This document shows, in pieces, positions 1-64,000 of a stretch of 64,000 nt of DNA. Location of the stretch: the NCBI GenBank assembly GCA_030018495.1, contig JASEFS010000001.1, forward strand, positions 161,285-225,284, in the 5' to 3' direction. The position numbers and the translations under genes were made by a program. How positions within the stretch are numbered: the stretch's first letter is position 1; every line of letters begins with the position of its first letter. Origin of the DNA: Deltaproteobacteria bacterium (GTDB taxonomy: Bacteria; Desulfobacterota; Desulfobaccia; Desulfobaccales; 0-14-0-80-60-11). The notes beneath the pieces were generated by a model. The model was not told the origin of the DNA. It did no database searches and saw only the letters and a list, made by a program, of their open reading frames with translations.

Positions 1-1
1 C

Positions 2-196
2 TTTGACAATGAGACGGCCACATCTTTGGAGGTGCATATCTTTGATTTTTCCGGAGACCTGTACGGCGAGAAGCTAGACGTGGAATTCATCGCCCGTCTC
101 CGGGAGGAGCGGCGTTTCCCTTCCATAGAAGCGCTGGCCGCCCAGATCCGGGCGGATATCGAGGTGGCGCGCCAAGTCTTGAGGGAGGGCAGATAG
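2..196 (+). CDS. ribF: C-terminal end of bifunctional riboflavin kinase/FMN adenylyltransferase (5' part outside window)
   Basis: Frame open from window edge to TAG 194-196. Translation ...LEVHIFDFSGDLYGEKLDVEFIARLREERRFPSIEALAAQIRADIEVARQVL is the typical riboflavin-kinase C-terminus. Confidence 0.8.
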   Translation, partial: FDNETATSLEVHIFDFSGDLYGEKLDVEFIARLREERRFPSIEALAAQIRADIEVARQVLREGR

Positions 197-335
197 AGAC
201 GTTCACGGTTGCCTGTGGTCTCAGTATAAAGAGCATAAGATAATTACAGGGCGGCATGGAGGCCTGCGAATGCCCCTGGTTTTGCAGAAAAACGGCTTGA
301 CATCGGTCTAAAAAAGTAATAAAAAGAATAAATAA

Positions 336-411
336 GCGGGCATAGCTCAGTTGGTAGAGTACAAGCTTCCCAAGCTTGGTGTCGCGGGTTCGAATCCCGT
401 TGCCCGCTCCA
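336..411 (+). tRNA. tRNA-Gly (anticodon CCC), CCA encoded
   Basis: Hand-folded cloverleaf: acceptor gcgggca/tgcccgc, D stem gctc/gagt, anticodon stem caagc/gcttg with loop ttCCCaa, T arm gcggg-ttcgaat-cccgt, discriminator t, then cca. Confidence 0.9.
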
Positions 412-562
412 TTTCAAAGGCCATGGGGCCTTTGGATGACCCGCTTCCCCCGGCGAGGGGGCCGGCTTAAGTAGACAGGGGCGGCCGGCCAGCTTTACCG
501 GGCGGAGAATGGTAGCAGCTCTGGGGACGCCCCGAGATTTAAAAAGTCTTGGTTTTCCCGGA

Positions 563-588
563 AGTGGGCTTGCGCCCGCTTTTTTTTT
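563..588 (+). terminator. Rho-independent terminator-like hairpin plus T-run
   Basis: agtgggc-ttgc-gcccgct (7 bp including one G.U) followed by T9. Lies about 150 nt after the tRNA and just before the DUF202 ORF. Confidence 0.5.
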
Positions 589-596
589 GAGGTGCC

Positions 597-983
597 GTGT
601 TTAACAAACTAAAAAGCTTTTTGTTCGGCTCCGGCGGGCAACGGATTTCAGAAATTATTGGTATGGTGCCGAAGACGGACCTTGCCAATGAGTTGAAAGA
701 GCCCATCGTCCGGGACGTGATGGCCATTGAGCGCACTGTCCTGGCCAATGAGCGGACGTTTCTGGCCTTCTGGCGCACGGCTCTCACAATGTTCATTGCA
801 GGACTGACGTTCCTGCAGTTCTTTGAGAACAGAGCGGTTCAAATAGTGGGCTGGGTCTTCATCCCCACCGCGATGGCGGTATTTATCCAGGGGATCAGGG
901 TCTACCGCAAAATGTGCCAGGTCATCAAGCAGGCCGAGCAGACGGTGGCAATGGAAACCGGCAACCGCTGCGGGATTAAATAA
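597..983 (+). CDS. DUF202 (YidH-like) small membrane protein
   Basis: Motif ERTVLANERTFLAFWRTAL followed by hydrophobic helices. Start uncertain (GTG 597 or ATG 663). Confidence 0.65.
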   Translation: MFNKLKSFLFGSGGQRISEIIGMVPKTDLANELKEPIVRDVMAIERTVLANERTFLAFWRTALTMFIAGLTFLQFFENRAVQIVGWVFIPTAMAVFIQGIRVYRKMCQVIKQAEQTVAMETGNRCGIK

Positions 984-1000
984 GGACGCAGTAAGCCATT

Positions 1001-1022
1001 AGCTTTAAGCTTTAGGCTGAGC
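1001..1022. repeat. Heptamer tandem repeat, AGCTTWA family (about 3 units)
   Basis: agcttta agcttta ggctgag, 18 nt after the DUF202 stop. Confidence 0.7.
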
Positions 1023-1053
1023 AAGGCAAAATTATAAGTGAGGCCGAATTATT

Positions 1054-1090
1054 CCCCTCATCCCGACCTCTCCCCGGAGGGTAGAGGGAA
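1054..1090. repeat. GC-rich hairpin repeat (CCTCTCCC-N-GGGAGAGG type), copy 1
   Basis: cccctcatcccgacctctccccggagggtagagggaa is similar to 40927-40963 (caccctcaccctaacctctccctcaagggagagggaa). Confidence 0.5.
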
Positions 1091-1155
1091 AACAGCTACT
1101 GAGCAGGGATTTTGGCTCTTTCTGGGGCGACTGAAAACCGGGGTTCTGACAACCG

Positions 1156-2190
1156 ATGCCGTTGCGTCTGATGGAACTGATGCTGGCCGCCGAGCACGTG
1201 GATGAAGTAAAAGAGCTGCTCAAAGATGAGCCCGTTGTCGATGTTTGGTATGACCGGGTTTCCGAGACCCAGGTGTTGATCAAAATCCTGGCGTCCATGG
1301 AAGAAACGGAACACCTCATCGACCTGCTGGACAAGAATTTTTCCATGTTGGACGGTTTTCGGCTCATCCTCCTGCCGGTGGCCGCGTCGGTGCCCCGGGT
1401 GGAGGAGGAAGAAAAACCCCAGAAACCCGAACCGGAGGAAGAGCGCAAAAAGGCCGAGCGCCTCAGCCGGGAGGAGCTGTACGCCACCATCAAGGACACG
1501 GCCAAGCTGAACCGGGTATATCTGGTCATGGTGGTGATGTCCACCATTGTGGCGGCTATCGGGCTCTTGAGGGACAACGTGGCGGTGGTCATCGGGGCCA
1601 TGGTGATTGCACCGATGTTGGGGCCGGTAATCGGCCTGGCACTGGCCACCACGCTGGGGGACTGGGACCTGGCCCGCCATGCCCTCAAGGCGAACGCGGC
1701 AGGTCTGCTGCTGGGCTTGGTGCTGGCGTTGTTTATGGGATATTGGTTGGAGGTCAATCCTTATATCCCGGCCATCGCCTCCCGGACCGAAATCGCCTTG
1801 GGAGACGTGGCACTGGCCCTGGCTTCCGGTGTTGCCGGGGCGTTGGCCTTCACCACCGGGGTGCCGGCGGCGCTTATCGGGGTAATGGTGGCGGTGGCCC
1901 TCCTGCCGCCTCTGGCGGTTGTTGGTCTCTTAATCGGTTCGGGCCACTGGACGCTGGGCCTGGGTGCGCTCCTGTTGCTGGGCACCAATATAATTTGCGT
2001 CAACCTGGCCGGGGTCATAAGTTTTTGGGTCCAGGGCGTGCGGCCCACCACCTGGTGGGAGGAAAACATCGCCCGCCGGGCCACCAAAGCGGTCATTATT
2101 TCATGTGCGGCGCTTCTGGCCTTGTTGGTCGCGGTGATTTTATTGTCCCGCAAAATCGGGGCGCCGATGATTTTAAAGGGAATCTTTTAA
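1156..2190 (+). CDS. TIGR00341/DUF389-like integral membrane protein
   Basis: Soluble N-terminal domain, charged linker (EEEEKPQKPEPEEERKK), then multi-TM region with VIGAMVIAPMLGPVIGLALA-type motifs. Confidence 0.65.
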   Translation: MPLRLMELMLAAEHVDEVKELLKDEPVVDVWYDRVSETQVLIKILASMEETEHLIDLLDKNFSMLDGFRLILLPVAASVPRVEEEEKPQKPEPEEERKKAERLSREELYATIKDTAKLNRVYLVMVVMSTIVAAIGLLRDNVAVVIGAMVIAPMLGPVIGLALATTLGDWDLARHALKANAAGLLLGLVLALFMGYWLEVNPYIPAIASRTEIALGDVALALASGVAGALAFTTGVPAALIGVMVAVALLPPLAVVGLLIGSGHWTLGLGALLLLGTNIICVNLAGVISFWVQGVRPTTWWEENIARRATKAVIISCAALLALLVAVILLSRKIGAPMILKGIF

Positions 2191-2661
2191 GTGGCCGAAT
2201 TGAGCAACGCGGAAATTGTGGCCCGGGTGGAGGAACTGCTTAAACCGCTGGTGGAGGCCCAGGGACTGGAGCTGGTGGAAGTGCAATTCACCAGGCCGAG
2301 GCGAGGGCGGGTCAATCTGCGCGTTTTTCTTGACCGGCCAGGGGGTATTACCCTGGAGGAAATCACCCGGGTCAGCCGGGTGGCAGGGAACCTGTTGGAT
2401 GTTCACGATTTCATCGCGCCGTCCTACAACCTGGAGGTTTCCTCGCCGGGGCTGACCAGGGAGTTGAAAAAGCGCCAGGATTACCAGCGCTACTCCGGGC
2501 GGCTGGTGCGCCTCACCACCCGCAGCGCCATCGGCGGCCGGCAGGTGCACCGGGGCATTTTGCAGGGCCTGGAGGAAGGTGAGGTCGTCTGCCTGGAAGA
2601 GGACGGCGAAGTGCAGCGGATTCCGTTGGCAGAGGTGGCCAAGGCGCGGCTGGATATTTAG
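2191..2661 (+). CDS. rimP: Ribosome maturation factor RimP
   Basis: GTG start abutting the upstream stop. Motif SYNLEVSSPGLTRELK. Position directly upstream of nusA. Confidence 0.9.
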   Translation: MAELSNAEIVARVEELLKPLVEAQGLELVEVQFTRPRRGRVNLRVFLDRPGGITLEEITRVSRVAGNLLDVHDFIAPSYNLEVSSPGLTRELKKRQDYQRYSGRLVRLTTRSAIGGRQVHRGILQGLEEGEVVCLEEDGEVQRIPLAEVAKARLDI

Positions 2662-2664
2662 AGA

Positions 2665-2700
2665 CAGTGGTCAGTGGTCAGTGGCCAGTGGTCAGTTGGT
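2665..2700. repeat. Heptamer tandem repeat, CAGTGGT family (about 5 units)
   Basis: cagtggt cagtggt cagtggc cagtggt cagttggt, starting 4 nt after the rimP stop. Confidence 0.85.
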
Positions 2701-2788
2701 AAGAGTAGGACGGCAAATAAGTTATTTCACGGTGTTCAATTTGATTCAAGTGAGCATCGAAGGTTTTTAAATAAATCTGAAAATTCAA

Positions 2789-2825
2789 AGCTTAAAGCTG
2801 ACAGCTTAGAGCTTATAGCTTTATA
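2789..2825. repeat. Heptamer tandem repeat, AGCTTWA family (about 5 units)
   Basis: agcttaa agctgac agcttag agcttat agcttta, ending about 20 nt before the nusA ATG. Confidence 0.85.
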
Positions 2826-2846
2826 AAAGGAGGCCTGGCGCCATTT

Positions 2847-4130
2847 ATGAATCTGGAGCTAAGGCGAATAATTGAGCAAGTGAGCCGGGACAAGGGCATC
2901 GACAAGGAGCTGCTTATCTCGGCCATCAAGGACGCGGTGCGCTCAGCAGCCAGAAAGAAGTACGGCCCGCGTCTGGACCTGGAAGTCGAGTATAAGGAAG
3001 ACACCGGGGAAATTGAAGTATTTCAATATAAAGAAGTGGTGACCGAAGTCACGGACCCCAGCCGGGAGATCAGCCTGGAAGAAGGGCGGGCCCTGGACGC
3101 GGAATGTGAAGTCGGGGATTCGCTGGGCATCAAGATGGATGCCAGCAGCCTGGGCCGCATCGCCGCGCAATCCGCCAAGCAGGTCATCATGCAGCGCATG
3201 AAAGATGCGGAACGTGACTTGGTGTACGAAGATTTTAAGGACCGGAAGAACGAAATCATCAACGGCATCGTTCAGCGCCTGGACCCTGAAGGCATAATCG
3301 TCAACCTGGGACGCACCGAAGCGCTGCTGCCGCCTTCCGAGCAGGTGCCTCGGGAGATTTACCACAAAGGGGAGCGCATCCGGGCCTACCTGTTGGACGT
3401 CAAGCGTCAGACCAGGGGGCCGCAAATCATCCTGTCCCGCACGCATCCTCAATTTCTGGTGCAGCTTTTCGAAGCGGAGGTGCCGGAAATAGCTGAGGGC
3501 ATCGTGCAAATCCTGGGATGCGCCAGGGAGCCGGGCAGCCGCGCCAAGATCGCGGTGGCCTCCCGGGACTCGGATGTGGACCCGGTGGGCGCCTGTGTAG
3601 GCTTAAAAGGCGCCCGGGTGCAGAACATCGTGCAGGAGCTGCGCGGGGAGAAAATCGACATTATTCCCTGGAGCCCGGACGTGGCCAAGTTTGCCACCAA
3701 TGCGCTGGCGCCTGCTGAAGTGAGCCGCATAATCATGAACAAGGAAAGCCAGACCATGGAGGTCATCGTGCCCGATGACCAGCTCTCTCTGGCCATCGGC
3801 AAACGGGGCCAAAACGTGCGGCTGGCCTCCCGGCTGGTGGGCTGGAAGATCGACGTCAAAACGGAGTCCAAATACTCCAAGTCCCTGAAAGAGGGCTACC
3901 TGTCGCTGCTCAGCATTCCCGGGGTGGGCGAGATCACGGCCAATCTGCTGCACGAGGCGGGCTACACTTCCGCCAAAGAGGTGGCGGAGACCAGTCTCGA
4001 TGACCTGATCCAGGCTACCGGGCTTACAGAAAAGAAGGCCGCCGGTCTCATTGCCGCGGCCAAGGAAATGATCGGCAAAAAGGCGGCGGAGGCTGAAGCG
4101 GAAGCCGCCGGGAATCCGGCAGAAGGATAA
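2847..4130 (+). CDS. nusA: Transcription termination/antitermination factor NusA
   Basis: S1 and KH motifs ([11 protein letters not shown]; [29 protein letters not shown]; [23 protein letters not shown]). AGGAGG upstream. Confidence 0.95.
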
Positions 4131-4181
4131 TAATTGGCAACCAGCAATACGGAAACATCATACGGGGGTAAATCGAGGTTT

Positions 4182-6884
4182 ATGGCCAGAACAAGGGTAA
4201 TAAATTTAGCCAAGGAACTCAAGGTGGACGTTCGGGATCTTTTGCAGCGCCTGAAGGAAGACCTGGGTCTGCAAGTTGACAACTATCTCAGCTCCTTAGA
4301 CGAGGAAATGGCGGAAAAGGTGCGGCAAACTATGAGCCAATTGGCGCCTCAGGTTGAGGAGCTGCGGATAGGAGAAAATATCAAGCGGCGCCGGCGGGTG
4401 GCTCCCGTGGTGGTGACGCCGCCTTCCGCTCCCCGGGAGGGGGAGGAAGAAGCGCCGGCCGAGCCTGCCCCGAAGCCACCGATAAGACCTCTCAAAGCCA
4501 AAAAGCCGAAAGAGGTCAAGGCCCGGGTGGTGTCTTTGCCGGTGCAGGAAAAGGCGCCGGAAATAGAACCGGCCGTTCCTCCGGAAGCAGAAGCCCCGAT
4601 ACCCCCTGTAGAGAAGAAGCCGAAGAAGACGGCGGCAAAGGCAGCGCCTCCTCCAGAGGCCGTGTCTGAGGCCAAGCCTGCCCCCGAGGAGGCCGCGCCG
4701 GAGCGCGCTCCGGCCAAGCGCCTGCGCAAGGCAAAAAAGAAAGACGTCCCGGCTCGAGTTATCAGTCTGCCTCCTGAAGGAGCCGCGGCGCCGGCCCCTG
4801 CCGAAATCACCCCGGAAATAGAGCCCGCAGCGCCTCGAGAAGCGCGGGAGACTCGCCCTGCGGCCGAGGCCAAAGCGGCACCTGAGGTGAAAAAGCCCGA
4901 AGTCAAACCGAAAAAACGGGGCAAACGGGAAGTGGTGGAAATGCCGCCCCGGGGCAAGCCCGTGAAGAAGCGGGAAATCCGGGAGCGGGCCGACCTGTAT
5001 GCCGAAGGTGAAGTCCGGGGCGTTCCTGCCAAGAGAAGGGGTCTCAAAAAGGGAGTCAAGAAGATTTCCCGGGCTGAGCTCACGGTGCCCAAGGCCATCA
5101 AACGGCGCATCAAGGTGGGCGAATCCATTACCGTGGGCGATCTGGCCAAGCGCATGGGCATCAAGTCCAGCGAAGTTATCAAACAGTTGCTGGGCATGGG
5201 GGTGATGGCCAACATCAACTACCCCATCGACTTCGACTCAGCGGTATTGGTGGCCAGCGAGTTCGGCTTTGAAGTGGAGCGGGCCGCCATGCTGGAAGAA
5301 GACCTGCTGGCCGCAGTGGCGCAGGAAGGTGAGTTAACCCCCCGTCCGCCGGTGGTTACCATCATGGGCCACGTGGACCACGGCAAGACCTCGCTCCTGG
5401 ATGTCATCCGGCAGACCCGGGTTACCGAGGCGGAGGCGGGAGGCATCACCCAGCATATCGGCGCATATCACGTCACCCTGCCCCACGGGCGCGGCGACGT
5501 GGTCTTTCTGGACACCCCGGGTCACGAGGCCTTTACCGCCATGCGGGCCCGCGGCGCCCAGGTCACTGACCTGGTGGTGCTGGTGGTGGCCGCGGACGAC
5601 GGCGTCATGGAGCAAACCCTGGAGGCCATCAACCATGCCAAGGCGGCCGGCGTACCCCTGGTGGTGGCGGTGAATAAAATCGACAAAGCCAACGCCAACC
5701 CGGAGCGGGTCAAGCGGGAACTGGCCAACATCGGCGTGGTTCCGGAAGAGTGGGGCGGCGACGTGCTCTTTGCAGAAGTTTCAGCCAAGCAAAAAATAGG
5801 CATCGAAGAGCTGTTGGAAAAAATTCTCCTGCAGGCAGAGATTCTGGAACTCAAGGCGCCCAAGGACATCCCCGCGCAGGGCCGCATCATCGAATCCCGC
5901 CTGGACAAGGGCAGGGGACCGGTGGGCACGGTGCTCGTGCAAAAGGGCACTCTTAAACAGGGGGATTACTTTGTCTGCGGCACCGAATACGGCCGGGTCC
6001 GGGCCATGTTCGACGACCTGGGCAATCGGGTGGAAGAAGCCACTCCGGGAATCCCTGTAGAAGTTCAGGGTTTCAGCGGCGTTCCCGAAGCCAGCGATGA
6101 ATTCCAGGTTATGGAAGACGAACGCAAGGCCAAGCAGATCGCCATGATGCGCCAGCAGAAGCAGCGCGAGGCGGTCCTGGCCCGCATGACCAAGGTAAGT
6201 CTGGAAAAACTTTACCAGCAGATCAAGGAAGGCGCGGTCAAAGAACTCAAAATGGTGCTCAAGGCCGACGTGCACGGCTCCATCGAGGCCTTGACCAAGG
6301 CCCTGTCGGAACTGGGCAACGAAGAAATCAAGGTCAACGTCATCCACACGGGCATCGGCGAAGTGACGGAAAGCGACATCATGCTGGCTTCGGCCTCCGA
6401 CGCCATTGTGGTGGGCTTCAATGTCAGGACCAACCCCAAGGCCCAGTCTCTGGCCGAAAGCGAGCAGGTGGATGTACGGTTCTACGACATCATTTACAAT
6501 CTGCTGAACGACGTCCAGGCGGCCCTGGAGGGCATGTTGGAGCCGGTCATCGAGGAGCGGGTGCTGGGGCAGGCGGAGGTGCGCCAGGTATTCACCATCT
6601 CCAGGGTCGGCACCATAGCCGGCTGCATGGTGCTGGACGGCAAAGTGGAGCGCAACGCCCTGGCCCGGGTGAAACGCCAAGGCGCGGTGGTCTTTGAAGG
6701 CGGCAAAATCACCTCGCTCAAGCGGTTTAAAGAGGACGTGAAAGAAGTGGCCAGCGGCTATGAATGCGGCATCGGCATCGATAGGTTCGGCGAGTTCCAA
6801 AACGGCGACATCATTGAGGTCTATGTGCAGGAAAAGGTCAAAGCCGAGCTGCCGACCCCGGGGGTCCGGGAGGCAAGGGAGTAG
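4182..6884 (+). CDS. infB: Translation initiation factor IF-2
   Basis: G domain VVTIMGHVDHGKTSLLD, DTPGHEAF, NKID. Long P/A/K/E-rich N-terminal region. ATG 4182 (GAGG upstream, MARTRVINLAKEL) preferred over TTG 4134. Confidence 0.95.
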   Translation: MARTRVINLAKELKVDVRDLLQRLKEDLGLQVDNYLSSLDEEMAEKVRQTMSQLAPQVEELRIGENIKRRRRVAPVVVTPPSAPREGEEEAPAEPAPKPPIRPLKAKKPKEVKARVVSLPVQEKAPEIEPAVPPEAEAPIPPVEKKPKKTAAKAAPPPEAVSEAKPAPEEAAPERAPAKRLRKAKKKDVPARVISLPPEGAAAPAPAEITPEIEPAAPREARETRPAAEAKAAPEVKKPEVKPKKRGKREVVEMPPRGKPVKKREIRERADLYAEGEVRGVPAKRRGLKKGVKKISRAELTVPKAIKRRIKVGESITVGDLAKRMGIKSSEVIKQLLGMGVMANINYPIDFDSAVLVASEFGFEVERAAMLEEDLLAAVAQEGELTPRPPVVTIMGHVDHGKTSLLDVIRQTRVTEAEAGGITQHIGAYHVTLPHGRGDVVFLDTPGHEAFTAMRARGAQVTDLVVLVVAADDGVMEQTLEAINHAKAAGVPLVVAVNKIDKANANPERVKRELANIGVVPEEWGGDVLFAEVSAKQKIGIEELLEKILLQAEILELKAPKDIPAQGRIIESRLDKGRGPVGTVLVQKGTLKQGDYFVCGTEYGRVRAMFDDLGNRVEEATPGIPVEVQGFSGVPEASDEFQVMEDERKAKQIAMMRQQKQREAVLARMTKVSLEKLYQQIKEGAVKELKMVLKADVHGSIEALTKALSELGNEEIKVNVIHTGIGEVTESDIMLASASDAIVVGFNVRTNPKAQSLAESEQVDVRFYDIIYNLLNDVQAALEGMLEPVIEERVLGQAEVRQVFTISRVGTIAGCMVLDGKVERNALARVKRQGAVVFEGGKITSLKRFKEDVKEVASGYECGIGIDRFGEFQNGDIIEVYVQEKVKAELPTPGVREARE

Positions 6885-6910
6885 CTTTAAGCTGTAAGCT
6901 ATAAGCTATA
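6883..6910. repeat. Heptamer tandem repeat, AGCTTWA family (4 units), overlapping the infB stop codon
   Basis: agcttta agctgta agctata agctata. The first unit contains the last two bases of the infB TAG. Confidence 0.85.
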
Positions 6911-7041
6911 GGCAACGCTTTTAATTCCGGAAATTGAGTTTCGGCATTGATAACTCAACATGCCAACTCCGGATAATACTTTTCGACTCCTCGGGTTAAT
7001 GCTGATTGACAAGGAAAAAGTGGTTAAACCTGTTTTTTTTC

Positions 7042-7076
7042 AGCTTAAAGCTTAAAGCCTAAAGCTTATAGCTATT
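7042..7076. repeat. Heptamer tandem repeat, AGCTTWA family (5 units)
   Basis: agcttaa agcttaa agcctaa agcttat agctatt, ending 16 nt before the DUF503 ATG. Confidence 0.85.
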
Positions 7077-7092
7077 TCGCGGAGCGCAACAA

Positions 7093-7386
7093 ATGATCGT
7101 CGCGGTGGCCCGCCTTACCCTGATGCTGCACGACAATAACTCCTTGAAGGGCAAGCGCAAGGTGGTGCGGAGCCTGATAGAAAAGGTGCGGCACCGCTTT
7201 GATGCCGCCGTTGCGGAGGTGGAAGACCACGACAAGTGGCAGCGGGCCAAGATCGGGGTAGCCTTGGTGGGCAACGATTCCACCTTGCTCAAGTCACGAC
7301 TGGATCAGATTATGCAGTTCATGGAAAACCAGCACTTGGCGGAAATCATCGATTCCCAGGTTGAGCTCTGCTACCTGGAAAGCTGA
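7093..7386 (+). CDS. DUF503 (YlxP-like) protein
   Basis: 97 aa, MIVAVARLTLMLHDNNSLKGKRKVV...AEVEDHDKWQRAKIGVALVGND. Typical position between infB and rbfA. Confidence 0.8.
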   Translation: MIVAVARLTLMLHDNNSLKGKRKVVRSLIEKVRHRFDAAVAEVEDHDKWQRAKIGVALVGNDSTLLKSRLDQIMQFMENQHLAEIIDSQVELCYLES

Positions 7387-7393
7387 CGTCGTC

Positions 7394-7756
7394 ATGCGAC
7401 CGAAGCACCCTGCCGGCAAGCGTCCCACCCGCGTCGCGGAACTTCTGCGGGAATCCCTGGCTTCGATTCTCCTTTACAAGTGCGCGGACCCCCGGCTCAA
7501 GGAGCTTACGATTACCGAAGTGGACATGAGTCCGGACCTCAAGCAGGCCAAGGTGTTCTATGTGGTGCGCAGCGGGACGGATATGGAAGACACGGCCGCG
7601 GCCCTGGACAAGGCCGCGGGTTTCATCAAGCAGGAGGTGGCCCGGGAGCGCATCCTGCGGACCATGCCAGAGTTGATTTTCCTGCCCGATAAAAGCTGGG
7701 AACGGGCCCAGCGGCTGGAGGAACTGCTCAAGGCCGCGAAGGAAGAGAAAGATTAG
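7394..7756 (+). CDS. rbfA: Ribosome-binding factor A
   Basis: KRPTRVAELLRESLASIL...DPRLKELTITEVDMSPDLKQAKVFY. ATG 7394 preferred over the upstream alternative start in the ORF track. Confidence 0.9.
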   Translation: MRPKHPAGKRPTRVAELLRESLASILLYKCADPRLKELTITEVDMSPDLKQAKVFYVVRSGTDMEDTAAALDKAAGFIKQEVARERILRTMPELIFLPDKSWERAQRLEELLKAAKEEKD

Positions 7757-7766
7757 AGGAGCCGTC

Positions 7767-7976
7767 ATGCCAAACAAAATGAAGAGAAGAGAGCCGGAAA
7801 TTATCCTGCGCAAAGGCAAGCCTGCGGCAGTAATCATTGACATAGACGACTATCAAGAGATGCTGGAAAAATTAGAAGATGTGGAAGATTTGCAGATGCT
7901 CGCAGAAATGCGCAAGAAACCTTTGCAGTTCAAGAAATTAGAGGAATTTATCAAGGAATTTAAGCCAGATGTATGA
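7767..7976 (+). CDS. Type II antitoxin, Phd/YefM-like
   Basis: 69 aa, KGKPAAVIIDIDDYQEMLEKLEDVEDLQ. AGAGGAG RBS. Its stop overlaps the toxin start. Confidence 0.7.
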   Translation: MPNKMKRREPEIILRKGKPAAVIIDIDDYQEMLEKLEDVEDLQMLAEMRKKPLQFKKLEEFIKEFKPDV

Positions 7977-8223
7977 GGTCTATCTGGAACAGGCGGCCCA
8001 GAAAGACCTAAGACGGTTGCCGGTGGATGTATTTCGGCGCGTCATGCCTGTAATTGAGACGTTGGCAGAAGACCCAAGGCCGCGAGGGTGCAGGAAAATC
8101 CACGGCAGTAAGAGCGATTGGCGGATTCGAATCGGGAGTTATCGAATAATTTACGAAATAGATGACAAATCCCAAATTGTGAGAATATTTCGCGTTCGCT
8201 ACCGAAAAGAGGCATATCGATAG
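7969..8223 (+). CDS. Type II toxin, RelE/ParE family
   Basis: 84 aa, ...LAEDPRPRGCRKIHGSKSDWRIRIGSYRIIYEIDDKSQIVRIFRVRYRKEAY. 8-nt overlap with the antitoxin gene. Confidence 0.8.
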   Translation: MYEVYLEQAAQKDLRRLPVDVFRRVMPVIETLAEDPRPRGCRKIHGSKSDWRIRIGSYRIIYEIDDKSQIVRIFRVRYRKEAYR

Positions 8224-8235
8224 TTTGCCACTGCT

Positions 8236-8397
8236 CGTTACCAAGCTGGAACTTGGGAACGGGAATGAAATGCCAAGCTCAGCTTGGCTGTTGGCAAAAG
8301 CGTTCCCAAGCGGGAGCTTGGGAACGGGGTTCAGATGCAGGGCGGGCACTGCCCGCCATATATAAAAATCAGTGGGCGGCGCCCACCCATATAAAAA
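8236..8397. repeat. Array of short hairpin repeats in the relE-truB spacer
   Basis: Three CCAAGC/GCTTGG hairpins, two followed by GGGAACGGG. Then two GC hairpins (ggcgggc-act-gcccgcc; gtgggcg-gcgcccac), each followed by CATATA(T)AAAAA. Confidence 0.6.
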
Positions 8398-9297
8398 ATG
8401 CTTAACGGCCTTCTTCTTATCGACAAACCTGCAGGCCCTTCCTCCTTTGAGGTGGTGCGGCGGGTGCGACGCGTCTTCAAGGTGCGCAAGGTGGGCCACC
8501 TGGGGACGCTTGACCCTTTTGCCACCGGCCTCCTGCCCCTGGCTCTGGGGGAGGCCACCAAGCTCGCCCCGTATCTGATGGACGCGGCAAAGACATACCT
8601 GGCCAGGGTCAAATTCGGGGAAGAGACAGACACCCTGGACCCCACCGGCACGGTGGTCGCCAGATGCGGGCAGCTTCCTGAACCCGAGGATATCCGGCGG
8701 ACGGCGGCCTGCTTTGTAGGGGAGATCGAGCAGGTGCCCCCCAGGTTTTCCGCGGTGCATTATGAAGGTCAGCGCCTTTATAAGCTGGCCCGGCAGGGGG
8801 TGGCGGTGCAGCCCGAACCCCGCCGGGTAGCGGTGCATAAGCTGGAGGTCAAAGAAATTGCCCTGCCTGAGGCTGTCATAGAAGTAACCTGCGGCAAGGG
8901 CACCTATATCCGGGTCCTGGCCGCGGACCTGGGCAGAGCCTTGGGCTCGTGCGCCCACCTTGCCGCGCTCCGGCGCCTGGCGGTGGGCCGGTTCCGGGTG
9001 GAAGCAGCGCTGCCACTGGCTGAACTGGCCAACCTCGACCGGGAGGAACTCCGGGAGCGGCTGATTCCGCTGGCCGACTGTCTGCCGGAGCTTAATATGG
9101 TGCCTGTGGACAGGGAGGAAGCCTTGCGTTTGAGCCAGGGCCGGGCCGTGACCGCACCGGCCAACGGTCTTCAGAATGGCGAGCAGGTTCGGGTTCTTCT
9201 GAACGGGCATCTGGTGGCGCTGGCTTTAGTGCAACACGCCGGGGGACAAGCGGTTCTGGCTCCCAAGCGGGTATTTCTTGCCATGCCCCAAGCTTGA
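8398..9297 (+). CDS. truB: tRNA pseudouridine(55) synthase TruB
   Basis: GLLLIDKPAGPSSFEVV...KVGHLGTLDPFATGLLPL (catalytic Asp context). Confidence 0.95.
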   Translation: MLNGLLLIDKPAGPSSFEVVRRVRRVFKVRKVGHLGTLDPFATGLLPLALGEATKLAPYLMDAAKTYLARVKFGEETDTLDPTGTVVARCGQLPEPEDIRRTAACFVGEIEQVPPRFSAVHYEGQRLYKLARQGVAVQPEPRRVAVHKLEVKEIALPEAVIEVTCGKGTYIRVLAADLGRALGSCAHLAALRRLAVGRFRVEAALPLAELANLDREELRERLIPLADCLPELNMVPVDREEALRLSQGRAVTAPANGLQNGEQVRVLLNGHLVALALVQHAGGQAVLAPKRVFLAMPQA

Positions 9298-9388
9298 TTA
9301 TGAAAAACATTAGGCAATCACGTGGATGGTCTCCGGCTTGCCGGGAAACAGCCACGGCAAATACTTACCTTTGTTAGAGGAGGACACA

Positions 9389-9658
9389 GTGGCACTCGAC
9401 GCGGCACAAAAACAGGAAATTATCGACCGCTTCCGCCTGCACGAGTCGGATACCGGCTCCACGGAAGTGCAAGTGGCGATCTTGAGCGAGCGGATCAATT
9501 ATCTGACCAATCATTTCAAGACCCATGCCAAAGACCATCATTCCCGGCGGGGCTTGATCAAGCTGGTAGGGCAGAGACGACGTCTTTTAAACTATCTCAA
9601 GAAAAAGGACATCGATCGCTACCGCACCCTGATCGAGCAGCTGGGTCTGAGGAAATAG
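9389..9658 (+). CDS. rpsO: 30S ribosomal protein S15
   Basis: GTG 9389 six nt after AGAGGAGG. 89 aa [55 protein letters not shown]. Confidence 0.95.
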
Positions 9659-9675
9659 GAGGAATTAAGACTTAC

Positions 9676-11823
9676 ATGTCAACCAAATATACCATAGAAG
9701 TCGGGGGCCGGGATCTCAGCTTCGAGGTCGGCAAAATGGCCGGCCAGGCCAACGGCGCGGTGCTGGTGCGCTATGGCGAAAGCGCCATTCTGGTAACGGC
9801 CACCATGAGCGACAAGCCCCGGGAGGGCGTCGACTTTTTGCCCCTGACCTGCGACTACCTGGAGATGGCCTATGCTGCCGGCCGTATCCCGGGCGGTTTT
9901 TTTCGGCGGGAGATCGGTCGTCCCAGTGAGAAGGAGACACTCACCTCCCGGTTGATCGACCGCCCTTTGCGGCCCCTCTTTCCCAAAGGGGTCACCCATG
10001 AGATTCAAATTATTGCCACCGTGCTGTCAGGAGACCTGGAAGTCGACTCGGACATCCCGGCCCTGTGCGGCGCCGCGGCGGCCCTGGAAATTTCCGACAT
10101 CCCCTTCAACGGCCCGGTAGCCGCGGTGCGGGTGGCAAAGGTGGACGACGAGCTTATCATCAATCCCACCAACGCGCAAATCAAGGATGGACGCCTCAAC
10201 CTTATCGTGGCCGGCGCCCCCCAGGGTCTGGTGATGGTGGAAGCCGGGGCCAAGATGGCCACGGAGGAGGAAGTTCTGGAGGCTCTGTTCTTTGCCCAGG
10301 AAAGCATCCGGCCCATCTTGGACCTGATCAAAAGGATGGGTGAGGAAATCGGCCGGGCCAAGCTGCCGCTACCGGAACCGCCGGATTACGGCGATTTGCC
10401 CCAGAGGGTGGCGGCTCTGGCGGAAGAGCGCATCCTCCACGCCATGACGCGGCCGGAGAAGCAGGAGCGCCGCCAGGCCATGGATGAGGTGCGCGAGTAC
10501 GTGCTCGCCGGCCTGAGCGAGGAATTCCAGGGCCGGGAAAAAGACATCCTGAATGTTCTGGCGGACGTGCAAAAGAAACTCGTCCGCAGCAAGGTGCTGC
10601 GGGAGAAACGGCGCATCGACGACCGCGGCTTCGCGGACGTGCGGCCCATCTCCTGCGAGATCGATCTGCTTTCCCGAACCCATGGCTCCGCGCTCTTCAC
10701 CCGTGGGGAAACCCAAGCCCTGGCGGTGGCCACGCTGGGAACCCCCTCGGACGAACAGCGCATCGAAAGCCTCTTCGGCGAGACTTTCAAGTCCTTCATG
10801 CTGCACTATAATTTTCCGCCGTATTCCGTGGGTGAAACCCGCTTCTTGAGAGGTCCGGGCCGGCGGGAGATCGGCCACGGGGCGCTGGCGGAGCGGGCTA
10901 TCTCGCCGGTGTTGCCTTCGGCCGAGGACTTTCCGTACACCATCCGGGTGGTGTCGGAGATCCTGTCCAGCAACGGCTCCTCCTCCATGGCCACCGTGTG
11001 CGGCGCGTCCCTGGCGCTTATGGACGCGGGCGTACCCATAAAGGCCCCGGTGGCCGGTGTGGCCATGGGGCTCATCAAAGAAGACGACCAGGTGGCGGTG
11101 CTCTCGGACATTTTGGGAGACGAAGACGCCCTGGGCGACATGGACTTCAAGGTGGCCGGCACGGTGGAGGGCATAACCGCGCTCCAGATGGATATCAAGA
11201 TGCCGGGGCTGACCAGGGAAATTATGTCCCAAGCCCTGAGCCAGGCCCGGGAGGCGAGGCTGTTTATCCTGGACAAGATGAATCAGACCATTGCCGAACC
11301 GGCTCCAGGCCTCAAGGACCACGCCCCCAAGATCGTGATCATCCATATCAATCCCGACAAAATCCGGGACGTCATCGGCCCCGGCGGCAAGATGGTGAAG
11401 CAGATCGTGGCCGCCACCGGGGTGAAGATCGACATCGACGACGACGGCCGGGTGCATATCTCCTCTCCCACCCAGCTTGCTGCGGACGAAGCCATCCGCA
11501 TCATCCGGGAGATCACCGCGGAGCCCGAAGTGGGCGCGGTGTACAAGGGCAAGGTCAAGAAGATCATGGATTTCGGTGCGTTTGTGGAAATTTTGCCGAA
11601 CACCGACGGCCTTATCCACATCTCCGAATTGGCCCACCACCGGGTCAAGGCCGTCACCGACATCCTCAAGGAAGGCGACGAAGTCATGGTAAAGGTTCTG
11701 GACGTGGACAAGCAGGGCAAAATCCGCCTGTCCCGGAAAGCCTTGCTGGAAGCCCCGGAAGCGCCGCAATCCCCCGAACCCGGGAAAAGGCCCCATCGTG
11801 TACCAAAAAAGCATTCTTCCTAA
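9676..11823 (+). CDS. pnp: Polyribonucleotide nucleotidyltransferase (PNPase)
   Basis: ATG 9676 after AGGAGG. Two RNase PH domains, KH (IRDVIGPGGKMVKQI) and S1 (GAVYKGKVKKIMDFGAFVEI). Confidence 0.95.
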   Translation: MSTKYTIEVGGRDLSFEVGKMAGQANGAVLVRYGESAILVTATMSDKPREGVDFLPLTCDYLEMAYAAGRIPGGFFRREIGRPSEKETLTSRLIDRPLRPLFPKGVTHEIQIIATVLSGDLEVDSDIPALCGAAAALEISDIPFNGPVAAVRVAKVDDELIINPTNAQIKDGRLNLIVAGAPQGLVMVEAGAKMATEEEVLEALFFAQESIRPILDLIKRMGEEIGRAKLPLPEPPDYGDLPQRVAALAEERILHAMTRPEKQERRQAMDEVREYVLAGLSEEFQGREKDILNVLADVQKKLVRSKVLREKRRIDDRGFADVRPISCEIDLLSRTHGSALFTRGETQALAVATLGTPSDEQRIESLFGETFKSFMLHYNFPPYSVGETRFLRGPGRREIGHGALAERAISPVLPSAEDFPYTIRVVSEILSSNGSSSMATVCGASLALMDAGVPIKAPVAGVAMGLIKEDDQVAVLSDILGDEDALGDMDFKVAGTVEGITALQMDIKMPGLTREIMSQALSQAREARLFILDKMNQTIAEPAPGLKDHAPKIVIIHINPDKIRDVIGPGGKMVKQIVAATGVKIDIDDDGRVHISSPTQLAADEAIRIIREITAEPEVGAVYKGKVKKIMDFGAFVEILPNTDGLIHISELAHHRVKAVTDILKEGDEVMVKVLDVDKQGKIRLSRKALLEAPEAPQSPEPGKRPHRVPKKHSS

Positions 11824-13045
11824 CGGAGTGCGCATCGTCACCGAGGAACTGCCCCACTTCCATTCTGCGGCGGTGGGGTTTTGGCTGACGGTGGGCTCCC
11901 GCGACGAGCAGGAGTCGGAACAGGGGCTTTCCCATTTTCTGGAGCATATGGCCTTCAAAGGCACCCCCCGGCGCGATGCCCTGGCCATCGCCCGGGAAGC
12001 CGATCAACTGGGGGGAGCCATGAACGCCTTCACCACCAAGGAGAACACCTGCTTCCATGCCCGGGTGCTGGCCGAACACCTGCCCCGCATCGTTGATCTG
12101 TTGGGCGACCTGGTGCTTAACCCGATTTACCGGGAGGAAGACCTGGAAAGGGAACGGCAGGTGATTTTGGAGGAAATTCTCGCGCAGGAGGACAACCCTG
12201 AGGACCTTCTCCAAGTGCAGTTCGCCCGCCATTTTTGGCAGAACCAGGCTTTCGGGCGCTCCATTTTGGGGGAAGTGGAGGATATTTCCCGGTTTCAGCG
12301 CCAGGACCTGGTGGCCTTCCGCCAAGCCGCCTACCGTCCGGAACAGATGGTAGTGGCCGCGGCGGGCCGCATCACCCATGAGGAGTTGATGGACCTGGTG
12401 GGACCGGTCCTGGAGGGCTTCACCAACGGCGTCCCGGCGCGGCCCCGGAGCCCGGTGGAGGTACACCCCGGGGAATATCGCTTTGTCCGGGATCTGGAAC
12501 AGGTGCACGTCTGCCTCGGCACCCGGGGGCCGGCTGCGGACGATGTGCGACGCTTCGGGGCCACGGTGCTCAATATCGTCCTGGGCGGCAACATGAGCTC
12601 CCGTCTTTTTCAGGAGATTCGCGAACATCTCGGCCTGGCCTACAATATTTACTCCTTCCTGGGCTTTTTCAGCGATTCCGGCGTGCTGGAGATTTGCGCC
12701 GGCGCGAGCCCCAAACACCTGCCGGCCCTGCTGGCCGCGGTGGGCCGGGAACTGAAAAAGCTAAGAGGCGAAGCCGTGCCGGAGGCGGAGTTGCAGGCGG
12801 CCAAAGATTATCTCAAGGGCTCCATCTACCTGCACGCCGAGGATGTGGACCAGCGCATGCTGAGGCTGGCCAAAAACGAAATCAACTTCGGCCGCTACAT
12901 TCCCCTGGAAGAGGTGGTAAACGGCCTGCTCAAGGTAACCCCCGAAGAGGTCCAGGCTCTGGCCCAAGATTTTTTTGCCCCGGAGAAGTGGGGCGTGGCC
13001 CTGCTGGGGCCGGTGGAGGGTCTGGAGGCCCGGATGGAAGTTTAA
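11798..13045 (+). CDS. M16 (pitrilysin/insulinase) family zinc peptidase
   Basis: HFLEHMAFKGT (HxxEH) motif. Overlaps the pnp 3' end by 26 nt. Confidence 0.85.
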   Translation: MYQKSILPNGVRIVTEELPHFHSAAVGFWLTVGSRDEQESEQGLSHFLEHMAFKGTPRRDALAIAREADQLGGAMNAFTTKENTCFHARVLAEHLPRIVDLLGDLVLNPIYREEDLERERQVILEEILAQEDNPEDLLQVQFARHFWQNQAFGRSILGEVEDISRFQRQDLVAFRQAAYRPEQMVVAAAGRITHEELMDLVGPVLEGFTNGVPARPRSPVEVHPGEYRFVRDLEQVHVCLGTRGPAADDVRRFGATVLNIVLGGNMSSRLFQEIREHLGLAYNIYSFLGFFSDSGVLEICAGASPKHLPALLAAVGRELKKLRGEAVPEAELQAAKDYLKGSIYLHAEDVDQRMLRLAKNEINFGRYIPLEEVVNGLLKVTPEEVQALAQDFFAPEKWGVALLGPVEGLEARMEV

Positions 13046-13085
13046 CATCGGTCGGCTCATCACCAAATTACCGGATTTTTTTTAC

Positions 13086-13110
13086 GGCGCCTTAGGGCGC
13101 TTTTTTTTTT
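13086..13110 (+). terminator. Rho-independent terminator
   Basis: gcgcc-ttag-ggcgc followed by T10. Confidence 0.65.
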
Positions 13111-13215
13111 GTGAGTTGGCCAGCCGTTTTACCCCGCTCGCTTCCTGAACCGTCCGCCCAGGCATTGTCTCCGGTCAAACGCGTCTTATGTTATCTAGAA
13201 AAACAGGAGGTACTT

Positions 13216-13605
13216 ATGAAAAGGCTGCTGATCTTCATCTTAATTATGGCTTTGACTGCCTTTGCAGGAACAGGGCTCGCCCAAACCAAGCAAGGTGCTG
13301 CGGAGCATCATCCGCCTGCGGCCCAGGCTGAGAAGGCCCCCATGATGGGCCCCGCTATGATGCAGGAGATGCAGCAGATGATGGGGCAGATGCAGGAGAT
13401 GCTCAAAAAAGAGCAATTAAGCAAGGAGGACCGGCAAAAGATGCAGGACATGATGAGTCAAATGCAGACCCGGATGAACAAGATGCACGAAATGATGTCC
13501 CAATGCCCCATGATGCAGATGATGCAGCAGCAGGAAGAAATTAAAAAATTGCAGGAACGCCTGGAGAAATTGGAAAAACCGGCCGGGAAGAAAACCCAAT
13601 CATAA
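13216..13605 (+). CDS. Secreted Met/Gln-rich protein, possibly Spy/CpxP/ZraP-like
   Basis: ATG 13216 after AGGAGG. Signal peptide MKRLLIFILIMALTAFAGTGLA. Mature part has about 20 Met in MMxxM/QMQ runs and an LSKEDRQKMQDMM segment resembling LTxxQ motifs. Confidence 0.7.
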   Translation: MKRLLIFILIMALTAFAGTGLAQTKQGAAEHHPPAAQAEKAPMMGPAMMQEMQQMMGQMQEMLKKEQLSKEDRQKMQDMMSQMQTRMNKMHEMMSQCPMMQMMQQQEEIKKLQERLEKLEKPAGKKTQS

Positions 13606-13658
13606 CAGAATCAGAAACATCGGGTGCGAACTGTTTTCAATAACTGCAGAAAAACGAA

Positions 13659-13692
13659 AAGGCCGGGGTCTTGTCGACCCCGGCCTTTTTTA
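13659..13692. terminator. Bidirectional rho-independent terminator
   Basis: aaaaggccggggtc-ttgtc-gaccccggcctttttt. A-run on one side and T-run on the other, between convergent genes. Confidence 0.8.
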
Positions 13693-13732
13693 TCATGTCA
13701 ACCTTGCGGCGCAAGCCACCGCCCATTAATCC

Positions 13733-13957
13733 TTAAAAATCCTCATCGTCCATGATGCCTTTGTTGATGAACTTATAGAGGCTGCCGATCCATTCCAGTT
13801 CGTTTTCCAACTCCGAGTTGGCGAAGATCCATTCGCCCTCCCTGTCCTTGGCGATGATGACGATCTCTTCGATGTCGTCCAGGTCCTGGCAGAATTTCTC
13901 CACTACCTCCTGGACGGAGCGTTGGGCCTTCTCAAAAGGGATGATGTTTTTTCTCAT
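13733..13957 (-). CDS. Hypothetical small acidic protein (74 aa)
   Basis: ORF only; no family recognised and no obvious SD. Confidence 0.45.
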   Translation of the reverse strand: MRKNIIPFEKAQRSVQEVVEKFCQDLDDIEEIVIIAKDREGEWIFANSELENELEWIGSLYKFINKGIMDDEDF

Positions 13958-14138
13958 GGTGATTGCGGGGCATCCGGTCGGGAAAAAGGCTGGCCCAGGT
14001 GCTCAGGCGGGGCGTCCGTGCCACCGGGCTTTTTCCCCCGGCTCTGGCCTGGGGGCCTCGATGCGGCCTCATTAGACGCGGCCGGCGTCCAGGTTCGCGC
14101 TGGGGGCGCCGCCTATCTCATGACCCCCCGGCTTTATT

Positions 14139-15008
14139 TCAGCCCTTGTCCGGGCCGGACAGTTCCCCGTCACCCTCCTGCTTTGAATAGATTTCCTGCC
14201 TTTGATTTTTTAATGTACGCGCCAAAAAAGCAATGATAATTTCATTGACCGCGTCGGGGGCCTCCTCCTGAGGGGCGTGGCCCACCTGCGGCAAGACGTA
14301 CAGGTCAGCCTGAGGCAGGTGCCGCTTCAGGAAGTCCGCTTGGCGCACCGGCAATATCCGGTCTTCCTTGCCCCAAATAATTGTGACAGGCTGCTTGATC
14401 TCCTCGAGGAGTAATTCCACCTTGGACAGAGGCCAAAGTTCGAGCTGGCGGGCCAACCGGCGCAAAGCCAGGCGCCTGGCCATGGTCTCGAAGGTGGGGG
14501 CATAGCCGGCCACTACTTCCGGGGTGACGAGTTCCCGGCGGTGGTACATCAGCCTCAGGGCCAGGGGAAGCATCCATGGGCCCAGCAGCGCCGCGGCCAA
14601 CAGCCCGAGGCCCGGCAGGCGCAAGGGGCGGAAAATCAGGGGTACCCGCGTCAGGGCCGCGGCCGGAGCCAGAAGGATGAGCGCGGCGACGCGCTCGGGA
14701 TGATGGCGGGCCAGGAGCAATGCCAGGCTTCCTCCCAGGGAATTGCCGGCCACTGCGGCCTGGTCCACGTCGCGGCTGTCCATGAACGCCAGAACGCCAT
14801 CGGCCAGGGCTTCCAGCCGGTAGTCGGCCCCTGGAGTAAGGCCGGTGCGGCCATGGGGGGGCAAGTCCGGGGCCAGCACCCTGTAGTGCGCGGACAAAGG
14901 TTCAAGGTTGGCGCGCCAGGAAAAGCTGCAAGCCCCCAGACCGTGAAGCAGCAGCAGCGGCCGCCCCTGGCCGCGCTCCAGGAAAAACCATTCCGGCGTT
15001 TTAAACAT
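14139..15008 (-). CDS. Alpha/beta hydrolase fold protein
   Basis: LLLLHGLGACSFSW (oxyanion region), GNSLGG nucleophile elbow, C-terminal GHAPQEE. Confidence 0.8.
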   Translation of the reverse strand: MFKTPEWFFLERGQGRPLLLLHGLGACSFSWRANLEPLSAHYRVLAPDLPPHGRTGLTPGADYRLEALADGVLAFMDSRDVDQAAVAGNSLGGSLALLLARHHPERVAALILLAPAAALTRVPLIFRPLRLPGLGLLAAALLGPWMLPLALRLMYHRRELVTPEVVAGYAPTFETMARRLALRRLARQLELWPLSKVELLLEEIKQPVTIIWGKEDRILPVRQADFLKRHLPQADLYVLPQVGHAPQEEAPDAVNEIIIAFLARTLKNQRQEIYSKQEGDGELSGPDKG

Positions 15009-15137
15009 AGCGATTACAGTTTAAGGATAGCTGGGACATGATGCCGGGTGCTTTTCAAAAAACTGAGACCGTCGATGCGGCGGCCGTCCCTGGCCGGGCA
15101 TGCAGGCCCGCAACCGGCGACCCCCCAAGTCCTTATT

Positions 15138-16904
15138 TCAAACATTTTTCCCGGGGGATGCTTCCGGAGCGGCTGGGGATTTGGCGGGAAGCGGGGGAAA
15201 CCCCGGCGTGAGCACGGGGAAGGGCCGGCCCTTCTTGACTTCTTCCTGCAACTCCCGATGCTGCTCCTTCAAATCATTAACCAGGCGCTGGGCCAGGATC
15301 ATCTTCTGCCATACCCGCCGCCGGTAGGGCAGGGAGGGTGGGGCGGGCAGGGACCGGAGCCGGCGGAAATAGGGATAATCCATGAGCTGGTCCCAGAGAC
15401 TCAAAAATTTGTCAAACAGGTCAGGATAAAAATAGGGCAGTTCATCATGCTTCTCCTCAAGAAAAGCCAGGGCCCGGGAAATACGTGGCAGCGGCCCCAG
15501 GCGCCGTTTGTCCGCCAGCTTCTGATTCAGTTTTTCCAAAGTTTGCAATTGGTGCGCCTGATTGAGAATCACCATCTGCTGCAAAGCTTCCCGATGCAAC
15601 TCCGGGTGCCTGATAAAGGCATCCTTGTACTCCCGGTTGAGGAGATAACTGTTCAAGACCTTCTTGGCGGCCTCGAAAGACTCGTCGCTGTAAGTGGCCA
15701 GGCGGCGGTGGTTTTTAGCCAGCCAGGCGATAAGGAATTTAAGGCGGTCTTCATGAGTTTTGGTGGAAGTGAGAAGGTCCTGGCGTTTGTAGGAAATGGA
15801 GCCGATATACTCCCCTCTGACGATGTCGGTCAGGTCTTTCAGGAAGCGCTTGGTATCCTTGAGGATGTTGAGGCCTGCCTCACGGCCGCCGTGGTAGGGA
15901 TGGATGATTTCCTGCTCCACCACGGAGAGAGCCCGGTCTTCCAGGACGTTTAACGGATTGTACTTGTGCTGCAGGTAGGTGACCTTCAGAATGACCACCG
16001 CCTGGTCCGGGTCCACATAAAAACCCTGATCTTTCAAGTGAGGATTGGCTTCCGCGATCGAGGCCGGCAGGGAGATCAGCGCGACTTTTTCCACCAGCGG
16101 ATATTTCTTCTGTTCGTAACCGCAGAGGCTGGTGATAGTGCGGTCGGAAGAGCCCAGGACCTTGATTAGGTATTGTTCCTTTTGGCGGCTCAAGCGGCGG
16201 GCGAACAGGGCGGCGGAGGTGCGGCGTTCGGAAGCGATGGGAAAGCCGTACAGCTCCATAAAAAATTGGTAGACAAAATCCCGTTCCTGCTCATAAATCT
16301 CGTTGTCCTGCTTTTTGAACTTGCCGAGATTATTGCCGAAATTTTTCAGTTCAGTGTCCAGGTCAGAGGGGAAGGAGGCATAGACGCCCAGGAGGCGGAA
16401 GCCGCCCTCCTCGTCCTTGGCGATGACCTGAGCGCGGTCCATGTGGAGCAAAAACTCCAGGAGTTCTTCATAATAGGCCAGGTCGGTGACATCCCGCTGG
16501 CCGAAACGCTGCCGGAAGTCCGGGCGCAACTCCCGGTCCAGGTGAGGGAGGATTTTGTCCAGATTGCCCCTGGCCTTTTTCTTGCCTTCGGCAAAGGAAT
16601 GGAGCAAGTCGAACTGGAATATCTCTTGCTGGTAGGAAAGCCTCCGGTTGAGGGCCACCAGGCTGAAGCCCGGCAGCTCCGGATATTCGGCGAAATTCTT
16701 CTCAAAGGAGGGCAGAAGCTCCCGGGCTTCCACCAGGGGATAGCGGGAGCTATACGGAGCCAGAAGGCCTTTCTTGATGTGGATGTATTCCAGATAATCC
16801 TTTAAGATCCAGCGGTCGCGGATGGGAAGGTCACCCTGCTGGTAAGAGGCGAGCGGGTGGTTGTCAATGACTACTTCCGAAAAGAATTCACGCGCTTTCC
16901 CCAT
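15138..16904 (-). CDS. Hypothetical protein, 588 aa, no recognisable domain
   Basis: Long ORF with coding-like composition. Its ATG shares one base with the yjbQ stop (TAATG). Confidence 0.75.
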   Translation of the reverse strand: MGKAREFFSEVVIDNHPLASYQQGDLPIRDRWILKDYLEYIHIKKGLLAPYSSRYPLVEARELLPSFEKNFAEYPELPGFSLVALNRRLSYQQEIFQFDLLHSFAEGKKKARGNLDKILPHLDRELRPDFRQRFGQRDVTDLAYYEELLEFLLHMDRAQVIAKDEEGGFRLLGVYASFPSDLDTELKNFGNNLGKFKKQDNEIYEQERDFVYQFFMELYGFPIASERRTSAALFARRLSRQKEQYLIKVLGSSDRTITSLCGYEQKKYPLVEKVALISLPASIAEANPHLKDQGFYVDPDQAVVILKVTYLQHKYNPLNVLEDRALSVVEQEIIHPYHGGREAGLNILKDTKRFLKDLTDIVRGEYIGSISYKRQDLLTSTKTHEDRLKFLIAWLAKNHRRLATYSDESFEAAKKVLNSYLLNREYKDAFIRHPELHREALQQMVILNQAHQLQTLEKLNQKLADKRRLGPLPRISRALAFLEEKHDELPYFYPDLFDKFLSLWDQLMDYPYFRRLRSLPAPPSLPYRRRVWQKMILAQRLVNDLKEQHRELQEEVKKGRPFPVLTPGFPPLPAKSPAAPEASPGKNV

Positions 16905-17302
16905 TATCCCGAAATGACCTTGAGGTGGACGCGACGGGAGCGGGGCCCGTCGAATTCACAGAAAAAGATGCCCTGCCAGGTGCCCAGGAGCAGGCGTCCG
17001 CCGCTCACCAGCACAGTGAGCTGGGGGCCGACGAGGGAGGCCTTGATGTGGGCCGGCGAATTGCCCTCGGCATGGCGGTAAGGTTCGTTGTCGCTGATGA
17101 TTTTGTTCAACACCATGAGAATGTCGGCCTTGACGCTGGGATCGGCATTTTCATTAATGGTAACGGCCGCGGTGGTGTGGGGCACGAAAATATGGCAAAG
17201 GCCTTCACTCACGCCGCTTTCTCTCACGACGTCCTGCACGCGGGAGGTCAGGTCGATGAACTCGGTTTTGCCGCCCGTGCGCACATCCAGGGTGCGAAGC
17301 AT
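16904..17302 (-). CDS. YjbQ/UPF0047 family protein (secondary thiamine-phosphate synthase-like)
   Basis: FIDLTSRVQDVV...GLCHIFVPHTTAAVTINENADPSV...NSPAHIKASLVG...LLLGTWQGIFFCEFDGPR. Confidence 0.85.
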   Translation of the reverse strand: MLRTLDVRTGGKTEFIDLTSRVQDVVRESGVSEGLCHIFVPHTTAAVTINENADPSVKADILMVLNKIISDNEPYRHAEGNSPAHIKASLVGPQLTVLVSGGRLLLGTWQGIFFCEFDGPRSRRVHLKVISG

Positions 17303-17360
17303 GGCAACCTCTATGGTTGATGGTCAGGAGCCGGTTATTGGCCCGGTCTGCCGAAATCCT

Positions 17361-18596
17361 CTAACGGATCAGCGGTTCGCCGGTCAGGGTTACCAGACCG
17401 GAGGGGGCTTTGGCTTCGGTCTGCTTGAGGTACTCCAGCCCCAACTGTACGGCATAAGTCACCAAACCCAGCAGAAAAGGATTTTCACCCCGCAAAGGGC
17501 TGGCGGCCTCGCCGGCAAGGTCATCGGCGGCTGCCCGGGCGGCGCGAGCCTCCTCGGCCAGGCCTTTTAGGTCAAGAAAATAGGCCATTTCCAGGAGGCG
17601 GCGGCTCCAGCGGGGCCGGGACTCCGGCGGGTATAGGGCCAGGGCGGCCTCGGACAGAATCTGTTCATAACGGGCCTGCTGCTGGTGTTCGGCCAACACC
17701 AGGGGACTTTCCTGGGCCTCCTGGACTTTTTTCACCCAGACCCCCACCTCCTCCATGGAAGGGAGCCAGGATTGAAAGATCTCGGTTCTGGCCAGTTGCT
17801 TGGACCGTTCCAGGTAGAGACGGCGCTCCGTGTCTCCCAGGGCCGGCAGGCGGTCTTCCTGTTTTTCGGGTGATTCGGGGAGGCCCCAGTGCTGCCAGAT
17901 CAAGGAGCGCAATGGGGAGTAGCGCAAGGCCGCCTCGTTGGCGAAGTCCAGATTGAAAGCGTCTTCCAGGAGGCGAACCGCATATGCCGGAGGCACTTCC
18001 GCAAAGTCCCCCAAACCCTGCTCCCGCAAATGGTCCCACAATTCTTCCCGCTGCTTGCGGGTCACGGACAGCAGGTGGCATTCCCTGAAGCCGTGGACGT
18101 CACTCAGCCGGGCCAGCAGAACGTTGCCGCGTCCCAAAAATTCTTTCGGCCCTTCCAGGACGACGTAGCGTTCGCCGTCGCCGAAAATCTGAGAAACGTA
18201 GGCCAGCGCGGCAGGGGAGGGGGCCAGCAGCCGGGGCCGGGCTTCCTCACGGGGCAGGATATCTTCCGGCACCGCGACGCCCCTGGTCTTCAGGACATGC
18301 AGGGCGCGTTTCAGGGCCTTGTTAATCTCCTTGTCCGGAGATTTCCCGAAAAATGCGGCCAGCAGGGGCGCCACCGCTTTGTCTCTGATTTGGGCCAGGG
18401 CGTTGATGAGGTGGAGATTCCAGAGAAGGTCGTCGGCTTCCGGGGTGATTCTTGCCTTTATATCTTCCAGGTCTTCGCCCGCGGCCAGGGCTTCCCGCAC
18501 CCCGGCTAACTGCTCCTGAAGCCGGGCCGCGGCGTCCGGGGCCAGGGGCTTGAGGGGCGGCGTCCCCTTTTTGGTTTTTTTCCGATGTTCCGCCAT
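17361..18596 (-). CDS. Hypothetical protein, about 412 aa
   Basis: ATG 18596 (MAEHRKKTKKG...) lies 4 nt after the pyrR stop. No family recognised. Confidence 0.7.
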   Translation of the reverse strand: MAEHRKKTKKGTPPLKPLAPDAAARLQEQLAGVREALAAGEDLEDIKARITPEADDLLWNLHLINALAQIRDKAVAPLLAAFFGKSPDKEINKALKRALHVLKTRGVAVPEDILPREEARPRLLAPSPAALAYVSQIFGDGERYVVLEGPKEFLGRGNVLLARLSDVHGFRECHLLSVTRKQREELWDHLREQGLGDFAEVPPAYAVRLLEDAFNLDFANEAALRYSPLRSLIWQHWGLPESPEKQEDRLPALGDTERRLYLERSKQLARTEIFQSWLPSMEEVGVWVKKVQEAQESPLVLAEHQQQARYEQILSEAALALYPPESRPRWSRRLLEMAYFLDLKGLAEEARAARAAADDLAGEAASPLRGENPFLLGLVTYAVQLGLEYLKQTEAKAPSGLVTLTGEPLIR

Positions 18597-18600
18597 GTCT

Positions 18601-19152
18601 CTATCTGTTCGGATGACCTGTTTCGATGGCCACCTCATCCACCGCGCCCATCTCCTTGAGATAGACGTTGACCCGCTGCTCCGGGAGGAGATCGAGGCTC
18701 AAACCCACATAATCCGGGCGGATGGGCAACTCCCGGCCGCCGCGGTCCACCAGCACCGCAAGTTCGATACGCTTGGGGCGGCCGTAATCAATGAGGGCGT
18801 CCAGCGCGGCCCTGACTGTCCGGCCGGTGAAGAGCACGTCATCCACCAGAAGCACTTCCTGGTCGTCGATGGAGCCGGGGAGCTCGGTCTTGCCCACCAG
18901 CGGCTTATGGTTGATGCGGGTCCAGTCATCCCGGTATAGGGTGATGTCCAGGATGCCGACTTTGAGGGGGTGTGAGGTCTTACGGCTCAGTTTGTCGGCC
19001 AGGCGCTGGGCGAGAAACGCACCGCCGGTGCGGATGCCCACCACCACCAGGTTCTCCACATTGTTATGGCCGGCCCGTATTTCAGCGGCCAGCCGCTCCA
19101 AGGTCCGGTCGATGTCCCCGGCGTTGAGAGCGATTTTCTTTTGAGGAGACAT
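18601..19152 (-). CDS. pyrR: PyrR, pyrimidine operon regulator/uracil phosphoribosyltransferase
   Basis: LVVVGIRTGGAFLA...VLLVDDVLFTGRTVRAALDAL (PRPP-binding motif). Confidence 0.9.
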   Translation of the reverse strand: MSPQKKIALNAGDIDRTLERLAAEIRAGHNNVENLVVVGIRTGGAFLAQRLADKLSRKTSHPLKVGILDITLYRDDWTRINHKPLVGKTELPGSIDDQEVLLVDDVLFTGRTVRAALDALIDYGRPKRIELAVLVDRGGRELPIRPDYVGLSLDLLPEQRVNVYLKEMGAVDEVAIETGHPNR

Positions 19153-19488
19153 AGGCTCCTGTCCCTTTTAAGTAATAGTTTAAAATAAAAAAATATCATG
19201 CATTTGCCTTGAAGACAAGGAATTGTCTTAAATCCGGACACCGCCTGGTTCAGCTTGGCGCCGCGTTATAATGGCGCACGAGGCCGTGCCCCGTGCAGAA
19301 AATTTACCGGAAGATGAGGAAAGGGATATCAAGAGACGGAACTGCAGTCCCCCGTCTCCCCCCGAGCTCAGCCAAATGATGTTCACGGGGACATAATATT
19401 TTTCCTAGTTCATTGTCAGGTGATATGATTGAGTGAACCCCCGACATGGATTTAACCAGTCGCGGCCAAAAGCCGCCCGGTGTCAGAC

Positions 19489-19914
19489 ATGGAAAAATGG
19501 CACAAAATCGCTGTATTTGCAGTAGGGCTCATCGGCCTCATCTCCTACATTTACGGTACAGCCAGAAAGGTCGTCGAAAGCAAAGAAGAACCCCCGGTGC
19601 GGCGCAGGGAAAAGGGCTTCGGCTATCAGCTGATATTCCTGGCTGCGATTATCGTGGCCATGTTCGTCGTCCCGAAGCTGATAGCGGATCTTGTCACGTT
19701 CCTGTTTCCAGAGCCGGAAAAGACCTCTTTCAAGATAATTTTCAATTTTATCCGGACATTGATTTACGTGGGGGAAAGGTATTTCGGCAACAAATCTTAT
19801 TTTTTCGAAGGCCGGGGGCTGATGCTGCTGGAATGGCTTTTTATCCTGGCGCCATATATTATCGGGTTTACGATCTGGTCCATCAGGATAATTTTCAGAC
19901 GTGAGAGGATATAG
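19489..19914 (+). CDS. Hypothetical membrane protein
   Basis: Several hydrophobic helices. Start ATG 19489 or GTG 19480. Confidence 0.5.
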   Translation: MEKWHKIAVFAVGLIGLISYIYGTARKVVESKEEPPVRRREKGFGYQLIFLAAIIVAMFVVPKLIADLVTFLFPEPEKTSFKIIFNFIRTLIYVGERYFGNKSYFFEGRGLMLLEWLFILAPYIIGFTIWSIRIIFRRERI

Positions 19915-19945
19915 CAATTTTTTCGAAAGAGCGGGCGGTGCAAAC

Positions 19946-20272
19946 ATGACGTTGAAAGAAGCCCGGGAGATTTTGGAGTTGGGGACCACGGCCAGCCGCC
20001 AGGAGATCAAGAAGGCTTACCGGCGGCTGGCCCGGCGCTGGCACCCGGACCGGGCCCCGGCGGGCCAGGAAGCGGCCTTTCGGGCGCGTATGCAGGAAAT
20101 CAACGCGGCGTACCAGCGCGTCAGGGACTTTGTGGAGAACTACCGCTACCGGCTGGACGAAACTGAAGCCCCGGAGGATGCCGCAGACATCGAAAAATGG
20201 TGGCAGGCCCGCTTCGGCGGCACGGGCGTCTGGGGCGCGCCGCCGAAGAAGGATCAAGGCGGGGGAGACTAA
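19946..20272 (+). CDS. J-domain (DnaJ-like) protein
   Basis: LELGTTASRQEIKKAYRRLARRWHPDR with the HPD tripeptide. ATG 19946. Confidence 0.8.
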   Translation: MTLKEAREILELGTTASRQEIKKAYRRLARRWHPDRAPAGQEAAFRARMQEINAAYQRVRDFVENYRYRLDETEAPEDAADIEKWWQARFGGTGVWGAPPKKDQGGGD

Positions 20273-21093
20273 GGCATTGTTTTGGAGGGCCGGGGATGCT
20301 TTTGCAGAAATTGCAGCACTGCGGCGTTGAACTCCTCGGGGCATTCGACATTGACGGCGTGTCCGGCCCCGGCAATTTCCACAAGTTCGGCTTGCGGCAG
20401 AAGGCTTGCCAATAGCCGGGCATTGGCCGGGGGCACGATGACGTCCGCGGTGCCGGTAATGACCAGGGTGGGCACCGCGAGGTCGGGCAACCGGCGGCAG
20501 CAGGAAAAGCCCTGGATGGCCGCCAGTTGGGCGTAAAACGCGAATTCCGGCTGAAAGGGAGCGCTCAACTGGACGCGGCGGTAGGCCTCAACGGCCTCGG
20601 GTTGGCCGGCCAGAAAGCCGGGGCTGAACATGAACGGCAGGTCCTTCTCGATGATTTGGGCCTGGGTGAGGCCCTGGATTTGAGAAATTCCCTCTAACAC
20701 CCCGGGAGCCGGAGGGGTGCGCTCCGGCGGACCGCAGTGAGTGCAGGCCAGCACCAGGGCGCGGACGCGCTCCGGGGCCGCCAGGGCCAAAGCCTGGGCG
20801 ATCATGCCGCCCATGGACATGCCCACCACCAGTGTTTGCTGGACGTCGAGATGATCCAGGAGGCAAAGGGCGTCCGCCGCGAATTGCTCCATGCGGTAGG
20901 GGCCCGGCGGCTGGTCCGAGCGGCCCGCGCCCCGGTTGTCGAAGACGATGGTGCGGTAGTGTTCCTGAAAAAAGGGAACCTGGGCATACCATGACCAGGT
21001 TCCGCCGTTTAAGCCGCTGATAAAGAGCAGGTCGGGGCCGCGGCCCTGAACCTGGTAATACAGCCGCACCTCCGGGCACTGACAGAAAGGCAT
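20269..21093 (-). CDS. Alpha/beta hydrolase fold protein
   Basis: LLFISGLNGG, GMSMGG nucleophile elbow, GAGHAVNVE. ATG 21093 preceded by AAAGGAG. Confidence 0.8.
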   Translation of the reverse strand: MPFCQCPEVRLYYQVQGRGPDLLFISGLNGGTWSWYAQVPFFQEHYRTIVFDNRGAGRSDQPPGPYRMEQFAADALCLLDHLDVQQTLVVGMSMGGMIAQALALAAPERVRALVLACTHCGPPERTPPAPGVLEGISQIQGLTQAQIIEKDLPFMFSPGFLAGQPEAVEAYRRVQLSAPFQPEFAFYAQLAAIQGFSCCRRLPDLAVPTLVITGTADVIVPPANARLLASLLPQAELVEIAGAGHAVNVECPEEFNAAVLQFLQKHPRPSKTMP

Positions 21094-21406
21094 GAAGGCT
21101 CCTTTCCAGTAATATTGAAATCGTCTCAAAAAGGTTTATTTATTATTCAATAAGATTTGCCAAACAATGTCGATTTTTTTGGATGTTCAAGCTCCTGAAA
21201 ATTCGAATTCTCCGACTGATGGGCCCGGAAACGAAAGGCTGACCGGTTGTTTTTTAACTTGCCGGCCCGGAGCATGATCTAACTAGGTGGGTGGGAACAT
21301 AAGCTTGCCTCGTCATCGGCGTCGCCGCGGGTGTTTTGGCCTCCAGCCGGGCGAGGACATAGGCGAACTTTCAAATAGTCTCATATAGATCGGAAAGGCA
21401 TTCTCT

Positions 21407-22222
21407 ATGCTGCGCTATCTAATCATATTTATCGGCATAACTTTGGGGGCCGCAGTCCTAATCCCCAATCGCACGGAGTCCTCGGCCCCCGCCCCGAAAC
21501 ATTCGGTGGCCGCGGGCAATTTGTTGGAAGAGCTGCGCTATCAGGTGGATGTCTGGGTATTCAAAGACGCGATTGACACCCAGGTGACGCTCAAGCGCCT
21601 GGACCAGCAGCGCTACCGGGCTCAAGTCAACGGCAAAGCCGTGGGCTTGCTGGGGGTGTTCAGCGGCCACTGGCAGGGGAGGTACGCCACGGAAATGATC
21701 CTGGTGGACGGCAAATTCATGCCGGTGGTCTACCGGGAGGAATCGCAACATGGCAGCAAGAAAAATCTCAAAGAATACCGCTTCGACTACGACAAAAAGG
21801 TGGTGGAGCTTTTCAAGTGGGACAACGGCAAACAGCAACTGACCAAACGGTGGCAGACCGCGCTCAGCGAGCCCATGTATGACCCCTTGAGCTTTTATTA
21901 CAACCAGCGCCTGCAAGGCATGTCTTTCGGGAAGCAGGGGGAAACCCTGAAATTTCAGGGCATCCCCTATCCCAAGCCGGAGGACATCGTCCTGCGGATC
22001 GGCCCGGATACCCCCCAGGGGCGCAAGATCATGGTCACCCTGGATAACCGCGTCTTTGAAAACGAACGCAACCATGTATACGCGTTGCTGGACAAGGACG
22101 GCGTGCCTGTGGAAGCCTGGACCGATGTGCTGCGGTTCGGCCGCATCACCGGCAAGCTGAAGCCCGGCAGCAAGCGCTTCAACGGCCGCTTGCTGGCCTC
22201 AGGGGGAATTAAAGAGGGATAA
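21407..22222 (+). CDS. Exported hypothetical protein (DUF3108-like suspected)
   Basis: N-terminal signal/anchor. Beta-rich sequence with alternating pattern. Family assignment tentative. Confidence 0.55.
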   Translation: MLRYLIIFIGITLGAAVLIPNRTESSAPAPKHSVAAGNLLEELRYQVDVWVFKDAIDTQVTLKRLDQQRYRAQVNGKAVGLLGVFSGHWQGRYATEMILVDGKFMPVVYREESQHGSKKNLKEYRFDYDKKVVELFKWDNGKQQLTKRWQTALSEPMYDPLSFYYNQRLQGMSFGKQGETLKFQGIPYPKPEDIVLRIGPDTPQGRKIMVTLDNRVFENERNHVYALLDKDGVPVEAWTDVLRFGRITGKLKPGSKRFNGRLLASGGIKEG

Positions 22223-22398
22223 AGGCGCCCGCCGGAAAAAATCAGGGCCACCCTCTTGCATAAGCGCCTTTTAATGATTATTTAATAATTAGCAGCCTGA
22301 GGACCGGAGAATCTGCTTCCGGCCCGCCTTAAGCACTGCGACTGGTAGGCGCGTGATGTGGGGGTGGCAGTCCCACCAGGCTGCCCTTAAAATGACCG

Positions 22399-22424
22399 GC
22401 CATGCTGTAAGCATGGCTTTTTTA
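22399..22424 (+). terminator. Rho-independent terminator of an unassigned short transcript
   Basis: gccatgc-tgtaa-gcatggc followed by TTTTTTATTT. Confidence 0.65.
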
Positions 22425-22568
22425 TTTGAGTGAGTGAATCCATCGGCGCGTATCAGGCGATTTGGGTTCGCCATCCTTTCCCCCGGGGATTTCTGAACCG
22501 ATTATTTTTTCTTGGCATTTCCGGAAAGATTATATAAATATAAAATAATATAAGGAAAAGCAGACTTG

Positions 22569-22733
22569 ATGTTGAAGCACTTCAGCCTCCATACTTGCAG
22601 CACCGATGAGCGTAGCATCAGCAGAAGCCGACGGGGCATGCCGGCGGCGCCTGATGTTGTGCAGCAGCCTGCATCTTCCTGCCTCCGGCTCGCCGGCAGC
22701 GAATTAGAGGTAGTAGTAGTCTGCCAGGGATGA
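22569..22733 (+). CDS. Candidate ilv leader peptide (54 aa from ATG 22569, or 31 aa from ATG 22638) ending ...LRLAGSELEVVVVCQG
   Basis: Below the ORF-track cutoff and read by hand. Four consecutive Val codons gta gta gta gtc at 22710-22721. TGA at 22731-22733 abuts the attenuator helices. Confidence 0.4.
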   Translation: MLKHFSLHTCSTDERSISRSRRGMPAAPDVVQQPASSCLRLAGSELEVVVVCQG

Positions 22734-22779
22734 CCCGCAGGCAAAGCCATATACGGGCGGCCTGCGGGCCGCCTTTTTT
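22734..22779 (+). terminator. Attenuator: mutually exclusive antiterminator (22734-22742 with 22760-22768) and terminator (22756-22762 with 22767-22773, plus T6)
   Basis: cccgcaggc pairs perfectly with gcctgcggg (9 bp). That segment overlaps both arms of the ggcggcc-tgcg-ggccgcc terminator. Confidence 0.6.
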
Positions 22780-22940
22780 AATGGCCTGGATTGCGGGCGG
22801 AAAGGAGGGCAAGGCGCGACTGTAACCCGGTGGAAAGTGGGATTTTTCCCCATCCAGGCAAGCAGTCTTCGCAGTTGACAAACAGGGGTTTTTTTTTAAA
22901 GATAGCTTTGCGGCTTGAAAAAAGATTTTAGAGGCAGGAT

Positions 22941-23174
22941 ATGGAAAAGCAAGATTTGGAATTGATTAACCGTTATATCGGCATAGACCCGGAACTCAAG
23001 CGCTACATGGATGAACATGCAGAGTTTGAGCGGCTCCTGGAAGAGTACAATCGGCGCCCTTATCTCACGGCCGAGGAAAGCCTGGAAAGGAAGCGCCTGC
23101 AAAAAATGAAACTGGCCGGCCGCGATAAGATCGAGCAAATTTTGGCCAAATACCGGAAGGAAGCGGTTGCATGA
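22941..23174 (+). CDS. DUF465 (YdcH-like) protein
   Basis: 77 aa coiled-coil, [39 protein letters not shown]. Stop overlaps the ilvB start (ATGA). Confidence 0.75.
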
Positions 23175-24874
23175 GCAAAAAGAGAACCGGCGCGCAAATT
23201 ATTCTGGACTGCCTGGAACGTGAAGGGGTGCGGCACATTTTCGGCTACCCCGGCGGGGCGGTTATTGACATTTATGACGAACTCACCCGGCGGCCCAATC
23301 TCAAGCACTACCTGGTGCGCCATGAACAGGCGGCGGTGCACGCCGCGGACGGTTATGCCAGGGCCTCGGACCAGGTGGGGGTCGCCCTGGTGACCTCGGG
23401 GCCGGGCGCCACCAACACGGTTACGGGCATCGCCAGCGCCTACATGGACTCCATTCCCATTGTGGTGTTCACGGGCCAGGTGCCCACCGCGCTCATCGGC
23501 AACGACGCGTTCCAGGAAGTGGATATCGTGGGCATCACCCGGCCCTGCACCAAACACAATTACCTGGTGACCGATATCAAAGACCTGGCCCGCACCATTC
23601 ATGAGGCGTTTTATATCGCCCGGACCGGGCGCCCGGGGCCTGTTCTGGTAGACCTGCCCAAAAACATCCAACAGAGCAGCATAGTGCCGGAGCCCATCGA
23701 TCTCAAGGCCATTAAGATCAAGAGTTATCAACCTACCTTGCATTGTAATCCCCGGCAGATAAAGCGGGCCTTGGACATGATTTTAGAGGCGAAAAAGCCG
23801 GTGCTTTATACCGGCGGCGGCATCATCGCGTCCAACGCCGCGGACGAGCTCTTTCAGTTCGCCGAAGCCCTGCAAATTCCGGTGACCAGCACCCTCATGG
23901 GCCTGGGGGGCTTTCCCGGGGTCCATCCCTTGTGGATGGGCATGCTGGGCATGCACGGCACCTACTGCGCCAACATGGCGGTGGCCAACTCCGACGTCCT
24001 CATCGCCATAGGAGCCCGCTTCGACGACCGGGTCACCGGCAAGCTGGCGGCTTTTGCCCCTTACGCCAAAATCATCCACATCGACGTGGACCCCAGCTCC
24101 ATCAGCAAGAACGTGGTGGTGCACATCCCCATTGTGGGCGACTGCCGTGATGCCCTGCATCAGCTCAACAGCCTGGTGAAAAAGCTGGAACCCCGGGATT
24201 GGCGGCAGGAGCGCCAGGAGTGGCTCGAGACCGTCAACGAATGGAACCGCAAACACCCCCTGGGTTACAAGCAGGACAAAAAGGTTATCAAGCCCCAATT
24301 CGTCATCGAAAAGCTGTGGGAGGCCACCAAGGGCGATGCATACATCACCACGGAGGTGGGCCAGAACCAGATGTGGGCCGCGCAATTCTACCGTTTCAAG
24401 CGGCCCCGGCAGCTCATGACTTCGGGGGGCCTGGGGGCTATGGGCTACGGCTTCCCTGCGGCCATGGGGGTGCAGGTGGCCAAGCCCGATGATGTTGTGA
24501 TCGATATTGCCGGCGACGGCAGCATCCTCATGAACATCCAGGAGCTCACCACGGTGGTGGAACACAACCTGCCGGTAAAAGTGGCCATTCTCAACAACAA
24601 CTATTTGGGTATGGTGCGCCAGTGGCAGCAGCTCCTTTATGACCGGCGCTACAGTCAGACGGACCTGACATCCCAGCCGGATTTCGTCAAGGTGGCCGAA
24701 GCCTTCGGCGCGGTGGGCCTGAGAGCTACCAAGCCCGACGAAGTGGAAAAGGTGATCCGGCAGGCCATGGAGACCGCCCGGCCGGTGTTCATGGATTTTG
24801 TGGTGGACCGGGAGGAGTGCGTCATGCCTATGGTGCCTCCGGGCAAAGCCACCCATGAAATGCTGTTGGCATAA
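23171..24874 (+). CDS. ilvB: Acetolactate synthase large subunit (biosynthetic type)
   Basis: [25 protein letters not shown]...; ThDP motif [14 protein letters not shown]...[14 protein letters not shown]. Confidence 0.95.
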
Positions 24875-24888
24875 GGAGGGGGAGAGCC

Positions 24889-25392
24889 ATGGAAGCATCG
24901 AAAAGCGTGCGCCGTCATACCATTTCCGTGTGGGTGGACAATACCCCGGGGGTTCTGTCCCGGGTCACCGGCCTGTTTTCCGGGCGGGGCTTTAATATTG
25001 AAAGCTTGTGCGTGGCCGAAACGATGGACCCCTCCGTCTCCCGCATCACCCTGGTGACCACGGGTGATGAATTCATCACCGAGCAGATTATCAAGCAGCT
25101 CCGCAAGCTCATCAATACCATCAAGGTGGTGGACCTGAGCGAACTGGGGCACGTAGAACGGGAGATGGCCCTGGTGACCGTGAAGGCCGAAGACAAGTCC
25201 AGGGCCGAAGTGCTGAGAATCGCCGACATCTTCCGCTGCCGGGTGGTGGACGTCAGTCCCAACACCTATACCCTGGAGATCACCGGCAACCATGAAAAAA
25301 TCCAAGCGGTCCTGGGCCTTTTGAAGAACCACGGCATTATGGACGAAGTGCGCAGCGGCGCGCTGGCCATCCAGCGGGCGAAAAAGGATTGA
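24889..25392 (+). CDS. ilvN: Acetolactate synthase small (regulatory) subunit
   Basis: ACT domain HTISVWVDNTPGVLSRVTGLFSGRGFNIESL. Confidence 0.9.
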   Translation: MEASKSVRRHTISVWVDNTPGVLSRVTGLFSGRGFNIESLCVAETMDPSVSRITLVTTGDEFITEQIIKQLRKLINTIKVVDLSELGHVEREMALVTVKAEDKSRAEVLRIADIFRCRVVDVSPNTYTLEITGNHEKIQAVLGLLKNHGIMDEVRSGALAIQRAKKD

Positions 25393-25448
25393 AGGAGTTA
25401 GGAAGCCTCAAGTCACTCACCTTCGGTCGGCATCCGAAAGGAGCAGGT

Positions 25449-25769
25449 ATGCAGGTTTTGATAGTTCTTTCCAGCCCTGACCCGGAAATTAAGTGGAACG
25501 CCGTCAGGTTCGGCAACTTCCTGCTTAACGAGGGCGACGACGTTACCATTTTTTTGAACGGCCCGGCGGTAGATCTTTTCGAGGGAGACAGCGAGCGGTT
25601 TCCCATAGCTGAACAGGCCAAACTCTTTACTCTGAGCGAAGGGGTGTTGGCGGGGTGAGGCAAGTGCATGGCCATCCACGGGGTGGATGCCGGTGAGCAG
25701 CTTAAGATGGGCAACATGAAGTTTCTCTCGGAACAGATGCGTCAGGCCGATAAAATTCTGAACTTTTGA
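25449..25769 (+). CDS. DsrE/DsrF-like family protein with in-frame UGA (putative selenocysteine at codon 70, UGKC motif)
   Basis: ATG 25449 after AAAGGAG. Frame reads through TGA 25656-25658 for 36 more sense codons to TGA 25767-25769. Product: MQVLIVLSS...GVLAG-U-GKCMAIHGVDAG...ADKILNF. Confidence 0.7.
25670..25691 (+). promoter_or_regulatory. SECIS-like hairpin downstream of the in-frame UGA
   Basis: gg(c)catccac-ggg-gtggatgcc starts 12 nt after the UGA. G-rich apical loop, one bulged C. Confidence 0.55.
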
Positions 25770-25850
25770 GCCGGGATGGGCAGACGGGTAAGGGAATTCC
25801 CACCTGTCCGGACCGAGTCCGATCATCAGCGAAAAGGAGAAAGCTGCCTT

Positions 25851-26846
25851 ATGGCGATAAAAATCTACTATGAAGCGGATGCGGATTTAGGAGTTCTGGC
25901 GGGGAAAAAGGTGGCCATTATCGGGTTCGGCTCTCAGGGCCATGCCCAGGCCCTGAATTTGCGGGACAGCGGCGTGGATGTCATTGTGGCCGAAATGCCC
26001 GGCACCCCTAACTATGAGGCCGCGCTGAAATATGGCTTCCAACCGGTGTCCGCCGCCGAAGCCGCGGCCCAAGCCGCGGTGGTGCAGATTCTGACCCAGG
26101 ACCACGTGCAGGCCATGCTTTATGAAAATGACTTGAAGCCGCACATGGGGCCGGGAAAGACCCTGCTCTTTTCCCACGGGTTCAACATCCATTTCGGCCA
26201 GATCATACCCGACCCCAAGGTGGACGTGGTCATGGTGGCACCCAAGGGGCCGGGGCATCTGGTGCGCAGCGAATACGAGAAAGGGGCCGGGGTCCCGTCG
26301 CTGGTGGCCATCCACCAGGAAGCGTCCGGCCAGGCCCTTAAGACCGCGCTGGCTTACGCCAAAGGCATCGGCGCCACCAGGGCCGGAGTGCTGGAGACCA
26401 CCTTCAAGGAAGAGACCGAAACCGACCTCTTCGGCGAGCAGTGCGTGCTGTGCGGCGGCGTGTCCGAACTGGTGAAGGCGGGCTACGAGACCCTGGTGGA
26501 GGCGGGCTACGCCCCGGAAATCGCCTATTTCGAGTGTTTGCACGAACTCAAGCTCATCGTGGACCTGTTCTACCAGGGCGGCATCAGCTATATGCGCTAT
26601 TCGGTGAGCGACACCGCGGAATACGGCGACTACACCCGGGGCAAACGCATCATCACCGAAGAGACCCGGGAGGAGATGCGCCAGATTCTCTATGAAGTGC
26701 AGACCGGGGAGTTCGCCCGGGAATGGATTCTGGAGAACAAGGCCAACCGGCCGGTGTTCAACGCCCTGCGCCGCATCGAGGCCGAGCACCCCATCGAGGA
26801 GGTGGGGAAAAAGCTGCGGTCTATGATGGGGTGGCTGAAGAAATAA
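25851..26846 (+). CDS. ilvC: Ketol-acid reductoisomerase
   Basis: ATG 25851 after [29 protein letters not shown]; class I length (about 331 aa). Confidence 0.95.
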
Positions 26847-26966
26847 TATTTCAGGCGAGCAGGGAAAAAGACGAAAAGGCGGAAAGGCGGCGGCAAAACC
26901 TTTTCGCCTTTCACTTTTTCACTTGAAGTCAAGGCATGAAACAAATATGGTAAAACAACGGTTATC

Positions 26967-27623
26967 ATGAGCAAGACTTCCAAAGCCGGCCAGGGCTGCA
27001 TCGCCGCGCCGGGCTACCCGTTCATTATCGCCGGTTTTGCGGCAGGATTCCTGGCTTGGCTCATGAGCTGGCAGTTGCTGGCCGGCTTGGGTTTGTTGGC
27101 GGGTTTGTTCTTTCTGTACTTTTTCCGGGACCCGGAGCGGACCGCACCGTCTGAGGCCGATGCCGTGGTTTCGCCGGCGGACGGCAGGGTGATTTTGGTG
27201 GACGAAGTACGGGAAGAAAAATTCCTGCGCGGCCCGGCCAAACGGGTGGCCGTTTTCATGAATGTCTTTGACGTGCACGTCAACCGCTCGCCGATGGCCG
27301 GCAAGGTGGCCGCGTCCGAACACCGGGACGGGCGGTTTTTGGCGGCCTTCAAGGAAGAAGCCGAAAAGGCCAATGAGCGACAGGCCACCCTGCTCACGGT
27401 CAATGACGGCCGTCAGGTGCTGGTGGTGCAGATCGCGGGCCTGCTTGCCCGGCGCATTATTCTATATCCCGGGCCAGGTGACTTTTTGGCCAAGGGGGAG
27501 CGCCTGGGGATGATCTGCTTCGGCTCCCGGGTGGACCTGTATCTGCCGCCGACGTGCGAGATTCTGGTAAAAAAAGGTGACCGGGTCAAGGCCGGCGCGA
27601 GCATCGTCGCCAGATGGGTCTGA
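26967..27623 (+). CDS. psd: Phosphatidylserine decarboxylase proenzyme (short type)
   Basis: ERLGMICFGSRVDLYLP (GS self-cleavage site); N-terminal membrane anchor. Confidence 0.9.
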   Translation: MSKTSKAGQGCIAAPGYPFIIAGFAAGFLAWLMSWQLLAGLGLLAGLFFLYFFRDPERTAPSEADAVVSPADGRVILVDEVREEKFLRGPAKRVAVFMNVFDVHVNRSPMAGKVAASEHRDGRFLAAFKEEAEKANERQATLLTVNDGRQVLVVQIAGLLARRIILYPGPGDFLAKGERLGMICFGSRVDLYLPPTCEILVKKGDRVKAGASIVARWV

Positions 27624-27686
27624 TATTTGCAGGGCATTGCGAGATTTACAGGTACGCCGGCAGCTTAACAATTGCAGGGGAAGGCC

Positions 27687-28472
27687 ATGACAAGAAGACG
27701 CAAAAAGAAGGACAAGCGCCGTTTTCGCGGGGTGTATCTCCTCCCTAACCTCATCACCACGGGGAGCCTGTTCGCGGGATTTTATGCGATTGTGGCGGCC
27801 ATCAACGGCAAGTTCCACGCGGCCGCGGTGGCCATCCTGATATCCCTGCTGCTGGACGGACTGGACGGCCGCGTGGCCCGCATTACCCGCAGCTCCTCGA
27901 ATTTCGGGGTGCAGTATGACTCCCTGGCCGACTTGGTGGCTTTCGGCGTGGCTCCGGCCATCCTGGTGTATTTGTGGGCCTTAAAGCCCTTCAAACAGTT
28001 CGGCTGGGTGGCGGCGTTTTTGTTTGTGGTCTGCGGCGCGCTCCGGCTGGCCCGCTTCAACGTTCAGACCGGCACCATCGACCCCCGCTATTTCAACGGC
28101 CTGCCCATACCCGCGGCGGCCACCATGATCGCCACCTCCATCATTTTTTATTATGAAATCGGCGAATGGGCCCCGGAAAAGTACCTCTATATCCTGGTAA
28201 TGATTTACCTGCTGTCTTTCCTGATGGTGAGCAATATCAAATACGTCAGCTTCAAGAAGGTGGAGCTCTTCAAGCGCCATCCTTTCCAGACCCTGGTGGC
28301 CCTGGTGCTGCTGTTCGTGGTGGTGGCCACCATTCCGGAAACCATGGGTTTCCTGCTGATGGGCGCCTACGTGGCCTCGGGTCCGGTCAGCACCGTTTGG
28401 TACCTCAGGCAGAAAAGGGCGGAGGAAAAGGCGGAGGAAGAGACCCCGGCCCCGAAGCCCAGCGAGCCGTGA
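27687..28472 (+). CDS. pssA: CDP-diacylglycerol--serine O-phosphatidyltransferase
   Basis: CDP-alcohol phosphatidyltransferase motif DGLDGRVAR...SLADLVAFGVAPA. ATG 27687. Confidence 0.9.
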   Translation: MTRRRKKKDKRRFRGVYLLPNLITTGSLFAGFYAIVAAINGKFHAAAVAILISLLLDGLDGRVARITRSSSNFGVQYDSLADLVAFGVAPAILVYLWALKPFKQFGWVAAFLFVVCGALRLARFNVQTGTIDPRYFNGLPIPAAATMIATSIIFYYEIGEWAPEKYLYILVMIYLLSFLMVSNIKYVSFKKVELFKRHPFQTLVALVLLFVVVATIPETMGFLLMGAYVASGPVSTVWYLRQKRAEEKAEEETPAPKPSEP

Positions 28473-28506
28473 AGCTGATATGTCCAAGTAGATAATTGAA
28501 ATATCC

Positions 28507-29361
28507 GTGAAGCTATCGGTTGCTGATAACAACTCAAAAAAACTCGGCCCCTTTCTCTGTGATGCTATTGAGAAATCACAAGATGTGAGGATTGCTGTTG
28601 CCTTTATATCCAATAAAGGTATAAATTTTATTAGAAAATCGCTTGAATATGAACTTTTAAATTTAGGAACAATTGAATTTCTTATTGGATTGGATATTAA
28701 TTCAACAGAACCTAAAGCCATACAAAGCCTATTTGACCTTCAAAAGATTAGTGAAAGTTTAGAATTGTACTGTTATGCTTCACTAGAACCAGCTTCAATA
28801 TATCATCCTAAAATGTATCTTTGCAGAAATAATGATGATATTATCGCTATATTAGGTTCATCGAATTTGACAGAGGGAGGGTTAGTTAATAATATTGAAA
28901 TTAATATAATCATTGAATCAAATGAAAAAGAAGAAATAATTTCTGATATTTATGATACCTACAATAAATTGAAATTTCACCCAAAAAGAGTAATTCCTGA
29001 TCAGGAGTTTCTTGATATATACTTTGATTTGTGGTTAATAGAAAAGAAAAGCGCAAAGATTAAATCAAAGGATAGAAGTTATCAAGAATTAAAAACGAGT
29101 TTTCAAAAGAAGGTTGAGTCATTACAACGTCCTAAACCATCATTGAGAGATTTAGTTGGCTGGCCTAAAATAGTATATGAGCGTTTACCTGAAAAAGACT
29201 TTTCAAATGAACAGATATATAAATTTGAGAAAGAATTCCAAGACATGTATCCGGAAAACAAAAATATCCGGGCAAAAATCAGACAGCAGCTACAAGTACT
29301 CAGAGATATGGGGTTGATCAGGCATCTGGGCAGGTCACACTGGAAAAAAGTGGGATATTAA
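28507..29361 (+). CDS. PLD/HKD-family nuclease-like protein with C-terminal winged-helix-like tail, on an AT-rich islet
   Basis: Single HKD-type motif IYHPKMYLCRNNDDIIAILGSSNLTEGG. C-terminal NIRAKIRQQLQVLRDMGLIRHLGRSHWKK resembles Mrr-N/DpnI-type wH tails. Composition far more AT-rich than the flanks. Confidence 0.7.
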   Translation: MKLSVADNNSKKLGPFLCDAIEKSQDVRIAVAFISNKGINFIRKSLEYELLNLGTIEFLIGLDINSTEPKAIQSLFDLQKISESLELYCYASLEPASIYHPKMYLCRNNDDIIAILGSSNLTEGGLVNNIEINIIIESNEKEEIISDIYDTYNKLKFHPKRVIPDQEFLDIYFDLWLIEKKSAKIKSKDRSYQELKTSFQKKVESLQRPKPSLRDLVGWPKIVYERLPEKDFSNEQIYKFEKEFQDMYPENKNIRAKIRQQLQVLRDMGLIRHLGRSHWKKVGY

Positions 29362-29602
29362 GTATTGCTTTTTTAAAATATCCCTATAAAATCTTAAACA
29401 TTATGACTTCTGACAATTCGAAGGTTATCCAGGCATTAATCCTATCCTTGGCTCTCTTCTTAGCCTGCGCTTAGGCGCGAGGCACTTTCTTCCCATTCCC
29501 TAATCAGCAAAAAAGTGGTACATAATATAAGTTTCGGCCGTGGCCTGTTTGCGGCCTATGCTGTGAATTTACCGGTCATTGGCAATGGCCGAAAATTTTT
29601 CA

Positions 29603-29633
29603 CCGAAAACTGAAAACCGAAAACTGAAAACCG
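29603..29633. repeat. Heptamer tandem repeat, CCGAAAA family (about 4.5 units)
   Basis: ccgaaaa ctgaaaa ccgaaaa ctgaaaa ccg, ending 20 nt before the leuA ATG. Confidence 0.85.
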
Positions 29634-29653
29634 TATTTTGAGGAGGTGGCGCC

Positions 29654-31207
29654 ATGCCCGACAAAGTCGTAATTTTTGACACCACATTGAGAGACGGAGA
29701 GCAAACCCCCGGCGCGAGCCTGAACGTGGACGAAAAACTGCAGATCGCCCGGCAGTTGGAGCTCCTTAACGTGGATGTCATCGAGGCCGGGTTCCCCTTC
29801 TCCTCCAAAGGCGATTTCGAGGCCGTCAAGGCCGTGGCCCGGGAGATCAGGGGCACCCAGGTGGCGGCCTTGTGCCGGGCCAACTTCAAGGACATCGACG
29901 CGGCCTGGGAGGCCGTCAAGGAGGCCACCGCGCCCCGCATCCACACCTTTATCTCCACCTCGGACATTCACCTGAAATATCAGCTCAAGAAGACCCGGGA
30001 AGAGGTGTTGGAGCAGGCCGTGGCCGCGGTGTCGCACGCCGCCAAATACTGCGCCAACGTGGAGTTTTCGGCCATGGACGCGGGCAGAAGCGACCTGGAC
30101 TACGTGGTCAAGGTCTTCACCGCGGTCATCGACGCCGGGGCCACCACGGTGAATTTTCCGGACACTGTGGGCTACACCATCCCGCATGAGTTCGGCGCCA
30201 AAATCAAGTACTTGGTGGAGAATATCCCCAATATCCACAAGGCGGTGATTTCGGTGCACTGCCACAACGACCTGGGGCTGGCGGTGGCCAACACGCTGGC
30301 GGCCATCGTCAACGGCGCCCGCCAAGCCGAGTGCACCATCAACGGCATCGGCGAGCGGGCCGGCAACGCCTCCCTGGAGGAAATCGTCATGGCCCTGGCC
30401 ACCCGCAAGGACCTGTTCGATTATTACACGGAGATCGTAACCCAGTACATTTATCCAGCCAGCCGCCTGGTGAGCAAGCTCACCGGGGTGCTGGTCCAGC
30501 CCAATAAGGCCATCGTGGGGGCCAACGCGTTCGCGCACGAGTCCGGCATCCATCAGGACGGGGTGCTCAAGGAGGCCAGCACCTATGAGATCATGACCCC
30601 CACCGCGGTGGGCATCAAGAAGAGCTCCCTGCCGCTGGGCAAGCTCTCGGGCCGCCACGCGTTCCAAAAGAAGCTCCAGGAAATGGGCTTTTACCTCAAT
30701 GAAGACGAGCTCAACCGGGTGTTCGTGCGCTTCAAGGACCTGGCGGACCGCAAAAAGACGGTGTTCGACGAGGACCTGACCAGCTTGGTGGAAACCGAGG
30801 TCATTTACAAGTCGGTGCCCGAGCATTTCAAGCTGCTGGAGCTGGTGGTGCTGAGCGGCAACACGGTGAAGCCCTCGGCCAACGTGAAGATGGAGATAGG
30901 GGGCGTGGTGCAGGGGCCGTATTCCACCTTCGGGGACGGACCCATCGACGCCACCTACCGGGCCATCACCCACTTGGCCGAATCCAAGTGCACACTCCTG
31001 AAGTTCGCGGTGAGCTCCATCACCGGCGGCACCGACGCCCTGGGCGAAGTCTCCGTGCGCCTGGAAGAGGACGGCCACGTGGTCACCGGCCAGGGCGTGG
31101 ACCCGGACGTGGTCACGGCCAGCGCCCGGGCCTTTGTCAACGGCTTGAACCGCCTGCACTTTTTGAAGGAAGGCGGTCCCCGCAAAGGGAAGCCTGAAGA
31201 GTTGTAG
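29654..31207 (+). CDS. leuA: 2-isopropylmalate synthase
   Basis: [18 protein letters not shown]...[16 protein letters not shown]...; C-terminal LeuA regulatory domain. Confidence 0.95.
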
Positions 31208-31209
31208 AT

Positions 31210-31237
31210 TAGTGGTCAGTGGTCAGTGGTCAGTGGT
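31210..31237. repeat. Heptamer tandem repeat, CAGTGGT family (4 units)
   Basis: tagtggt cagtggt cagtggt cagtggt, starting 3 nt after the leuA stop. Confidence 0.85.
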
Positions 31238-31275
31238 TAGATATTCCGGGCAGAAAATCCGATGAACCCCAAATG

Positions 31276-31327
31276 TAGAACCGCCGCCCCCGGCGGTTAA
31301 AGCGCCGCCGAGGGGGCGGCGCTACAT
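31276..31327. repeat. Double GC-hairpin element, copy A
   Basis: tagaaccgccgcccccggcggttaaagcgccgccgagggggcggcgctacat is near-identical in layout to 62170-62223. Confidence 0.7.
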
Positions 31328-31374
31328 TAACTTTGCGGGATAACAGCCTGGCTGTTGGCCGTCCAGGAGAAAGC

Positions 31375-32643
31375 ATGTCAAAAGCGCAAACCATAACCCA
31401 AAAAATCCTGGCCGCGCATTGCGGCAAAGATTACGTGGAGCCTGGAGAGTTAATCCTGGCCAGGGTGGACATCGCCCTGGGAAACGACATCACCGCGCCT
31501 CTGGCCATCAAGGAGTTCCGGGAATCAGGCGCGAAGCAGGTGTTTGACAAAGAGCGGGTGGTGCTGGTGGCGGACCATTTCGCCCCCAACAAAGACATCC
31601 CTTCGGCCATCCAGTGCCAACTCTTACGGGAGTTCGCCCGGGAGCAGGACCTGACGCACTTCTACGAAGGCGGCGACATGGGTGTCGAGCACGCGCTTTT
31701 GCCGGAGAAGGGCATCGTCGGCCCCGGCGACCTCATCATCGGCGCGGACAGCCACACTTGCACCTACGGCGCGCTGGGGGCCTTTGCCACCGGCGTCGGC
31801 TCCACGGACTTGGCCGCGGCCATGATTTCCGGAGAATGCTGGTTCAAGGTGCCGGAAAGCATCCGGTTTGTTTATAACGGCCAATGTCCTCCCTGGGTCA
31901 CCGGCAAGGACCTGATTCTCCACACCATCGGCGACATCGGGGTGGACGGCGCCAGGTACATGGCCATGGAATTCACGGGCGAAGCCATCGGCCGGCTTGA
32001 CATGGCGGACCGCTTCTCCATGGCCAACATGGCGGTGGAGGCCGGGGCCAAAAACGGCATCATGGCTCCGGATGAAAAAACCCTGGCTTATGTCAAAAAC
32101 CGGGCGCTCCGGCCCTACCAAGTCTATACTTCGGACCCGGATGCCGCCTATGCTTTTGAAAAAGTCTATGACGTGAGCCGGTTGGAGCCCCAGGTGGCTT
32201 TGCCGCCATCCCCTGAAAATGTGATGCCCCTGTCCCATGTGGGGGAGGTGCGCATCGACCAGGCGGTCATCGGCTCCTGCACCAACGGGCGGCTGGAGGA
32301 TTTGCGCCTGGCCGCGCGGGTGCTCAAAGGCCGCAAGGCCGCCAAAGGTGTCCGCCTCATTGTCATCCCGGCCACGCCCCTGATCTACACCCAGGCCCTG
32401 GAGGAAGGCCTCATCAAGATCTTTATGGACGCGGGCGCGGTGGTCAGCCCGCCCACCTGCGGGCCCTGCCTGGGCGGCCACATGGGCATCCTGGCGCCGG
32501 GAGAGGTGGCCGTGGCCACCACCAACCGCAATTTCGTGGGGCGCATGGGCCACCCGCAGTCCTTCGTGTATCTGGCCAACCCCGCGGTGGCCGCCGCTTC
32601 CGCAGTGGCCGGCCGCATCGCCGGCCCTGAACAACTGGCGTAA
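31375..32643 (+). CDS. leuC: 3-isopropylmalate dehydratase large subunit
   Basis: Aconitase-family motifs [49 protein letters not shown] 31375. Confidence 0.9.
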
Positions 32644-32737
32644 GACGTAAAGGACAGACGTCCCCGGCGGTATTTGGCGAGGTCGCCTGCTCAATATAAG
32701 AAGAATTTTATTACCGGAGAATAAGCAACTCAGACAA

Positions 32738-32768
32738 ACCCCGGCGCCAGGCCGGGGTTTTGTTTTCC
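32738..32768 (+). terminator. Rho-independent terminator after leuC
   Basis: ccccggc-gcca-ggccgggg followed by TTTTGTTTT. Confidence 0.75.
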
Positions 32769-33101
32769 CAGCCAGGATTTGGGAGGCCGGGGGAAAGGCG
32801 CCGCGACCCTGCTTGACCAGGTCGCTTTGGGAATTTTGAAAGTTTACCGGAGACAATGACACTCCCCCCAAATCCGGCAAAAGTTCGTTCCTGGCGTCAC
32901 GGACCCGTCCGTCAGAGTCTTAAGATAGCGGCATCAATCTTGCAGCCTTTATAGGTCATCTAAAAGCCGCCGGTGCAAACCTCATCGCGGACAGGGTTTC
33001 AGCCAGGGTAGGAGATAACTCTTCATTGCTCTTGTGAAATAAACGTCCCCGCTCCCTCTGCCCGAATTGCCATCCTGCCGCACATAAAGCCGGGAGTATG
33101 T

Positions 33102-33353
33102 ATGGGACCAATCAGGTTGGCGATGTTGCTGGGCATGGCGGGGATGTTTTTCCTGATCGGGTGCGCCGAAACCTCTTCGGGGCGGGGGGTTAAATCCCGG
33201 ATATTTTCAGGAGCCCTGCTGGAGACCAAGACCTCGGAAGGTCGCGAAAGGCGCGTGCGAGTGACGGATTTGGAGCCGTGGCAGCGCTGGCACCGCAATC
33301 CCATCAAGGGCGACGGCGATAACCTTATTGTCAAGGCGGAACTGACTTTTTAA
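33102..33353 (+). CDS. Small putative lipoprotein (83 aa)
   Basis: Signal with lipobox FLIGC. 3' end overlaps the prmC stop region by 4 nt (convergent). Confidence 0.45.
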   Translation: MGPIRLAMLLGMAGMFFLIGCAETSSGRGVKSRIFSGALLETKTSEGRERRVRVTDLEPWQRWHRNPIKGDGDNLIVKAELTF

Positions 33354-34270
33354 GCCAGACGCCGCCGGGCCCGCACCACCCGGTTGATGCCCTGGTAATC
33401 CTTGACCGCTTCCACGTGGTCATACGCCGCCGACTTATCCAGCAAATCCAGGATAACCTCAGCTTGTCCCGGTCCCATCTCGAGAGCCAGCCAGCCTCCC
33501 GGTACAAGGTAGCGATGCGCCCCCTGAGCCATTGGCTTCAGGAGCGCCAGCCCGTCGATTCCCCCCACCAAAGCCTCTTTGGGCTCATAAAGCCGGACGT
33601 CGCGCGACAGAGTCTGCCACTCCGGTTCGGCCACATACGGCAGGTTGGCCACGATCAAGGCGAAGCGGGGTTCGGCCTTGAACCCGGCAAAGAGGTCGGT
33701 TTGCACAAAAGCGATACGGCCGGCCGCGTCGTGGCGCCAGGCGTTGAGCCGGGCCACCTTCAAAGCCGGACGGGAGAGGTCGGCGCCGATCCAATTAATG
33801 TGCGGCAATTCCCTTGCCAGGACCGTCACCACGGCCCCTGAGCCCACGCCGATTTCCAGGCCCCAAACGCGGTTTTTGGTTTCTGGTTTTCGGTTTTTGG
33901 CGGGAGACTCCTGGCCGGATTCTCTCATAACTTCCAGGACCGCCTCCACCAGCACTTCGGTCTCCGGCCGGGGGATGAGAACCGCTGGAGTAACCTTAAA
34001 GTCCAGGGACCAGAATTCCTTGTGCCCGGTTATGTAGGCCACCGGCTCGCCCGCAGCGCGGCGCTTTACCAGTTCCCTGAAGCGCGACAATTCCTCAGGG
34101 CTGAGAGGCTGATCATGCTTAAGATAAAGGTTGAGGCGGCTCAAACCTAAAGTATGGGCCAGCAGCACTTCGGCCGAGGCCCTTGGTTCGGACACGCCCT
34201 TGCCTTGGAAATAGCCCACCGTCCGCCGCAGAATCTCTCTTACCGTCAAGGGTTTGCCGGGATTGGACAT
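33350..34270 (-). CDS. prmC: Release-factor glutamine N5-methyltransferase PrmC/HemK
   Basis: SAM motif LEIGVGSGAV, downstream of prfA. Catalytic tetrapeptide reads NLPY rather than NPPY. Carries a repeat-derived insert. Confidence 0.85.
   Translation of the reverse strand: MSNPGKPLTVREILRRTVGYFQGKGVSEPRASAEVLLAHTLGLSRLNLYLKHDQPLSPEELSRFRELVKRRAAGEPVAYITGHKEFWSLDFKVTPAVLIPRPETEVLVEAVLEVMRESGQESPAKNRKPETKNRVWGLEIGVGSGAVVTVLARELPHINWIGADLSRPALKVARLNAWRHDAAGRIAFVQTDLFAGFKAEPRFALIVANLPYVAEPEWQTLSRDVRLYEPKEALVGGIDGLALLKPMAQGAHRYLVPGGWLALEMGPGQAEVILDLLDKSAAYDHVEAVKDYQGINRVVRARRRLA
33871..33900. repeat. Heptamer repeat, CCGAAAA family, inside the prmC coding sequence (inverted orientation)
   Basis: Minus strand ccaaaaa ccgaaaa ccagaaa ccaaaaa ccg is translated as AKNRKPETKNR just before the SAM-binding GxGxG. 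Confidence 0.75.
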
Positions 34271-34323
34271 AGATAGCTGTTCCGCCTCAAGTCAGACAAG
34301 CAGATAATAATCCATTAATTTTT

Positions 34324-34356
34324 AACCGAAAACCGAAAACCGAAAACCAAAAACCG
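34324..34356. repeat. Heptamer tandem repeat, CCGAAAA family (about 4.5 units)
   Basis: aaccgaa aaccgaa aaccgaa aaccaaa aaccg, between the prfA stop and the prmC start. Confidence 0.85.
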
Positions 34357-34359
34357 TTT

Positions 34360-35430
34360 TTAATGGGCCTGTTTGAGGGCTTCGGTGCGGTGGTGGGTGA
34401 TGAGCGCCTGGATGAATTCATCCAGGTCGCCCTCCAAAATCTCCGGCAGACGGTGGAGGGTGAGACCGATGCGGTGATCGGTGACCCGGCCTTGGGGGAA
34501 ATTGTAAGTGCGGATGCGTTCGCTGCGGTCGCCGCTCCCCACCTGGCTTTTGCGCTCCTGGGCGATCTCCCGCTGCTGCTCCTGCTGTTTGATGTCAAAA
34601 AGCCGGGCCCGCAGCACCTTCATGGCTTTGGCCTTGTTTTTGTGCTGGGATTTCTCGTCTTGGCAGGTGACCACCAGACCTGTGGGGATGTGGGTGATGC
34701 GCACCGCGGAATCCGTGGTGTTGACGTGCTGGCCGCCCGGCCCGGAGGAGCGGAACACGTCGATGCGCAGCTCTTCCGGGTTGATCTGCACTTCCACTTC
34801 TTCGGCTTCCGGAAGCACGGCAACGGTCACCGCGGAAGTGTGGATGCGGCCCTGGGATTCCGTTTCCGGCACCCTCTGGACCCGGTGCGTGCCGCTTTCG
34901 TACTTGAGCTGGCTGTAAACCCGGTCGCCGGAGACCGAAGCGATGATTTCCCTGAGCCCGCCCAAGCCGGTGGGTGAATGGGACATGACTTCCATTTTCC
35001 AGCCCCGGCGTTCGGCCAAGCGGGTGTACATGCGGAACAGGTCCGCGGCGAACAGGGCGGCTTCTTCGCCGCCGGTGCCGGCCCGGATTTCCAGGAGCAC
35101 GTCCTTCTCGTCGTTGGGGTCTTTGGGGAGCAGGAGGAAACGCAGCTTCTCTTCCACCTCATCCACCTGCTCCTTGAGGAACTGCACCTCTTCCCGGGCC
35201 AGGGCTTTGATGTCTTCGTCGGTGTCTTCTTTGAGGAGATTCTGGCTCTCGGCCAACTCTTTTTGAAGCTGCTTGTAGCGCCGGAAAGTCTGAATCAGGG
35301 GGGTCAATTCCGAGTGTTCTTTGCCGAACTTTTGATATTCCTCCTGATTGCGGATGACCTCCGGGTCGGCCAGGCGCTCCTCCAGCTGCTGGTATTGTCT
35401 TTCCAAGGATTCTAAACGATTTTCAAGCAT
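34360..35430 (-). CDS. prfA: Peptide chain release factor 1
   Basis: GGQ motif [22 protein letters not shown]1-type tripeptide context [17 protein letters not shown]. Confidence 0.95.
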
Positions 35431-35773
35431 ATCCTGTCTTTGCCCAGACGATGGAGACGATGCAGGTTTTCGCTCGCGGTCTGGTGGTGAGAAGTTCTGT
35501 TATCTTATTAAATATAATAGATATTTTCCTAAATTGCAATGAAGCCGGTGAGCTCGTAGTGTAATGTATTAAAATTTCGCCAGAATCCACAAAACCTTGA
35601 GAGTGGCCCAGGGTATGGAAGCGAGGATTCCTGACCATCTTGGAGTTTAGGGAAATAGCATCTTATGTGCTTGATATTTTATGTTGAATCTAATTTTCTC
35701 TTATGGCAGGATTAAATCAAAAGACAGAAAAATTATCATCATGTTAATTTTCTCGCTTGATTTTCGGTAAAGG

Positions 35774-36064
35774 GTGATGATAATAGATATACAAGAAATT
35801 AAAAGCCGAATTAGGAAGATTGCGCAAAAAGGAGTACATGGGATAGCCCTAACGAAACATTGCAAAAAGCAAATGGAGGAACGGGAGGTAGATATAATCG
35901 ACATTCTCAATGTTCTCAATTGGGGAGAGGTGGTTCACGATCCTGGCGAGAATGCCGATATGAAATTTAAAATCATAGGGGAGGACTTGGAAGGAGAGCC
36001 TTTATGCGTAGTCATAATTCTCCTTGAACAGGACTCCTTGCTCGGAATAACAGTTCATGGATGA
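35774..36064 (+). CDS. DUF4258-like putative toxin
   Basis: 96 aa with LTKHCKKQMEEREVDIIDILNVL (H..R/K.ER..I pattern). AT-rich. 6 nt upstream of an MqsA-type gene. Confidence 0.6.
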   Translation: MMIIDIQEIKSRIRKIAQKGVHGIALTKHCKKQMEEREVDIIDILNVLNWGEVVHDPGENADMKFKIIGEDLEGEPLCVVIILLEQDSLLGITVHG

Positions 36065-36070
36065 AGCTAT

Positions 36071-36571
36071 ATGAAAGAAATGATTTGCCCGAATTGTCAA
36101 AGGAAGCAAAAGATTCAACCCGGGGAATATCACTATACTGAGTCAGGGTTGCCGAATGTTTGGCTTATAGGGGTCGAAATCTTTGAGTGTGAGTGCGGGG
36201 AGAGCTTTGCCTTTATCCCTTGCATACAAGAGCTTCATAAGCTGATTGCTCATGAGCTGATAACCCAGGAAAATAGCTTATCTGGCCTGGAAATTCGATT
36301 CTTAAGGAAAACCATGGGCCTGAAAGCTAAAGATTTTGCTGAATTGCTTGGTGTAAAAAATGTCTCAGTTTCTCGATGGGAACATGGTGAATTTTCTCCC
36401 CCTGAGCCAACAGACCGCTTTATTCGCCTTTTCTACGCAGCAAATATGGGTTTGTCAGAGATAGCTCAGGAGCTTGCTAAAAACATTTTTCGCAAGCCCA
36501 AAAGGAAACAGGCACAGATAATCCGTCTTCCGATTGACAGGTTGAGTCGGGAAACTTGTATGAATGTATGA
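36071..36571 (+). CDS. MqsA/YgiT-type antitoxin (zinc ribbon plus XRE HTH)
   Basis: CPNCQ...CECGE zinc ribbon, then LRKTMGLKAKDFAELLGVKNVSVSRWEHG HTH. Confidence 0.75.
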   Translation: MKEMICPNCQRKQKIQPGEYHYTESGLPNVWLIGVEIFECECGESFAFIPCIQELHKLIAHELITQENSLSGLEIRFLRKTMGLKAKDFAELLGVKNVSVSRWEHGEFSPPEPTDRFIRLFYAANMGLSEIAQELAKNIFRKPKRKQAQIIRLPIDRLSRETCMNV

Positions 36572-36954
36572 AAATTGGCAGTTCAAGTTTTTAAGGCGGC
36601 CTACTCACGGGCCGCTTTTTCTTGAATTACTGGAAGAGGAACAGAGCATTCTTAATGATCATTCATTTTTTGAAAAATTAGAAAAACTTACCCTTAAAAT
36701 TCCTCCAAACTACCGACGAGCTAAAAAGTTTCATAGCAGACCTTGGCCGGGGGATTCCTCCTGATTGACACGGGTCGATGCCGGTCTTATTTTATAATAA
36801 GTTTGCAATCCCTTTAACAGGAGAAAAAACCCAACCGGAAGGCTTGTACGGCTTAACTGATTGCCATCTCAAGGGGCGGCCCGGGTCGCCTCTTTCTTTT
36901 TCTCAGATGGACCAACGGCAATTATGGAAGGCAGTCCGGTGGGAGCATATAGCA

Positions 36955-38004
36955 ATGAATGGAAATGCAGAGCGAACTCTTAAGTTAATTCACAGCAAAC
37001 AGGCGAGCGAGCCGCTGCCGCAGGCGAACTCAGCCCGTGCCGCGGAGGAAGCCGCGGATCTTGAGCTTCTGGATGCCTATTCCCGGGCGGTCATCAGCGT
37101 GGTAGATCAGGTGGGGCCGGCGGTGGTCAACATCACCGCGGGTCCCCTTGTCCCCCGGCCGGGCGCGGAGCACATGGGCGCGGGCTCCGGGGTTATCATC
37201 GCGCCGGACGGCTATATTCTGACCAACAGCCATGTGGTGCAGAAGGCCGAACGCCTGCGCGTCACCCTCACCGAAGGCTCGACCCTGGCGGCAACCATGG
37301 TGGGTGCCGATCCGGCTACGGACTTGGCGGTTATCCGGGCCCATGGGTCACTTTTGCCCCACGCGGTGCTGGGGGATTCCGCCGCGCTCAGGGTCGGGCA
37401 ACTGGTTATAGCCATGGGGAACCCCCTGGGCTTCCAGTCGTCCGTGTCCACCGGCGTGGTGAGCGCGCTGGGCCGCTCTCTCAGGACGGTGGAAGGGCGG
37501 CTCATCGAAAACATCATCCAGCATACCGCGCCCTTGAATCCCGGCAATTCCGGTGGGCCGCTGACGGACTCCCGGGGCCGGGTGGTAGGGGTGAACACGG
37601 CCATTATCGCCATGGCCCAGGGGATCGGCTTCGCCATCCCGGCCAACACCGCTCAATGGGTGGTGACCCAGCTCATTTGCTACGGCCGGGTGCGCCGGGG
37701 CTTTTTGGGCATCAGCGGCCGCCAGCGCCCCCTGGACCGGCGCCTGGTGCGCTTCCACAACCTGACCGGGGATTTTGCCGTAGAGGTGATAGCGGTTGAC
37801 CCCAAGGGGCCGGCAAAGAAGGCCGGCGTGCGGGCCGGCGACCTCATTGTGGCTTTGAACGGCCAGCCGGTGGCCAGTGTGGACGACCTGCACCGCTTTC
37901 TGTCAGAGGGACCCTTTGATCAAGCCCTCAGCCTGGCGGTCATTCGGGGCAAGGAACGCCTGGAGTTAAGCGCCAGGCTGGCCGAAGCCCAAACCGCCGG
38001 GTAA
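36955..38004 (+). CDS. HtrA/DegP-family (S1C) serine protease with PDZ domain
   Basis: Catalytic motifs ILTNSHVV, DLAVIR, GNSGGPL; C-terminal PDZ. ATG 36955 (GGGAG upstream) preferred. No obvious signal peptide from that start. Confidence 0.85.
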   Translation: MNGNAERTLKLIHSKQASEPLPQANSARAAEEAADLELLDAYSRAVISVVDQVGPAVVNITAGPLVPRPGAEHMGAGSGVIIAPDGYILTNSHVVQKAERLRVTLTEGSTLAATMVGADPATDLAVIRAHGSLLPHAVLGDSAALRVGQLVIAMGNPLGFQSSVSTGVVSALGRSLRTVEGRLIENIIQHTAPLNPGNSGGPLTDSRGRVVGVNTAIIAMAQGIGFAIPANTAQWVVTQLICYGRVRRGFLGISGRQRPLDRRLVRFHNLTGDFAVEVIAVDPKGPAKKAGVRAGDLIVALNGQPVASVDDLHRFLSEGPFDQALSLAVIRGKERLELSARLAEAQTAG

Positions 38005-38009
38005 GTGAT

Positions 38010-38040
38010 TAGTGGTCGGTGGCCAGTGGTCAGTGGTCAG
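38010..38040. repeat. Heptamer tandem repeat, CAGTGGT family (about 4.5 units)
   Basis: tagtggt cggtggc cagtggt cagtggt cag, starting 6 nt after the protease stop. Confidence 0.85.
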
Positions 38041-38099
38041 AACCCAATATTTTGCAGGCGAGGGGCCTGGCTGCATTGATTTAATTTAGGAGGACTTTT

Positions 38100-38561
38100 A
38101 TGAATAAGGTGGTCTGGAGTATAATGCTGCTGCCGCTGCTCATCGGCTTGGCCGCGGGGCCTGCGGAGTCGGAGGAGAAGTGCAAACCCACCGACCCCGA
38201 TGCCCTGGGTCCATTTTATAAGCCTAACGCTCCCAGGCGCGACCGCGTTGGTCAGGGCTATGTCCTGAGCGGCGTGGTCAAATCCGCGGAAACGTGCCGT
38301 CCTGTCGCAGGGGCGCAGCTTGAGTTCTGGCTGGCGGGGCCGGACGGCAATTACGATGACGCGCACCGGGCCACGGTGATTGCGGATGAAAACGGCGCTT
38401 ACCGCTTTGAAAGCAACTTCCCGCCCCGGTACTCGGCCCGGCCGCCTCACATCCACATGCGCGTCACCGCGCCGGGTTTTCAGCCCCTGGTTGTGCAGCA
38501 CTACCCCAAGGAAGGCACGGCGCAGGGAGATTTCGAGGTGGTGCTCAGGCGGAAGCGGTAA
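38100..38561 (+). CDS. Secreted intradiol dioxygenase-like domain protein
   Basis: Signal peptide; GPFYKPNAPRRD...GAQLEFWLAGPDGNY...ENGAYRFESNFPPRY...RPPHIHMRV. Confidence 0.7.
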   Translation: MNKVVWSIMLLPLLIGLAAGPAESEEKCKPTDPDALGPFYKPNAPRRDRVGQGYVLSGVVKSAETCRPVAGAQLEFWLAGPDGNYDDAHRATVIADENGAYRFESNFPPRYSARPPHIHMRVTAPGFQPLVVQHYPKEGTAQGDFEVVLRRKR

Positions 38562-38745
38562 GTTTCATGAACCTGGTTCTAAGTGCTGGGTTTAGCCGGC
38601 TCTCTCCATGGGGAACGAAACGGTGGTCTTGCCGTCTTAATGTCCAGGGCATGCTGCGCTTTGCTTTCCCGCCTTACGCCGTCTACGCCCCTCTATGATC
38701 TCAGGTGACCTTGAGGCCGCTTAAAGTGACTTTCCCAGGCAGAGG

Positions 38746-39213
38746 CTATTTTTTTTCACCGTGCGGCGACATCAGGCCCCGGTCAGGCCGGACGCAGGCT
38801 TCGGGGCTGCACCATTCCGGCATGGGTTCGCCGGTGCCCTCTAGGGGACGCTCGAACTGATCCACCACCTGCCAGCCTTTTTCCTGCCATTCGGAAAGTT
38901 TTGGAGGCATTTTACCGCCGAAGGTGAATTGCTTGGGCCCTTTGGTGTCTAAAACGCGGACATCGATTTCCACGTCGCCTTTTTTGACCTTGTACCCCCA
39001 TTCGTAATTATCAGTGGTATTGGGAGTGGTGCTTTTGGCTACAAAGGAGATGGTGTTTCCTTCCTGCTTGACCGTGGAATAAGTCATGCAGCAGTCGCCG
39101 ATGCCGTAGCCGCCCGGCCCGGTCAAGCCGCCGCAGCCGCAGTTGGCCCGGACCAGTTCCAGTCCGTCTACGCGATAGCCCGTGTGAAGTTTTTCAACTG
39201 TAGGGTTTGCCAT
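38746..39213 (-). CDS. Hypothetical Cys-cluster protein (155 aa)
   Basis: ORF with CGCGGLTGPGGYGIGDCC motif near the N-terminus. No family recognised. Confidence 0.55.
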   Translation of the reverse strand: MANPTVEKLHTGYRVDGLELVRANCGCGGLTGPGGYGIGDCCMTYSTVKQEGNTISFVAKSTTPNTTDNYEWGYKVKKGDVEIDVRVLDTKGPKQFTFGGKMPPKLSEWQEKGWQVVDQFERPLEGTGEPMPEWCSPEACVRPDRGLMSPHGEKK

Positions 39214-39514
39214 GTGCTTTCCTCCTCAGCCTGAAAAATGGCTCTTCTTTTTCACGATAAGCACTAATTCACTAAATGCAACGGCTGGACTGATTCGAAG
39301 GGCAGGGCAGGGGAGGGTTTTTGTCAAGTTTAACCGGGCAAGCCCTTTAGTTCCGGAGAGCCCTGGCTTCCGCCTGTGGTCCACAGGCATGCTTCACAGG
39401 CAAGATGTCTGTGGTACCGAAATATTAATGAGAGGGAAGGGGAACTTGATGGAAGGGGGAGGCCTGTATCCCTGCCCTTACTGATTTAAGCTGTTCGCAG
39501 GTTATCGGAATTAC

Positions 39515-40375
39515 TCAATCGGCGTCGGCCAGTTTTCTGATGATTTCCGGAATGGTGGCGGCGGCCAGATGGGACAGGGACCCGCCGCCCAGGACTACCT
39601 GCAGAGGGATGCCGCATTCTTGGGCCGCCCGGATCATGAGGTCGCAAATCTCAAAGTAGGCGGCCTCGGTGAGGCCGAGGGAGCCGTAGTCTTCGGCGTG
39701 GGTGTCAAAGCCGTAATACCAGACCAGGAGGTCCGGCTTGAATTGAGAAATCCGGGGGAGTTCACGGCGCACCGCGTCCACGTATTCCCGGTCGGCGTCC
39801 GCGCCCCAGCTCAGGCGGTAAACGTCCACATCCACCTTGCTGCCGTCTTCTGAAAGGTAATTGGAGCCGCAGAAACAGACGTGGAGGACTTCGGGATCGG
39901 CGCTCACCAATTGCCGGGTGCCGTCGCCGTGATGGGCGTCGGTGTCAAAGATGGCGAAGCGGCGCCAGCTGCTGATCTCCCGGACATGGGTCAGGGCGAT
40001 GACCACATCGTTGAAGCAGCACGCCCCCCAGAACTGGCTGTAGCCCGCGTGGTGGCCGCCTGCGCCGATGAAGCAGAAAGCCCGGTCGATCTCCCCCTTG
40101 GCCAGGGCCTCCATGCCCGCCACCACCCCTCCCACCGATTCATAAGCCGTGCTGCAGAAGCCGTCCCGGGCCACCATGCGCAGCATCTCCGGGGCATGCA
40201 CCTTTAAAATCAACTCTTCCGGCACCCGCGGCGAAGTGAACATCTCCACGTTGGGGCGCTTGAGAAGTTCCTCCAAAGCCTCGGGGAAATCCCGCAGGCG
40301 GTTGCCGATGGTCATGTAGCTCTTGCGGCTAAAGGAGGGATGATAGAAAATGCCGATTTTTTTCATGTTCAACAT
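39515..40375 (-). CDS. Histone deacetylase/AcuC-family (arginase-deacetylase fold) protein
   Basis: GAGGHHAG...CCFNDVVIAL...FDTDAHHGDGT. Start ATG 40375 or 40366. Confidence 0.85.
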   Translation of the reverse strand: MLNMKKIGIFYHPSFSRKSYMTIGNRLRDFPEALEELLKRPNVEMFTSPRVPEELILKVHAPEMLRMVARDGFCSTAYESVGGVVAGMEALAKGEIDRAFCFIGAGGHHAGYSQFWGACCFNDVVIALTHVREISSWRRFAIFDTDAHHGDGTRQLVSADPEVLHVCFCGSNYLSEDGSKVDVDVYRLSWGADADREYVDAVRRELPRISQFKPDLLVWYYGFDTHAEDYGSLGLTEAAYFEICDLMIRAAQECGIPLQVVLGGGSLSHLAAATIPEIIRKLADAD

Positions 40376-40438
40376 TAGTTAAGAAAGCAAGTCCCAGCTT
40401 TCGAGAAAACTTCCGCTGCCGCGTCCCTAAATCCGCGT

Positions 40439-40891
40439 TCAGGCGAGATTCTCGGGGTCGCTGCCTGCTGATCGGACGATCCTTTCCCAAGCATCGTATT
40501 TGGGGAAGAAGATGTAAAACAGAAACAGGGAAAAGGCAAAAAAGATGTAGAAATCAAAAGAATTGCCGGTGAGCAGGAAGAGCACCAGGCCGTAAACGGC
40601 CACGGCTTCGCACAGGGCGAAGGTGATGATGGCCGCCTGCGGCAGATTTCGCGGCGATTGTTCGATGAGTTTTTGGGGAACGAAACGGATTAGGAAGTAG
40701 TTGCCCAGGGAAAGGAACGCGAACACGTAGGTCAGAAGGTTTGCGGTGCTTTTCGGCAAATCGGCAAACCCGGTAAAGGGGGCCAGCGCCCTTTTGAGGA
40801 CCTCCACCACCACGAGATAGGCGAAAACCGAGGCGATCAGGGCCAAGCCGATGAAGTTAACGGCCAAGTAGCGTTTTTTTAAGTTATCCAA
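40439..40891 (-). CDS. Hypothetical membrane protein (150 aa)
   Basis: Four hydrophobic helices. Same strand as its neighbours. Confidence 0.55.
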   Translation of the reverse strand: MDNLKKRYLAVNFIGLALIASVFAYLVVVEVLKRALAPFTGFADLPKSTANLLTYVFAFLSLGNYFLIRFVPQKLIEQSPRNLPQAAIITFALCEAVAVYGLVLFLLTGNSFDFYIFFAFSLFLFYIFFPKYDAWERIVRSAGSDPENLA

Positions 40892-40926
40892 ATTATTGTT
40901 CTTCTTTCACAATGGCGGTTTTATAT

Positions 40927-40963
40927 CACCCTCACCCTAACCTCTCCCTCAAGGGAGAGGGAA
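40927..40963. repeat. GC-rich hairpin repeat (CCTCTCCC-N-GGGAGAGG type), copy 2
   Basis: caccctcaccctaacctctccctcaagggagagggaa, with perfect stem cctctccct/agggagagg. Confidence 0.55.
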
Positions 40964-41064
40964 CATTAAGGGTTTTTGCCCGGCATTTGGACACGGCGAC
41001 TGGCAAAGAAAAGGCAAACACAGTTGGCCAAAGGCCTGGCATGTCACCAGCCCCTGTGTTCCCG

Positions 41065-41982
41065 CTAAGCCCCGAAGCGCTCCCCGGCCTTCGGGCTTCT
41101 GGCCTGAATGAAGTCCGGGGCCTTGACTTTGCCCAGGTCCTTGGTGCGGAAGCGGGTGACGAGCACCGCGCCGCCCTGAACCGCCACCTTGAGCCCCTTG
41201 TCCGTCACCTCCAGGATTTCGCCGGGCTGGGCGCTATGGGCTTCCTCCAGGAACTTGGCGTTGTAGAGCTTAACCTTTTCCCCGCGGAAGGTGGTGGTGG
41301 CGCCGGGCTGAGGGTCGGTGCCCCGGATGAAATTGAAAACCTGGCGGCCCGGCTTGTTCCAATCCAGGCCGGCCACCTTCTCGTCGCACGGCGGGTCGTA
41401 GGTGGCCTTAGAGTGGTCCTGAGGGATGCGAGGGGCTTGGCCCTTGGCGATGAGGTCCACAGCCTCCAGCACCGCGTCCACCCCCAGGGGATAGAGCTTG
41501 TTGAAATAGACTTCGCCGGTGGTTTCCGAAGGGCCGATCTCCACCTCCTTCTGGAGCAGGATGTCGCCGGTGTCGATGCCTTCGTCCACCCAGAAGATGG
41601 TAAGACCGCTTTTGGTTTCGCCGTTGATCACGGCCCAGTTGATGGCCGAAGCGCCCCGGTATTTGGGGAGGATGGAGGGGTGGTAGCAGATGGAGCCAAG
41701 TTTGGGGACAGCCAGCACCTTGCCCGGCACAATGTCGGTGACAAAGGCAAGCACCGCCAGGTCAGGGTTGAGGGAGACCATGCGGTCATAGGCCTCGGGG
41801 TCTTTCATACGCTTGGGTTGAAACACCGGAATGCCGGCATCAAGAGCCGCCTGTTTGATGGGATCGACCTTGTCGCCGCGGTCCGGGGGGCAAAACACCC
41901 CCACCACCTCCCGCCCCTGCTTGAGCAAACCCTTTAACACGTCCGCGCCAAAAGCTGCCTGACCGATCAACGCAATCCGCAT
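41065..41982 (-). CDS. Formyltransferase family protein (closer to the FDH N-terminal/ArnA-type than to canonical Fmt)
   Basis: ICYHPSILPKYRGASAINWAVINGETKSGLTIFWVDEGIDTGDILLQ; C-terminal Fmt_C-like domain. Confidence 0.8.
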   Translation of the reverse strand: MRIALIGQAAFGADVLKGLLKQGREVVGVFCPPDRGDKVDPIKQAALDAGIPVFQPKRMKDPEAYDRMVSLNPDLAVLAFVTDIVPGKVLAVPKLGSICYHPSILPKYRGASAINWAVINGETKSGLTIFWVDEGIDTGDILLQKEVEIGPSETTGEVYFNKLYPLGVDAVLEAVDLIAKGQAPRIPQDHSKATYDPPCDEKVAGLDWNKPGRQVFNFIRGTDPQPGATTTFRGEKVKLYNAKFLEEAHSAQPGEILEVTDKGLKVAVQGGAVLVTRFRTKDLGKVKAPDFIQARSPKAGERFGA

Positions 41983-41996
41983 GGCTTCCTCCCTTT

Positions 41997-42024
41997 CAGT
42001 GGCCAGTGGTCAGTGGCCAGTGAC
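41997..42024. repeat. Heptamer tandem repeat, CAGTGGT family (4 units)
   Basis: cagtggc cagtggt cagtggc cagtgac, 15 nt upstream of the minus-strand formyltransferase start. Confidence 0.85.
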
Positions 42025-42057
42025 CGGCAGTCAACAGCCGGTATTACCGCTCTCTTA

Positions 42058-42246
42058 CTAGTGGTGCTCTTCGGCCGGGGGTTCGGGCTGCATCTTGGCT
42101 GCCGCATAGCACAGCCCGCAGGCCGCCAGAATGGCGACCACCGACAGCAAAGCCCGGCCGGCGAAAAAGGCCGCAACAATGCAGGCAAACACCATAATGA
42201 TCAGAATGGCCTGTTTTTTCCGGAAATCTTGGGTTGCCTCCGCCAT
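42058..42246 (-). CDS. Small membrane protein (62 aa)
   Basis: ATG 42246 eight nt after AGGAGG. Two hydrophobic helices. Confidence 0.45.
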   Translation of the reverse strand: MAEATQDFRKKQAILIIMVFACIVAAFFAGRALLSVVAILAACGLCYAAAKMQPEPPAEEHH

Positions 42247-42289
42247 ATTCAAAACCTCCTATTATATTCAATAACAGCCTAAATCAACG

Positions 42290-43693
42290 TCAAGATTCCG
42301 CCACAGAATTAATGGCGTTATTCAGCCGGCGCAGACACTCCTCCTTGCCCAGGATGGGGATGAGCTCCGTCAGGCTGGGGCTGGCGCTCTTGCCGGTCAG
42401 GGCCACCCGCACGGGCTGGGCCAGGTCCACCAGCTTGCAGCCCTTGTCTGCGCAAATGTCCTTAAGCAGGTCAGTCAGAGATTCCTCAGAAAGCTCCTGT
42501 AGGGCTGACAGCCGGGCCGCGGTCTCCCGCAACAGAGGGACGGACGCGGGCGTCAGGAATTTTTTGGCCGCCTTCTCATCGTAGGGGCGGGGATCAAGAA
42601 AATAAAAACGGGCCGCGTCGGCCATTTCCACCAGTGTCTTGCTGCGCTTGTTCAGAGTAGGCACAATCCTGGCCACGTAATCCGGGTCGGGATTCTCCAC
42701 CCCGATAGCGGCCAGGAAGGGGGTAAGCAAAGCAGCCAGCTCCCGGGGCGGGGTCACCTTGATGTAGTGGCTGTTAAGCCACAACAGCTTCTCCTGGTCG
42801 AAAACGCCGGGGGATTTGCCCACGTGGTCCAGATCGAAATACTCGATGAGCTCGGCCATGGAGAAAATTTCCTGGTCGCCCCGGGACCATCCCAGGCGGG
42901 CCAGAAAATTGTTCAGGCTCTGGGGCAGTATCCCCTGTTCCCGGTACGCCAACACCGGGAGAGCCCCGTGCCGCTTGGAGAGCTTGGTCCGGTCCTTGCC
43001 CAGCATCAGGGGCATATGGGCAAACTCGGGAGGATCAACGCCATAGGCCTGGTATATGAGAATCTGCCGAGGGGTGTTGGAGATATGGTCGTCGCCCCGG
43101 ATGATATGGGTCACCCTCATGGTGATGTCATCCACCACCACCGCGAGGTTGTATGTGGGGATGCCGTCCGCCCGCATGATTACCAGGTCGTCCAGCTCCT
43201 GGTTGTCAAACGCAATGTGGCCTTTGATGCGGTCTTGCCAATGGGTGGTGCCGGTCTCAGGGGTCTTGAAGCGCACCGCGGTTCCGGGACCCGGGGCCAG
43301 GCCCCTCTCCCGGCAACGGCGGTTGTACCTGGGTTTCTCTCCTTTGGCCAGCGCCGCCTGGCGGCGGGTCTCCAGGTCTTCGGGATCGCAATCGCAGCAG
43401 TAGGCATGGCCGCTGTCCAACAGGCGCTTGACGTATTCATGGTAGATATCCAGGCGCTGGGACTGGCGGTACGGGCCTTCGTCCCAATTAAGGCCGAGCC
43501 ACCGCAGGGACTCCTGGATTTCCTCAACGAACTTTTCCTGGGAGCGCTCCCTGTCGGTGTCTTCAATGCGCAAAATGAACACACCGCCGAAGTGGCGGGC
43601 ATAAAGCCAGTTGAACAGCGCGGTGTGGGCGCCGCCCAGGTGCAGGGCCCCGGTGGGGCTGGGCGAAAAGCGGGTGCGTACCTGTGTCATCAT
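42290..43693 (-). CDS. gltX: Glutamate--tRNA ligase
   Basis: RFSPSPTGALHLGGAHTALFNW (HIGH-type) and KLSKRHG (KMSKS-type). Confidence 0.95.
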   Translation of the reverse strand: MMTQVRTRFSPSPTGALHLGGAHTALFNWLYARHFGGVFILRIEDTDRERSQEKFVEEIQESLRWLGLNWDEGPYRQSQRLDIYHEYVKRLLDSGHAYCCDCDPEDLETRRQAALAKGEKPRYNRRCRERGLAPGPGTAVRFKTPETGTTHWQDRIKGHIAFDNQELDDLVIMRADGIPTYNLAVVVDDITMRVTHIIRGDDHISNTPRQILIYQAYGVDPPEFAHMPLMLGKDRTKLSKRHGALPVLAYREQGILPQSLNNFLARLGWSRGDQEIFSMAELIEYFDLDHVGKSPGVFDQEKLLWLNSHYIKVTPPRELAALLTPFLAAIGVENPDPDYVARIVPTLNKRSKTLVEMADAARFYFLDPRPYDEKAAKKFLTPASVPLLRETAARLSALQELSEESLTDLLKDICADKGCKLVDLAQPVRVALTGKSASPSLTELIPILGKEECLRRLNNAINSVAES

Positions 43694-43874
43694 CTCACCA
43701 AAAACTTTGTCCTTATTATCACAAATTGAGGCTCAGGGGTAGGGGGTTTTAGAAGAATTCAAAATTAACCCTATTGAATTACCTTTTCCAGATGATTACC
43801 TGATTTCTAAGGAAATTGGCAAGGCCGGTCGGAAAAAAAGAAGACGCAATTCATACTAATGGAGGACTTTGAAT

Positions 43875-44249
43875 ATGAGAAGAAAACTGGTGATTGGAGT
43901 AGCTTTGCTGGTCCTGACGCTGGCCCTGCCCGGGATGGGACAAGCCCAGACCGCGGCATTGTGGGATGGTTCCCACTGGATGGAGCTGCCGCAGGAGGCC
44001 AAGATCGGCTATATCAAAGGGGTAGGGAATATGGCTGATTATGAGCACGCCGTCAGCGGCAAACAGGTAGGCCTTGTTACCAGAGCGCTGGAGGATCAAT
44101 GGAGGACCAAATCCATATCCACCATAGTCCAGGAAGTGGACAGGTTTTACCAGCAAAACCCTCAAGACAGGAATATGCCGGTTATCGAAGTGGTGCTCAG
44201 GTGCTGCAGCGGCCTGAAAATTCCGCCGGCCGGGGCTTCCAGAAGGTAA
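43875..44249 (+). CDS. Secreted hypothetical protein
   Basis: ATG 43875 eight nt after GGAGGA. Signal peptide MRRKLVIGVALLVLTLALPGMGQA. Confidence 0.6.
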   Translation: MRRKLVIGVALLVLTLALPGMGQAQTAALWDGSHWMELPQEAKIGYIKGVGNMADYEHAVSGKQVGLVTRALEDQWRTKSISTIVQEVDRFYQQNPQDRNMPVIEVVLRCCSGLKIPPAGASRR

Positions 44250-44284
44250 ATCGGTTTTCCCATGAAATTATCAAGGAGATGATA

Positions 44285-44509
44285 ATGCGAAAGATTGTGG
44301 CATTAATATTGGTTGCGGTGATGTTTTTGGGAGGCTGCGCAGGCATGTCCCCTACTGAGCAGCGCGTGCTGAGCGGCGGCGCCATCGGCGCGGGCGGCGG
44401 CGCGCTAATCGGTGCCGCGGCAGGCTCTCCGGGCACCGGCGCCGCGGTAGGAGCAGGAGCCGGTGCACTCGGCGGCTACCTGTACGACCTGTACCAAAGG
44501 CCCCGATGA
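44285..44509 (+). CDS. Glycine-zipper lipoprotein (74 aa)
   Basis: Lipobox FLGGC. GAIGAGGGALIGAAAGSPGTGAAVGAGAGALGG. AAGGAG RBS. Confidence 0.7.
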   Translation: MRKIVALILVAVMFLGGCAGMSPTEQRVLSGGAIGAGGGALIGAAAGSPGTGAAVGAGAGALGGYLYDLYQRPR

Positions 44510-44680
44510 AAAAATCTGACTTCTAAATTATCATTAATTAATTCTGCTCACCGGGGGAGCGGCATATAAGACAACCGCCTGGAAGTTTATGTACCTCAAA
44601 ATTTCAGGTGACGTAAAGCTGCTTGCAAAGAGCCGAATTGCCTCCCCTCGGTAGAGCTTTTCCCGACAGCGGCTAATCCA

Positions 44681-44983
44681 TTACTTGGCGGTCGGCGGCG
44701 TTTTGGAGAACTGCTTGGCTATTACTTTGCCGTTGACAAACTGAACCGATATCACTGTATCGCCCTTTTTCCAAACCGAAGTTGTGCCTGCGAATACCGC
44801 CACGTCAACCCCGGAGGATTCGGTGGGCGGCCCCAGAATGGCTTGCACCTCGGCCTCAGTCATGCCGGTTTTGATCTTATCGAAGTTGGCTTTACTGATT
44901 TTGTTTTCGCCGCAAGAAGCCGTGATCAAAGCCAAGGCCAGGAGAACGGAAAGTATGCGCCACCTGCGAAAACTGTTTTTCAT
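44681..44983 (-). CDS. Small lipoprotein (SmpA/OmlA- or DUF3862-like)
   Basis: ATG 44983. Lipobox ITASC. KANFDKIKTGMTEAEVQAILGPP motif. Confidence 0.65.
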   Translation of the reverse strand: MKNSFRRWRILSVLLALALITASCGENKISKANFDKIKTGMTEAEVQAILGPPTESSGVDVAVFAGTTSVWKKGDTVISVQFVNGKVIAKQFSKTPPTAK

Positions 44984-45207
44984 AACTTCCCCCTGAATCA
45001 AATCTCCTGCCATAATAACCGAGATAGCCCAAAAAATCATAAAGAATTGTTCCAGACCGGAGCTGATCAGGCGGACGGGCTCAGGGACAGGCAGCCTCGG
45101 CTGTCCACCCCGGCAGGCAAAGGCGCCTGACCCGGAGGTGACCATGAACTTTCCGGAACATCTGCAATATAACGGCCCTTATCTGAAATTGTGACTTTTT
45201 GCAGGTC

Positions 45208-45250
45208 AAAAAAAAGCGAGAGAGACATTCGAATTGGCTATCTCTCTCGC
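45208..45250 (-). terminator. Rho-independent terminator of the oxidoreductase operon
   Basis: On the minus strand: gcgagagag-17 nt loop-ctctctcgc followed by T8, about 20 nt after the stop of the 1131-aa gene. Confidence 0.7.
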
Positions 45251-45269
45251 CGGATCAGGAGGGCTGCTG

Positions 45270-48200
45270 TTACCAGAGATTCACAAACGTTTGGGCGCGT
45301 TGGGACCGGGCGCAGGCAGGGCAGAGAGCCCGGCGCACCTGCTTGCCTATGGCCTCATCGCTGCGCTGAACAACGTATTCCATATACCGGGAAGGAGCCA
45401 GAGGCGCGCCGCAGGATTGACAATGTTCGGCTTCCATGTGATTTAGAACCGTGCCGCACAGGCGCACCTCCCGGTAGTCCGGCCCCTCCTCGTAATCAAT
45501 GGCCTGGGTGGGGCAGGCCAGGGCGCAAGCGCCGCAGGCGATGCAGGTATTGGCCGCCAGGGGATAATCGGTAAGGACCCGCTCCGTAGTGGTGATTTGC
45601 GAAAATTTCAGGGCATGCACCCGCATCCGGTGGCAGGTCCGCTCGCAAGCACCACAGCGGATGCAGATATCGCAGCGCAGGCAGCGCTGCGCCTCCTTGA
45701 TGGCCTGAGCGTCGGAATAACCCAATTCCACGGGCGCAAAGGTGGTTTTGCGCAGCTCCACATCCAACATGGGGATCGGGGTGCGGTGATTGGCGGTTTT
45801 CTCCGACGCCGGGATAATTTGAAAAGGCACCTTGCGGCGCTTTTGGGCGCTCATGACCAGGGCCGGACTGGTGGCCCCGGTAATGTAATGGTCGATTTCA
45901 GCCGCAGCCTGTTTCCCGGCGGCAATGGCTTCCACCACCGTGGCCGGCCCGGTGACGGCATCGCCGCCTGAGAAGATGTCTTTCACCTTGGTGCGGGTGC
46001 TGTTGGGCTGGGTGACGATGGTGCACCAGGGAGTGGTTTCCACCGGAGGTTCCGGGAAAGGACAGAAATCCGGCTGCTGGCCGATGGCCGTAATGACCGC
46101 GCCGGCCTCGATGATGTAGTTGCTCTCCGGGATAGGTATGGGACGGCGCCGGCCGCTGGCGTCCGGCCGCCCCAATTCGGCCTGGAGGCATTCCACATGG
46201 GTGACCCGGCCGTCTTCGCCGCCGATCTTAATGGGCACTGTCAGGAAATGGATCTGCACCCCTTCTTCCAGGGCCTGCTCCACTTCCTCCGGGTGGGCCG
46301 GCATTTCGGCCCGGGTGCGGCGGTAGGAGACATGCACCTCGGAGCAGCCCAGGCGCACGCAAGTGCGGGCCGCATCCATGGCCGCGTTGCCGCCGCCGAT
46401 AATCACCACCTTGTCTGCGGGCTTTTCCTTTTTGCCCAGATAAATGTTTCTTAAAAAGGAGATAACGTCATAAACCTGGGGAAAGTCGGTTTCGCCTTCG
46501 ATCTTCAGCTTGTACCCCAGGTGGGCGCCGATGCCCATGAAGATGGCTTCAAAGCCTTGGGCCCTGATCTCCTCCAGGGTAATATCCTGGCCCACCGTAA
46601 CCCCGGTTTTGATTTTCACGCCTAGGGACTTGATAAGGCGGATTTCTTTGCTTACCACCTCCCGGGCCAGCCGGTAGTCGGGAATGGCCGCCATTAAGAG
46701 GCCGCCCGGCTCCTTCTGGGCTTCAAACACCGTCACCTCATAACCTCGCAGAGCCAGGAAATAGGCGCAGGACAGTCCCGCAGGCCCGGCCCCCACGACC
46801 GCCACTTTATGGCCGTTGGCCGGGCCCGGCTGCGGCGGGAAAAAGTTCCCGTGCTTGGATACCCACTCAGACGCGAAGGCCTTCAGATAGCGAATGTTGA
46901 TGGACTCATCCAGATTGGCCCGGACGCATTCCCGTTCACAGGGATGGGGACAGACCAGGCCGCAAACCCAGGGGAAGGGATTATCCTCCCGCATCACCTC
47001 CCAGGCTTCCTGAAAGTTGCCTTGGGCGATCAAGCCGATAAAGCTGGGAATGTCGATGCCGGTGGGGCAGGCCTGATGGCAGGGGGCTAACAGGAGCTTG
47101 GGGCAGGACCGGGCCGGGCAATGCTTGTTCTCCAGATGCAGACGGAATTCTTCCGGAAAGTAATGCAGTGCGGTCAGCAGGGGGTTGGTGGCGTGCCGGG
47201 CCAGTTCGCAGGACCCTTTCATCTTTAGAGTCTGGGCCCGGGTCTGCAGCTCTTTCAAGGTTTCCTGACTGCCGATGCCCTCGGAGACCTGCTCCAATAA
47301 GTTTCTGATACCGAGCAGGGCCTCCTGGCAGGCGGGACACTGGCCCCCCGGCTGGTCCAGTATGAAGTCGAGCTGTTCCCGCACCAGGGAGACCAGACAA
47401 TCCCGTTCATCCAGAACCTGGATAGAGCCGACGGACAGGGTGGCGCCCATTTCTCTGAGGGTTTCATGGGCCAGGTTGATATTCAGCAAATTGAGGGGAA
47501 AGATTCCTCCCAAAGGGCCGCCTACCTGGACGCCTTTGGGGGAGCGGCCGAAACGGAAGCCCCCGCCTTCGCCGTGAATAACTTCGTGCAAAGTGGCGGA
47601 GAGGGGCACTTCCACAAACCCGGGGCGCTCCACCGAGCCGTGCAGACGGAAGATCATGGTGCCCGGGGCGCATTCCACTCCCAGTTTGCGGAACCAGGCC
47701 ACCGGCGTTTGGGCGATAAACGGCAAGGAGGCAATGGTCCCCAGGCTGTGGGTGAGGAAAATCCGCCTGGGATACTGATCCCAGAAGCCTCGGGGCAAAA
47801 GCCCGGTTATCCCCCGGATGAGCAGGTCTTCGTCCTCCATCATGTACCGGCCGTGGCCGGAAACCACTATCACGTCAATCAGCGGTTCCTTCTTCGGCCA
47901 GATGGGCGCGGCCACACAAGCCTTGATGGCCTGCTGGAGCCGTTCCCGAGCCAGCTCATCCTCCTCCGCCAGATAAACTATGGCGGCCTCGGCCTTCAAG
48001 GTTTTGGCGGCCAGGAGGATGCCCTCCAGCACCTGGTGGGGACAGCCTTCCAGCAGGAACATCTCGCTGCTGGCGCCGAGCGTCGGGGTCGCGGCATTCA
48101 CCACCAGGATGGGCTGTTCCTTTTCCACCCGAAGTTCGCACCACCGTTTTCCCAGGGGAGAAGTGGTGATCCGGGCGAATTCGCAAAAACCCGCGGCCAC

Positions 48201-48665
48201 GACTTTCTGGAGAAAGGAGTCAAACCCCTGGCTGAGAAAGGTTTGCAGGCCCTTATAGCCGTCGTAATCCTGGTATTCTTCCCAGGACACGGGGTCGATC
48301 TGTCCCACCAGTTCTGAGATATAGCGTTTTTGAGGTTCGATGAAGTCGCGGAAATCCTTGCCTACCAGCCAGCGCTGCACCGGTCGTTTTTCATCGATAT
48401 GGCTCTGGATGATGCGGGCCGCCATGTCCGGGGTGACCAGCTCATAAAGGTGAGAGCCCGCGGCGTCCCGCACCTCCACCACCACGTCCCGGCCTTCAAT
48501 GCCCCGCCAGCCCACCAGGTGGACTTCCAAGGGCCCCAGGTCGTCCAGGTGGCGCTCTTTCATTTCCGCCAGAAAGGCTTCCTGGACGTCTCTGGCCGCT
48601 TTGAGGCTTTTGCCGGGAAAAGTGCAAATGTTTACACGAAGTAACGGACGCCCATTATTCGGCAT
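45270..48665 (-). CDS. 1131-aa multidomain Fe-S flavoprotein: degenerate NuoF-like module, GltD/NADPH-oxidoreductase-like module and 2x[4Fe-4S] ferredoxin-like C-terminus
   Basis: NuoF-like LLEGCPHQVLEGILLAA and an SLBB-like segment, but no GGAGFP-type FMN loop. GltD-like CPTGIDIPSFIGLIAQGNF...CGLVCPHPCERECVR, VAVVGAGPAGLSCAYFLALRG, VVIIGGGNAAMDAART. C-terminal CLRCDICIRCGACERTC and CIACGACALACP. Confidence 0.85.
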   Translation of the reverse strand: MPNNGRPLLRVNICTFPGKSLKAARDVQEAFLAEMKERHLDDLGPLEVHLVGWRGIEGRDVVVEVRDAAGSHLYELVTPDMAARIIQSHIDEKRPVQRWLVGKDFRDFIEPQKRYISELVGQIDPVSWEEYQDYDGYKGLQTFLSQGFDSFLQKVVAAGFCEFARITTSPLGKRWCELRVEKEQPILVVNAATPTLGASSEMFLLEGCPHQVLEGILLAAKTLKAEAAIVYLAEEDELARERLQQAIKACVAAPIWPKKEPLIDVIVVSGHGRYMMEDEDLLIRGITGLLPRGFWDQYPRRIFLTHSLGTIASLPFIAQTPVAWFRKLGVECAPGTMIFRLHGSVERPGFVEVPLSATLHEVIHGEGGGFRFGRSPKGVQVGGPLGGIFPLNLLNINLAHETLREMGATLSVGSIQVLDERDCLVSLVREQLDFILDQPGGQCPACQEALLGIRNLLEQVSEGIGSQETLKELQTRAQTLKMKGSCELARHATNPLLTALHYFPEEFRLHLENKHCPARSCPKLLLAPCHQACPTGIDIPSFIGLIAQGNFQEAWEVMREDNPFPWVCGLVCPHPCERECVRANLDESINIRYLKAFASEWVSKHGNFFPPQPGPANGHKVAVVGAGPAGLSCAYFLALRGYEVTVFEAQKEPGGLLMAAIPDYRLAREVVSKEIRLIKSLGVKIKTGVTVGQDITLEEIRAQGFEAIFMGIGAHLGYKLKIEGETDFPQVYDVISFLRNIYLGKKEKPADKVVIIGGGNAAMDAARTCVRLGCSEVHVSYRRTRAEMPAHPEEVEQALEEGVQIHFLTVPIKIGGEDGRVTHVECLQAELGRPDASGRRRPIPIPESNYIIEAGAVITAIGQQPDFCPFPEPPVETTPWCTIVTQPNSTRTKVKDIFSGGDAVTGPATVVEAIAAGKQAAAEIDHYITGATSPALVMSAQKRRKVPFQIIPASEKTANHRTPIPMLDVELRKTTFAPVELGYSDAQAIKEAQRCLRCDICIRCGACERTCHRMRVHALKFSQITTTERVLTDYPLAANTCIACGACALACPTQAIDYEEGPDYREVRLCGTVLNHMEAEHCQSCGAPLAPSRYMEYVVQRSDEAIGKQVRRALCPACARSQRAQTFVNLW

Positions 48666-48746
48666 GGTTATCTAGCTCCCTTTTTCGACATCTAAGGGAA
48701 AGCGACCAGGGATGCAAAAAGTTTCCCCCTGCCGCTCGTTATATGG

Positions 48747-49271
48747 TTAACGACCGCTGACTACGGACTCCAGTTCAAAGGCCACGGTCTTGGCGAAGCG
48801 CTCCCGCTTGGTTAGGTCCATTTGCTCCACCCGGCCGAAGCTCAGGCAATGGGTGACGCACTTGGCCACGCAGGCCGGCTCCAGCCCCTGGTCGACCCGG
48901 TCCATGCAGTAGTCGCACTTCACCACCTTGCCGGTTTCCGGGTTCCACTGGGGGGCGCCCCAGGGACAGGCGGTGATGCAGCTCTTGCAGCCCACGCACA
49001 GGGCCGGTTCCACATAGACGATGCCGTCTTCGGGGCGTTTGCGCATAGCGTGGGTGGGGCATACAGGCACGCACCACGGGTCCTCGCAATGGAAGCAGGG
49101 CATGAAGATGAAGGCCTGCCGGGGCAGTCCCGCCACCATTTTGGGGCCCACCGGCATGATCTGTCCCAAACGGGGACCGGCGTTCAGCCCCTTGTTGCTC
49201 TTGCAATGCACTTCGCAGCTCAAGCAGCCGATACATTTTTTCTGATCTTGAAGTAGATAGTATTTGCTCAT
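48747..49271 (-). CDS. 4Fe-4S dicluster electron-transfer subunit (PsrB/PhsB/DmsB-like, short)
   Basis: CIGCLSCEVHC, CFHCEDPWCVPVCP, CVGCKSCITACP, CDYC. 10 nt downstream of the molybdopterin subunit. Confidence 0.85.
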   Translation of the reverse strand: MSKYYLLQDQKKCIGCLSCEVHCKSNKGLNAGPRLGQIMPVGPKMVAGLPRQAFIFMPCFHCEDPWCVPVCPTHAMRKRPEDGIVYVEPALCVGCKSCITACPWGAPQWNPETGKVVKCDYCMDRVDQGLEPACVAKCVTHCLSFGRVEQMDLTKRERFAKTVAFELESVVSGR

Positions 49272-49280
49272 GGGTTATCC

Positions 49281-51374
49281 TCACTTCACCGGACGGACCT
49301 GCACCAGGGTTTCGTCCAGGGCAGGGCTGCCGCCCACTTTATCCGAGATATTTTCCTGCAGCAGGGCATCGCTGGCGCCCTTCAGATAGCAACGGGTCTG
49401 GGCCGGCACGGTCTTGCCGAAGCCGTGCAGCATAAATACCGCTTCCGGGTGAATGAAATCGGTGACCTTGGCCTTGAGTTTGCCGTTGGTGTTCAAGGGA
49501 TTGGAGACCACCTCCACATACTGCCCATCCTTGATGCCCAGCTTGGCCGCAGCCGCGGTATGAATCCACAATTCATTTTCAGGCACAAGCTCATTCAATA
49601 ACAGATTGTTCTGCGTGGACACGTGGGTGTGGGCCGCGCACCGTCCCACCAAGAGGCGGAAGCGGCCTTCAGGCGGCGCAGCCACAGGCTCATACGGGGG
49701 AAAAGAGGGAAATCCGGCTTTTTCCATCAGCGAGCTGACAAACTCGATTTTGCCGGATGGGGTTTTGAATTTGATCCCGTCTTTACGGTCCCACAGAATA
49801 GCCTTATCAGTCAGGGACACAAACCCCTTGGCGTCGAAGTCCTCGATTTTCACCCCCATGTCCTTGAGCTGGAAGTTCCAGATGTCTTCGATGGTCTCAT
49901 AGGGGAAGTATTGTCCCAGCTCCAGGCGGGTGGCTATTTCCTTCCAAATAAGCCAGGCGGGCTTGGTGTCATACCGAGGCGTAACCGCCTGCTTGCGGAT
50001 GCGCAGGGAAGGCTTCAAGCCCGAGACCATTTGAATGGAATCGGCCCGCTCCAGATAAATGGACTCCGGCAGGATGACGTCGGCATACCAGGCAATTTCG
50101 CTGAAGTTGATATCAACGGCAACGATAAGGTCCAGCTTATTCAGGGCCTGCCGCACCTGGGCGCTGTCGGGGATGGACTGAAGCGGCTCAAAGCGGTTGG
50201 CAATGAGAGCCTTGATGGGGTACGGGTCCTCATTAATGATGGCGTGGGCCAGCATCTGGGGGTTGCCGTGGGAGGAATCCGCAATGGGGAAAGCCTCCGC
50301 GCCGGAGCCGTCAAACCGAGGCGCGTTGATCTTGGGGAATTCCTGGCTGACGTATTTGCCGATATCCCCCCGGCCTGCGGCCGCAGCGCCTTTCTTGAAG
50401 AACAACCCACCTTGGGCTTCGATGCTGCCCATCAGGGCGTTCAGGATGATTATGGAACGCCGGAAATAAATCTCATTGGGGTGATGGGCGCCCCGGTAGC
50501 CGTAGTGAAAGACGCAGGCCGGCTTGACTTCGGACATCTCCCGGGCCAAGTTTTTGATTTCCCCAGCCGGGATGCCGGTCTCGGCCTCGGCCCACTCCGG
50601 CGTATAGGGCTCCACGAAGGCTATCAGTTCGTTTAAGCCTGATACCCAGCGCCTGACATAGTCCTGATCATAAAGCTTTTCCTTCAGGATGGTGTGGATC
50701 AGGGCATAATTCAGGGCCAGGTCAGTGCCCGGGCGGATCATCCAGTAGCGGTCCGCCTTGGTGGCGGTGATGCTTACCCGCGGGTCGATATAGGTGAGCT
50801 TGGCCCCTTTGTCCATGGCCTTCAGAAGATTGTTGATGGGCGCGATCTCCAGGGCCTCGAAAATGTTGCGGCCATACATGACGATATGCCGGGTGTTGGC
50901 ATAGTCGACGCCCACCTGGGGGTCGGCATAGCCTGTCAGGCTGCGGAACGCGGTGTTCACGGACCCCTTGCACAACGCGTCGTGGGTGAAGTGGTTGGGG
51001 GAGCCGATGGCTTTCATGAAGGTCTTGCTGATGTGGGTGTTGAGGTTGGTGCGCTCTCCGAACACCACGCTGTGGCCGCCGTGCTCCTGGATGATGGCCT
51101 TGAGCTTGTCCGCCACATAGTCCAGGGCCTCCTCCCAACCGGCGCGGCGCCACTGGCCCGCCCCCCGCTCTCCGGTGCGGATCATGGGATATTGGGGCCG
51201 CTCATGGTCGTGCAGCAGGGCCAACCCGGCCGAGCCTTTGGCGCACAGCGCGCCCTCAATGCCAGGCACATGGGGGTTCCCCTGTATCCAAACCACGTCG
51301 TCGTTGGCCACCATCACCCGGATGGGGCAGCGCACGGTGCACATGAAACATATGCTCCAGACTTCGGTTGACAT
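49281..51374 (-). CDS. Molybdopterin (bis-MGD) oxidoreductase catalytic subunit, Psr/Phs/Ttr/Arr-like, apparently cytoplasmic
   Basis: N-terminal CFMCTVRCPIRV...CAKG FeS motif immediately after the Met, with no twin-arginine signal. Candidate Mo ligand context HFTHDALCKGS (Cys, not Sec). Confidence 0.9.
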   Translation of the reverse strand: MSTEVWSICFMCTVRCPIRVMVANDDVVWIQGNPHVPGIEGALCAKGSAGLALLHDHERPQYPMIRTGERGAGQWRRAGWEEALDYVADKLKAIIQEHGGHSVVFGERTNLNTHISKTFMKAIGSPNHFTHDALCKGSVNTAFRSLTGYADPQVGVDYANTRHIVMYGRNIFEALEIAPINNLLKAMDKGAKLTYIDPRVSITATKADRYWMIRPGTDLALNYALIHTILKEKLYDQDYVRRWVSGLNELIAFVEPYTPEWAEAETGIPAGEIKNLAREMSEVKPACVFHYGYRGAHHPNEIYFRRSIIILNALMGSIEAQGGLFFKKGAAAAGRGDIGKYVSQEFPKINAPRFDGSGAEAFPIADSSHGNPQMLAHAIINEDPYPIKALIANRFEPLQSIPDSAQVRQALNKLDLIVAVDINFSEIAWYADVILPESIYLERADSIQMVSGLKPSLRIRKQAVTPRYDTKPAWLIWKEIATRLELGQYFPYETIEDIWNFQLKDMGVKIEDFDAKGFVSLTDKAILWDRKDGIKFKTPSGKIEFVSSLMEKAGFPSFPPYEPVAAPPEGRFRLLVGRCAAHTHVSTQNNLLLNELVPENELWIHTAAAAKLGIKDGQYVEVVSNPLNTNGKLKAKVTDFIHPEAVFMLHGFGKTVPAQTRCYLKGASDALLQENISDKVGGSPALDETLVQVRPVK

Positions 51375-51441
51375 ATTTCTTTACCTCTCTTGCTATAACC
51401 TTATAGATTTTGTCATATTTTCGATATTAGCACAATAGGTT

Positions 51442-51461
51442 CTAGACATTATTATGTCTAG
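51442..51461. promoter_or_regulatory. Perfect 8-bp-arm palindrome upstream of the molybdopterin gene
   Basis: ctagacat-tatt-atgtctag, about 70 nt upstream of ATG 51374. Half-site ctagacat recurs at 53355-53362 next to the sigma-54 promoter. Confidence 0.45.
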
Positions 51462-51563
51462 GGCACTGGGAGGCTGACTTTTCTGCCACCGGTTAACCAC
51501 CTTTTAAGTTTAGTCCCCAGATTAAGAGGAACTGAACAGCGGTCCGGGGCTTCTTTGTTTGTC

Positions 51564-52067
51564 CTAACCGGATTTGGCCTGGGACGGACTGACCCAGGGC
51601 AGCCGTTTTATAGCCAGGTATGCGACTATATAGATAATAATGAAAGGCCCGATGAATCCCATGGACCAGCCGGTGCCGGGTATGGGAAACTCCACCTCCA
51701 GAAAGCGGTACTGCATCCAGGCCAGGGCGAAAAAAACGGGCCACAGAAAGGCCGCCGACAGGGCGGCCTGTTGGAAAAAGGAATGGCCGAAGGCCTCGTT
51801 GGCCAGCTCATTGGCGGCTTGATAGGCTTCCTTGTTCCCGGCCTTCAGGGCGTCCATGGACAGGTTCTGGTATTCTTCCGCTTCCGCCGCCTTCTCCTCA
51901 AGGCGTCTCCGGGTAATCCGAAAAACCGCAAAAACGCTTAGTTTGCCGATGAGCAGACAAAAACACGCCAGGGCAAAGGTGCCGATGCAAAAGTCCACCC
52001 AGGCATGGCCGGTGAGGCGGTAGAACCAGATCAGATAGGGGTCCAGGACCTGATAGAAAGGATGCAT
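51564..52067 (-). CDS. Hypothetical membrane protein (167 aa)
   Basis: Hydrophobic helices flanking a charged helical loop (RRRLEEKAAEAEEYQN...). Sits between the TauE-like and molybdopterin genes. Confidence 0.6.
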   Translation of the reverse strand: MHPFYQVLDPYLIWFYRLTGHAWVDFCIGTFALACFCLLIGKLSVFAVFRITRRRLEEKAAEAEEYQNLSMDALKAGNKEAYQAANELANEAFGHSFFQQAALSAAFLWPVFFALAWMQYRFLEVEFPIPGTGWSMGFIGPFIIIYIVAYLAIKRLPWVSPSQAKSG

Positions 52068-52130
52068 TTAGACCATTCCTAATGTGAGGGGGGTCGGCAG
52101 TTTACCAACCCCCCGGTGAAGTCGGTTTGT

Positions 52131-53291
52131 TTAAATGCCCGGCAGACGGATATCCGCAAAGCCGCGCAGGGTGTAGCCTAAGCCCACATAGAGTGCCAGG
52201 ATCACAAACAGCCTCTTGAGCCAGACATCGGGAATATACTTGGAGGTGTAAGGCCCGACAATGGAGCCGGTGGCGATGCCCACCAATTCGGCGCCGACGA
52301 ACAGGAAGTCAATGGGAGTGCCCTTGACGAACATAAAGGTGAAGATGGAGGTGATCATGCTGATGAACACCGCCAGGGCCGAGGTGCCGGCCACCACGTA
52401 CATGGGTAGGTTCACGATATTGGTGCAAAAGGGCACATAGAGAAAGCCGCCGCCGATGCCCAGGAAGGCCGACAGGGCTGCAATGAAAAAGCCGCCCACC
52501 ACCGGCCAAATGGGGTTGAAGTTGAAATCCACCCCGTAGAAGCTGAAGTCTACCCTGGTAAGGCCCCAGGATTTCACCCGCACTCCCTGGGCTGCGATTT
52601 CACCGGAGGCGGCGCCTTTTTTCACAGCTTCCTGGAAAGCCTGGGCGGCCTGCTTGGCCTTTTTCTTCTTTTCCTGTCCCCGGGGAGTGGTGTCATAGAA
52701 GAGAAAAGCTCCGATAACAAAAACGATGATGCCAAAATAGCCCACGTAGGCCTTAAGGCTGATCTTGCCGGCGGTGAGCACCGGAATGAGATAAGCGCCG
52801 GCAACGCCGCCGATGGCCAGGGCCACGCCCAACGGCAGAACCAGGCGGCCCATGCGGTAGTAGGTGACAGAGGACATCAATGCCGAAAGTCCCACCAGGT
52901 ACTGGTTGGAGGTGCGGATGGAGTCGGTGACCAGCTTGTTCAGGACCGGGCTGGTTTTCCGGAAGCTTGCCGCGTAATCACCCAGGCCGAAGACGCTGAT
53001 GTGCCCCACACCGGCCATGATGCCGCCGAACGCGCCCACGGTGGAAAAGATCCAGCCTACCCAGATGCCCCACAGAATGCCATAAAACCAGAAGGGGGTT
53101 GGGCCGCCCGGTATCCCCATGAAGCCCTTGGGCGCGTCAGGGTTGATCATGCCTTTTTCCGTCCCCTTGGGGGTTTGGGCGATGGCATCCTCCAATTTGC
53201 CGGCCCAGGAAGTGTCGGCCAAGGTCAGGGTGACCGCTATTACGGCCAAAACCGCGAGTATACCGAAGATTAAAAGGCCTTTTCTGTTCAT
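52131..53291 (-). CDS. TauE/SafE (DUF81) family anion permease with long cytoplasmic loop
   Basis: Multi-TM with repeated G-rich helices (GIGGGFLYVP...). AAGGAG RBS. Sigma-54 promoter upstream. Confidence 0.75.
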   Translation of the reverse strand: MNRKGLLIFGILAVLAVIAVTLTLADTSWAGKLEDAIAQTPKGTEKGMINPDAPKGFMGIPGGPTPFWFYGILWGIWVGWIFSTVGAFGGIMAGVGHISVFGLGDYAASFRKTSPVLNKLVTDSIRTSNQYLVGLSALMSSVTYYRMGRLVLPLGVALAIGGVAGAYLIPVLTAGKISLKAYVGYFGIIVFVIGAFLFYDTTPRGQEKKKKAKQAAQAFQEAVKKGAASGEIAAQGVRVKSWGLTRVDFSFYGVDFNFNPIWPVVGGFFIAALSAFLGIGGGFLYVPFCTNIVNLPMYVVAGTSALAVFISMITSIFTFMFVKGTPIDFLFVGAELVGIATGSIVGPYTSKYIPDVWLKRLFVILALYVGLGYTLRGFADIRLPGI

Positions 53292-53335
53292 AAATAATTC
53301 ACTCCTTATCCAAAATTTAAAATCAGTTAATTGAA

Positions 53336-53351
53336 AGCAAATTATATGCCA
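53336..53351 (-). promoter_or_regulatory. Sigma-54 (-24/-12) promoter
   Basis: Minus strand reads TGGCATATAATTTGCT (TGGCAT-N5-TTGC, canonical spacing), about 45 nt upstream of ATG 53291. A divergent EBP gene is adjacent. Confidence 0.75.
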
Positions 53352-53431
53352 TTACTAGACATTGAAATATTGAGGATAACATCTTAAAATTACAGATAAA
53401 TTAAAAAGCTTGATAAATATTGTGTAAATCC

Positions 53432-53456
53432 TGTAAACTTTACATTGTTAACAATT
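53432..53456. promoter_or_regulatory. Adjacent palindromes, candidate enhancer/operator sites
   Basis: tgtaaa-c-tttaca (53432-53444) and attgttaacaat (53445-53456), about 85-120 nt upstream of the -24/-12 element. Confidence 0.35.
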
Positions 53457-53487
53457 AATATTAAGCAGAATTCTGGTCGGTGCGATC

Positions 53488-54933
53488 ATGGAGAAAAGCA
53501 GGCAGGAAAGCTTCTGGGAGAAGGTCATCGATACCATGGGACAGGGCGTGCTGGTGGTTAACTCCCGGGGACGCATCCTGTTCGCCAACGACGCGGTGGA
53601 GGAGATCACCGGTTACCGCCGGAGCGAGCTTATCGGACAGCCATGCGCCATTTTAAGGAGCGATGCCTGCTTCGGCGCGGCCTCTGGCGCACCGGGGAGT
53701 CATTGTGAGCTGTTTCAGAAGGGCTCCATAAAGAGCTGTAAAGGCGCGCTGGTGAAAAAGGACGGAGGTTTGGTACACATCTTGAAGAATGCCGTCATGT
53801 TAGAAGACGGCACCGGCCAGACGGTAGGCGTGGAAACCCTCACCGATATCAGCGAAATGGTGGCTAAAGAGCGGGTGATTTCCCGACTGCGCCGCGAAAT
53901 CAGCCGGGAGGACAGTTTTCAGGGCATGATCGGCAAGTCGCCGGTTATGGATCAACTGTTCTGTCTTATCTCCAGTGCGGCGCAATCTGACGCTCCGGTG
54001 ATCATTTATGGGGAAAGCGGCGTCGGCAAAGAACTGGCGGCCGCGGCCATCCACCGATTGGGAGAGCGCCACCGGGGGCCGTTTATCAAGGTGAACAGCG
54101 CGGCGTTGGCCGAGTCCATATTGGAAAGTGAGCTTTTCGGGCATGTACGGGGGGCTTTCACCGGGGCCGAGCGCACCCGGGCGGGCCGGTTCGAAGCCGC
54201 CCATGGAGGCGACATTTTTTTGGATGAGGTGGGGGACCTCCCCCTGGCGACTCAGGCCAAGCTGCTCCGAGTCCTCCAGGAGAAGGTTGTCGAACGGGTG
54301 GGGGACCATCGGCCCATTCCGGTGGATGTCCGGATTATATCCGCCACCAACCAGGACCTTCCCCGCCTTATAGCTGAAGGACGCTTTCGTGAGGACCTGT
54401 TTTACCGGATTAACGTCATTCCCATTCATATCCCGCCCCTAAGAGAGCGCCGGGAGGACATCCCCCTTCTGGTGGAAGCGTTCATTGAACGCAACCGGCT
54501 TAAAACCCGGAAACCCATCAGCGGCATCAGTAAAGAAGCTTTAGATAAGATCCTGGCTTACCGATGGCCGGGCAACGTCCGGGAACTTATCAATGCCATT
54601 GATTATGCCTTTGTGCTCTGCCACGAGGGAGCTATCTTGCCGAAACACCTTCCCGGTGCGCTGAATCATCAGAAAGCTCCCCGGTCCATGGGCGGGCGCG
54701 CGGTGCTGCCGGCCAGTCCGGCCAGGGATAGGGAGGCTTTAATGGACGCGATGGAACAGGCCGCAGGCAATAAATCCGAGGCCGCCAGAATCCTGGGAGT
54801 AAGCCGGGTGACCTTGTGGAAATGGCTTAAAAACTATCAATTGAATGGTGAGGACGGCTCCGCTTTCCCCGGAAAGGCGGACAGTGAGTTGCCGCCTCCG
54901 AGGTCCCGGAGAATTGTGGGAATTAAAAAATAA
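53488..54933 (+). CDS. Sigma-54-dependent transcriptional activator (PAS, AAA+, Fis-type HTH)
   Basis: Walker A GESGVGKE, GAFTGA loop (RGAFTGAER), C-terminal AARILGVSRVTLWKWLK. N-terminal PAS-like domain. Confidence 0.9.
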   Translation: MEKSRQESFWEKVIDTMGQGVLVVNSRGRILFANDAVEEITGYRRSELIGQPCAILRSDACFGAASGAPGSHCELFQKGSIKSCKGALVKKDGGLVHILKNAVMLEDGTGQTVGVETLTDISEMVAKERVISRLRREISREDSFQGMIGKSPVMDQLFCLISSAAQSDAPVIIYGESGVGKELAAAAIHRLGERHRGPFIKVNSAALAESILESELFGHVRGAFTGAERTRAGRFEAAHGGDIFLDEVGDLPLATQAKLLRVLQEKVVERVGDHRPIPVDVRIISATNQDLPRLIAEGRFREDLFYRINVIPIHIPPLRERREDIPLLVEAFIERNRLKTRKPISGISKEALDKILAYRWPGNVRELINAIDYAFVLCHEGAILPKHLPGALNHQKAPRSMGGRAVLPASPARDREALMDAMEQAAGNKSEAARILGVSRVTLWKWLKNYQLNGEDGSAFPGKADSELPPPRSRRIVGIKK

Positions 54934-54959
54934 GGTGACTTTTATTTGAGGGAAGAGAA

Positions 54960-55907
54960 GTGACCGCTAAAAAAAGCAGCAGAATTCTATGGGGGCTCGC
55001 GGCCGCCCTGGCCTGGGGCATGCTTATCCTGGCCGGCTGCGGGGACAGCGAACCGGCCAAGAAAATCGACTTATCCAAGCGGGAGGAGACGATATACCGG
55101 CAGGAGGACGCCATCACTTATGCCTATCTGCCCCAATACGCCCATACGGTCTCTTATGAGCGCCATCACCTGGTGGTGGACTATCTGAGCCGCACCACCG
55201 GGATGACGTTTCGCCAGGTTTTCCCGGACACGTTTGACGAGCATATGAACATGGTGGGAAGAGGCCTCATAGACATCACCTTCAGCAACCCCTTCATTTA
55301 TGTGAACATCGCCGACCGCTACGGCGCCCGGGCCTTTGCCCGCATAGTGGAAGCCAAAGGCAAGGAGAATTTCCGCGGCCAGATCATTTGCCGGGCTGAC
55401 AATCCGCAAATCAAAACGCTGAATGACATCAAGGGCAAGCGCTTGATTGCTGTTGACCCCACTTCGGCCGGCGGCTTCCTTTATCCCTGGGGCTGGATTT
55501 TGGAGCACGGCATCCGTAAGGAGGATCTGGCGGAAATCGCCTTTGCTCCGGGGCCGGGCGGCAAGCAGGAAAAAGTGGTTATGGCGGTCTTGTCGGGCAA
55601 GTACGATGTGGGGGTCATCCGGGAGGGAACACTGGATATCATGGCCAACAAGATTGATGTTAACCAAATAAGAGTGTTGGCCTACTCACGTTGGTACCCT
55701 GGCTGGGTGTATGCGGCCCGGCGGGGACTGGACCCGGCCATCGTGGACAAAATTAAACAGGCCTTGCTGGCTTTAAACATGGACGATGCCGATCATGCCA
55801 CTATTCTAAAAAAGGCCGGTTTTATTGCTATTATCCCGGCCAAGGATGAAGATTTTAACTCGGTGCGGCGGCTGGCCCAGATCGTGGAAGCCGGCGGCAA
55901 GCCCTAA
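54960..55907 (+). CDS. PhnD-like (phosphate/phosphonate-type) periplasmic substrate-binding lipoprotein
   Basis: Lipobox LILAGCG. YLPQYAH...; type-2 SBP pattern with GKRLIAVDPTSAGGFLYP. GTG start. Confidence 0.75.
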   Translation: MTAKKSSRILWGLAAALAWGMLILAGCGDSEPAKKIDLSKREETIYRQEDAITYAYLPQYAHTVSYERHHLVVDYLSRTTGMTFRQVFPDTFDEHMNMVGRGLIDITFSNPFIYVNIADRYGARAFARIVEAKGKENFRGQIICRADNPQIKTLNDIKGKRLIAVDPTSAGGFLYPWGWILEHGIRKEDLAEIAFAPGPGGKQEKVVMAVLSGKYDVGVIREGTLDIMANKIDVNQIRVLAYSRWYPGWVYAARRGLDPAIVDKIKQALLALNMDDADHATILKKAGFIAIIPAKDEDFNSVRRLAQIVEAGGKP

Positions 55908-55977
55908 GGCCATGGAGGAATTCAGCGGCAAACCGACCCCCCCAGGAAGTCCTGGAGCGGCTGATAAGGTGGGAATT

Positions 55978-58071
55978 ATGCGGTTTTTTAGCAGCCTGTC
56001 TTTACGCAGCAAGATATTTTTGATCATTACCGCGGTGGTTTTGGTTTTCGGCTTACTTTCGGCGACGTTTGTGAGCCGTATTGCCACTAAGGCCATGGTG
56101 GGGGAAATCAAAAAGCGGGGCCTTACCCTGGGTCTGGGTTTGGCGGCCCGGATTGCGGATCCCATGCTGGCCGTTGATTTTCTCCGCCTGAAGAATATGG
56201 TGGATCAGGTAAAAGAGTCCAGTGACGACATTGTCTATGTATTTGTTCTGGATAAAAATGAGAGGGTGTTATCCCATACTTTCAAGAGCGGCTTCCCGGT
56301 CAACCTGAGAACCGCCAACCAGGTGCCGCCGGGCGCCGGCCAGCATATTCAATTGCTGGAAATCGACGAGGAAGAGCGGGTTTACGACTTCGCTCTGCCT
56401 ATAGTGATCAGCCATGCGCGTTTGGGCACGGTCCGGCTGGGGCTTTCTCAGATCAAGGCCCAAGCTGCGGTGCAGCGCCTTTTGTTCATTATATTCAGCG
56501 CCTCTCTGGGAGCCGGCCTAGTGGCGGTGGTGCTGGGAACCCTGTTCGCCAGCACCGTCACTCGGCGTCTGGACGTCTTGCGCAGGTCCGCAGAAATGAT
56601 GGTCAAGGGCAACCTGGATATCCAAACCGGCCCGCAGCTCAAAAGCAACTGCTGGCAGATCAGGGATTGTCAGAAGATGGAATGTCCGGCTTTTGGCGAC
56701 GTTCGGCGCCGCTGCTGGTATTTGGCCGGCACCATGTGCCCCGAATGCGCGCCGGGCGGGTTTGAACAAAAGTACGAAACCTGCAAAAACTGTGAAGTCT
56801 TTTGGGCCAGCAGTGGCGATGAAATCCAGAGTTTGGCCGAGGCTTTTGATTTCATGGCTCTCAGTCTCAAATCCTATATCGAAAACCTTAAGGAGGCGGA
56901 AAAGAGCATTACCAGGCAGCAGCAGGTCCTCAAAACCATTCTGGACGTCACCCCTGATCCGGTCAGCCTCCAAGACGCAGATCTGCGCTATCGTGCGGTG
57001 AACCCCGCGTTCCGGTATTATTTTTCCATAGATGAAGCAGATATTATAGGCAAATCCGATGTGGACATCTTCTCCCCCGAATTGGCTGAGATGATACGCC
57101 GGGAGGATCTGGAGATTCTTAAAACCGGGCACACCTTATCCAAGGAAATCCTGGTCGGCAAGGACAACGACAAACATTGGTTTCACATGGTGAAGGTGCC
57201 GGTATACGATGAGAAACGGATTGCCGGCCTATTGTTTACGGCTCGGGATATTACTGAAATCAAGAAGTATCAGGAAAAGCTCATCCAAACCGTAAAGATG
57301 GAAGAGTTGGGCAAGTTGGCCGGGGGCGTGGCCCATGAAATCAATACCCCTTTGGGCATTATTTTGGGTTATGCCCAGATCCTGTTGGAAGATCTGCCCC
57401 AGGACACCGAGAGTCACGAATACCTGGAAATAATAGAGAAGCAGGCCCAAATCTGCCGCCACATCGTCGCGGACCTGCTCAACTTTTCCCGCGTCAGCGA
57501 CAGCCGTATGGAAGAAATGGATCTTAACCAGTCGATTGATGAGGTGGTGCACCTGGTGCGCCACATCTTCAAACAGGACTGGGTAGACATTCAAACCTCC
57601 CTTGATCCTCAAATCCCGGCTATACGGGGAGACCGGGAGAAGCTCAAGCAGGTTTGGCTTAATCTCCTGAACAACGCCTTTGAATCCATCGGCCGGGAAG
57701 GCACGATTCAGGTAACTTCAAAGTTGTGCCCCCAAGGCAACCATGTGGTGGTGAGCGTGGCCGATACCGGCGCCGGAATCAGCGCCGAAGACCAGAAGAA
57801 AATCTTTGAGCCCTTTTTCAGCACCAAGGCCCCGGGAGTGGGCACCGGGCTGGGCTTGTCGGTGTCCCTGGGCATTGTCCGGGAACATCAGGGCAAAATT
57901 ATTGCGGTAAGTCCGGCCCGAAGGGAATTCCTTGAGCAAGCGGGTGAGACCCAAAGACCCGGCGCCCTTTTCATCGTGCTCTTGCCGGTGAATTGGGAAA
58001 TACCCGTGGAGGATGCCTGCGAGGAGCTGGTGCGGCTCAATATCGATGACCAACAACTGGCGACCGGATAG
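55978..58071 (+). CDS. Sensor histidine kinase: periplasmic sensor, HAMP, Cys-rich two-CW domain, PAS, HisKA/HATPase
   Basis: H-box [13 protein letters not shown]; N/G boxes [31 protein letters not shown]...[13 protein letters not shown]...CKNC insert. ATG 55978 preferred (AAGGTGGG upstream); ATG 55912 also possible. Confidence 0.85.
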
Positions 58072-58079
58072 GGGAAACG

Positions 58080-58454
58080 ATGGGACAGATACTGGTTCTG
58101 GATGACGTTTTGGATGCTGGAGTGATGATAAAGCGCATTCTGGAACGCAAAGGCCATCAGGTGGCGGTGTTCACCGACGAAGAAGAGGCCCTGGCGCATG
58201 CGCGCTCTCAGCCGGTAGACGTGGCCATCCTGGACATCAGGCTGAAAAAGATGAGCGGTGTCGATGTCTTGCAGGAGCTGATGAAAATATCTCCCCAGAC
58301 TCAGGTTATCATGCTTACGGGCTATCCCACCCTGGAAACGGCTCGGCAGGCCCAGGAGTGGGGGGCGTGCGATTATTGCATCAAACCCATCGACAAGGAT
58401 GAGCTGGAAGAAAAGGTGGCCAACGCGTTGGCGGCGGCGACCAGGCCCTCATGA
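58080..58454 (+). CDS. Single-domain (CheY-like) response regulator
   Basis: ILVLDD...VAILDIRLKKMSG...IMLTGY...CIKP. No output domain. Confidence 0.9.
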   Translation: MGQILVLDDVLDAGVMIKRILERKGHQVAVFTDEEEALAHARSQPVDVAILDIRLKKMSGVDVLQELMKISPQTQVIMLTGYPTLETARQAQEWGACDYCIKPIDKDELEEKVANALAAATRPS

Positions 58455-60964
58455 ATTTCAGTCAGCTTTTCAGATATTGGACCCTCCAGGTTTTTGCTCC
58501 GGACAAATTGCTGCGCCACAAGTATGAAGCCTTCAAGGAACTCCTGCGTCACGATAAAAAAAGCCTGGAACTGATTACGGATTTGGAAGAGGTCCAGCAT
58601 GCCGGGACACCGGTGGATTGGGCCAGGATTGACAGGCTGGTGCGCGCTCTCAACTGGTCCGTGGGGAGCTTGGTCCGCTCCCTGGTGTCCATGCATCCCG
58701 GCGGCGCGTACAGCGGCCTGGAGCGGCGCTTCAGGCAACTGGAGTCTTCCCTTGCCGCGGCTGTCGCCCTCCCGGAGGGGGACCGATCCCCGCCTTACAC
58801 TCTGAACCTGTCGGACGCGGCCGCTGAGCCGGGCCTGGCGGGAGGCAAAGCCCACACCCTCAGCCGGCTGCTCAGGGACGCAGGCCTGCCGGGCCCCCGG
58901 GGATTTGTCATCACCACCAACGCCTTCCGCTACTTTTTGCACCATAATGGCCTGCGTCACCGGCTGGACGAACTTCTGGCCGAAGTGAGCCTGGATGACT
59001 GGGAACGCCTGGAGAGGCTGTCCGGGGAAATGACCGAGATGGTGCTCACGGGGGAAGTTCCGCCGGAAATAAGGGAGGAAACTGCACGAAGATTGGCATC
59101 TCTTAAGCGGGAGGGTTGCACCGGTCCCTGGAGTTTGCGCAGCAGCGCCGCCAGTGAAGATGGCGAATTGTCATTTGCCGGCCAATATGCCAGCGTGCTC
59201 GGGGTGGGTGAGGAAGAGGACTTTTTCGTTGCGTATAAAAGGGTGTTGGCCAGCAAGTATGCGCCGCGCGCCGTGGCCTACCGCATCCGCGGCGGTTTGG
59301 CCGACCCGGAAACGCCGATGGCGGTTCTGGTCATGCAAATGGTTGACGCCAGGGTGAGCGGCGTGGTCTACACCAGGGACCGGGAGCCAAGCCGAGGAGA
59401 AGATTCCCTGGCGGTTTACGCGGTCCCCGGCCTGGGATATCGGCTGGTGGACGGCAGCGCCGAACCCGAAGTCCATTATTTCACCCGGGAGGCGCAACCC
59501 CAGCCCCTTGGGTCCTTGCCCTCCCGCACCTGTCCGGTGGAACTCACCGGGAAGGTCTGTCTTGATTCAGAAACCGCGCAATTGCTGGCCGGATGGGGTA
59601 TGCGCCTGGAAGGAGTCGCCGGCTGCCCTCAGGATATCGAATGGACCCAAGACCATTCGGGGTCATGCTATATCCTGCAGGCGCGCCCCCTGTTCACCAG
59701 GACTTTCGCCGCGGCGCCGGGGACTGAAGAGGAGGAAACGCGTGTCCCGGAACAAGCCGTTCTCCTGGAAGGGGGAGTGACGGCCAGCGCCGGGGTTGGG
59801 GTAGGGCGGGTTTACCTCCTGGAAAGCGAGGCGGAGCTGGGGATGGTGCCGGATGGTGCGGTGCTGGTGTCGCCGACCCTGACTCCTGCCCTGGCGGGGA
59901 TAATCAGGCGGTTGCGCGCGGTGGTGGCGGCCGGCGGCAGCCGCGCCAGCCATTTCGCGTCCATAGCCAGGGAATACGGCTTGCCTGTGTTGGCCGCGGT
60001 GCGCGAGGCTGCCAAGCTCTTGCCGCCCGGCGAGACGGTCACCGTGGATGCCGCTCGTTGCCGAGTCTACCGGGGGGAAGCGGCTGGACTAGTGGGAGAA
60101 CCTCAGCGAAATTATTTTCTCCCGAAGTCGGCCTTTCAAGCGCGCTTACAGAAAGCTTTGGACTTGATATCGCCCTTGCATCTCCTGGACCCCGCGTCTC
60201 CGGATTTTAAGCCGGAAAACTGCGCCAGCATGCATGACGTGACGCGCTTTGCGCATGAAAAAGGCATGGCCGAGATGTTTTCGCTGGTGGGCCGCAGCGG
60301 CCGGGGCCTGGCCCGGGCCCGGCAACTGGAAAGCGACCTGCCCCTGGTTATGTACATCCTGGACCTGGAGGGCGGCATTGCCCCGGAGGCGGCGGATAAG
60401 AAGACCATCAGACCGGAGTTCATCACCTCGCCCCTCATGCGGGCCTGCTGGGCTGGGCTTACCCACCCCGACGTGAACTGGCGTTCAGGCCTGATCCATA
60501 TCGATTGGGAGGAGTTGGACCGCGTCAGCGCCGGCATCCTGAGCCTCAAATCCGCGCTCCTGGCCAGCTACGCCATAGTGGCGCAAGAATATCTCCACCT
60601 GGTGCTCCGGTTCGGCTACCATTTCGCGGTCCTGGACGCTTTGGGCGGCGACAACCCGGAGGCCAACTACATCGCTTTCCGCTTCAAAGGCGGGGGGGCG
60701 CATTACGAAAGCAGGCTTCTCAGGGTGGAACTGATTAAAGCGATTTTGGAGTGGGCCGGCTTTACCGTCAAAACCCGGGGCGATCTTCTGGACGCCCGCT
60801 TCGACCGCCGACCCGCGGAGCAGATATTGGCCCGCCTGACCCTGTTGGGGATTCTCCAGGGCAAGACCCAGCTTCTGGATATGGCCTTGAGTGATCAGGA
60901 GCAGGTCAACGGGATGGTGGATGCCTTTAAGGAGAGCTTCGGCCAGTATGTGGCCAAAGCCTGA
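58451..60964 (+). CDS. PpsA/PPDK-like dikinase family protein: ATP-grasp nucleotide domain, phosphohistidine swivel domain and unknown C-terminal domain (no PEP/pyruvate TIM barrel)
   Basis: GGKAHTLSRL, RSSAASEDGELSFAGQY, PQDIEWT, swivel His GGSRASHFASIAREYGLP. Start overlaps the RR stop (ATGA). Confidence 0.8.
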   Translation: MNFSQLFRYWTLQVFAPDKLLRHKYEAFKELLRHDKKSLELITDLEEVQHAGTPVDWARIDRLVRALNWSVGSLVRSLVSMHPGGAYSGLERRFRQLESSLAAAVALPEGDRSPPYTLNLSDAAAEPGLAGGKAHTLSRLLRDAGLPGPRGFVITTNAFRYFLHHNGLRHRLDELLAEVSLDDWERLERLSGEMTEMVLTGEVPPEIREETARRLASLKREGCTGPWSLRSSAASEDGELSFAGQYASVLGVGEEEDFFVAYKRVLASKYAPRAVAYRIRGGLADPETPMAVLVMQMVDARVSGVVYTRDREPSRGEDSLAVYAVPGLGYRLVDGSAEPEVHYFTREAQPQPLGSLPSRTCPVELTGKVCLDSETAQLLAGWGMRLEGVAGCPQDIEWTQDHSGSCYILQARPLFTRTFAAAPGTEEEETRVPEQAVLLEGGVTASAGVGVGRVYLLESEAELGMVPDGAVLVSPTLTPALAGIIRRLRAVVAAGGSRASHFASIAREYGLPVLAAVREAAKLLPPGETVTVDAARCRVYRGEAAGLVGEPQRNYFLPKSAFQARLQKALDLISPLHLLDPASPDFKPENCASMHDVTRFAHEKGMAEMFSLVGRSGRGLARARQLESDLPLVMYILDLEGGIAPEAADKKTIRPEFITSPLMRACWAGLTHPDVNWRSGLIHIDWEELDRVSAGILSLKSALLASYAIVAQEYLHLVLRFGYHFAVLDALGGDNPEANYIAFRFKGGGAHYESRLLRVELIKAILEWAGFTVKTRGDLLDARFDRRPAEQILARLTLLGILQGKTQLLDMALSDQEQVNGMVDAFKESFGQYVAKA

Positions 60965-60996
60965 TGCCGGGGCACGGCTTATTTTAGAGATTTAGC

Positions 60997-62064
60997 ATGG
61001 CTGAAAAGAGCTATCAATTGGATTGGGTGACCGACAGTCTGGCGGTGGGGCAGGCGCCCATGTCTTATGAGGCCTTGGATCAACTGCGGGAACAGGGCAT
61101 AAACGCCATTATGAATTTGTGCGCCGAATTTTGCGATTTGCACTGGATTGAAGCCGACGCCGGGTTCGAAGTGTATTATTTCCCCATTCCCGACGAGCAA
61201 GCACCGGACTTGCAAGAGTTGGAAAAGGCCCTGGACTGGCTGGACGAATGCCTGTACTTAGGGAAAAAAGTGCTGGTCCACTGCCGCTTCGGCATAGGGC
61301 GGACCGGCACGGTGGTGAATGCCTACCTGCTGCGCAAGGGCCTGGGGCATAAACTGGCCGGCAGAAAGCTCAAGGGTTTCAAGTCCCGGCCTGCCAATTT
61401 CGACCAGTGGTGGTTCATCCGCAAGTACGGCAAAAAAGAGAAACCTTTGGTTATCCGGGAGCCTGCCCTGGAGACCAAACATCTGGTGGATCTTTTCCCG
61501 TTTTTTAAAGATTACCGAAAAATCCGCAAAGAGGTGGACCAGCGCCTGGCCGCGGCCGGAAAAGAGACCTTGTGCGGCCAGGGACATGCACAATGCTGCC
61601 GGGAACTGGTGGTCATGTCATTCATTGAGACGGTGTATGTCAACCATGTTATCAACACCACCCTGGACCGGGTGACGCGCCGGAATGTCATCCAGCGGGC
61701 CGTGGATGCAAGCCGGGCCTGGCGGGAGTTAAAGCAGCAGACAGAGGCGGATTATGACGACGAAGCCTTGGCCGCGGCCTACCGGCAGGCCCAAATTCTG
61801 TGCCCGTTGAACGAATACGGGGAATGTCTGATTTTTGAAAACAGGCCCCTGTCCTGCCGCATTTTCGACCTGCCCGCGTGGGACCGCGAAGATTTTGCAG
61901 CCCGGCTGCCCCAGGCCCTGGGCGAAATTTCAGACAGCGTGTATTCTGCTTTCACTTCCCGGCTTCCGGGCGGCGTATCCCTTAATTTTTCTTTGCCAGA
62001 AGTGGTATCAGGCAAATTTATCCAGGCTTTTTTCCATCACCTGCTGAAAAACAACGCGGCCTGA
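60997..62064 (+). CDS. Fusion of a dual-specificity (Cys-based) phosphatase domain and a YkgJ-like Cys-cluster domain
   Basis: CX5R P-loop VLVHCRFGIGRTGTVV. C-terminal CGQGHAQCC ... CPLNEYGECLIFENRPLSCRIF, typical of YkgJ/UPF0153 proteins. Confidence 0.75.
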   Translation: MAEKSYQLDWVTDSLAVGQAPMSYEALDQLREQGINAIMNLCAEFCDLHWIEADAGFEVYYFPIPDEQAPDLQELEKALDWLDECLYLGKKVLVHCRFGIGRTGTVVNAYLLRKGLGHKLAGRKLKGFKSRPANFDQWWFIRKYGKKEKPLVIREPALETKHLVDLFPFFKDYRKIRKEVDQRLAAAGKETLCGQGHAQCCRELVVMSFIETVYVNHVINTTLDRVTRRNVIQRAVDASRAWRELKQQTEADYDDEALAAAYRQAQILCPLNEYGECLIFENRPLSCRIFDLPAWDREDFAARLPQALGEISDSVYSAFTSRLPGGVSLNFSLPEVVSGKFIQAFFHHLLKNNAA

Positions 62065-62070
62065 GAATGG

Positions 62071-62122
62071 GCTTTAAGCTTTAAGCTATCAGCTATCAGC
62101 TATCAGCAAATAAGCTTTAAGC
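62071..62122. repeat. Heptamer tandem repeat, AGCTTWA/AGCTATC family (about 7 units)
   Basis: gcttta agcttta agctatc agctatc agctatc agcaaat aagcttta agc, starting 7 nt after the phosphatase stop. Confidence 0.85.
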
Positions 62123-62169
62123 CTGCCGCCCATTATGTTGAGACGGTTTAAAATCTATAAGAATAGAAT

Positions 62170-62223
62170 TAGAACCGCCGCCCTCGGCGGTTCGAGACGC
62201 CGGCGGGGGCGCCGGCGCAACAT
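62170..62223. repeat. Double GC-hairpin element, copy B
   Basis: tagaaccgccgccctcggcggttcgagacgccggcgggggcgccggcgcaacat, homologous to 31276-31327. Confidence 0.7.
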
Positions 62224-62335
62224 AAGGCGAAACGATTAGACTTTCGCAACCTCACCCGAGTCGCTGTCCAAAAGTTGTCTTGCGTAAGGGAAGACCCGGG
62301 CGTCCTCTCCCGGGTCCAGGTCGAGACAGGTTTGT

Positions 62336-63061
62336 TTATTCCAAGCCTTTGGGAAGGTAGGGGCGCAGGCGCTCCCTGGCCCAGGCGTGGCTGCGCCAAC
62401 CGGCCGCGGGAGGCGCGTGGGAACGGCTGAGAAAATTAAGGAGTTCGTCCCAGGCGTCGATATCCGGCCAGGGCGGCAGGAGGTGGGTTTTGAGACCGGC
62501 TTGTGCGGCCCGGGCCAGGGTTTGTTCAAGCACCGCGGCCGTGGACCAGGAAATCTCATGAAAGATTTCCGGGCTCGGTTTTCTTAAGCCCACAAGGTAA
62601 TAGCCCCCGTCCGGACAGGGGCCCAGGACCACGTCGGCCCGGCCCCCGGCCAAAATCTCCCTCCCTTCCAGAATATAGGGTCCCGGCAGGTCAGGGCTGT
62701 CGCTGTTGCGCATGAGCACCGCGGCATAGCCTTGGGCAAAGCCCCACTTGGCGGCCTCGATCAAACGGTCGCTCAGACCGGCCTCGGCCTGGACTAACAA
62801 TTTAACGCCTTCGGGGGACAATTTTTCAAAGAAAGCCTTAGCAGAAGCAGGCTCATAGGCCACCGCGACGTCGATTCCGGAAAGACCGGTCATTTCCTCC
62901 AAAATGTCTTTTAAAAAGCAGTGATAGAGCTCCGCAGCCTCGGCAGGCGACAGGGGGGGAGACAAACGGGTTTTTACTTGCCCCGGCACCGGCTTCTTGG
63001 CGAAAATAATGAGAAAGGCGTTGGCAGGGGCCAGGGGCCTGGGGTCAGGAGTCAGGGTCAT
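62336..63061 (-). CDS. DUF2064/TIGR04282-like transferase (CofC-like nucleotidyltransferase fold)
   Basis: FLIIFAKKPVPGQVKTRLSPPLSPAEAAELY...SDSPDLP...GPCPDGGYYLVGL. Confidence 0.7.
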   Translation of the reverse strand: MTLTPDPRPLAPANAFLIIFAKKPVPGQVKTRLSPPLSPAEAAELYHCFLKDILEEMTGLSGIDVAVAYEPASAKAFFEKLSPEGVKLLVQAEAGLSDRLIEAAKWGFAQGYAAVLMRNSDSPDLPGPYILEGREILAGGRADVVLGPCPDGGYYLVGLRKPSPEIFHEISWSTAAVLEQTLARAAQAGLKTHLLPPWPDIDAWDELLNFLSRSHAPPAAGWRSHAWARERLRPYLPKGLE

Positions 63062-63114
63062 TGATGCAATTCTATATCAGGTGAGCTCCCATAAACAATC
63101 GATGCGGCAAGGAA

Positions 63115-63858
63115 ATGAAATCCTGTAAGGGCGCGCCTGGCCGCGCCGCAGCCGGCCCGCCTCTCATCTCTATCATTATTCCCATTCTGAACGAAAAAGA
63201 AAATCTAAAGGAACTTCTCGGTGGTCTCCCTGCCGCCCCGGATGTGGAAATCCTGCTGGTGGACGGCGGCAGCACCGACAGTACCCTGGAGGAGGCGGCC
63301 CTTTTCCCGGGCGTGCAGATTTTTGGCAGTTCTCCGGGCCGCGGCCTGCAGATGAACACCGGCGCCCTGGCCTCAGGGGGGGAAATTCTCGTCTTTCTGC
63401 ATGCGGACACCCGGATGGGGGCCGCGCACCTGGAAGCCCTGCGCCGGGAGGCCGCGGACCCTTCCTTTGGCGCGGGCGCGTTCGCCTTTGCCCTGACGCC
63501 GGACCTGCCGGCCCTGCGGTTTATCACCCGGGGAGTCAATCTGCGCTGCCGCGTCTTTGGCCTGCCCTACGGCGATCAGGCCCTCACCGTCAGGAGGAGC
63601 CTCTTTTTCCGGCTGGGGGGCTACGCCCACCGCCGCCCTGAAGACCTGGACCTGGTGCTCCGCTTGAGAAAGCATACCCGCCTGCGCCTCCTTAAGCCGC
63701 CGCTATCCACCTCCGCCCGACGCTGGCTGGAACAGGGCTATTTCAGGACCACCATGAACAACTGGCTGTTTTTGGTCCGCCATCTGGCCGAACGCATTTT
63801 CACCCGCCGCTGGCCGGAAAAGGGGGACATGGAGAAAGTTGTTGGGGGAGGGGGCTAA
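63115..63858 (+). CDS. Family-2 glycosyltransferase, TIGR04283-like
   Basis: ISIIIPILNEKENL...LVDGGSTDSTLE...LFLHADT...GLPYGDQALTVRRSLFFRLGGY. Confidence 0.7.
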   Translation: MKSCKGAPGRAAAGPPLISIIIPILNEKENLKELLGGLPAAPDVEILLVDGGSTDSTLEEAALFPGVQIFGSSPGRGLQMNTGALASGGEILVFLHADTRMGAAHLEALRREAADPSFGAGAFAFALTPDLPALRFITRGVNLRCRVFGLPYGDQALTVRRSLFFRLGGYAHRRPEDLDLVLRLRKHTRLRLLKPPLSTSARRWLEQGYFRTTMNNWLFLVRHLAERIFTRRWPEKGDMEKVVGGGG

Positions 63859-64000
63859 GGGTCGAGAGACCCTTACCCCCTTCCCCAAACCCCCTCCCCC
63901 AATCCCTTACATGGGGTTGGGAGGAGAGTTTGAGGGGAGGGTAGGGGGCCTCAGGTCCCCCAGCCCTCCCCTCAACTTATTACCCATCCAAGCTGCCGCC

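Follow-up and report, generated by a model that had tools for sequence, protein, structure and literature searches.

The PhsABC enzymes of Salmonella and other enterobacteria and PsrABC of Thermus thermophilus (2vpw) combine a catalytic subunit carrying a Tat leader with a four-cluster ferredoxin B subunit and a quinol-oxidising anchor, PhsC or PsrC. They belong to the Psr/Phs/Srr clade, within which polysulfide, thiosulfate, sulfur and selenite reductases show no clean phylogenetic separation (PMC10100899). Pairs of PhsA and PhsB homologs with neither PhsC nor a Tat leader have been described in Desulfobacterota (Dissulfuribacter thermophilus DITHS69_2027/2028, Desulfolithobacter PhsA-1/2 and Desulfovibrio alaskensis Dde_1076/1075). 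Proteomic or fitness data tie these pairs to thiosulfate, and they have previously been considered as thiosulfate reductases of the cytoplasm (PMC13490349, PMC9751629, PMC4215793). In Dissulfuribacter, the leaderless enzyme is up during thiosulfate disproportionation, and a TauE protein and a 'co-occurring transmembrane protein' are induced alongside it (PMC13490349); in G20, mutation of PhsAB causes a mild defect that is specific to thiosulfate (PMC4215793). The papers report no electron-donor subunit or fused transporter operon, and one proposes that electrons come from sulfite oxidation. A further precedent is the Desulfovibrio 'nitrate cluster' (DVU0251-DVU0245 / Dde_0597-Dde_0605; Korte et al. 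2014; PMC4001038), the loss of which confers nitrate resistance and a mild thiosulfate defect (PMC4001038), and the product of which has been proposed to be a leaky thiosulfate transporter (PMC4001038, PMC9723548). In DvH and G20, phsAB lies elsewhere in the genome.

The window analysed here, a 64 kb stretch of deltaproteobacterial DNA, carries the same genes as the 'nitrate cluster' in the same order, from TauE to the phosphatase, together with a leaderless pair that by description resembles the PhsAB-like enzymes. The features of the locus are:

45208-45250, minus strand: intrinsic terminator at the operon end (13-bp stem plus U8; folding energy against shuffles)
45270-48665, minus strand: Fe-S flavoprotein, 1131 aa (Complex1_51K, NADH_4Fe-4S, Fer4_20, Pyr_redox_2, Fer4)
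48747-49271, minus strand: FeSB, PsrB/PhsB/DmsB-type four-cluster ferredoxin subunit, 174 aa (Fer4_11; 16 Cys)
49281-51374, minus strand: MoA, leaderless Mo/W-bisPGD catalytic subunit, 697 aa (Molybdop_Fe4S4, Molybdopterin, Molydop_binding)
51442-51461, no strand: CTAGACATAATAATGTCTAG, perfect palindrome in the MoA/M167 gap (sequence symmetry)
51564-52067, minus strand: M167, 167-aa membrane protein (ORF; counterpart of the 'conserved hypothetical' DVU0250/Dde_0600)
52131-53291, minus strand: TauE/SafE (TSUP) anion permease, 386 aa (PF01925, E 2.6e-21, 76.8 bits)
53336-53351, minus strand: sigma-54 promoter motif, -24 TGGCAT / -12 TTGCT, 45-60 nt 5' of the TauE start (motif match)
53446-53453, no strand: TGTTAACA, palindrome and candidate enhancer (UAS) (recurrent GTTAA(C) motifs)
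53488-54933, plus strand: sigma-54 enhancer-binding protein, EBP (PAS, Sigma54_activat, HTH_8)
54960-55907, plus strand: PhnD/PtxB-like periplasmic anion-binding protein, counterpart of DVU0249/Dde_0601 (PF12974, 209 bits)
55825-58071, plus strand: histidine kinase, counterpart of DVU0248/Dde_0602 (Pfam sCache, PAS, HisKA, HATPase; Cys-rich insert)
58080-58454, plus strand: receiver-only response regulator, 124 aa, counterpart of DVU0247/Dde_0603 (ORF; identity to a PF00072 gene)
58451-60964, plus strand: PPDK_N / PEP-utilizer protein, counterpart of DVU0246/Dde_0604 (Pfam; synteny)
60997-62064, plus strand: dual-specificity phosphatase-like protein, counterpart of DVU0245/Dde_0605 (Pfam; identity to relatives)

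Five collinear ORFs, separated by gaps of 63, 189, 9 and 81 nt, run on the minus strand from TauE through M167, MoA and FeSB to the flavoprotein, while the plus strand encodes EBP, binding protein, kinase, receiver, PPDK-like protein and phosphatase in that order. The eight-gene architecture of the 'nitrate cluster' equals that of the window, whose cluster genes are 39-69% identical to the Solidesulfovibrio version. The window differs in that the two halves of the cluster are divergent and a sigma-54 activator lies between them, and in that MoA-FeSB-Flav occupies the place taken by DUF169 in G20 and D. acetoxidans. ORFs and domains matched the coordinates given for the five minus-strand genes in a preliminary description of this DNA, and its divergent PAS-AAA+-HTH activator with GAFTGA was borne out by Pfam domains and the translation. 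The activator that it made responsible for regulation is indeed present, but the unit is larger, extending to the binding protein, kinase, receiver, PPDK-like protein and phosphatase.

The gene cluster is real and widely conserved among sulfate-reducer relatives; a comparison of gene neighbourhoods found the five-gene set collinear in approximately 45 of 79 loci. In S. fructosivorans, whose MoA is 45% identical, a leaderless PhsAB-like pair adjoins a full TauE-M167-SBP-HK-REC-PPDK-DSP set. The type strain of Desulfobacca acetoxidans possesses the same regulators and TauE-M167 with a DUF169 gene replacing the Mo module, and thus the transporter is not dependent on this enzyme; nevertheless, their linkage suggests that transporter and Mo enzyme are functionally coupled. 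Many related loci also encode a GltD-CCG (HdrD-like) fusion around 1 kb downstream.

TauE is 87% identical to its D. acetoxidans homolog and 58% identical to the S. fructosivorans one; it is the counterpart of DVU0251/Dde_0598 and a putative thiosulfate importer. M167 returned no Pfam or NCBIfam match. It follows TauE in about 50 loci, and the two stay adjacent even where gene order is rearranged. Its AF2 model (pLDDT 89) shows a long helical hairpin and terminal TM helices, with no fold match in the PDB. The EBP (Sigma54_activat, 229 bits; Fis-type HTH) contains no receiver domain, and in about 35 loci its gene points away from TauE. Among the remaining plus-strand products, the binding protein displays weak similarity to the TtrS sensor and 63-76% identity to its relatives in loci L083 and L080, the receiver is 81% identical to the D. 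acetoxidans PF00072 gene and 69% to its S. fructosivorans counterpart, and the phosphatase-like protein has 52% identity in L083 and L084. Alignments of histidine kinase homologs begin at residue 49-55 or so of the annotated ORF, and the real start is probably near 55975.

MoA shares three domains, the FS0 motif and a Cys Mo ligand with the PhsABC and PsrABC enzymes, and FeSB corresponds to their B subunit. It scored 608 bits against the NCBI PhsA equivalog model, below the cut-off of 694; every other molybdoenzyme model reached at most 263 bits, with Nas, Nap, Arr and Ttr 3- to 10-fold below PhsA. The best solved relative is Thermus PsrA (2vpw, 404 bits). Enterobacterial PhsA scored 398 bits, MoA being 36% identical to the E. 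coli plasmid protein, and no characterised enzyme exceeds about 36% identity. MoA appears catalytically competent, retaining both the FS0 motif (C9-C12-C16...C44, with C-x2-C-x3-C from residue 9) and Cys135 (HFTHDALCKGS), which takes the place of the PsrA Mo ligand, Cys173, in the alignment. MoA spans positions 41-744 of 759 when aligned to the PhsA model and residues 39-737 when aligned to Thermus PsrA, and no upstream extension of the ORF is possible. Given these alignment starts and a cluster at residue 9, there is no room for a Tat leader. Hydrophobicity analysis revealed no TM segment in MoA or FeSB, and FeSB (Fer4_11, 91.8 bits; DmsB model, 143 bits), whose 16 Cys are spread over four cluster motifs, has no signal peptide. 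MoA is therefore predicted to be cytoplasmic.

Absence of a leader is common among close relatives: it was seen in 11 of the 13 representatives of 50%-identity clusters scoring at least 500 bits, compared with 5 of 38 at 300-400 bits. A neighbour-joining (NJ) tree grouped the window MoA with Desulfacinum infernum, Desulfatibacillum and S. fructosivorans in a leaderless clade, set apart from a Tat-bearing clade containing PhsA; on this sequence evidence the MoA clade is the sister of the Tat-exported PhsA/PsrA enzymes. These results uphold the earlier placement of MoA in the Psr/Phs type, beginning at its Fe-S cluster without a Tat signal, and MoA did not cluster tightly with any characterised enzyme having matching partners. 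The same description had regarded the locus as not assignable to a characterised system, which proves too pessimistic in view of the 'nitrate cluster' homolog and the leaderless PhsAB-like precedents. Its general idea of a cytoplasmic Psr/Phs-type molybdoenzyme that is connected to a GltD-like NAD(P)H module in place of a quinol anchor, encoded together with a TauE permease and controlled by sigma-54 and an EBP, is supported, but these two precedents narrow the open list of S, Se or As oxyanions toward thiosulfate.

Thiosulfate is thus the likely substrate of the predicted cytoplasmic enzyme, and NAD(P)H its likely electron donor. What the enzyme acts on and in which direction, whether the proteins form a complex, how electrons travel and what signal is sensed are inferred: we propose, with about even confidence, that thiosulfate is taken up under regulation and then cleaved reductively to sulfite and sulfide inside the cell at the expense of NAD(P)H. 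The two operons would constitute one system for intracellular thiosulfate use, in which the plus-strand operon would detect an external oxyanion and activate the divergent sigma-54 promoter. TauE, with M167 as its obligatory partner in the membrane, would bring in thiosulfate, and a soluble MoA-FeSB-Flav complex would split it reductively. NAD(P)H may donate electrons to the FAD in the GltD-like module, from where they would move over the [4Fe-4S] clusters of the flavoprotein, the four FeSB clusters and FS0 to the Mo/W-bisPGD site (Cys135) of MoA. The thiosulfate/(HS- + HSO3-) couple lies at approximately -400 mV (textbook value), below NAD(P)H, so the reaction has to be pulled by fast sulfite use (Dsr, or Apr/Sat in disproportionation) and sulfide loss. 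This uphill transfer under standard conditions counts against thiosulfate, as do the low identity of MoA, the missed PhsA cut-off and the mixed nature of the Psr/Phs/Srr clade. So, too, does the reduction of thiosulfate by DsrAB (PMC4215793), taken with the mild Desulfovibrio phenotypes.

The same hardware might instead use NAD(P)H to detoxify or scavenge another compound that enters the cytoplasm and has a reducible S-S or chalcogen bond (polysulfide or organic persulfide, trithionate, tetrathionate, selenite). Textbook potentials make NAD(P)H reduction of such acceptors exergonic, which that of thiosulfate is not; activities are mixed across the lineage (PMC10100899), the Thermus polysulfide reductase scores much like enterobacterial PhsA (404 vs 398 bits), and the downstream GltD-CCG fusions hint at disulfide or persulfide chemistry. 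We nonetheless consider this unlikely, since the tight, ancient linkage to TauE-M167 indicates a small imported oxyanion, polysulfide made in the cytoplasm needs neither an importer nor an external binding-protein sensor, and the 'nitrate cluster' phenotype, nitrate resistance aside, has been reported only on thiosulfate (PMC4001038). An unrelated oxyanion or non-sulfur substrate such as nitrate, chlorate or arsenate, with the Desulfovibrio thiosulfate association coincidental, would accord with the evident entry of nitrate through the homologous permease (PMC4001038), the phosphonate/phosphite family of the binding protein and the repeated substrate changes among MopB enzymes (PMC10100899). 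This is highly improbable given the Nas, Nap, Arr and Ttr scores; moreover, Desulfovibrio does not use nitrate, and its entry was judged non-physiological by the authors (PMC4001038). Equally little weight attaches to the oxidative direction, in which sulfite and sulfide would form thiosulfate with NAD(P)+ reduction, and TauE-M167 would export the product or sulfite for stress relief or in disproportionation. That direction is the exergonic one, the couple lying below NAD(P)+/NAD(P)H (textbook potentials), and TauE was first described as a sulfite exporter; however, the genetics of nitrate resistance speak for an anion entering, not leaving, through the homologous permease (PMC4001038, PMC9723548), mutants are impaired with thiosulfate as electron acceptor (PMC4215793, PMC4001038), and the periplasmic binding protein and kinase suggest sensing of an external substrate.

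Whereas PhsABC and PsrABC rely on a quinol-oxidising anchor, and sulfite oxidation has been proposed for one PhsAB-like enzyme, the window operon encodes a dedicated GltD-like flavoprotein. Its C-terminal half matched 9bov_A, 9n5u_A and 8oh5_C in the PDB and its N-terminal half 9n5u_B, 9bov_B and 8oh5_B, making NfnB/StnB and the GltD-like N-terminal part of NfnA/StnA its closest sequence relatives. Residues 526-935 or thereabouts make up a GltD-like module that holds two [4Fe-4S] clusters and whose FAD motif (GAGPAG) and NAD(P)H motifs (GGGNAAMD and YRR) are intact; it aligns over its full length with NfnA, StnA and NfnI and is followed by a 2x[4Fe-4S] ferredoxin domain (about 995-1060) and a C-terminal CxxC...CxxC; the protein scored 521 bits against PRK12771. 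NAD(P)H is thus the likely electron donor. The preliminary reading of a GltD-like NAD(P)H fusion accordingly holds for this half, but the N-terminal 520 residues (approximately 23-525) resemble NfnB/HydB/NuoF and have FMN/NADH motifs that are degenerate: RGRGGAGFPTG has become EFARITTSPLG, NADEGDPGAF has become NAATPTLGAS, GAGAFVCGEETAL has become GHGRYMMEDEDLL and NNVET has become HSLGT, and the adjacent cluster has lost a Cys. This half is most likely a structural remnant; in a more distant clade (62-65% relatives) the NfnB-like domain is absent, leaving the GltD-like part only (719 aa in L046).

NfnA and StnA likewise wire a GltD-like module through Fe-S clusters to a MopB-fold protein. There, the MopB domain is inactive and the C subunit is NuoE-like; here, B and A are fused, the operon encodes no NuoE-like subunit, and the MopB partner is a separate protein with FS0 and the Cys ligand. 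E. coli YgfK and AegA/YgfT, and NfnI/SudA, have a GltD-type module with two [4Fe-4S] clusters that feeds a separate catalytic subunit, but their partners are of other families (xanthine-oxidase type) or lacking, and the YgfK (364 bits) and AegA (278 bits) models scored far under family cut-offs on the window protein. Bifurcation or confurcation of the Bfu type (NfnABC/StnABC/HydABC), pairing NAD(P)H with a second donor such as ferredoxin against the low thiosulfate potential, would solve the thermodynamic problem and fit the head-to-tail NfnB-like and NfnA-like fusion with its bifurcating best PDB matches, but is the least probable alternative given the loss of every FMN/NADH-binding signature and of the neighbouring cluster Cys, the missing NuoE-like subunit and the relatives without the whole domain.

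The canonical TGGCAT-N5-TTGC promoter and strong terminator reported earlier were both confirmed. TGGCATATAATTTGCT at 53336-53351 (minus strand) is the sole TGGCAY-N5-TTGCW match in the window, where 0.14 chance matches are expected; of about 50 related loci, 29 have a match of at least 10/11 to the sigma-54 motif ahead of TauE. Where the transporter and Mo units are apart, both bear sigma-54-type promoters. Comparison across loci thus suggests that the minus-strand genes are co-transcribed and sigma-54-dependent. Against this, the closest relatives (L002 and L004) have no recognisable sigma-54 promoter at the locus, and the 189-nt gap 5' of MoA leaves room for an internal promoter. The terminator folds at -21.5 kcal/mol (z = -3.8; 0 of 200 shuffles folded equally well); a simple terminator scan did not report it, probably owing to a narrower stem definition that pushes the loop over the 8-nt limit. 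The CTAGACATAATAATGTCTAG palindrome is not followed by a T-run, nor is it kept in the related loci compared. Finally, TGTTAACA lies approximately 100 bp upstream of the -24 element, and GTTAA(C) motifs recur in 27-30 of 31 EBP/TauE intergenic regions, making it a candidate UAS for the activator.

All five collinear minus-strand reading frames that the preliminary description had proposed as an operon were found at its coordinates, and so was the divergently encoded activator with its PAS, AAA+ and HTH_8 domains and GAFTGA motif. The description was incomplete, having overlooked five further genes 3' of the activator that are spaced by no more than 26 nt or overlap.

Genes of the window locus (window coordinates, strand, product, basis of assignment).
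53291-52131, minus: TauE, a TauE/SafE permease of 386 aa (ORF and Pfam)
52067-51564, minus: M167, a membrane protein of 167 aa (ORF)
51374-49281, minus: MoA, a molybdopterin enzyme of 697 aa (ORF, Pfam and NCBIfam)
49271-48747, minus: FeSB, a four-cluster ferredoxin of 174 aa (ORF, Pfam and NCBIfam)
48665-45270, minus: Flav, an Fe-S flavoprotein of 1131 aa (ORF, Pfam and NCBIfam)
53488-54933, plus: PAS/AAA+/HTH_8 enhancer-binding protein with GAFTGA (ORF and Pfam)
54960-55907, plus: PhnD/PtxB-like periplasmic binding protein
ending at 58071, plus: sCache/PAS histidine kinase
58080-58454, plus: receiver-only regulator
58451-60964, plus: PPDK_N/PEP-utilizer protein
60997-62064, plus: dual-specificity phosphatase

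The terminator claimed to close the operon has a fold of -21.5 kcal/mol (z = -3.8) in which a 13-bp stem precedes a U8 tract. A generic terminator scan of the window did not list it, probably because its loop exceeds the limit under the narrower stem definition of the scan; within the five-gene operon the scan returned no internal terminator. On the 3' side of the terminator lie genes for a BamE/DUF3862-like lipoprotein and glutamyl-tRNA synthetase (44681-45145 and 42290-43693), which are unrelated to the cluster and mark its boundary. The 189-nt gap between the M167 and MoA genes contains a perfect 20-bp palindrome, CTAGACATAATAATGTCTAG, at 51442-51461. It is followed by no T-run, is not a terminator, and was found in none of the related loci searched. 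An internal promoter may be present in this gap ahead of the MoA gene.

The catalytic subunit MoA matched the Pfam families Molybdop_Fe4S4, Molybdopterin and Molydop_binding at 49.3, 170.2 and 49.8 bits, respectively. It carries an N-terminal CX2CX3C...C cluster motif (C9/C12/C16/C44), and its Cys135 aligned to the Mo-ligand Cys173 of PsrA (2vpw_A). The Psr/Phs-like sequence type noted previously was upheld: the NCBIfam PhsA (thiosulfate reductase) model NF012032 scored 608.3 bits, under its curated cut-off of 694 and far above all other molybdoenzyme models (263 bits or less, with Fdh-alpha second best at 263), and the best solved relative and top PDB match was the Thermus polysulfide reductase PsrA (404 bits). 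By these matches MoA is a Mo/W-bisPGD catalytic subunit of the Psr/Phs/Srr clade within the MopB/DMSO-reductase superfamily. Assignment as a Nas-, Nap-, Arr- or Ttr-type enzyme was rejected as the corresponding models score far lower, and an acetylene-hydratase-like identity was rejected given a score of 199 bits for 2e7z versus 404 for PsrA and the presence of an encoded four-cluster partner.

The twin-arginine leader reported as missing from MoA is absent and not merely overlooked, since the alignments begin at position 41 of the PhsA model and residue 39 of Thermus PsrA, and the ORF contains no RR motif and cannot be extended upstream. MoA is 36% identical to the annotated enterobacterial PhsA. 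Whereas the phsABC genes of an E. coli plasmid include a cytochrome b subunit, the window has no counterpart: no membrane quinol-oxidising C subunit is encoded in the operon, the gene after FeSB specifies the soluble Flav, and TauE and M167 are the sole membrane proteins.

A total of 14,872 relatives of MoA were found among 1.8 billion cluster representatives. The share of full-length relatives without a leader drops with the score, from 11 of 13 at 500 bits or above to 2 of 10 between 400 and 500 bits and 5 of 38 between 300 and 400 bits. A rough neighbour-joining tree of 71 sequences, midpoint-rooted and without support values, was split exactly according to the presence or absence of a leader; the Tat-bearing clade holding PhsA stood apart from a leaderless clade of the window MoA, the proteins of Desulfacinum infernum, Desulfatibacillum and Solidesulfovibrio fructosivorans, and 15 representatives. 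An RR motif occurs in none of the leaderless members, and their cluster motif is positioned at residue ~8. The window MoA is thereby placed as a putative member of an uncharacterised leaderless PhsAB-like group.

The flavoprotein Flav had been described as a GltD-like NAD(P)H partner. This holds for residues 526 to 1050, which match the GltD-like N-terminal part of NfnA/StnA and NfnI/SudA-type proteins in the PDB (380, 363 and 354 bits to 9bov_A, 9n5u_A and 8oh5_C) and retain intact FAD and NAD(P)H motifs, and has to be extended by an NfnB-like half with degenerate cofactor motifs. Residues 23 to 525 match NfnB/StnB/HydB at about 215 bits. Residue-level alignment of this B-type domain revealed RGRGGAGFPTG replaced by EFARITTSPLG, NADEGDPGAF by NAATPTLGAS, GAGAFVCGEETAL by GHGRYMMEDEDLL and NNVET by HSLGT. 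Neither the glycine-rich nor the GEET/NNVET motifs survive, and the adjacent [4Fe-4S] motif is short of its first Cys. The domain is equally degenerate in the D. infernum homolog, and relatives of a clade at 62-65% identity have a partner of only 719 aa, from which the NuoF-like domain is missing. Because the B-type cofactor motifs are degenerate and the domain is dispensable in that clade, the working part of Flav is predicted to be the GltD-like NAD(P)H:Fe-S oxidoreductase together with the C-terminal two-cluster ferredoxin domain.

Flav shares the GltD-like FAD/NAD(P)H module of the A subunit with the Bfu-type flavoenzymes (NfnABC/StnABC/HydABC). These enzymes, however, possess intact B-subunit FMN/NAD(H) motifs with a [4Fe-4S] cluster and a NuoE-like C subunit, both of which are missing in the window, where no NuoE-like [2Fe-2S] C subunit is encoded in the operon. 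The N-terminal thioredoxin-like region of Flav contains a single Cys. A true Bfu bifurcating enzyme was rejected on account of the degenerate cofactor motifs; the NuoF-like half resembles a scaffold left over from a Bfu-type ancestor, and would make an instructive example of the recycling of a bifurcating-enzyme scaffold.

Other arrangements were observed around the flavoprotein gene. In locus L046 of the 62%-identity clade (12624-13844), the gene after that of the short GltD-only flavoprotein encodes a protein similar to the N-terminus of NuoG, complete with 2Fe-2S and 4Fe-4S motifs, an electron-input arrangement that differs from that of the window. In locus L016 (15042-17576), an 844-aa fusion of a GltD-like NAD(P)H/FAD module, a two-cluster ferredoxin domain and two CCG (HdrD/HdrB-type) domains is encoded ~1 kb downstream of the flavoprotein gene, a position shared by L005, L008, L010, L012, L014-L017, L031, L036, L055, L064 and L067. 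Its domain composition suggests an NAD(P)H-dependent disulfide or persulfide reductase. The window has no such fusion, its operon closing with the terminator.

Conservation of the five-gene neighbourhood, proposed earlier as a check, was established by scanning a single genome for each species, which gave 79 loci. Nearly all derive from Desulfobaccales, Syntrophobacterales and other Desulfobacterota MAGs, with Desulfacinum infernum DSM 9756 (MoA 83% identical) as a cultured carrier. In tblastn searches with the window proteins, the order TauE-M167-MoA-FeSB-Flav was collinear in ~45 of the 79 loci and the activator was divergent in ~35; where the locus is rearranged, the TauE-M167 pair still adjoins the enzyme genes.

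The sigma-54 promoter recognised previously at 53336-53351, TGGCATATAATTTGCT (TGGCAT-N5-TTGCT), is indeed present upstream of TauE with canonical -24 GG/-12 GC spacing. It constitutes the sole sigma-54 consensus match in the 64-kb window, against 0.14 expected by chance. Upstream of TauE, a site matching at least 10 of 11 positions was found in 29 of ~50 loci, where ~0.01 per locus would be expected by our own estimate from base probabilities. No such site was found in the M167-MoA gap among collinear loci; enzyme genes that are transcribed separately (L044, L046, L051 and L065) carry their own TGGTAT-N5-TTGCT site. GTTAA(C) motifs recur between the activator and TauE genes (27-30 of 31 intergenic regions), and the window palindrome TGTTAACA, from its position ~100 bp upstream of the -24 element, is a plausible candidate enhancer of the activator. 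Under the strict pattern, no recognisable sigma-54 site was found in L002 and L004, which are among the closest relatives by TauE identity, nor in L006 and L057. A TTGACA-type region takes the place of the promoter in L002 (5800-6140) and L004 (5160-5560), and a usp (universal-stress-protein) gene is inserted between activator and TauE in L006 and L057 (~5200-6200). Given these four loci, predicted sigma-54 control is frequent and not universal.

TauE matched PF01925 at 76.8 bits (cut-off 32.6) and has hydrophobic segments in both halves, in keeping with the multi-TM 4+4 architecture of TSUP proteins; no sequence relative was found among solved structures. M167 returned no Pfam or NCBIfam match even at E <= 10. 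Its confident AF2 model (pLDDT 89) features a long helical hairpin between flanking membrane helices, for which no PDB fold match was obtained at E <= 0.001. The DUF106 label attached in UniProt to the Desulfobacca acetoxidans homolog of M167 could not be substantiated. When the Solidesulfovibrio homolog served as the search seed for DVU0250/Dde_0600, every entry obtained, including those of the cluster, was unnamed or 'hypothetical'.

Together with the genes 3' of the activator, this pair places the locus in a known context. The so-called 'nitrate cluster' of Desulfovibrio vulgaris and D. alaskensis (DVU0251-0245 / Dde_0597-0605) resembles the window set gene for gene: all seven components (TauE, M167, binding protein, histidine kinase, receiver, PPDK-like protein and dual-specificity phosphatase) lie side by side in the window, in a composition matching Table 3 of PMC4001038, an equivalence based on architecture and on Solidesulfovibrio sequences in place of the DVU/Dde sequences themselves. 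Identities between the window and S. fructosivorans JJ are 58% for TauE, 39% for M167, 63% for the binding protein, 47% for the kinase, 69% for the receiver, 41% for the PPDK-like protein and 52% for the phosphatase. The JJ cluster has the gene order of D. vulgaris (DvH) and directly adjoins leaderless PhsA-like (45%) and PhsB-like (54%) genes plus an extra ferredoxin. TauE-M167-PPDK-DSP represents the most conserved core, being found even in Desulfobulbus alkaliphilus. Inactivation of the cluster confers nitrate resistance, as do mutations in the receiver, PPDK-like and phosphatase genes; mutants in the G20 cluster are mildly impaired on thiosulfate, and the cluster was proposed by the authors to be "a leaky thiosulfate transporter" (PMC4001038). 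In the window, the receiver, PPDK_N/PEP-utilizer and phosphatase genes follow that of the kinase in a tight operon (58080-62064). The kinase has a Cys-rich insert between its sensor region and PAS domain (~56640-56790, residues ~275-325), which may act in metal or Fe-S (redox) sensing.

The D. acetoxidans type strain carries the same regulators including the activator, with TauE 87% and M167 68% identical. In this strain (DSM 11109; 8754-11482 of its locus) a 276-aa DUF169 protein follows TauE-M167, replacing the molybdoenzyme and flavoprotein. A DUF169 gene adjoins TauE in G20 as well, and DvH is without a homolog (PMC4001038); none was found in the window. From this placement, DUF169 may stand in as the partner that processes the transported anion. 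From the arrangements in JJ, D. acetoxidans and G20, the transporter and regulators are taken to form the ancient core, and the PhsAB-like enzyme to be a recurrent neighbour that was incorporated into the transporter operon in the window lineage.

PhsAB homologs without PhsC or a Tat leader have already been discussed as cytoplasmic thiosulfate reductases; those of Dissulfuribacter thermophilus were among the most induced proteins in thiosulfate disproportionation, and a TauE and its "co-occurring transmembrane protein" were induced with them (PMC13490349). PhsAB mutants of D. alaskensis G20 show a small thiosulfate-specific fitness defect (PMC4215793). These homologs are likened to the window enzyme by description and not by clade placement. 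An electron-donor subunit is described in neither PMC13490349 nor PMC4215793, and none of our literature searches turned up a described GltD/NuoF-like partner for PhsAB. The locus is not a categorically new system; what it would add to the leaderless PhsAB-like group is a predicted operon-encoded NAD(P)H-type donor and a fusion to the nitrate-cluster transporter.

In the mechanism that we propose, external thiosulfate would be sensed via the binding protein and kinase, and via the PAS activator, whereupon the sigma-54 promoter would fire and thiosulfate would be imported by TauE and M167. A soluble MoA-FeSB-Flav complex would then carry electrons from NAD(P)H through FAD and ~nine [4Fe-4S] clusters to Mo/W-bisPGD, and thiosulfate would be split into sulfite and sulfide. 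With a textbook potential of the thiosulfate couple near -400 mV, the reaction would need product removal by Dsr or Apr/Sat. We hold this scheme, as a whole, with middling confidence. The preliminary interpretation of cytoplasmic, pyridine-nucleotide-linked turnover of a sulfur, selenium or similar oxyanion is thereby partly supported and sharpened towards thiosulfate, the PhsAB-like group and the nitrate-cluster transporter.

Among the rival readings, another S-S or chalcogen substrate is unlikely, though worth keeping in view. An unrelated oxyanion as the substrate we consider very improbable, and operation in the reverse, thiosulfate-forming direction similarly so. Residual bifurcation by Flav, with its B-type motifs degenerate, is likewise very improbable.

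Thiosulfate is central to sulfur cycling in sediments, and its uptake and cytoplasmic cleavage by sulfate reducers and disproportionators, and the means by which the cost of its low-potential reduction is met, are a matter of long standing. In this locus one regulated unit joins a candidate importer, a candidate reductase and a candidate electron donor. The identity, electron donor and uptake route of cytoplasmic thiosulfate reduction, together with the function of the nitrate cluster, become directly testable in a concrete three-protein complex with a cultured carrier, D. infernum. The locus also puts the Desulfovibrio 'nitrate cluster' into a functional setting. The candidate importer is in addition nitrate's poisoning route into sulfate reducers, which bears on the control of oil-field souring. 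A bolder reading, improbable in our judgement, is that the complex would be an as yet undescribed soluble kind of complex iron-sulfur molybdoenzyme, with an Nfn/Stn-derived flavoprotein in place of the quinol anchor, and would also be the long-sought dedicated cytoplasmic thiosulfate reductase of sulfate reducers and disproportionators. If true, it would tie the thiosulfate/sulfite branch point straight to the pyridine-nucleotide pool, some residual energy coupling being possible, and would account for what the enigmatic 'nitrate cluster' does. In evolution it would connect active Psr/Phs-type enzymes with the Bfu transhydrogenases, the A subunits of which carry an inactive MopB domain.

In two Solidesulfovibrio loci (L083, 919-3066; L074, ~10100-12400), the leaderless PhsA-like gene is followed by genes for a MarR-type regulator and an FmdE/MoCF_biosynth (MoeA/MogA-like) fusion, which suggests dedicated cofactor handling for the PhsA-like enzyme.

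Follow-up and report, generated by a model that had tools for sequence, protein, structure and literature searches.

The known counterpart of this locus is the Desulfovibrio "nitrate cluster", DVU0251-0245/Dde_0597-0605 (Korte 2014), a genetic unit that is known but poorly understood. In D. vulgaris, loss of the permease, the receiver or the dikinase confers nitrate resistance. Transposon mutants in the permease, membrane protein, receiver and dikinase genes grow unimpaired in 100 mM nitrate (PMC4001038). Mutants of the binding protein show high nitrate fitness in pooled screens; pooled and isolated results disagree for DVU0250 mutants (PMC4001038). The D. vulgaris phosphatase mutant stays nitrate-sensitive (fitness -6.04), unlike the phosphatase mutant of strain G20 (fitness +2.08), and mutants of the G20 cluster have a mild defect on thiosulfate (PMC4001038).

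A cassette orthologous to the nitrate cluster

The locus described here lies in a stretch of 64,000 nucleotides, the window, and, judged by sequence, is the ortholog of the nitrate cluster; it is not new as a genetic unit, a point that the original prediction had missed. Its dikinase-like protein, the counterpart of DVU0246/Dde_0604, is 45% identical over the full length to ABB37405.1 of G20 and 44% identical to a protein of N. vulgaris Miyazaki. The neighbourhood of ABB37405.1 (DUF169, TauE, hypothetical, PhnD, histidine kinase or HK, receiver or REC, dikinase, dual-specificity phosphatase or DSP) matches Table 3 of PMC4001038 gene for gene. Counterparts of individual genes are listed in Table 1.

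Positions 54960-62064 hold five closely packed genes on one strand. Their products are, in order, a lipoprotein resembling PhnD, a histidine kinase with Cache and PAS domains, a receiver-only protein, a dikinase-like protein of 837 aa and a phosphatase fusion of 355 aa. Six had been counted there originally; the common strand and the short gaps hold, but the sixth gene, a PAS/sigma-54 activator, lies upstream of that interval. The gaps are, in order, 26, 70 (or 4), 8, -4 and 32 bp, and by their coordinates the receiver stop overlaps the dikinase-like start in an ATGA. Every open reading frame exists as first described, and the motifs quoted for them were all found: RSSAASEDGELSFAGQY (dikinase residues 230-246), GGSRASHFASIAREYGLP (dikinase residues 495-512) and HCRFGIGRTG (phosphatase residues 95-104). 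What had been overlooked is that the genes for a TauE/TSUP permease and a small membrane protein, upstream at 51564-53291, belong to the unit too. The cassette recurs in several orders of Thermodesulfobacteriota. It is a genuine gene cassette of sulfate-reducing bacteria, found widely, and its arrangement is far beyond chance.

Table 1. Features of the locus, in window coordinates, with counterparts in the nitrate cluster
Feature	Position	Strand	Basis	Counterpart
4Fe-4S subunit	48747-49271	-	Pfam	
Cytoplasmic PhsA-like molybdopterin oxidoreductase	49281-51374	-	Pfam; NCBIfam thiosulfate reductase PhsA	
Small membrane protein, 167 aa	51564-52067	-	ORF; place matches nitrate-cluster "conserved hypothetical"	DVU0250/Dde_0600
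TauE/SafE (TSUP-family) anion permease, 386 aa	52131-53291	-	Pfam TauE, E 2.6e-21	DVU0251/Dde_0598
Sigma-54-type promoter-like element, TGGCATATAATTTGCT	53336-53351	-	~45 nt upstream of TauE start codon	
PAS / sigma-54 AAA+ / Fis-HTH transcriptional activator without receiver domain	53488-54933	+	Pfam	
PhnD/PtxB-like periplasmic binding lipoprotein, presumed ligand sensor	54960-55907	+	Pfam Phosphonate-bd, E 8.6e-62	DVU0249/Dde_0601
Sensor histidine kinase	55978-58071	+	sCache_3_2, partial HAMP with Cys-rich insert, PAS, HisKA, HATPase_c	Dde_0602; DVU0248 is a pseudogene
Receiver-only response regulator, NtrC-type receiver	58080-58454	+	Pfam Response_reg, 1.3e-24	DVU0247/Dde_0603
Dikinase-like protein, 837 aa	58451-60964	+	PPDK_N residues 129-421; PEP-utilizers residues 467-536	
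Dikinase N-terminal four-helix domain (residues 1-118), no known family	58451-58804	+	AlphaFold helices	
Dikinase ATP-grasp nucleotide-binding domain (residues 129-421)	58835-59713	+	PPDK_N, E 1.3e-65	
Dikinase phosphohistidine swivel domain (residues 467-536)	59849-60058	+	PEP-utilizers, E 2.6e-15	
Dikinase C-terminal domain (residues 552-837), replacing the PEP/pyruvate barrel	60104-60964	+	no Pfam match	
Cys-phosphatase fusion, 355 aa	60997-62064	+	DSP/PTP residues 10-120 and YkgJ-like six-cysteine domain	DVU0245/Dde_0605

On the sensor side, the PhnD-like protein has a signal peptide and a lipobox (LILAG-C); its NCBIfam scores fall under the PhnD cut-offs, and it also resembles the TtrS sensor domain. 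The histidine kinase probably starts at the ATG at 55978, preceded by GGTGG, and not at the TTG at 55825 given by the ORF tool, because the alignments of its homologs begin at residue 1-2. Receiver residues D8, D9, D52, T80 and K102 do not vary among 65 homologs.

Of the 40 PhnD-containing loci with enough flank to be tested, 30 have a TauE gene (with the small membrane gene) immediately upstream of the cassette and 10 have no adjacent TauE gene. The small membrane gene, whose product has neither a Pfam nor an NCBIfam match, adjoins the TauE gene in 29 related loci. Locus L093 has the same TauE/cassette layout as here, and in L034 the TauE and small membrane genes adjoin REC-dikinase-DSP with no sensor genes between.

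A dikinase without the PEP/pyruvate barrel

The ATP-grasp and swivel domains that had been claimed for the dikinase-like protein are both present, with key residues invariant among homologs: RSSA..ED, FAGQY and QDIEW in the former, and G496, S497, A499 and H501 in the latter, where His501 (codon 59951-59953) is the predicted catalytic residue. The ATP-grasp domain can be aligned to PEP synthases 8a8e and 2ols, and its Foldseek matches are PEP synthase, RPH, HpeI and PPDK. Residues 1-128 and about 550-837 gave zero Pfam matches even at E<=10. The N-terminal helical domain occurs in at least 96 of 150 dikinase family representatives.

Public annotations call this protein "pyruvate, water dikinase" or "pyruvate kinase" and its best NCBIfam match is PEP synthase, as would suit an ordinary, divergent PEP synthase or PPDK with a degenerate C-terminal barrel. 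We consider that reading extremely unlikely. The NCBIfam match scores 243.7 against a cut-off of 598 and is limited to the N-terminal two domains, there is no PF02896 match, and hhalign gives a probability of 0.43% for the C-terminal domain against the canonical PEP/pyruvate barrel. The AlphaFold model of this domain is antiparallel alpha+beta (pLDDT 74), and against the PDB it had no match by profile and none by Foldseek (best E 0.023). Locus L002, moreover, encodes a canonical barrel-bearing PPDK 6 kb away. Fold search and structure prediction on the last 286 residues agree with the original view that the barrel is missing.

The C-terminal domain is carried by 1282 representative clusters, invariably behind grasp and swivel domains, and is the best-conserved part of the dikinase (67% mean column identity vs. 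63% overall). Numerous polar residues are invariant across subfamilies, and the domain is dense in invariant His, Asp, Arg, Lys, Tyr and Cys and has a Gly-rich FRFKGGG loop. Presumably this domain is the acceptor or ligand site; its invariant set resembles a site for a small molecule or ion more than a surface for docking a protein.

The phosphatase fusion and its pairing with the dikinase

The DSP domain (Pfam Tc-R-P 3e-20, DSPc 6.4e-14) has small archaeal-type PTPs as its nearest solved relatives. All 70 sequences compared share D66, H95, C96 (codon 61282-61284), R97, G99, G101, R102 and T103, among them the catalytic Cys and Arg and the general-acid Asp, and the fusion has more than 1600 full-length homologs. 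The label "YkgJ-type" for the rest of the protein (C193-C287, 61573-61857) is partly upheld: PF03692 is sub-threshold (E 0.018, 16.2 bits vs. a cut-off of 23), but six cysteines (C193, C200, C201, C269, C277 and C287) are kept in 70 homologs, and the JGI name for homologs is "Fe-S-cluster containing protein".

Across 83 related loci the phosphatase comes after the dikinase in 75 (median gap ~4 bp); the adjacency, whose absence would have spoken against the original reading, is conserved. Three of the other eight loci are truncated at the end of a contig. Two proteins, P0290 and P0337, naturally join dikinase, DSP and YkgJ parts in one chain, the first within a cassette that is otherwise the same. 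Elsewhere, for example in Maridesulfovibrio, Desulfofustis and some Desulfobacca, a dikinase-phosphatase pair stands with no receiver, kinase or permease near it. In a sister subfamily the dikinase is adjacent or fused to a non-homologous CX5R enzyme (LMW-PTP/ArsC-like), and sister-subfamily genes adjoin other anion transporters (ChrA, MFS, GDT1/TerC). The ArsC(thioredoxin)-like partner has a C-x6-C relay pair and is fused to a DF-family (seleno)protein domain, resembling a redox protein joined to an arsenate reductase of the thioredoxin-coupled kind, which hints at redox (reductase-type) chemistry and not simple dephosphorylation.

Possible functions of the cassette

Starting from gene content, domain anatomy, catalytic-residue conservation, synteny, fusions and orthology to a phenotyped cluster, our leading but tentative reading is that the region is an oxyanion-sensing control module for the TauE/TSUP permease, acting through an ATP-driven phosphorylation switch. 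The PhnD-type lipoprotein and the Cache/PAS histidine kinase would sense an external anion, most likely thiosulfate or a related sulfur oxyanion, and the kinase would phosphorylate the receiver-only protein, which lacks a DNA-binding output and would be translationally coupled to the dikinase gene. The PEP-synthase-derived enzyme would move the beta-phosphate of ATP to His501 of the swivel domain and hand it over at its non-barrel C-terminal domain, instead of to pyruvate; the CX5R cysteine phosphatase with its YkgJ-like Cys-cluster would take it off again. We infer such a cycle, and that its acceptor is a switch at the protein level, be it the permease pair, the receiver or the dikinase-like enzyme, and not a metabolite. 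The phosphorylated state would promote activity of the adjoining permease and its small membrane partner, although both this direction of control and the identity of the anion are conjectural. The opposite nitrate phenotypes of D. vulgaris dikinase and phosphatase mutants support the kinase/phosphatase pairing first proposed from the gene pair (PMC4001038). The permease link draws on the upstream TauE genes in 30 of 40 loci, the L034 layout and the anion transporters of the sister subfamily; against the switch stand the 10 of 40 loci without TauE, the pairs without receiver, kinase or permease, the redox-like sister partner, the small-molecule look of the C-terminal domain, the kinase pseudogene of D. 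vulgaris, and the discrepant fitness data for the G20 phosphatase and DVU0250 mutants.

A metabolic role is possible, if doubtful. The dikinase would then phosphorylate a small anion that the permease brings in, either a sulfur oxyanion or a metabolite derived from it, the CX5R enzyme and its Cys-cluster/redox module would process the phospho-product by hydrolysis or reductive cleavage, and nitrate would be toxic as an imported substrate analogue driving futile conversion of ATP to AMP. Nitrate resistance on dikinase loss is what such a futile cycle predicts (PMC4001038). The high conservation of the C-terminal domain, with its invariant Arg, Lys, His, Asp and Tyr and FRFKGGG loop, points the same way, as do the small-molecule substrates (rifampin, phenols, hydroxyphenylethanones) of all biochemically characterised barrel-less relatives. 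Both partner types are oxyanion-binding P-loop Cys enzymes with a redox-type module, and oxyanion gene contexts appear throughout (PhnD-like binder, TauE, PhsA-like reductase, ChrA/ChrB). However, a kinase followed by a plain phosphatase on one metabolite is itself a futile cycle, the DSP retains the general-acid Asp typical of true phosphatases, and receiver-only control with no other pathway enzymes in the conserved core fits a switch better. We know of no such phosphorylated inorganic oxyanion in metabolism.

It is improbable, in our judgement, that the dikinase is a non-canonical ATP-driven histidine kinase passing its swivel His~P to Asp52 of the receiver, with the phosphatase resetting enzyme or receiver and the classical kinase as a second, dispensable input. 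VadK, a barrel-less PPDK derivative that autophosphorylates and is called a histidine kinase, favours this arrangement (PMC13400623). D. vulgaris has a pseudogene in place of the histidine kinase gene, yet it still needs the receiver, whose mutant is nitrate-resistant (PMC4001038); a simple HK-to-REC order may therefore be incomplete. The receiver is coupled more tightly to the dikinase than to the kinase gene (median ~11 bp from receiver stop to dikinase start among loci, with a 4-bp overlap in 11), and there are REC-dikinase-DSP trios without PhnD or HK (L002, L034 and L094). On the other hand, there is no receiver near some dikinase-phosphatase pairs or in the chromate-linked subfamily, the C-terminal domain, large and conserved, would be left without a role, and no histidine is conserved in the N-terminal helical domain (G20 has Leu in place of H34). 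Aspartyl phosphate is, besides, not a usual target of Cys-based phosphatases. The glucan or polymer phosphorylation cycle suggested originally, by analogy with plant GWD/PWD and SEX4/LSF2 or laforin, is very unlikely: the dikinase and DSP pairing is formally alike, and one sister subfamily carries a C-terminal ConA-like beta-sandwich (Glyco_hydro_59_C lectin domain, 29.9 bits vs. a cut-off of 27 when scanned alone), but Pfam shows no carbohydrate-binding module in the dikinase or phosphatase of the cassette, grasp, swivel and C-domain follow one another as in PEP synthase and not as in GWD, the DSP is nearest to small archaeal-type PTPs, and the genes conserved around the pair encode anion transporters and sensors and no polysaccharide enzymes.

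Genes and elements flanking the permease

The PhsA-like and 4Fe-4S genes share the strand of the TauE and membrane-protein genes and lie downstream of them; the PhsA-like match reaches 608 bits vs. a cut-off of 694 and begins past the signal region. A cytoplasmic reductase of this type behind the permease genes, here and in L093, strikes a thiosulfate theme. The sigma-54 activator is at the same position only in the closest relatives (L005-L009, L011, L047, L082 and L093). The promoter-like element before TauE has one mismatch to TGGCAC-N5-TTGCW; the count of the sigma-54 pattern across the whole window is not above chance, and it is by its position that the element is suggestive. An exact TGGCAY-N5-TTGCW is found upstream of TauE in L011 and L075 as well.

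Identity of the cassette

The seven genes at 51564-62064, encoding a TauE/TSUP permease, a membrane protein, a PhnD-like lipoprotein, a histidine kinase (HK), a receiver-only protein (REC), a dikinase-like (PPDK-like) protein and a phosphatase fusion with a dual-specificity phosphatase (DSP) domain, are all those of the Desulfovibrio 'nitrate cluster', DVU0251-DVU0245 in D. vulgaris Hildenborough and Dde_0597-Dde_0605 in strain G20 (PMC4001038). The dikinase-like protein of the window shares 45% identity with ABB37405.1 of G20 over 838 residues, its full length, and 44% with B8DQL1 of N. vulgaris Miyazaki. The neighbourhood of ABB37405.1, a G20-type locus that we designate L092, agrees gene for gene with Table 3 of PMC4001038. 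The seven genes are co-directional in Desulfovibrio, and in G20 a DUF169 gene precedes them, whereas in the window the permease pair is divergent, a PAS/sigma-54 activator gene lies between the pair and the sensor genes, and a PhsA-like reductase follows the pair.

The original prediction placed six same-strand genes at 54960-62064. These are indeed co-directional, but only five lie inside that interval and the sixth is the activator gene just outside it. Every sequence motif quoted there was found in the window ORFs. The kinase gene probably starts at ATG 55978, given that alignments with homologs begin at residue 1-2. A perfect GC-rich palindrome, GAACCGCCGAGGGCGGCGGTTC, separates the phosphatase gene from a convergent DUF2064/CofC-like gene and is probably a terminator shared by the two. 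The DUF2064/CofC-like gene and the GT2 glycosyltransferase gene after it (together at 62336-63858) are not conserved beside the cassette. Genes for IF-2 (4134-6884), polynucleotide phosphorylase (9322-11823) and glutamyl-tRNA synthetase (42290-43693) elsewhere in the window fit a chromosomal context better than a mobile one.

Features of the window locus and their counterparts in D. vulgaris Hildenborough (DVU) and G20 (Dde)
Feature	Coordinates	Strand	Counterpart	Remarks
PhsA-like molybdopterin oxidoreductase	within 45270-51374	-		no signal region; 608 bits vs. PhsA cut-off 694
4Fe-4S subunit	within 45270-51374	-		downstream of TauE pair
NuoF/GltD-type flavoprotein fusion, 1131 aa	within 45270-51374	-		downstream of TauE pair
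Membrane protein, 167 aa	51564-52067	-	DVU0250/Dde_0600, hypothetical (small membrane) protein	
TauE/TSUP permease	52131-53291	-	DVU0251/Dde_0598, TauE	
Sigma-54-type promoter-like element	53336-53351	-		about 45 nt upstream of TauE start
PAS/sigma-54 activator	53488-54933	+		
PhnD-like lipoprotein	54960-55907	+	DVU0249/Dde_0601, PtxB-like binder	Pfam Phosphonate-bd, E 8.6e-62; lipobox LILAG-C
Histidine kinase	55978 (likely)-58071	+	DVU0248 (pseudogene)/Dde_0602, histidine kinase	sCache_3_2, partial HAMP, PAS, HisKA, HATPase_c (Pfam)
Cys-rich insert of histidine kinase	56650-56793	+		residues 226-273
Receiver-only protein, 124 aa	58080-58454	+	DVU0247/Dde_0603, receiver	Response_reg domain alone (Pfam)
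Dikinase-like protein, 837 aa	58451-60964	+	DVU0246/Dde_0604, PPDK-like protein	start overlaps receiver stop (ATGA)
Phosphatase fusion, 355 aa	60997-62064	+	DVU0245/Dde_0605, DSP	DSP domain and six-Cys C-terminal half
GC-rich palindrome	62172-62193			

The dikinase-like protein has an intact phosphotransfer core and a new C-terminal domain

Pfam assigns residues 129-421 of the dikinase-like protein to PPDK_N (PF01326, ATP-grasp; E 1.3e-65) and residues 467-536 to the swivel PEP-utilizers domain (PF00391; E 2.6e-15). The nucleotide and Mg residues of the ATP-grasp domain are conserved. Its motifs RSSA..ED, FAGQY and QDIEW and the swivel His501 are invariant in all 39 aligned homologs, and more than 1000 homologs are conserved along the full length. 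Residues 1-128 and about 550-837, on either side of this core, had no Pfam match even at E<=10. PEP-synthase models of NCBIfam scored far below their cut-offs (NF005057, 243.7 bits vs. 598; TIGR01418, 231.5 vs. 739.75), as did the rifampin-phosphotransferase model NF041857 (161.7 vs. 999), and these matches span the first two domains only. The full-length AlphaFold model (pLDDT 81.9) resembles PEP synthase, rifampin phosphotransferase, HpeI and PPDK in its N-terminal part. The ATP-grasp/swivel-His machine is intact and is joined to a new terminal domain.

This domain is not a divergent PEP/pyruvate barrel: the TIM barrel family PF02896 had no match in the protein even at E<=10, hhalign to the canonical PPDK barrel of the related locus L002 gave a probability of 0.43%, and the C-terminal 286 residues modelled alone form an alpha+beta fold with an antiparallel sheet and no beta/alpha barrel (pLDDT 74.2). 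Against the PDB, Foldseek returned nothing significant for the model (best E 0.023) and a profile search no match at E<=10; as a test for rifampin phosphotransferase, comparison with 5hv1 and 5fbs matched neither. These results bear out the original prediction of a dikinase without the PEP/pyruvate barrel and rule out an ordinary PEP synthase. With a profile of the C-terminal domain, 1282 representative clusters were found at E<=0.001; in each of the 150 representatives listed, the domain comes after grasp and swivel.

Two further ideas about the protein were set aside. The N-terminal helical domain is not an HPt-like phosphotransfer bundle, as its sole candidate, H34, is not conserved and is Leu in G20. 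Control of the swivel domain of the PSRP type is unlikely, since the residue two before His501 is Ala499 rather than Thr. Locus L002, from Desulfobulbaceae BRH_c16a, encodes a canonical PPDK with a PEP-utilizers_C barrel (18292-21096); the barrel-less gene lies about 6 kb away, and both kinds of enzyme coexist in that genome.

Phosphatase, receiver and histidine kinase

In the phosphatase fusion an HCX5R(S/T) P-loop is preceded by a general-acid Asp, D66. The Pfam models DSPc and Tc-R-P both match above their cut-offs. All 70 homologs compared share D66 and the residues H95, C96, R97, G99, G101, R102 and T103, in agreement with the dual-specificity phosphatase proposed originally. The nearest solved relatives of the domain are small archaeal-type PTPs. 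The C-terminal half falls short of the Pfam gathering threshold for YkgJ / CxxCxxCC (PF03692; 16.2 bits vs. 23; E 0.018); its first Cys motif is C-x6-CC, not CxxCxxCC, and its six cysteines are conserved in homologs.

The classical two-component features, a HisKA/HATPase kinase and a receiver with a phospho-acceptor Asp, are both present. The receiver has no DNA-binding or enzymatic output domain, and judging from its residues it should be phosphorylatable, since D8, D9, D52, T80 and K102 are invariant in homologs. Its gene is translationally coupled to that of the dikinase-like protein. The HAMP region of the kinase is split by a Cys-rich insert, covered by no Pfam family, in which six of the cysteines C226, C232, C237, C247, C255, C258, C270 and C273 are invariant and two partly conserved among 50 homologs; the insert may act as a metal, Fe-S or redox-sensing module. 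An anti-phage defence system was rejected, as PADLOC had no match for dikinase, phosphatase, kinase or binder and only weak receiver-domain matches.

Conservation of the dikinase-phosphatase pair

Scanning species-representative genomes, we found a relative encoded in 427, from the orders Desulfovibrionales, Desulfobulbales, Desulfobacterales, Desulfobaccales and Syntrophobacterales. The phosphatase fusion gene follows the dikinase gene in 75 of 83 related loci, and of the other eight, three are truncated where their contig ends; the adjacency on which the original prediction rested is therefore conserved. The gap between the two genes has a median of about 4 bp, and that between receiver and dikinase genes a median of about 11 bp; in 11 loci the latter two overlap by 4 bp. 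The full PhnD-HK-REC-dikinase-DSP array is present in most loci of Desulfovibrionales and Desulfobaccales, while some related loci (L002, L034 and L094) have REC-dikinase-DSP alone and others, such as those of Maridesulfovibrio, have dikinase-DSP alone. In two natural fusions (1252 and 1205 aa) the dikinase and the DSP-YkgJ protein form one chain, and one of these fusion genes sits within an otherwise identical PhnD-HK-REC cassette.

A sister dikinase subfamily (loci L084, L085 and L087-L091) has a ConA-like C-terminal extension and often has another CX5R enzyme as its partner, an ArsC(thioredoxin)-like protein of the LMW-PTP fold. This partner is encoded 2 bp upstream of the dikinase in one case and N-terminally fused to it in another. 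It scores best as a thioredoxin-coupled arsenate reductase (101 bits vs. cut-off 215), has a C-x6-C relay pair, and, in a single case, is joined to a DF-family (seleno)protein domain. Adjacency, fusion and analogous replacement thus all tie an intact Cys phosphatase to the dikinase. Genes of the sister subfamily lie in chromate resistance contexts (ChrB, ChrA, ChrB_C, MFS) or beside GDT1/TerC transporters; no description of this chromate-linked subfamily was found in the literature searched.

The upstream permease pair

Clustering of flanking genes together with tblastn placed the TauE/TSUP permease and the 167-aa membrane protein upstream of the cassette in 30 of 40 testable PhnD-containing loci, so that the dikinase cassette is frequently linked to a TSUP permease. 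In Desulfovibrionales the pair is on the cassette strand, giving a seven-gene array, and in L034 it directly abuts REC-dikinase-DSP; in the window and in the related locus L093 it is divergent. Conservation falls sharply beyond the seven-gene unit, where flank clustering found no conserved genes, and the sigma-54 activator, the PhsA-like reductase and DUF169 are clade-specific flanking genes. The DUF169 gene that precedes TauE in L092 (2155-2979) is Dde_0597 of the published table and is absent from the window.

A sigma-54-type promoter-like element precedes TauE and faces the activator gene; the pattern is not enriched across the window, and the element is suggestive by position only. It is the sole well-placed match in the window, none having been found before the PhnD gene, and similar elements that match exactly precede TauE in two related loci, L011 (1052-1067) and L075 (2225-2240). 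The three genes downstream of the permease pair resemble those for a cytoplasmic, NAD(P)H-linked reductase of the thiosulfate/polysulfide type. Those for the PhsA-like and 4Fe-4S proteins are also conserved in L093.

Published phenotypes and possible function

The study of Korte et al. (2014; PMC4001038) is genetic only and does not say how dikinase and phosphatase act. At 100 mM nitrate, transposon mutants in the permease, membrane-protein, receiver and dikinase genes grow normally, and binding-protein mutants had high nitrate fitness in pooled screens; the DUF169 (Dde_0597) mutant was likewise fitter with nitrate (PMC4001038). The D. vulgaris phosphatase mutant is still nitrate-sensitive (fitness -6.04), at odds with that of G20 (+2.08) (PMC4001038). 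The phenotypes therefore put dikinase and receiver on the permease's side and, in D. vulgaris, the phosphatase on the other. On thiosulfate the G20 mutants of the cluster show a mild impairment, and the authors proposed that nitrate leaks in via a thiosulfate transporter; the nitrate phenotype is known for D. vulgaris Hildenborough and G20 only (PMC4001038). The kinase gene DVU0248 is a pseudogene in D. vulgaris Hildenborough, yet the receiver DVU0247 gives a strong phenotype (PMC4001038, Table 3), which suggests that the role of the receiver may not depend on its cognate kinase.

We rate the cassette as a two-component system whose output is a dikinase-superfamily enzyme bearing a new, presumed acceptor domain. 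From the intact enzymes, the coupling, the permease link and the mutant phenotypes we infer a pathway from sensor to permease. The sensor pair would report an external sulfur oxyanion and the receiver would control the dikinase-like enzyme, whose phosphorylation product, on a putative acceptor, would promote permease function; the phosphatase would undo this dikinase-dependent phosphorylation.

The main rival is that the dikinase acts on a small molecule or an oxyanion, nitrate toxicity then stemming from a futile ATP cycle. The dense invariant polar residues of the C-terminal domain and the redox-type partner enzymes both speak for it. Next comes the possibility that the dikinase-like enzyme is an alternative phosphodonor for the receiver, which fits the pseudogenised kinase of D. 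vulgaris and has a precedent in VadK (PMC13400623). A glucan phosphorylation cycle, the analogy drawn in the original prediction, is unsupported: the Pfam matches of the dikinase-like protein and the phosphatase fusion include no carbohydrate-binding module, and the conserved neighbourhood has no glycan enzymes. A bolder generalization, which we consider improbable, is that the dikinase family is a new ATP-driven phosphohistidine class for oxyanions, phosphorylating an inorganic or sulfur oxyanion, or energising or gating anion permeases in a PTS-like manner, while the paired CX5R enzymes (DSP-YkgJ, or ArsC-like with the DF redox domain) cleave or reduce the phospho-intermediate. If true, it would unite thiosulfate use, the nitrate and (per)chlorate sensitivity of sulfate reducers and the chromate clusters of the sister subfamily.

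Nitrate is the chief chemical agent against sulfate reducers, which sour oil fields and cause corrosion. Together with rex, the nitrate cluster is the only high-level nitrate-resistance locus reported in the two model strains, and its biochemistry has been unexplained since 2014. The present reading is of a phosphohistidine enzyme that answers to the receiver, carries a new putative acceptor domain and is opposed by a cysteine phosphatase. Should the sensor-to-permease mechanism hold, it would constitute a new two-component output, in which an ATP-grasp/swivel-His phosphotransferase replaces the DNA-binding domain, and a new mode of control of, or chemical coupling to, anion permeases. The cluster and its nitrate phenotype are already published (PMC4001038), and in the literature searched its locus tags occur in no other paper. 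Nor did that literature yield, for PEP synthase or a dikinase combined with a DSP, YkgJ, a response regulator or chromate genes, any paper about this cassette. New relative to that literature are the domain-level reading, the non-barrel C-terminal domain, the fusion proteins, the ArsC-like replacement, the chromate-linked sister family and the association with a PhsA-like reductase. The domain reading, the fusions and the sister family turn 'poorly annotated' genes into concrete experiments.

Comparison with known systems

PEP synthase (PpsA) and PPDK share with the dikinase-like protein the ATP-grasp domain, a central swivel with catalytic His, and the domain order. They differ in having a TIM barrel and a regulatory Thr two before the His, where the dikinase-like protein has Ala499, and in lacking its extra 118-residue helical N-terminal domain. 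Rifampin phosphotransferase (RPH), HpeHI and phenylphosphate synthase likewise direct ATP-grasp and swivel-His chemistry toward a non-pyruvate acceptor. However, the acceptor domain of RPH lies between the grasp and a C-terminal swivel, whereas the swivel is central here; the C-terminal domain matches none of the three acceptor domains, and none of these enzymes has a phosphatase partner or two-component control.

VadK is a protein of about 490 aa that is not known to carry an added C-terminal domain. This PPDK-derived, barrel-less protein (Rv1127c, Mycobacterium tuberculosis) autophosphorylates on His and works as a regulator, not as an enzyme of central metabolism (PMC13400623). It has no reported partner of the receiver or phosphatase kind, and its lineage and context (the methylcitrate cycle) are different. 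In the glucan water dikinase system a dikinase is also opposed by dual-specificity-type phosphatases (SEX4, LSF2, laforin), but the domain order is another and the system is eukaryotic or plastidial. Wzc and Wzb, a bacterial tyrosine kinase and LMW-PTP encoded by adjacent genes, form a phosphorylation switch on a membrane export/transport machine. The cassette resembles them in its neighbouring kinase and Cys-phosphatase genes, although the kinase folds are unrelated, a Walker-type BY-kinase there and an ATP-grasp with swivel His here.
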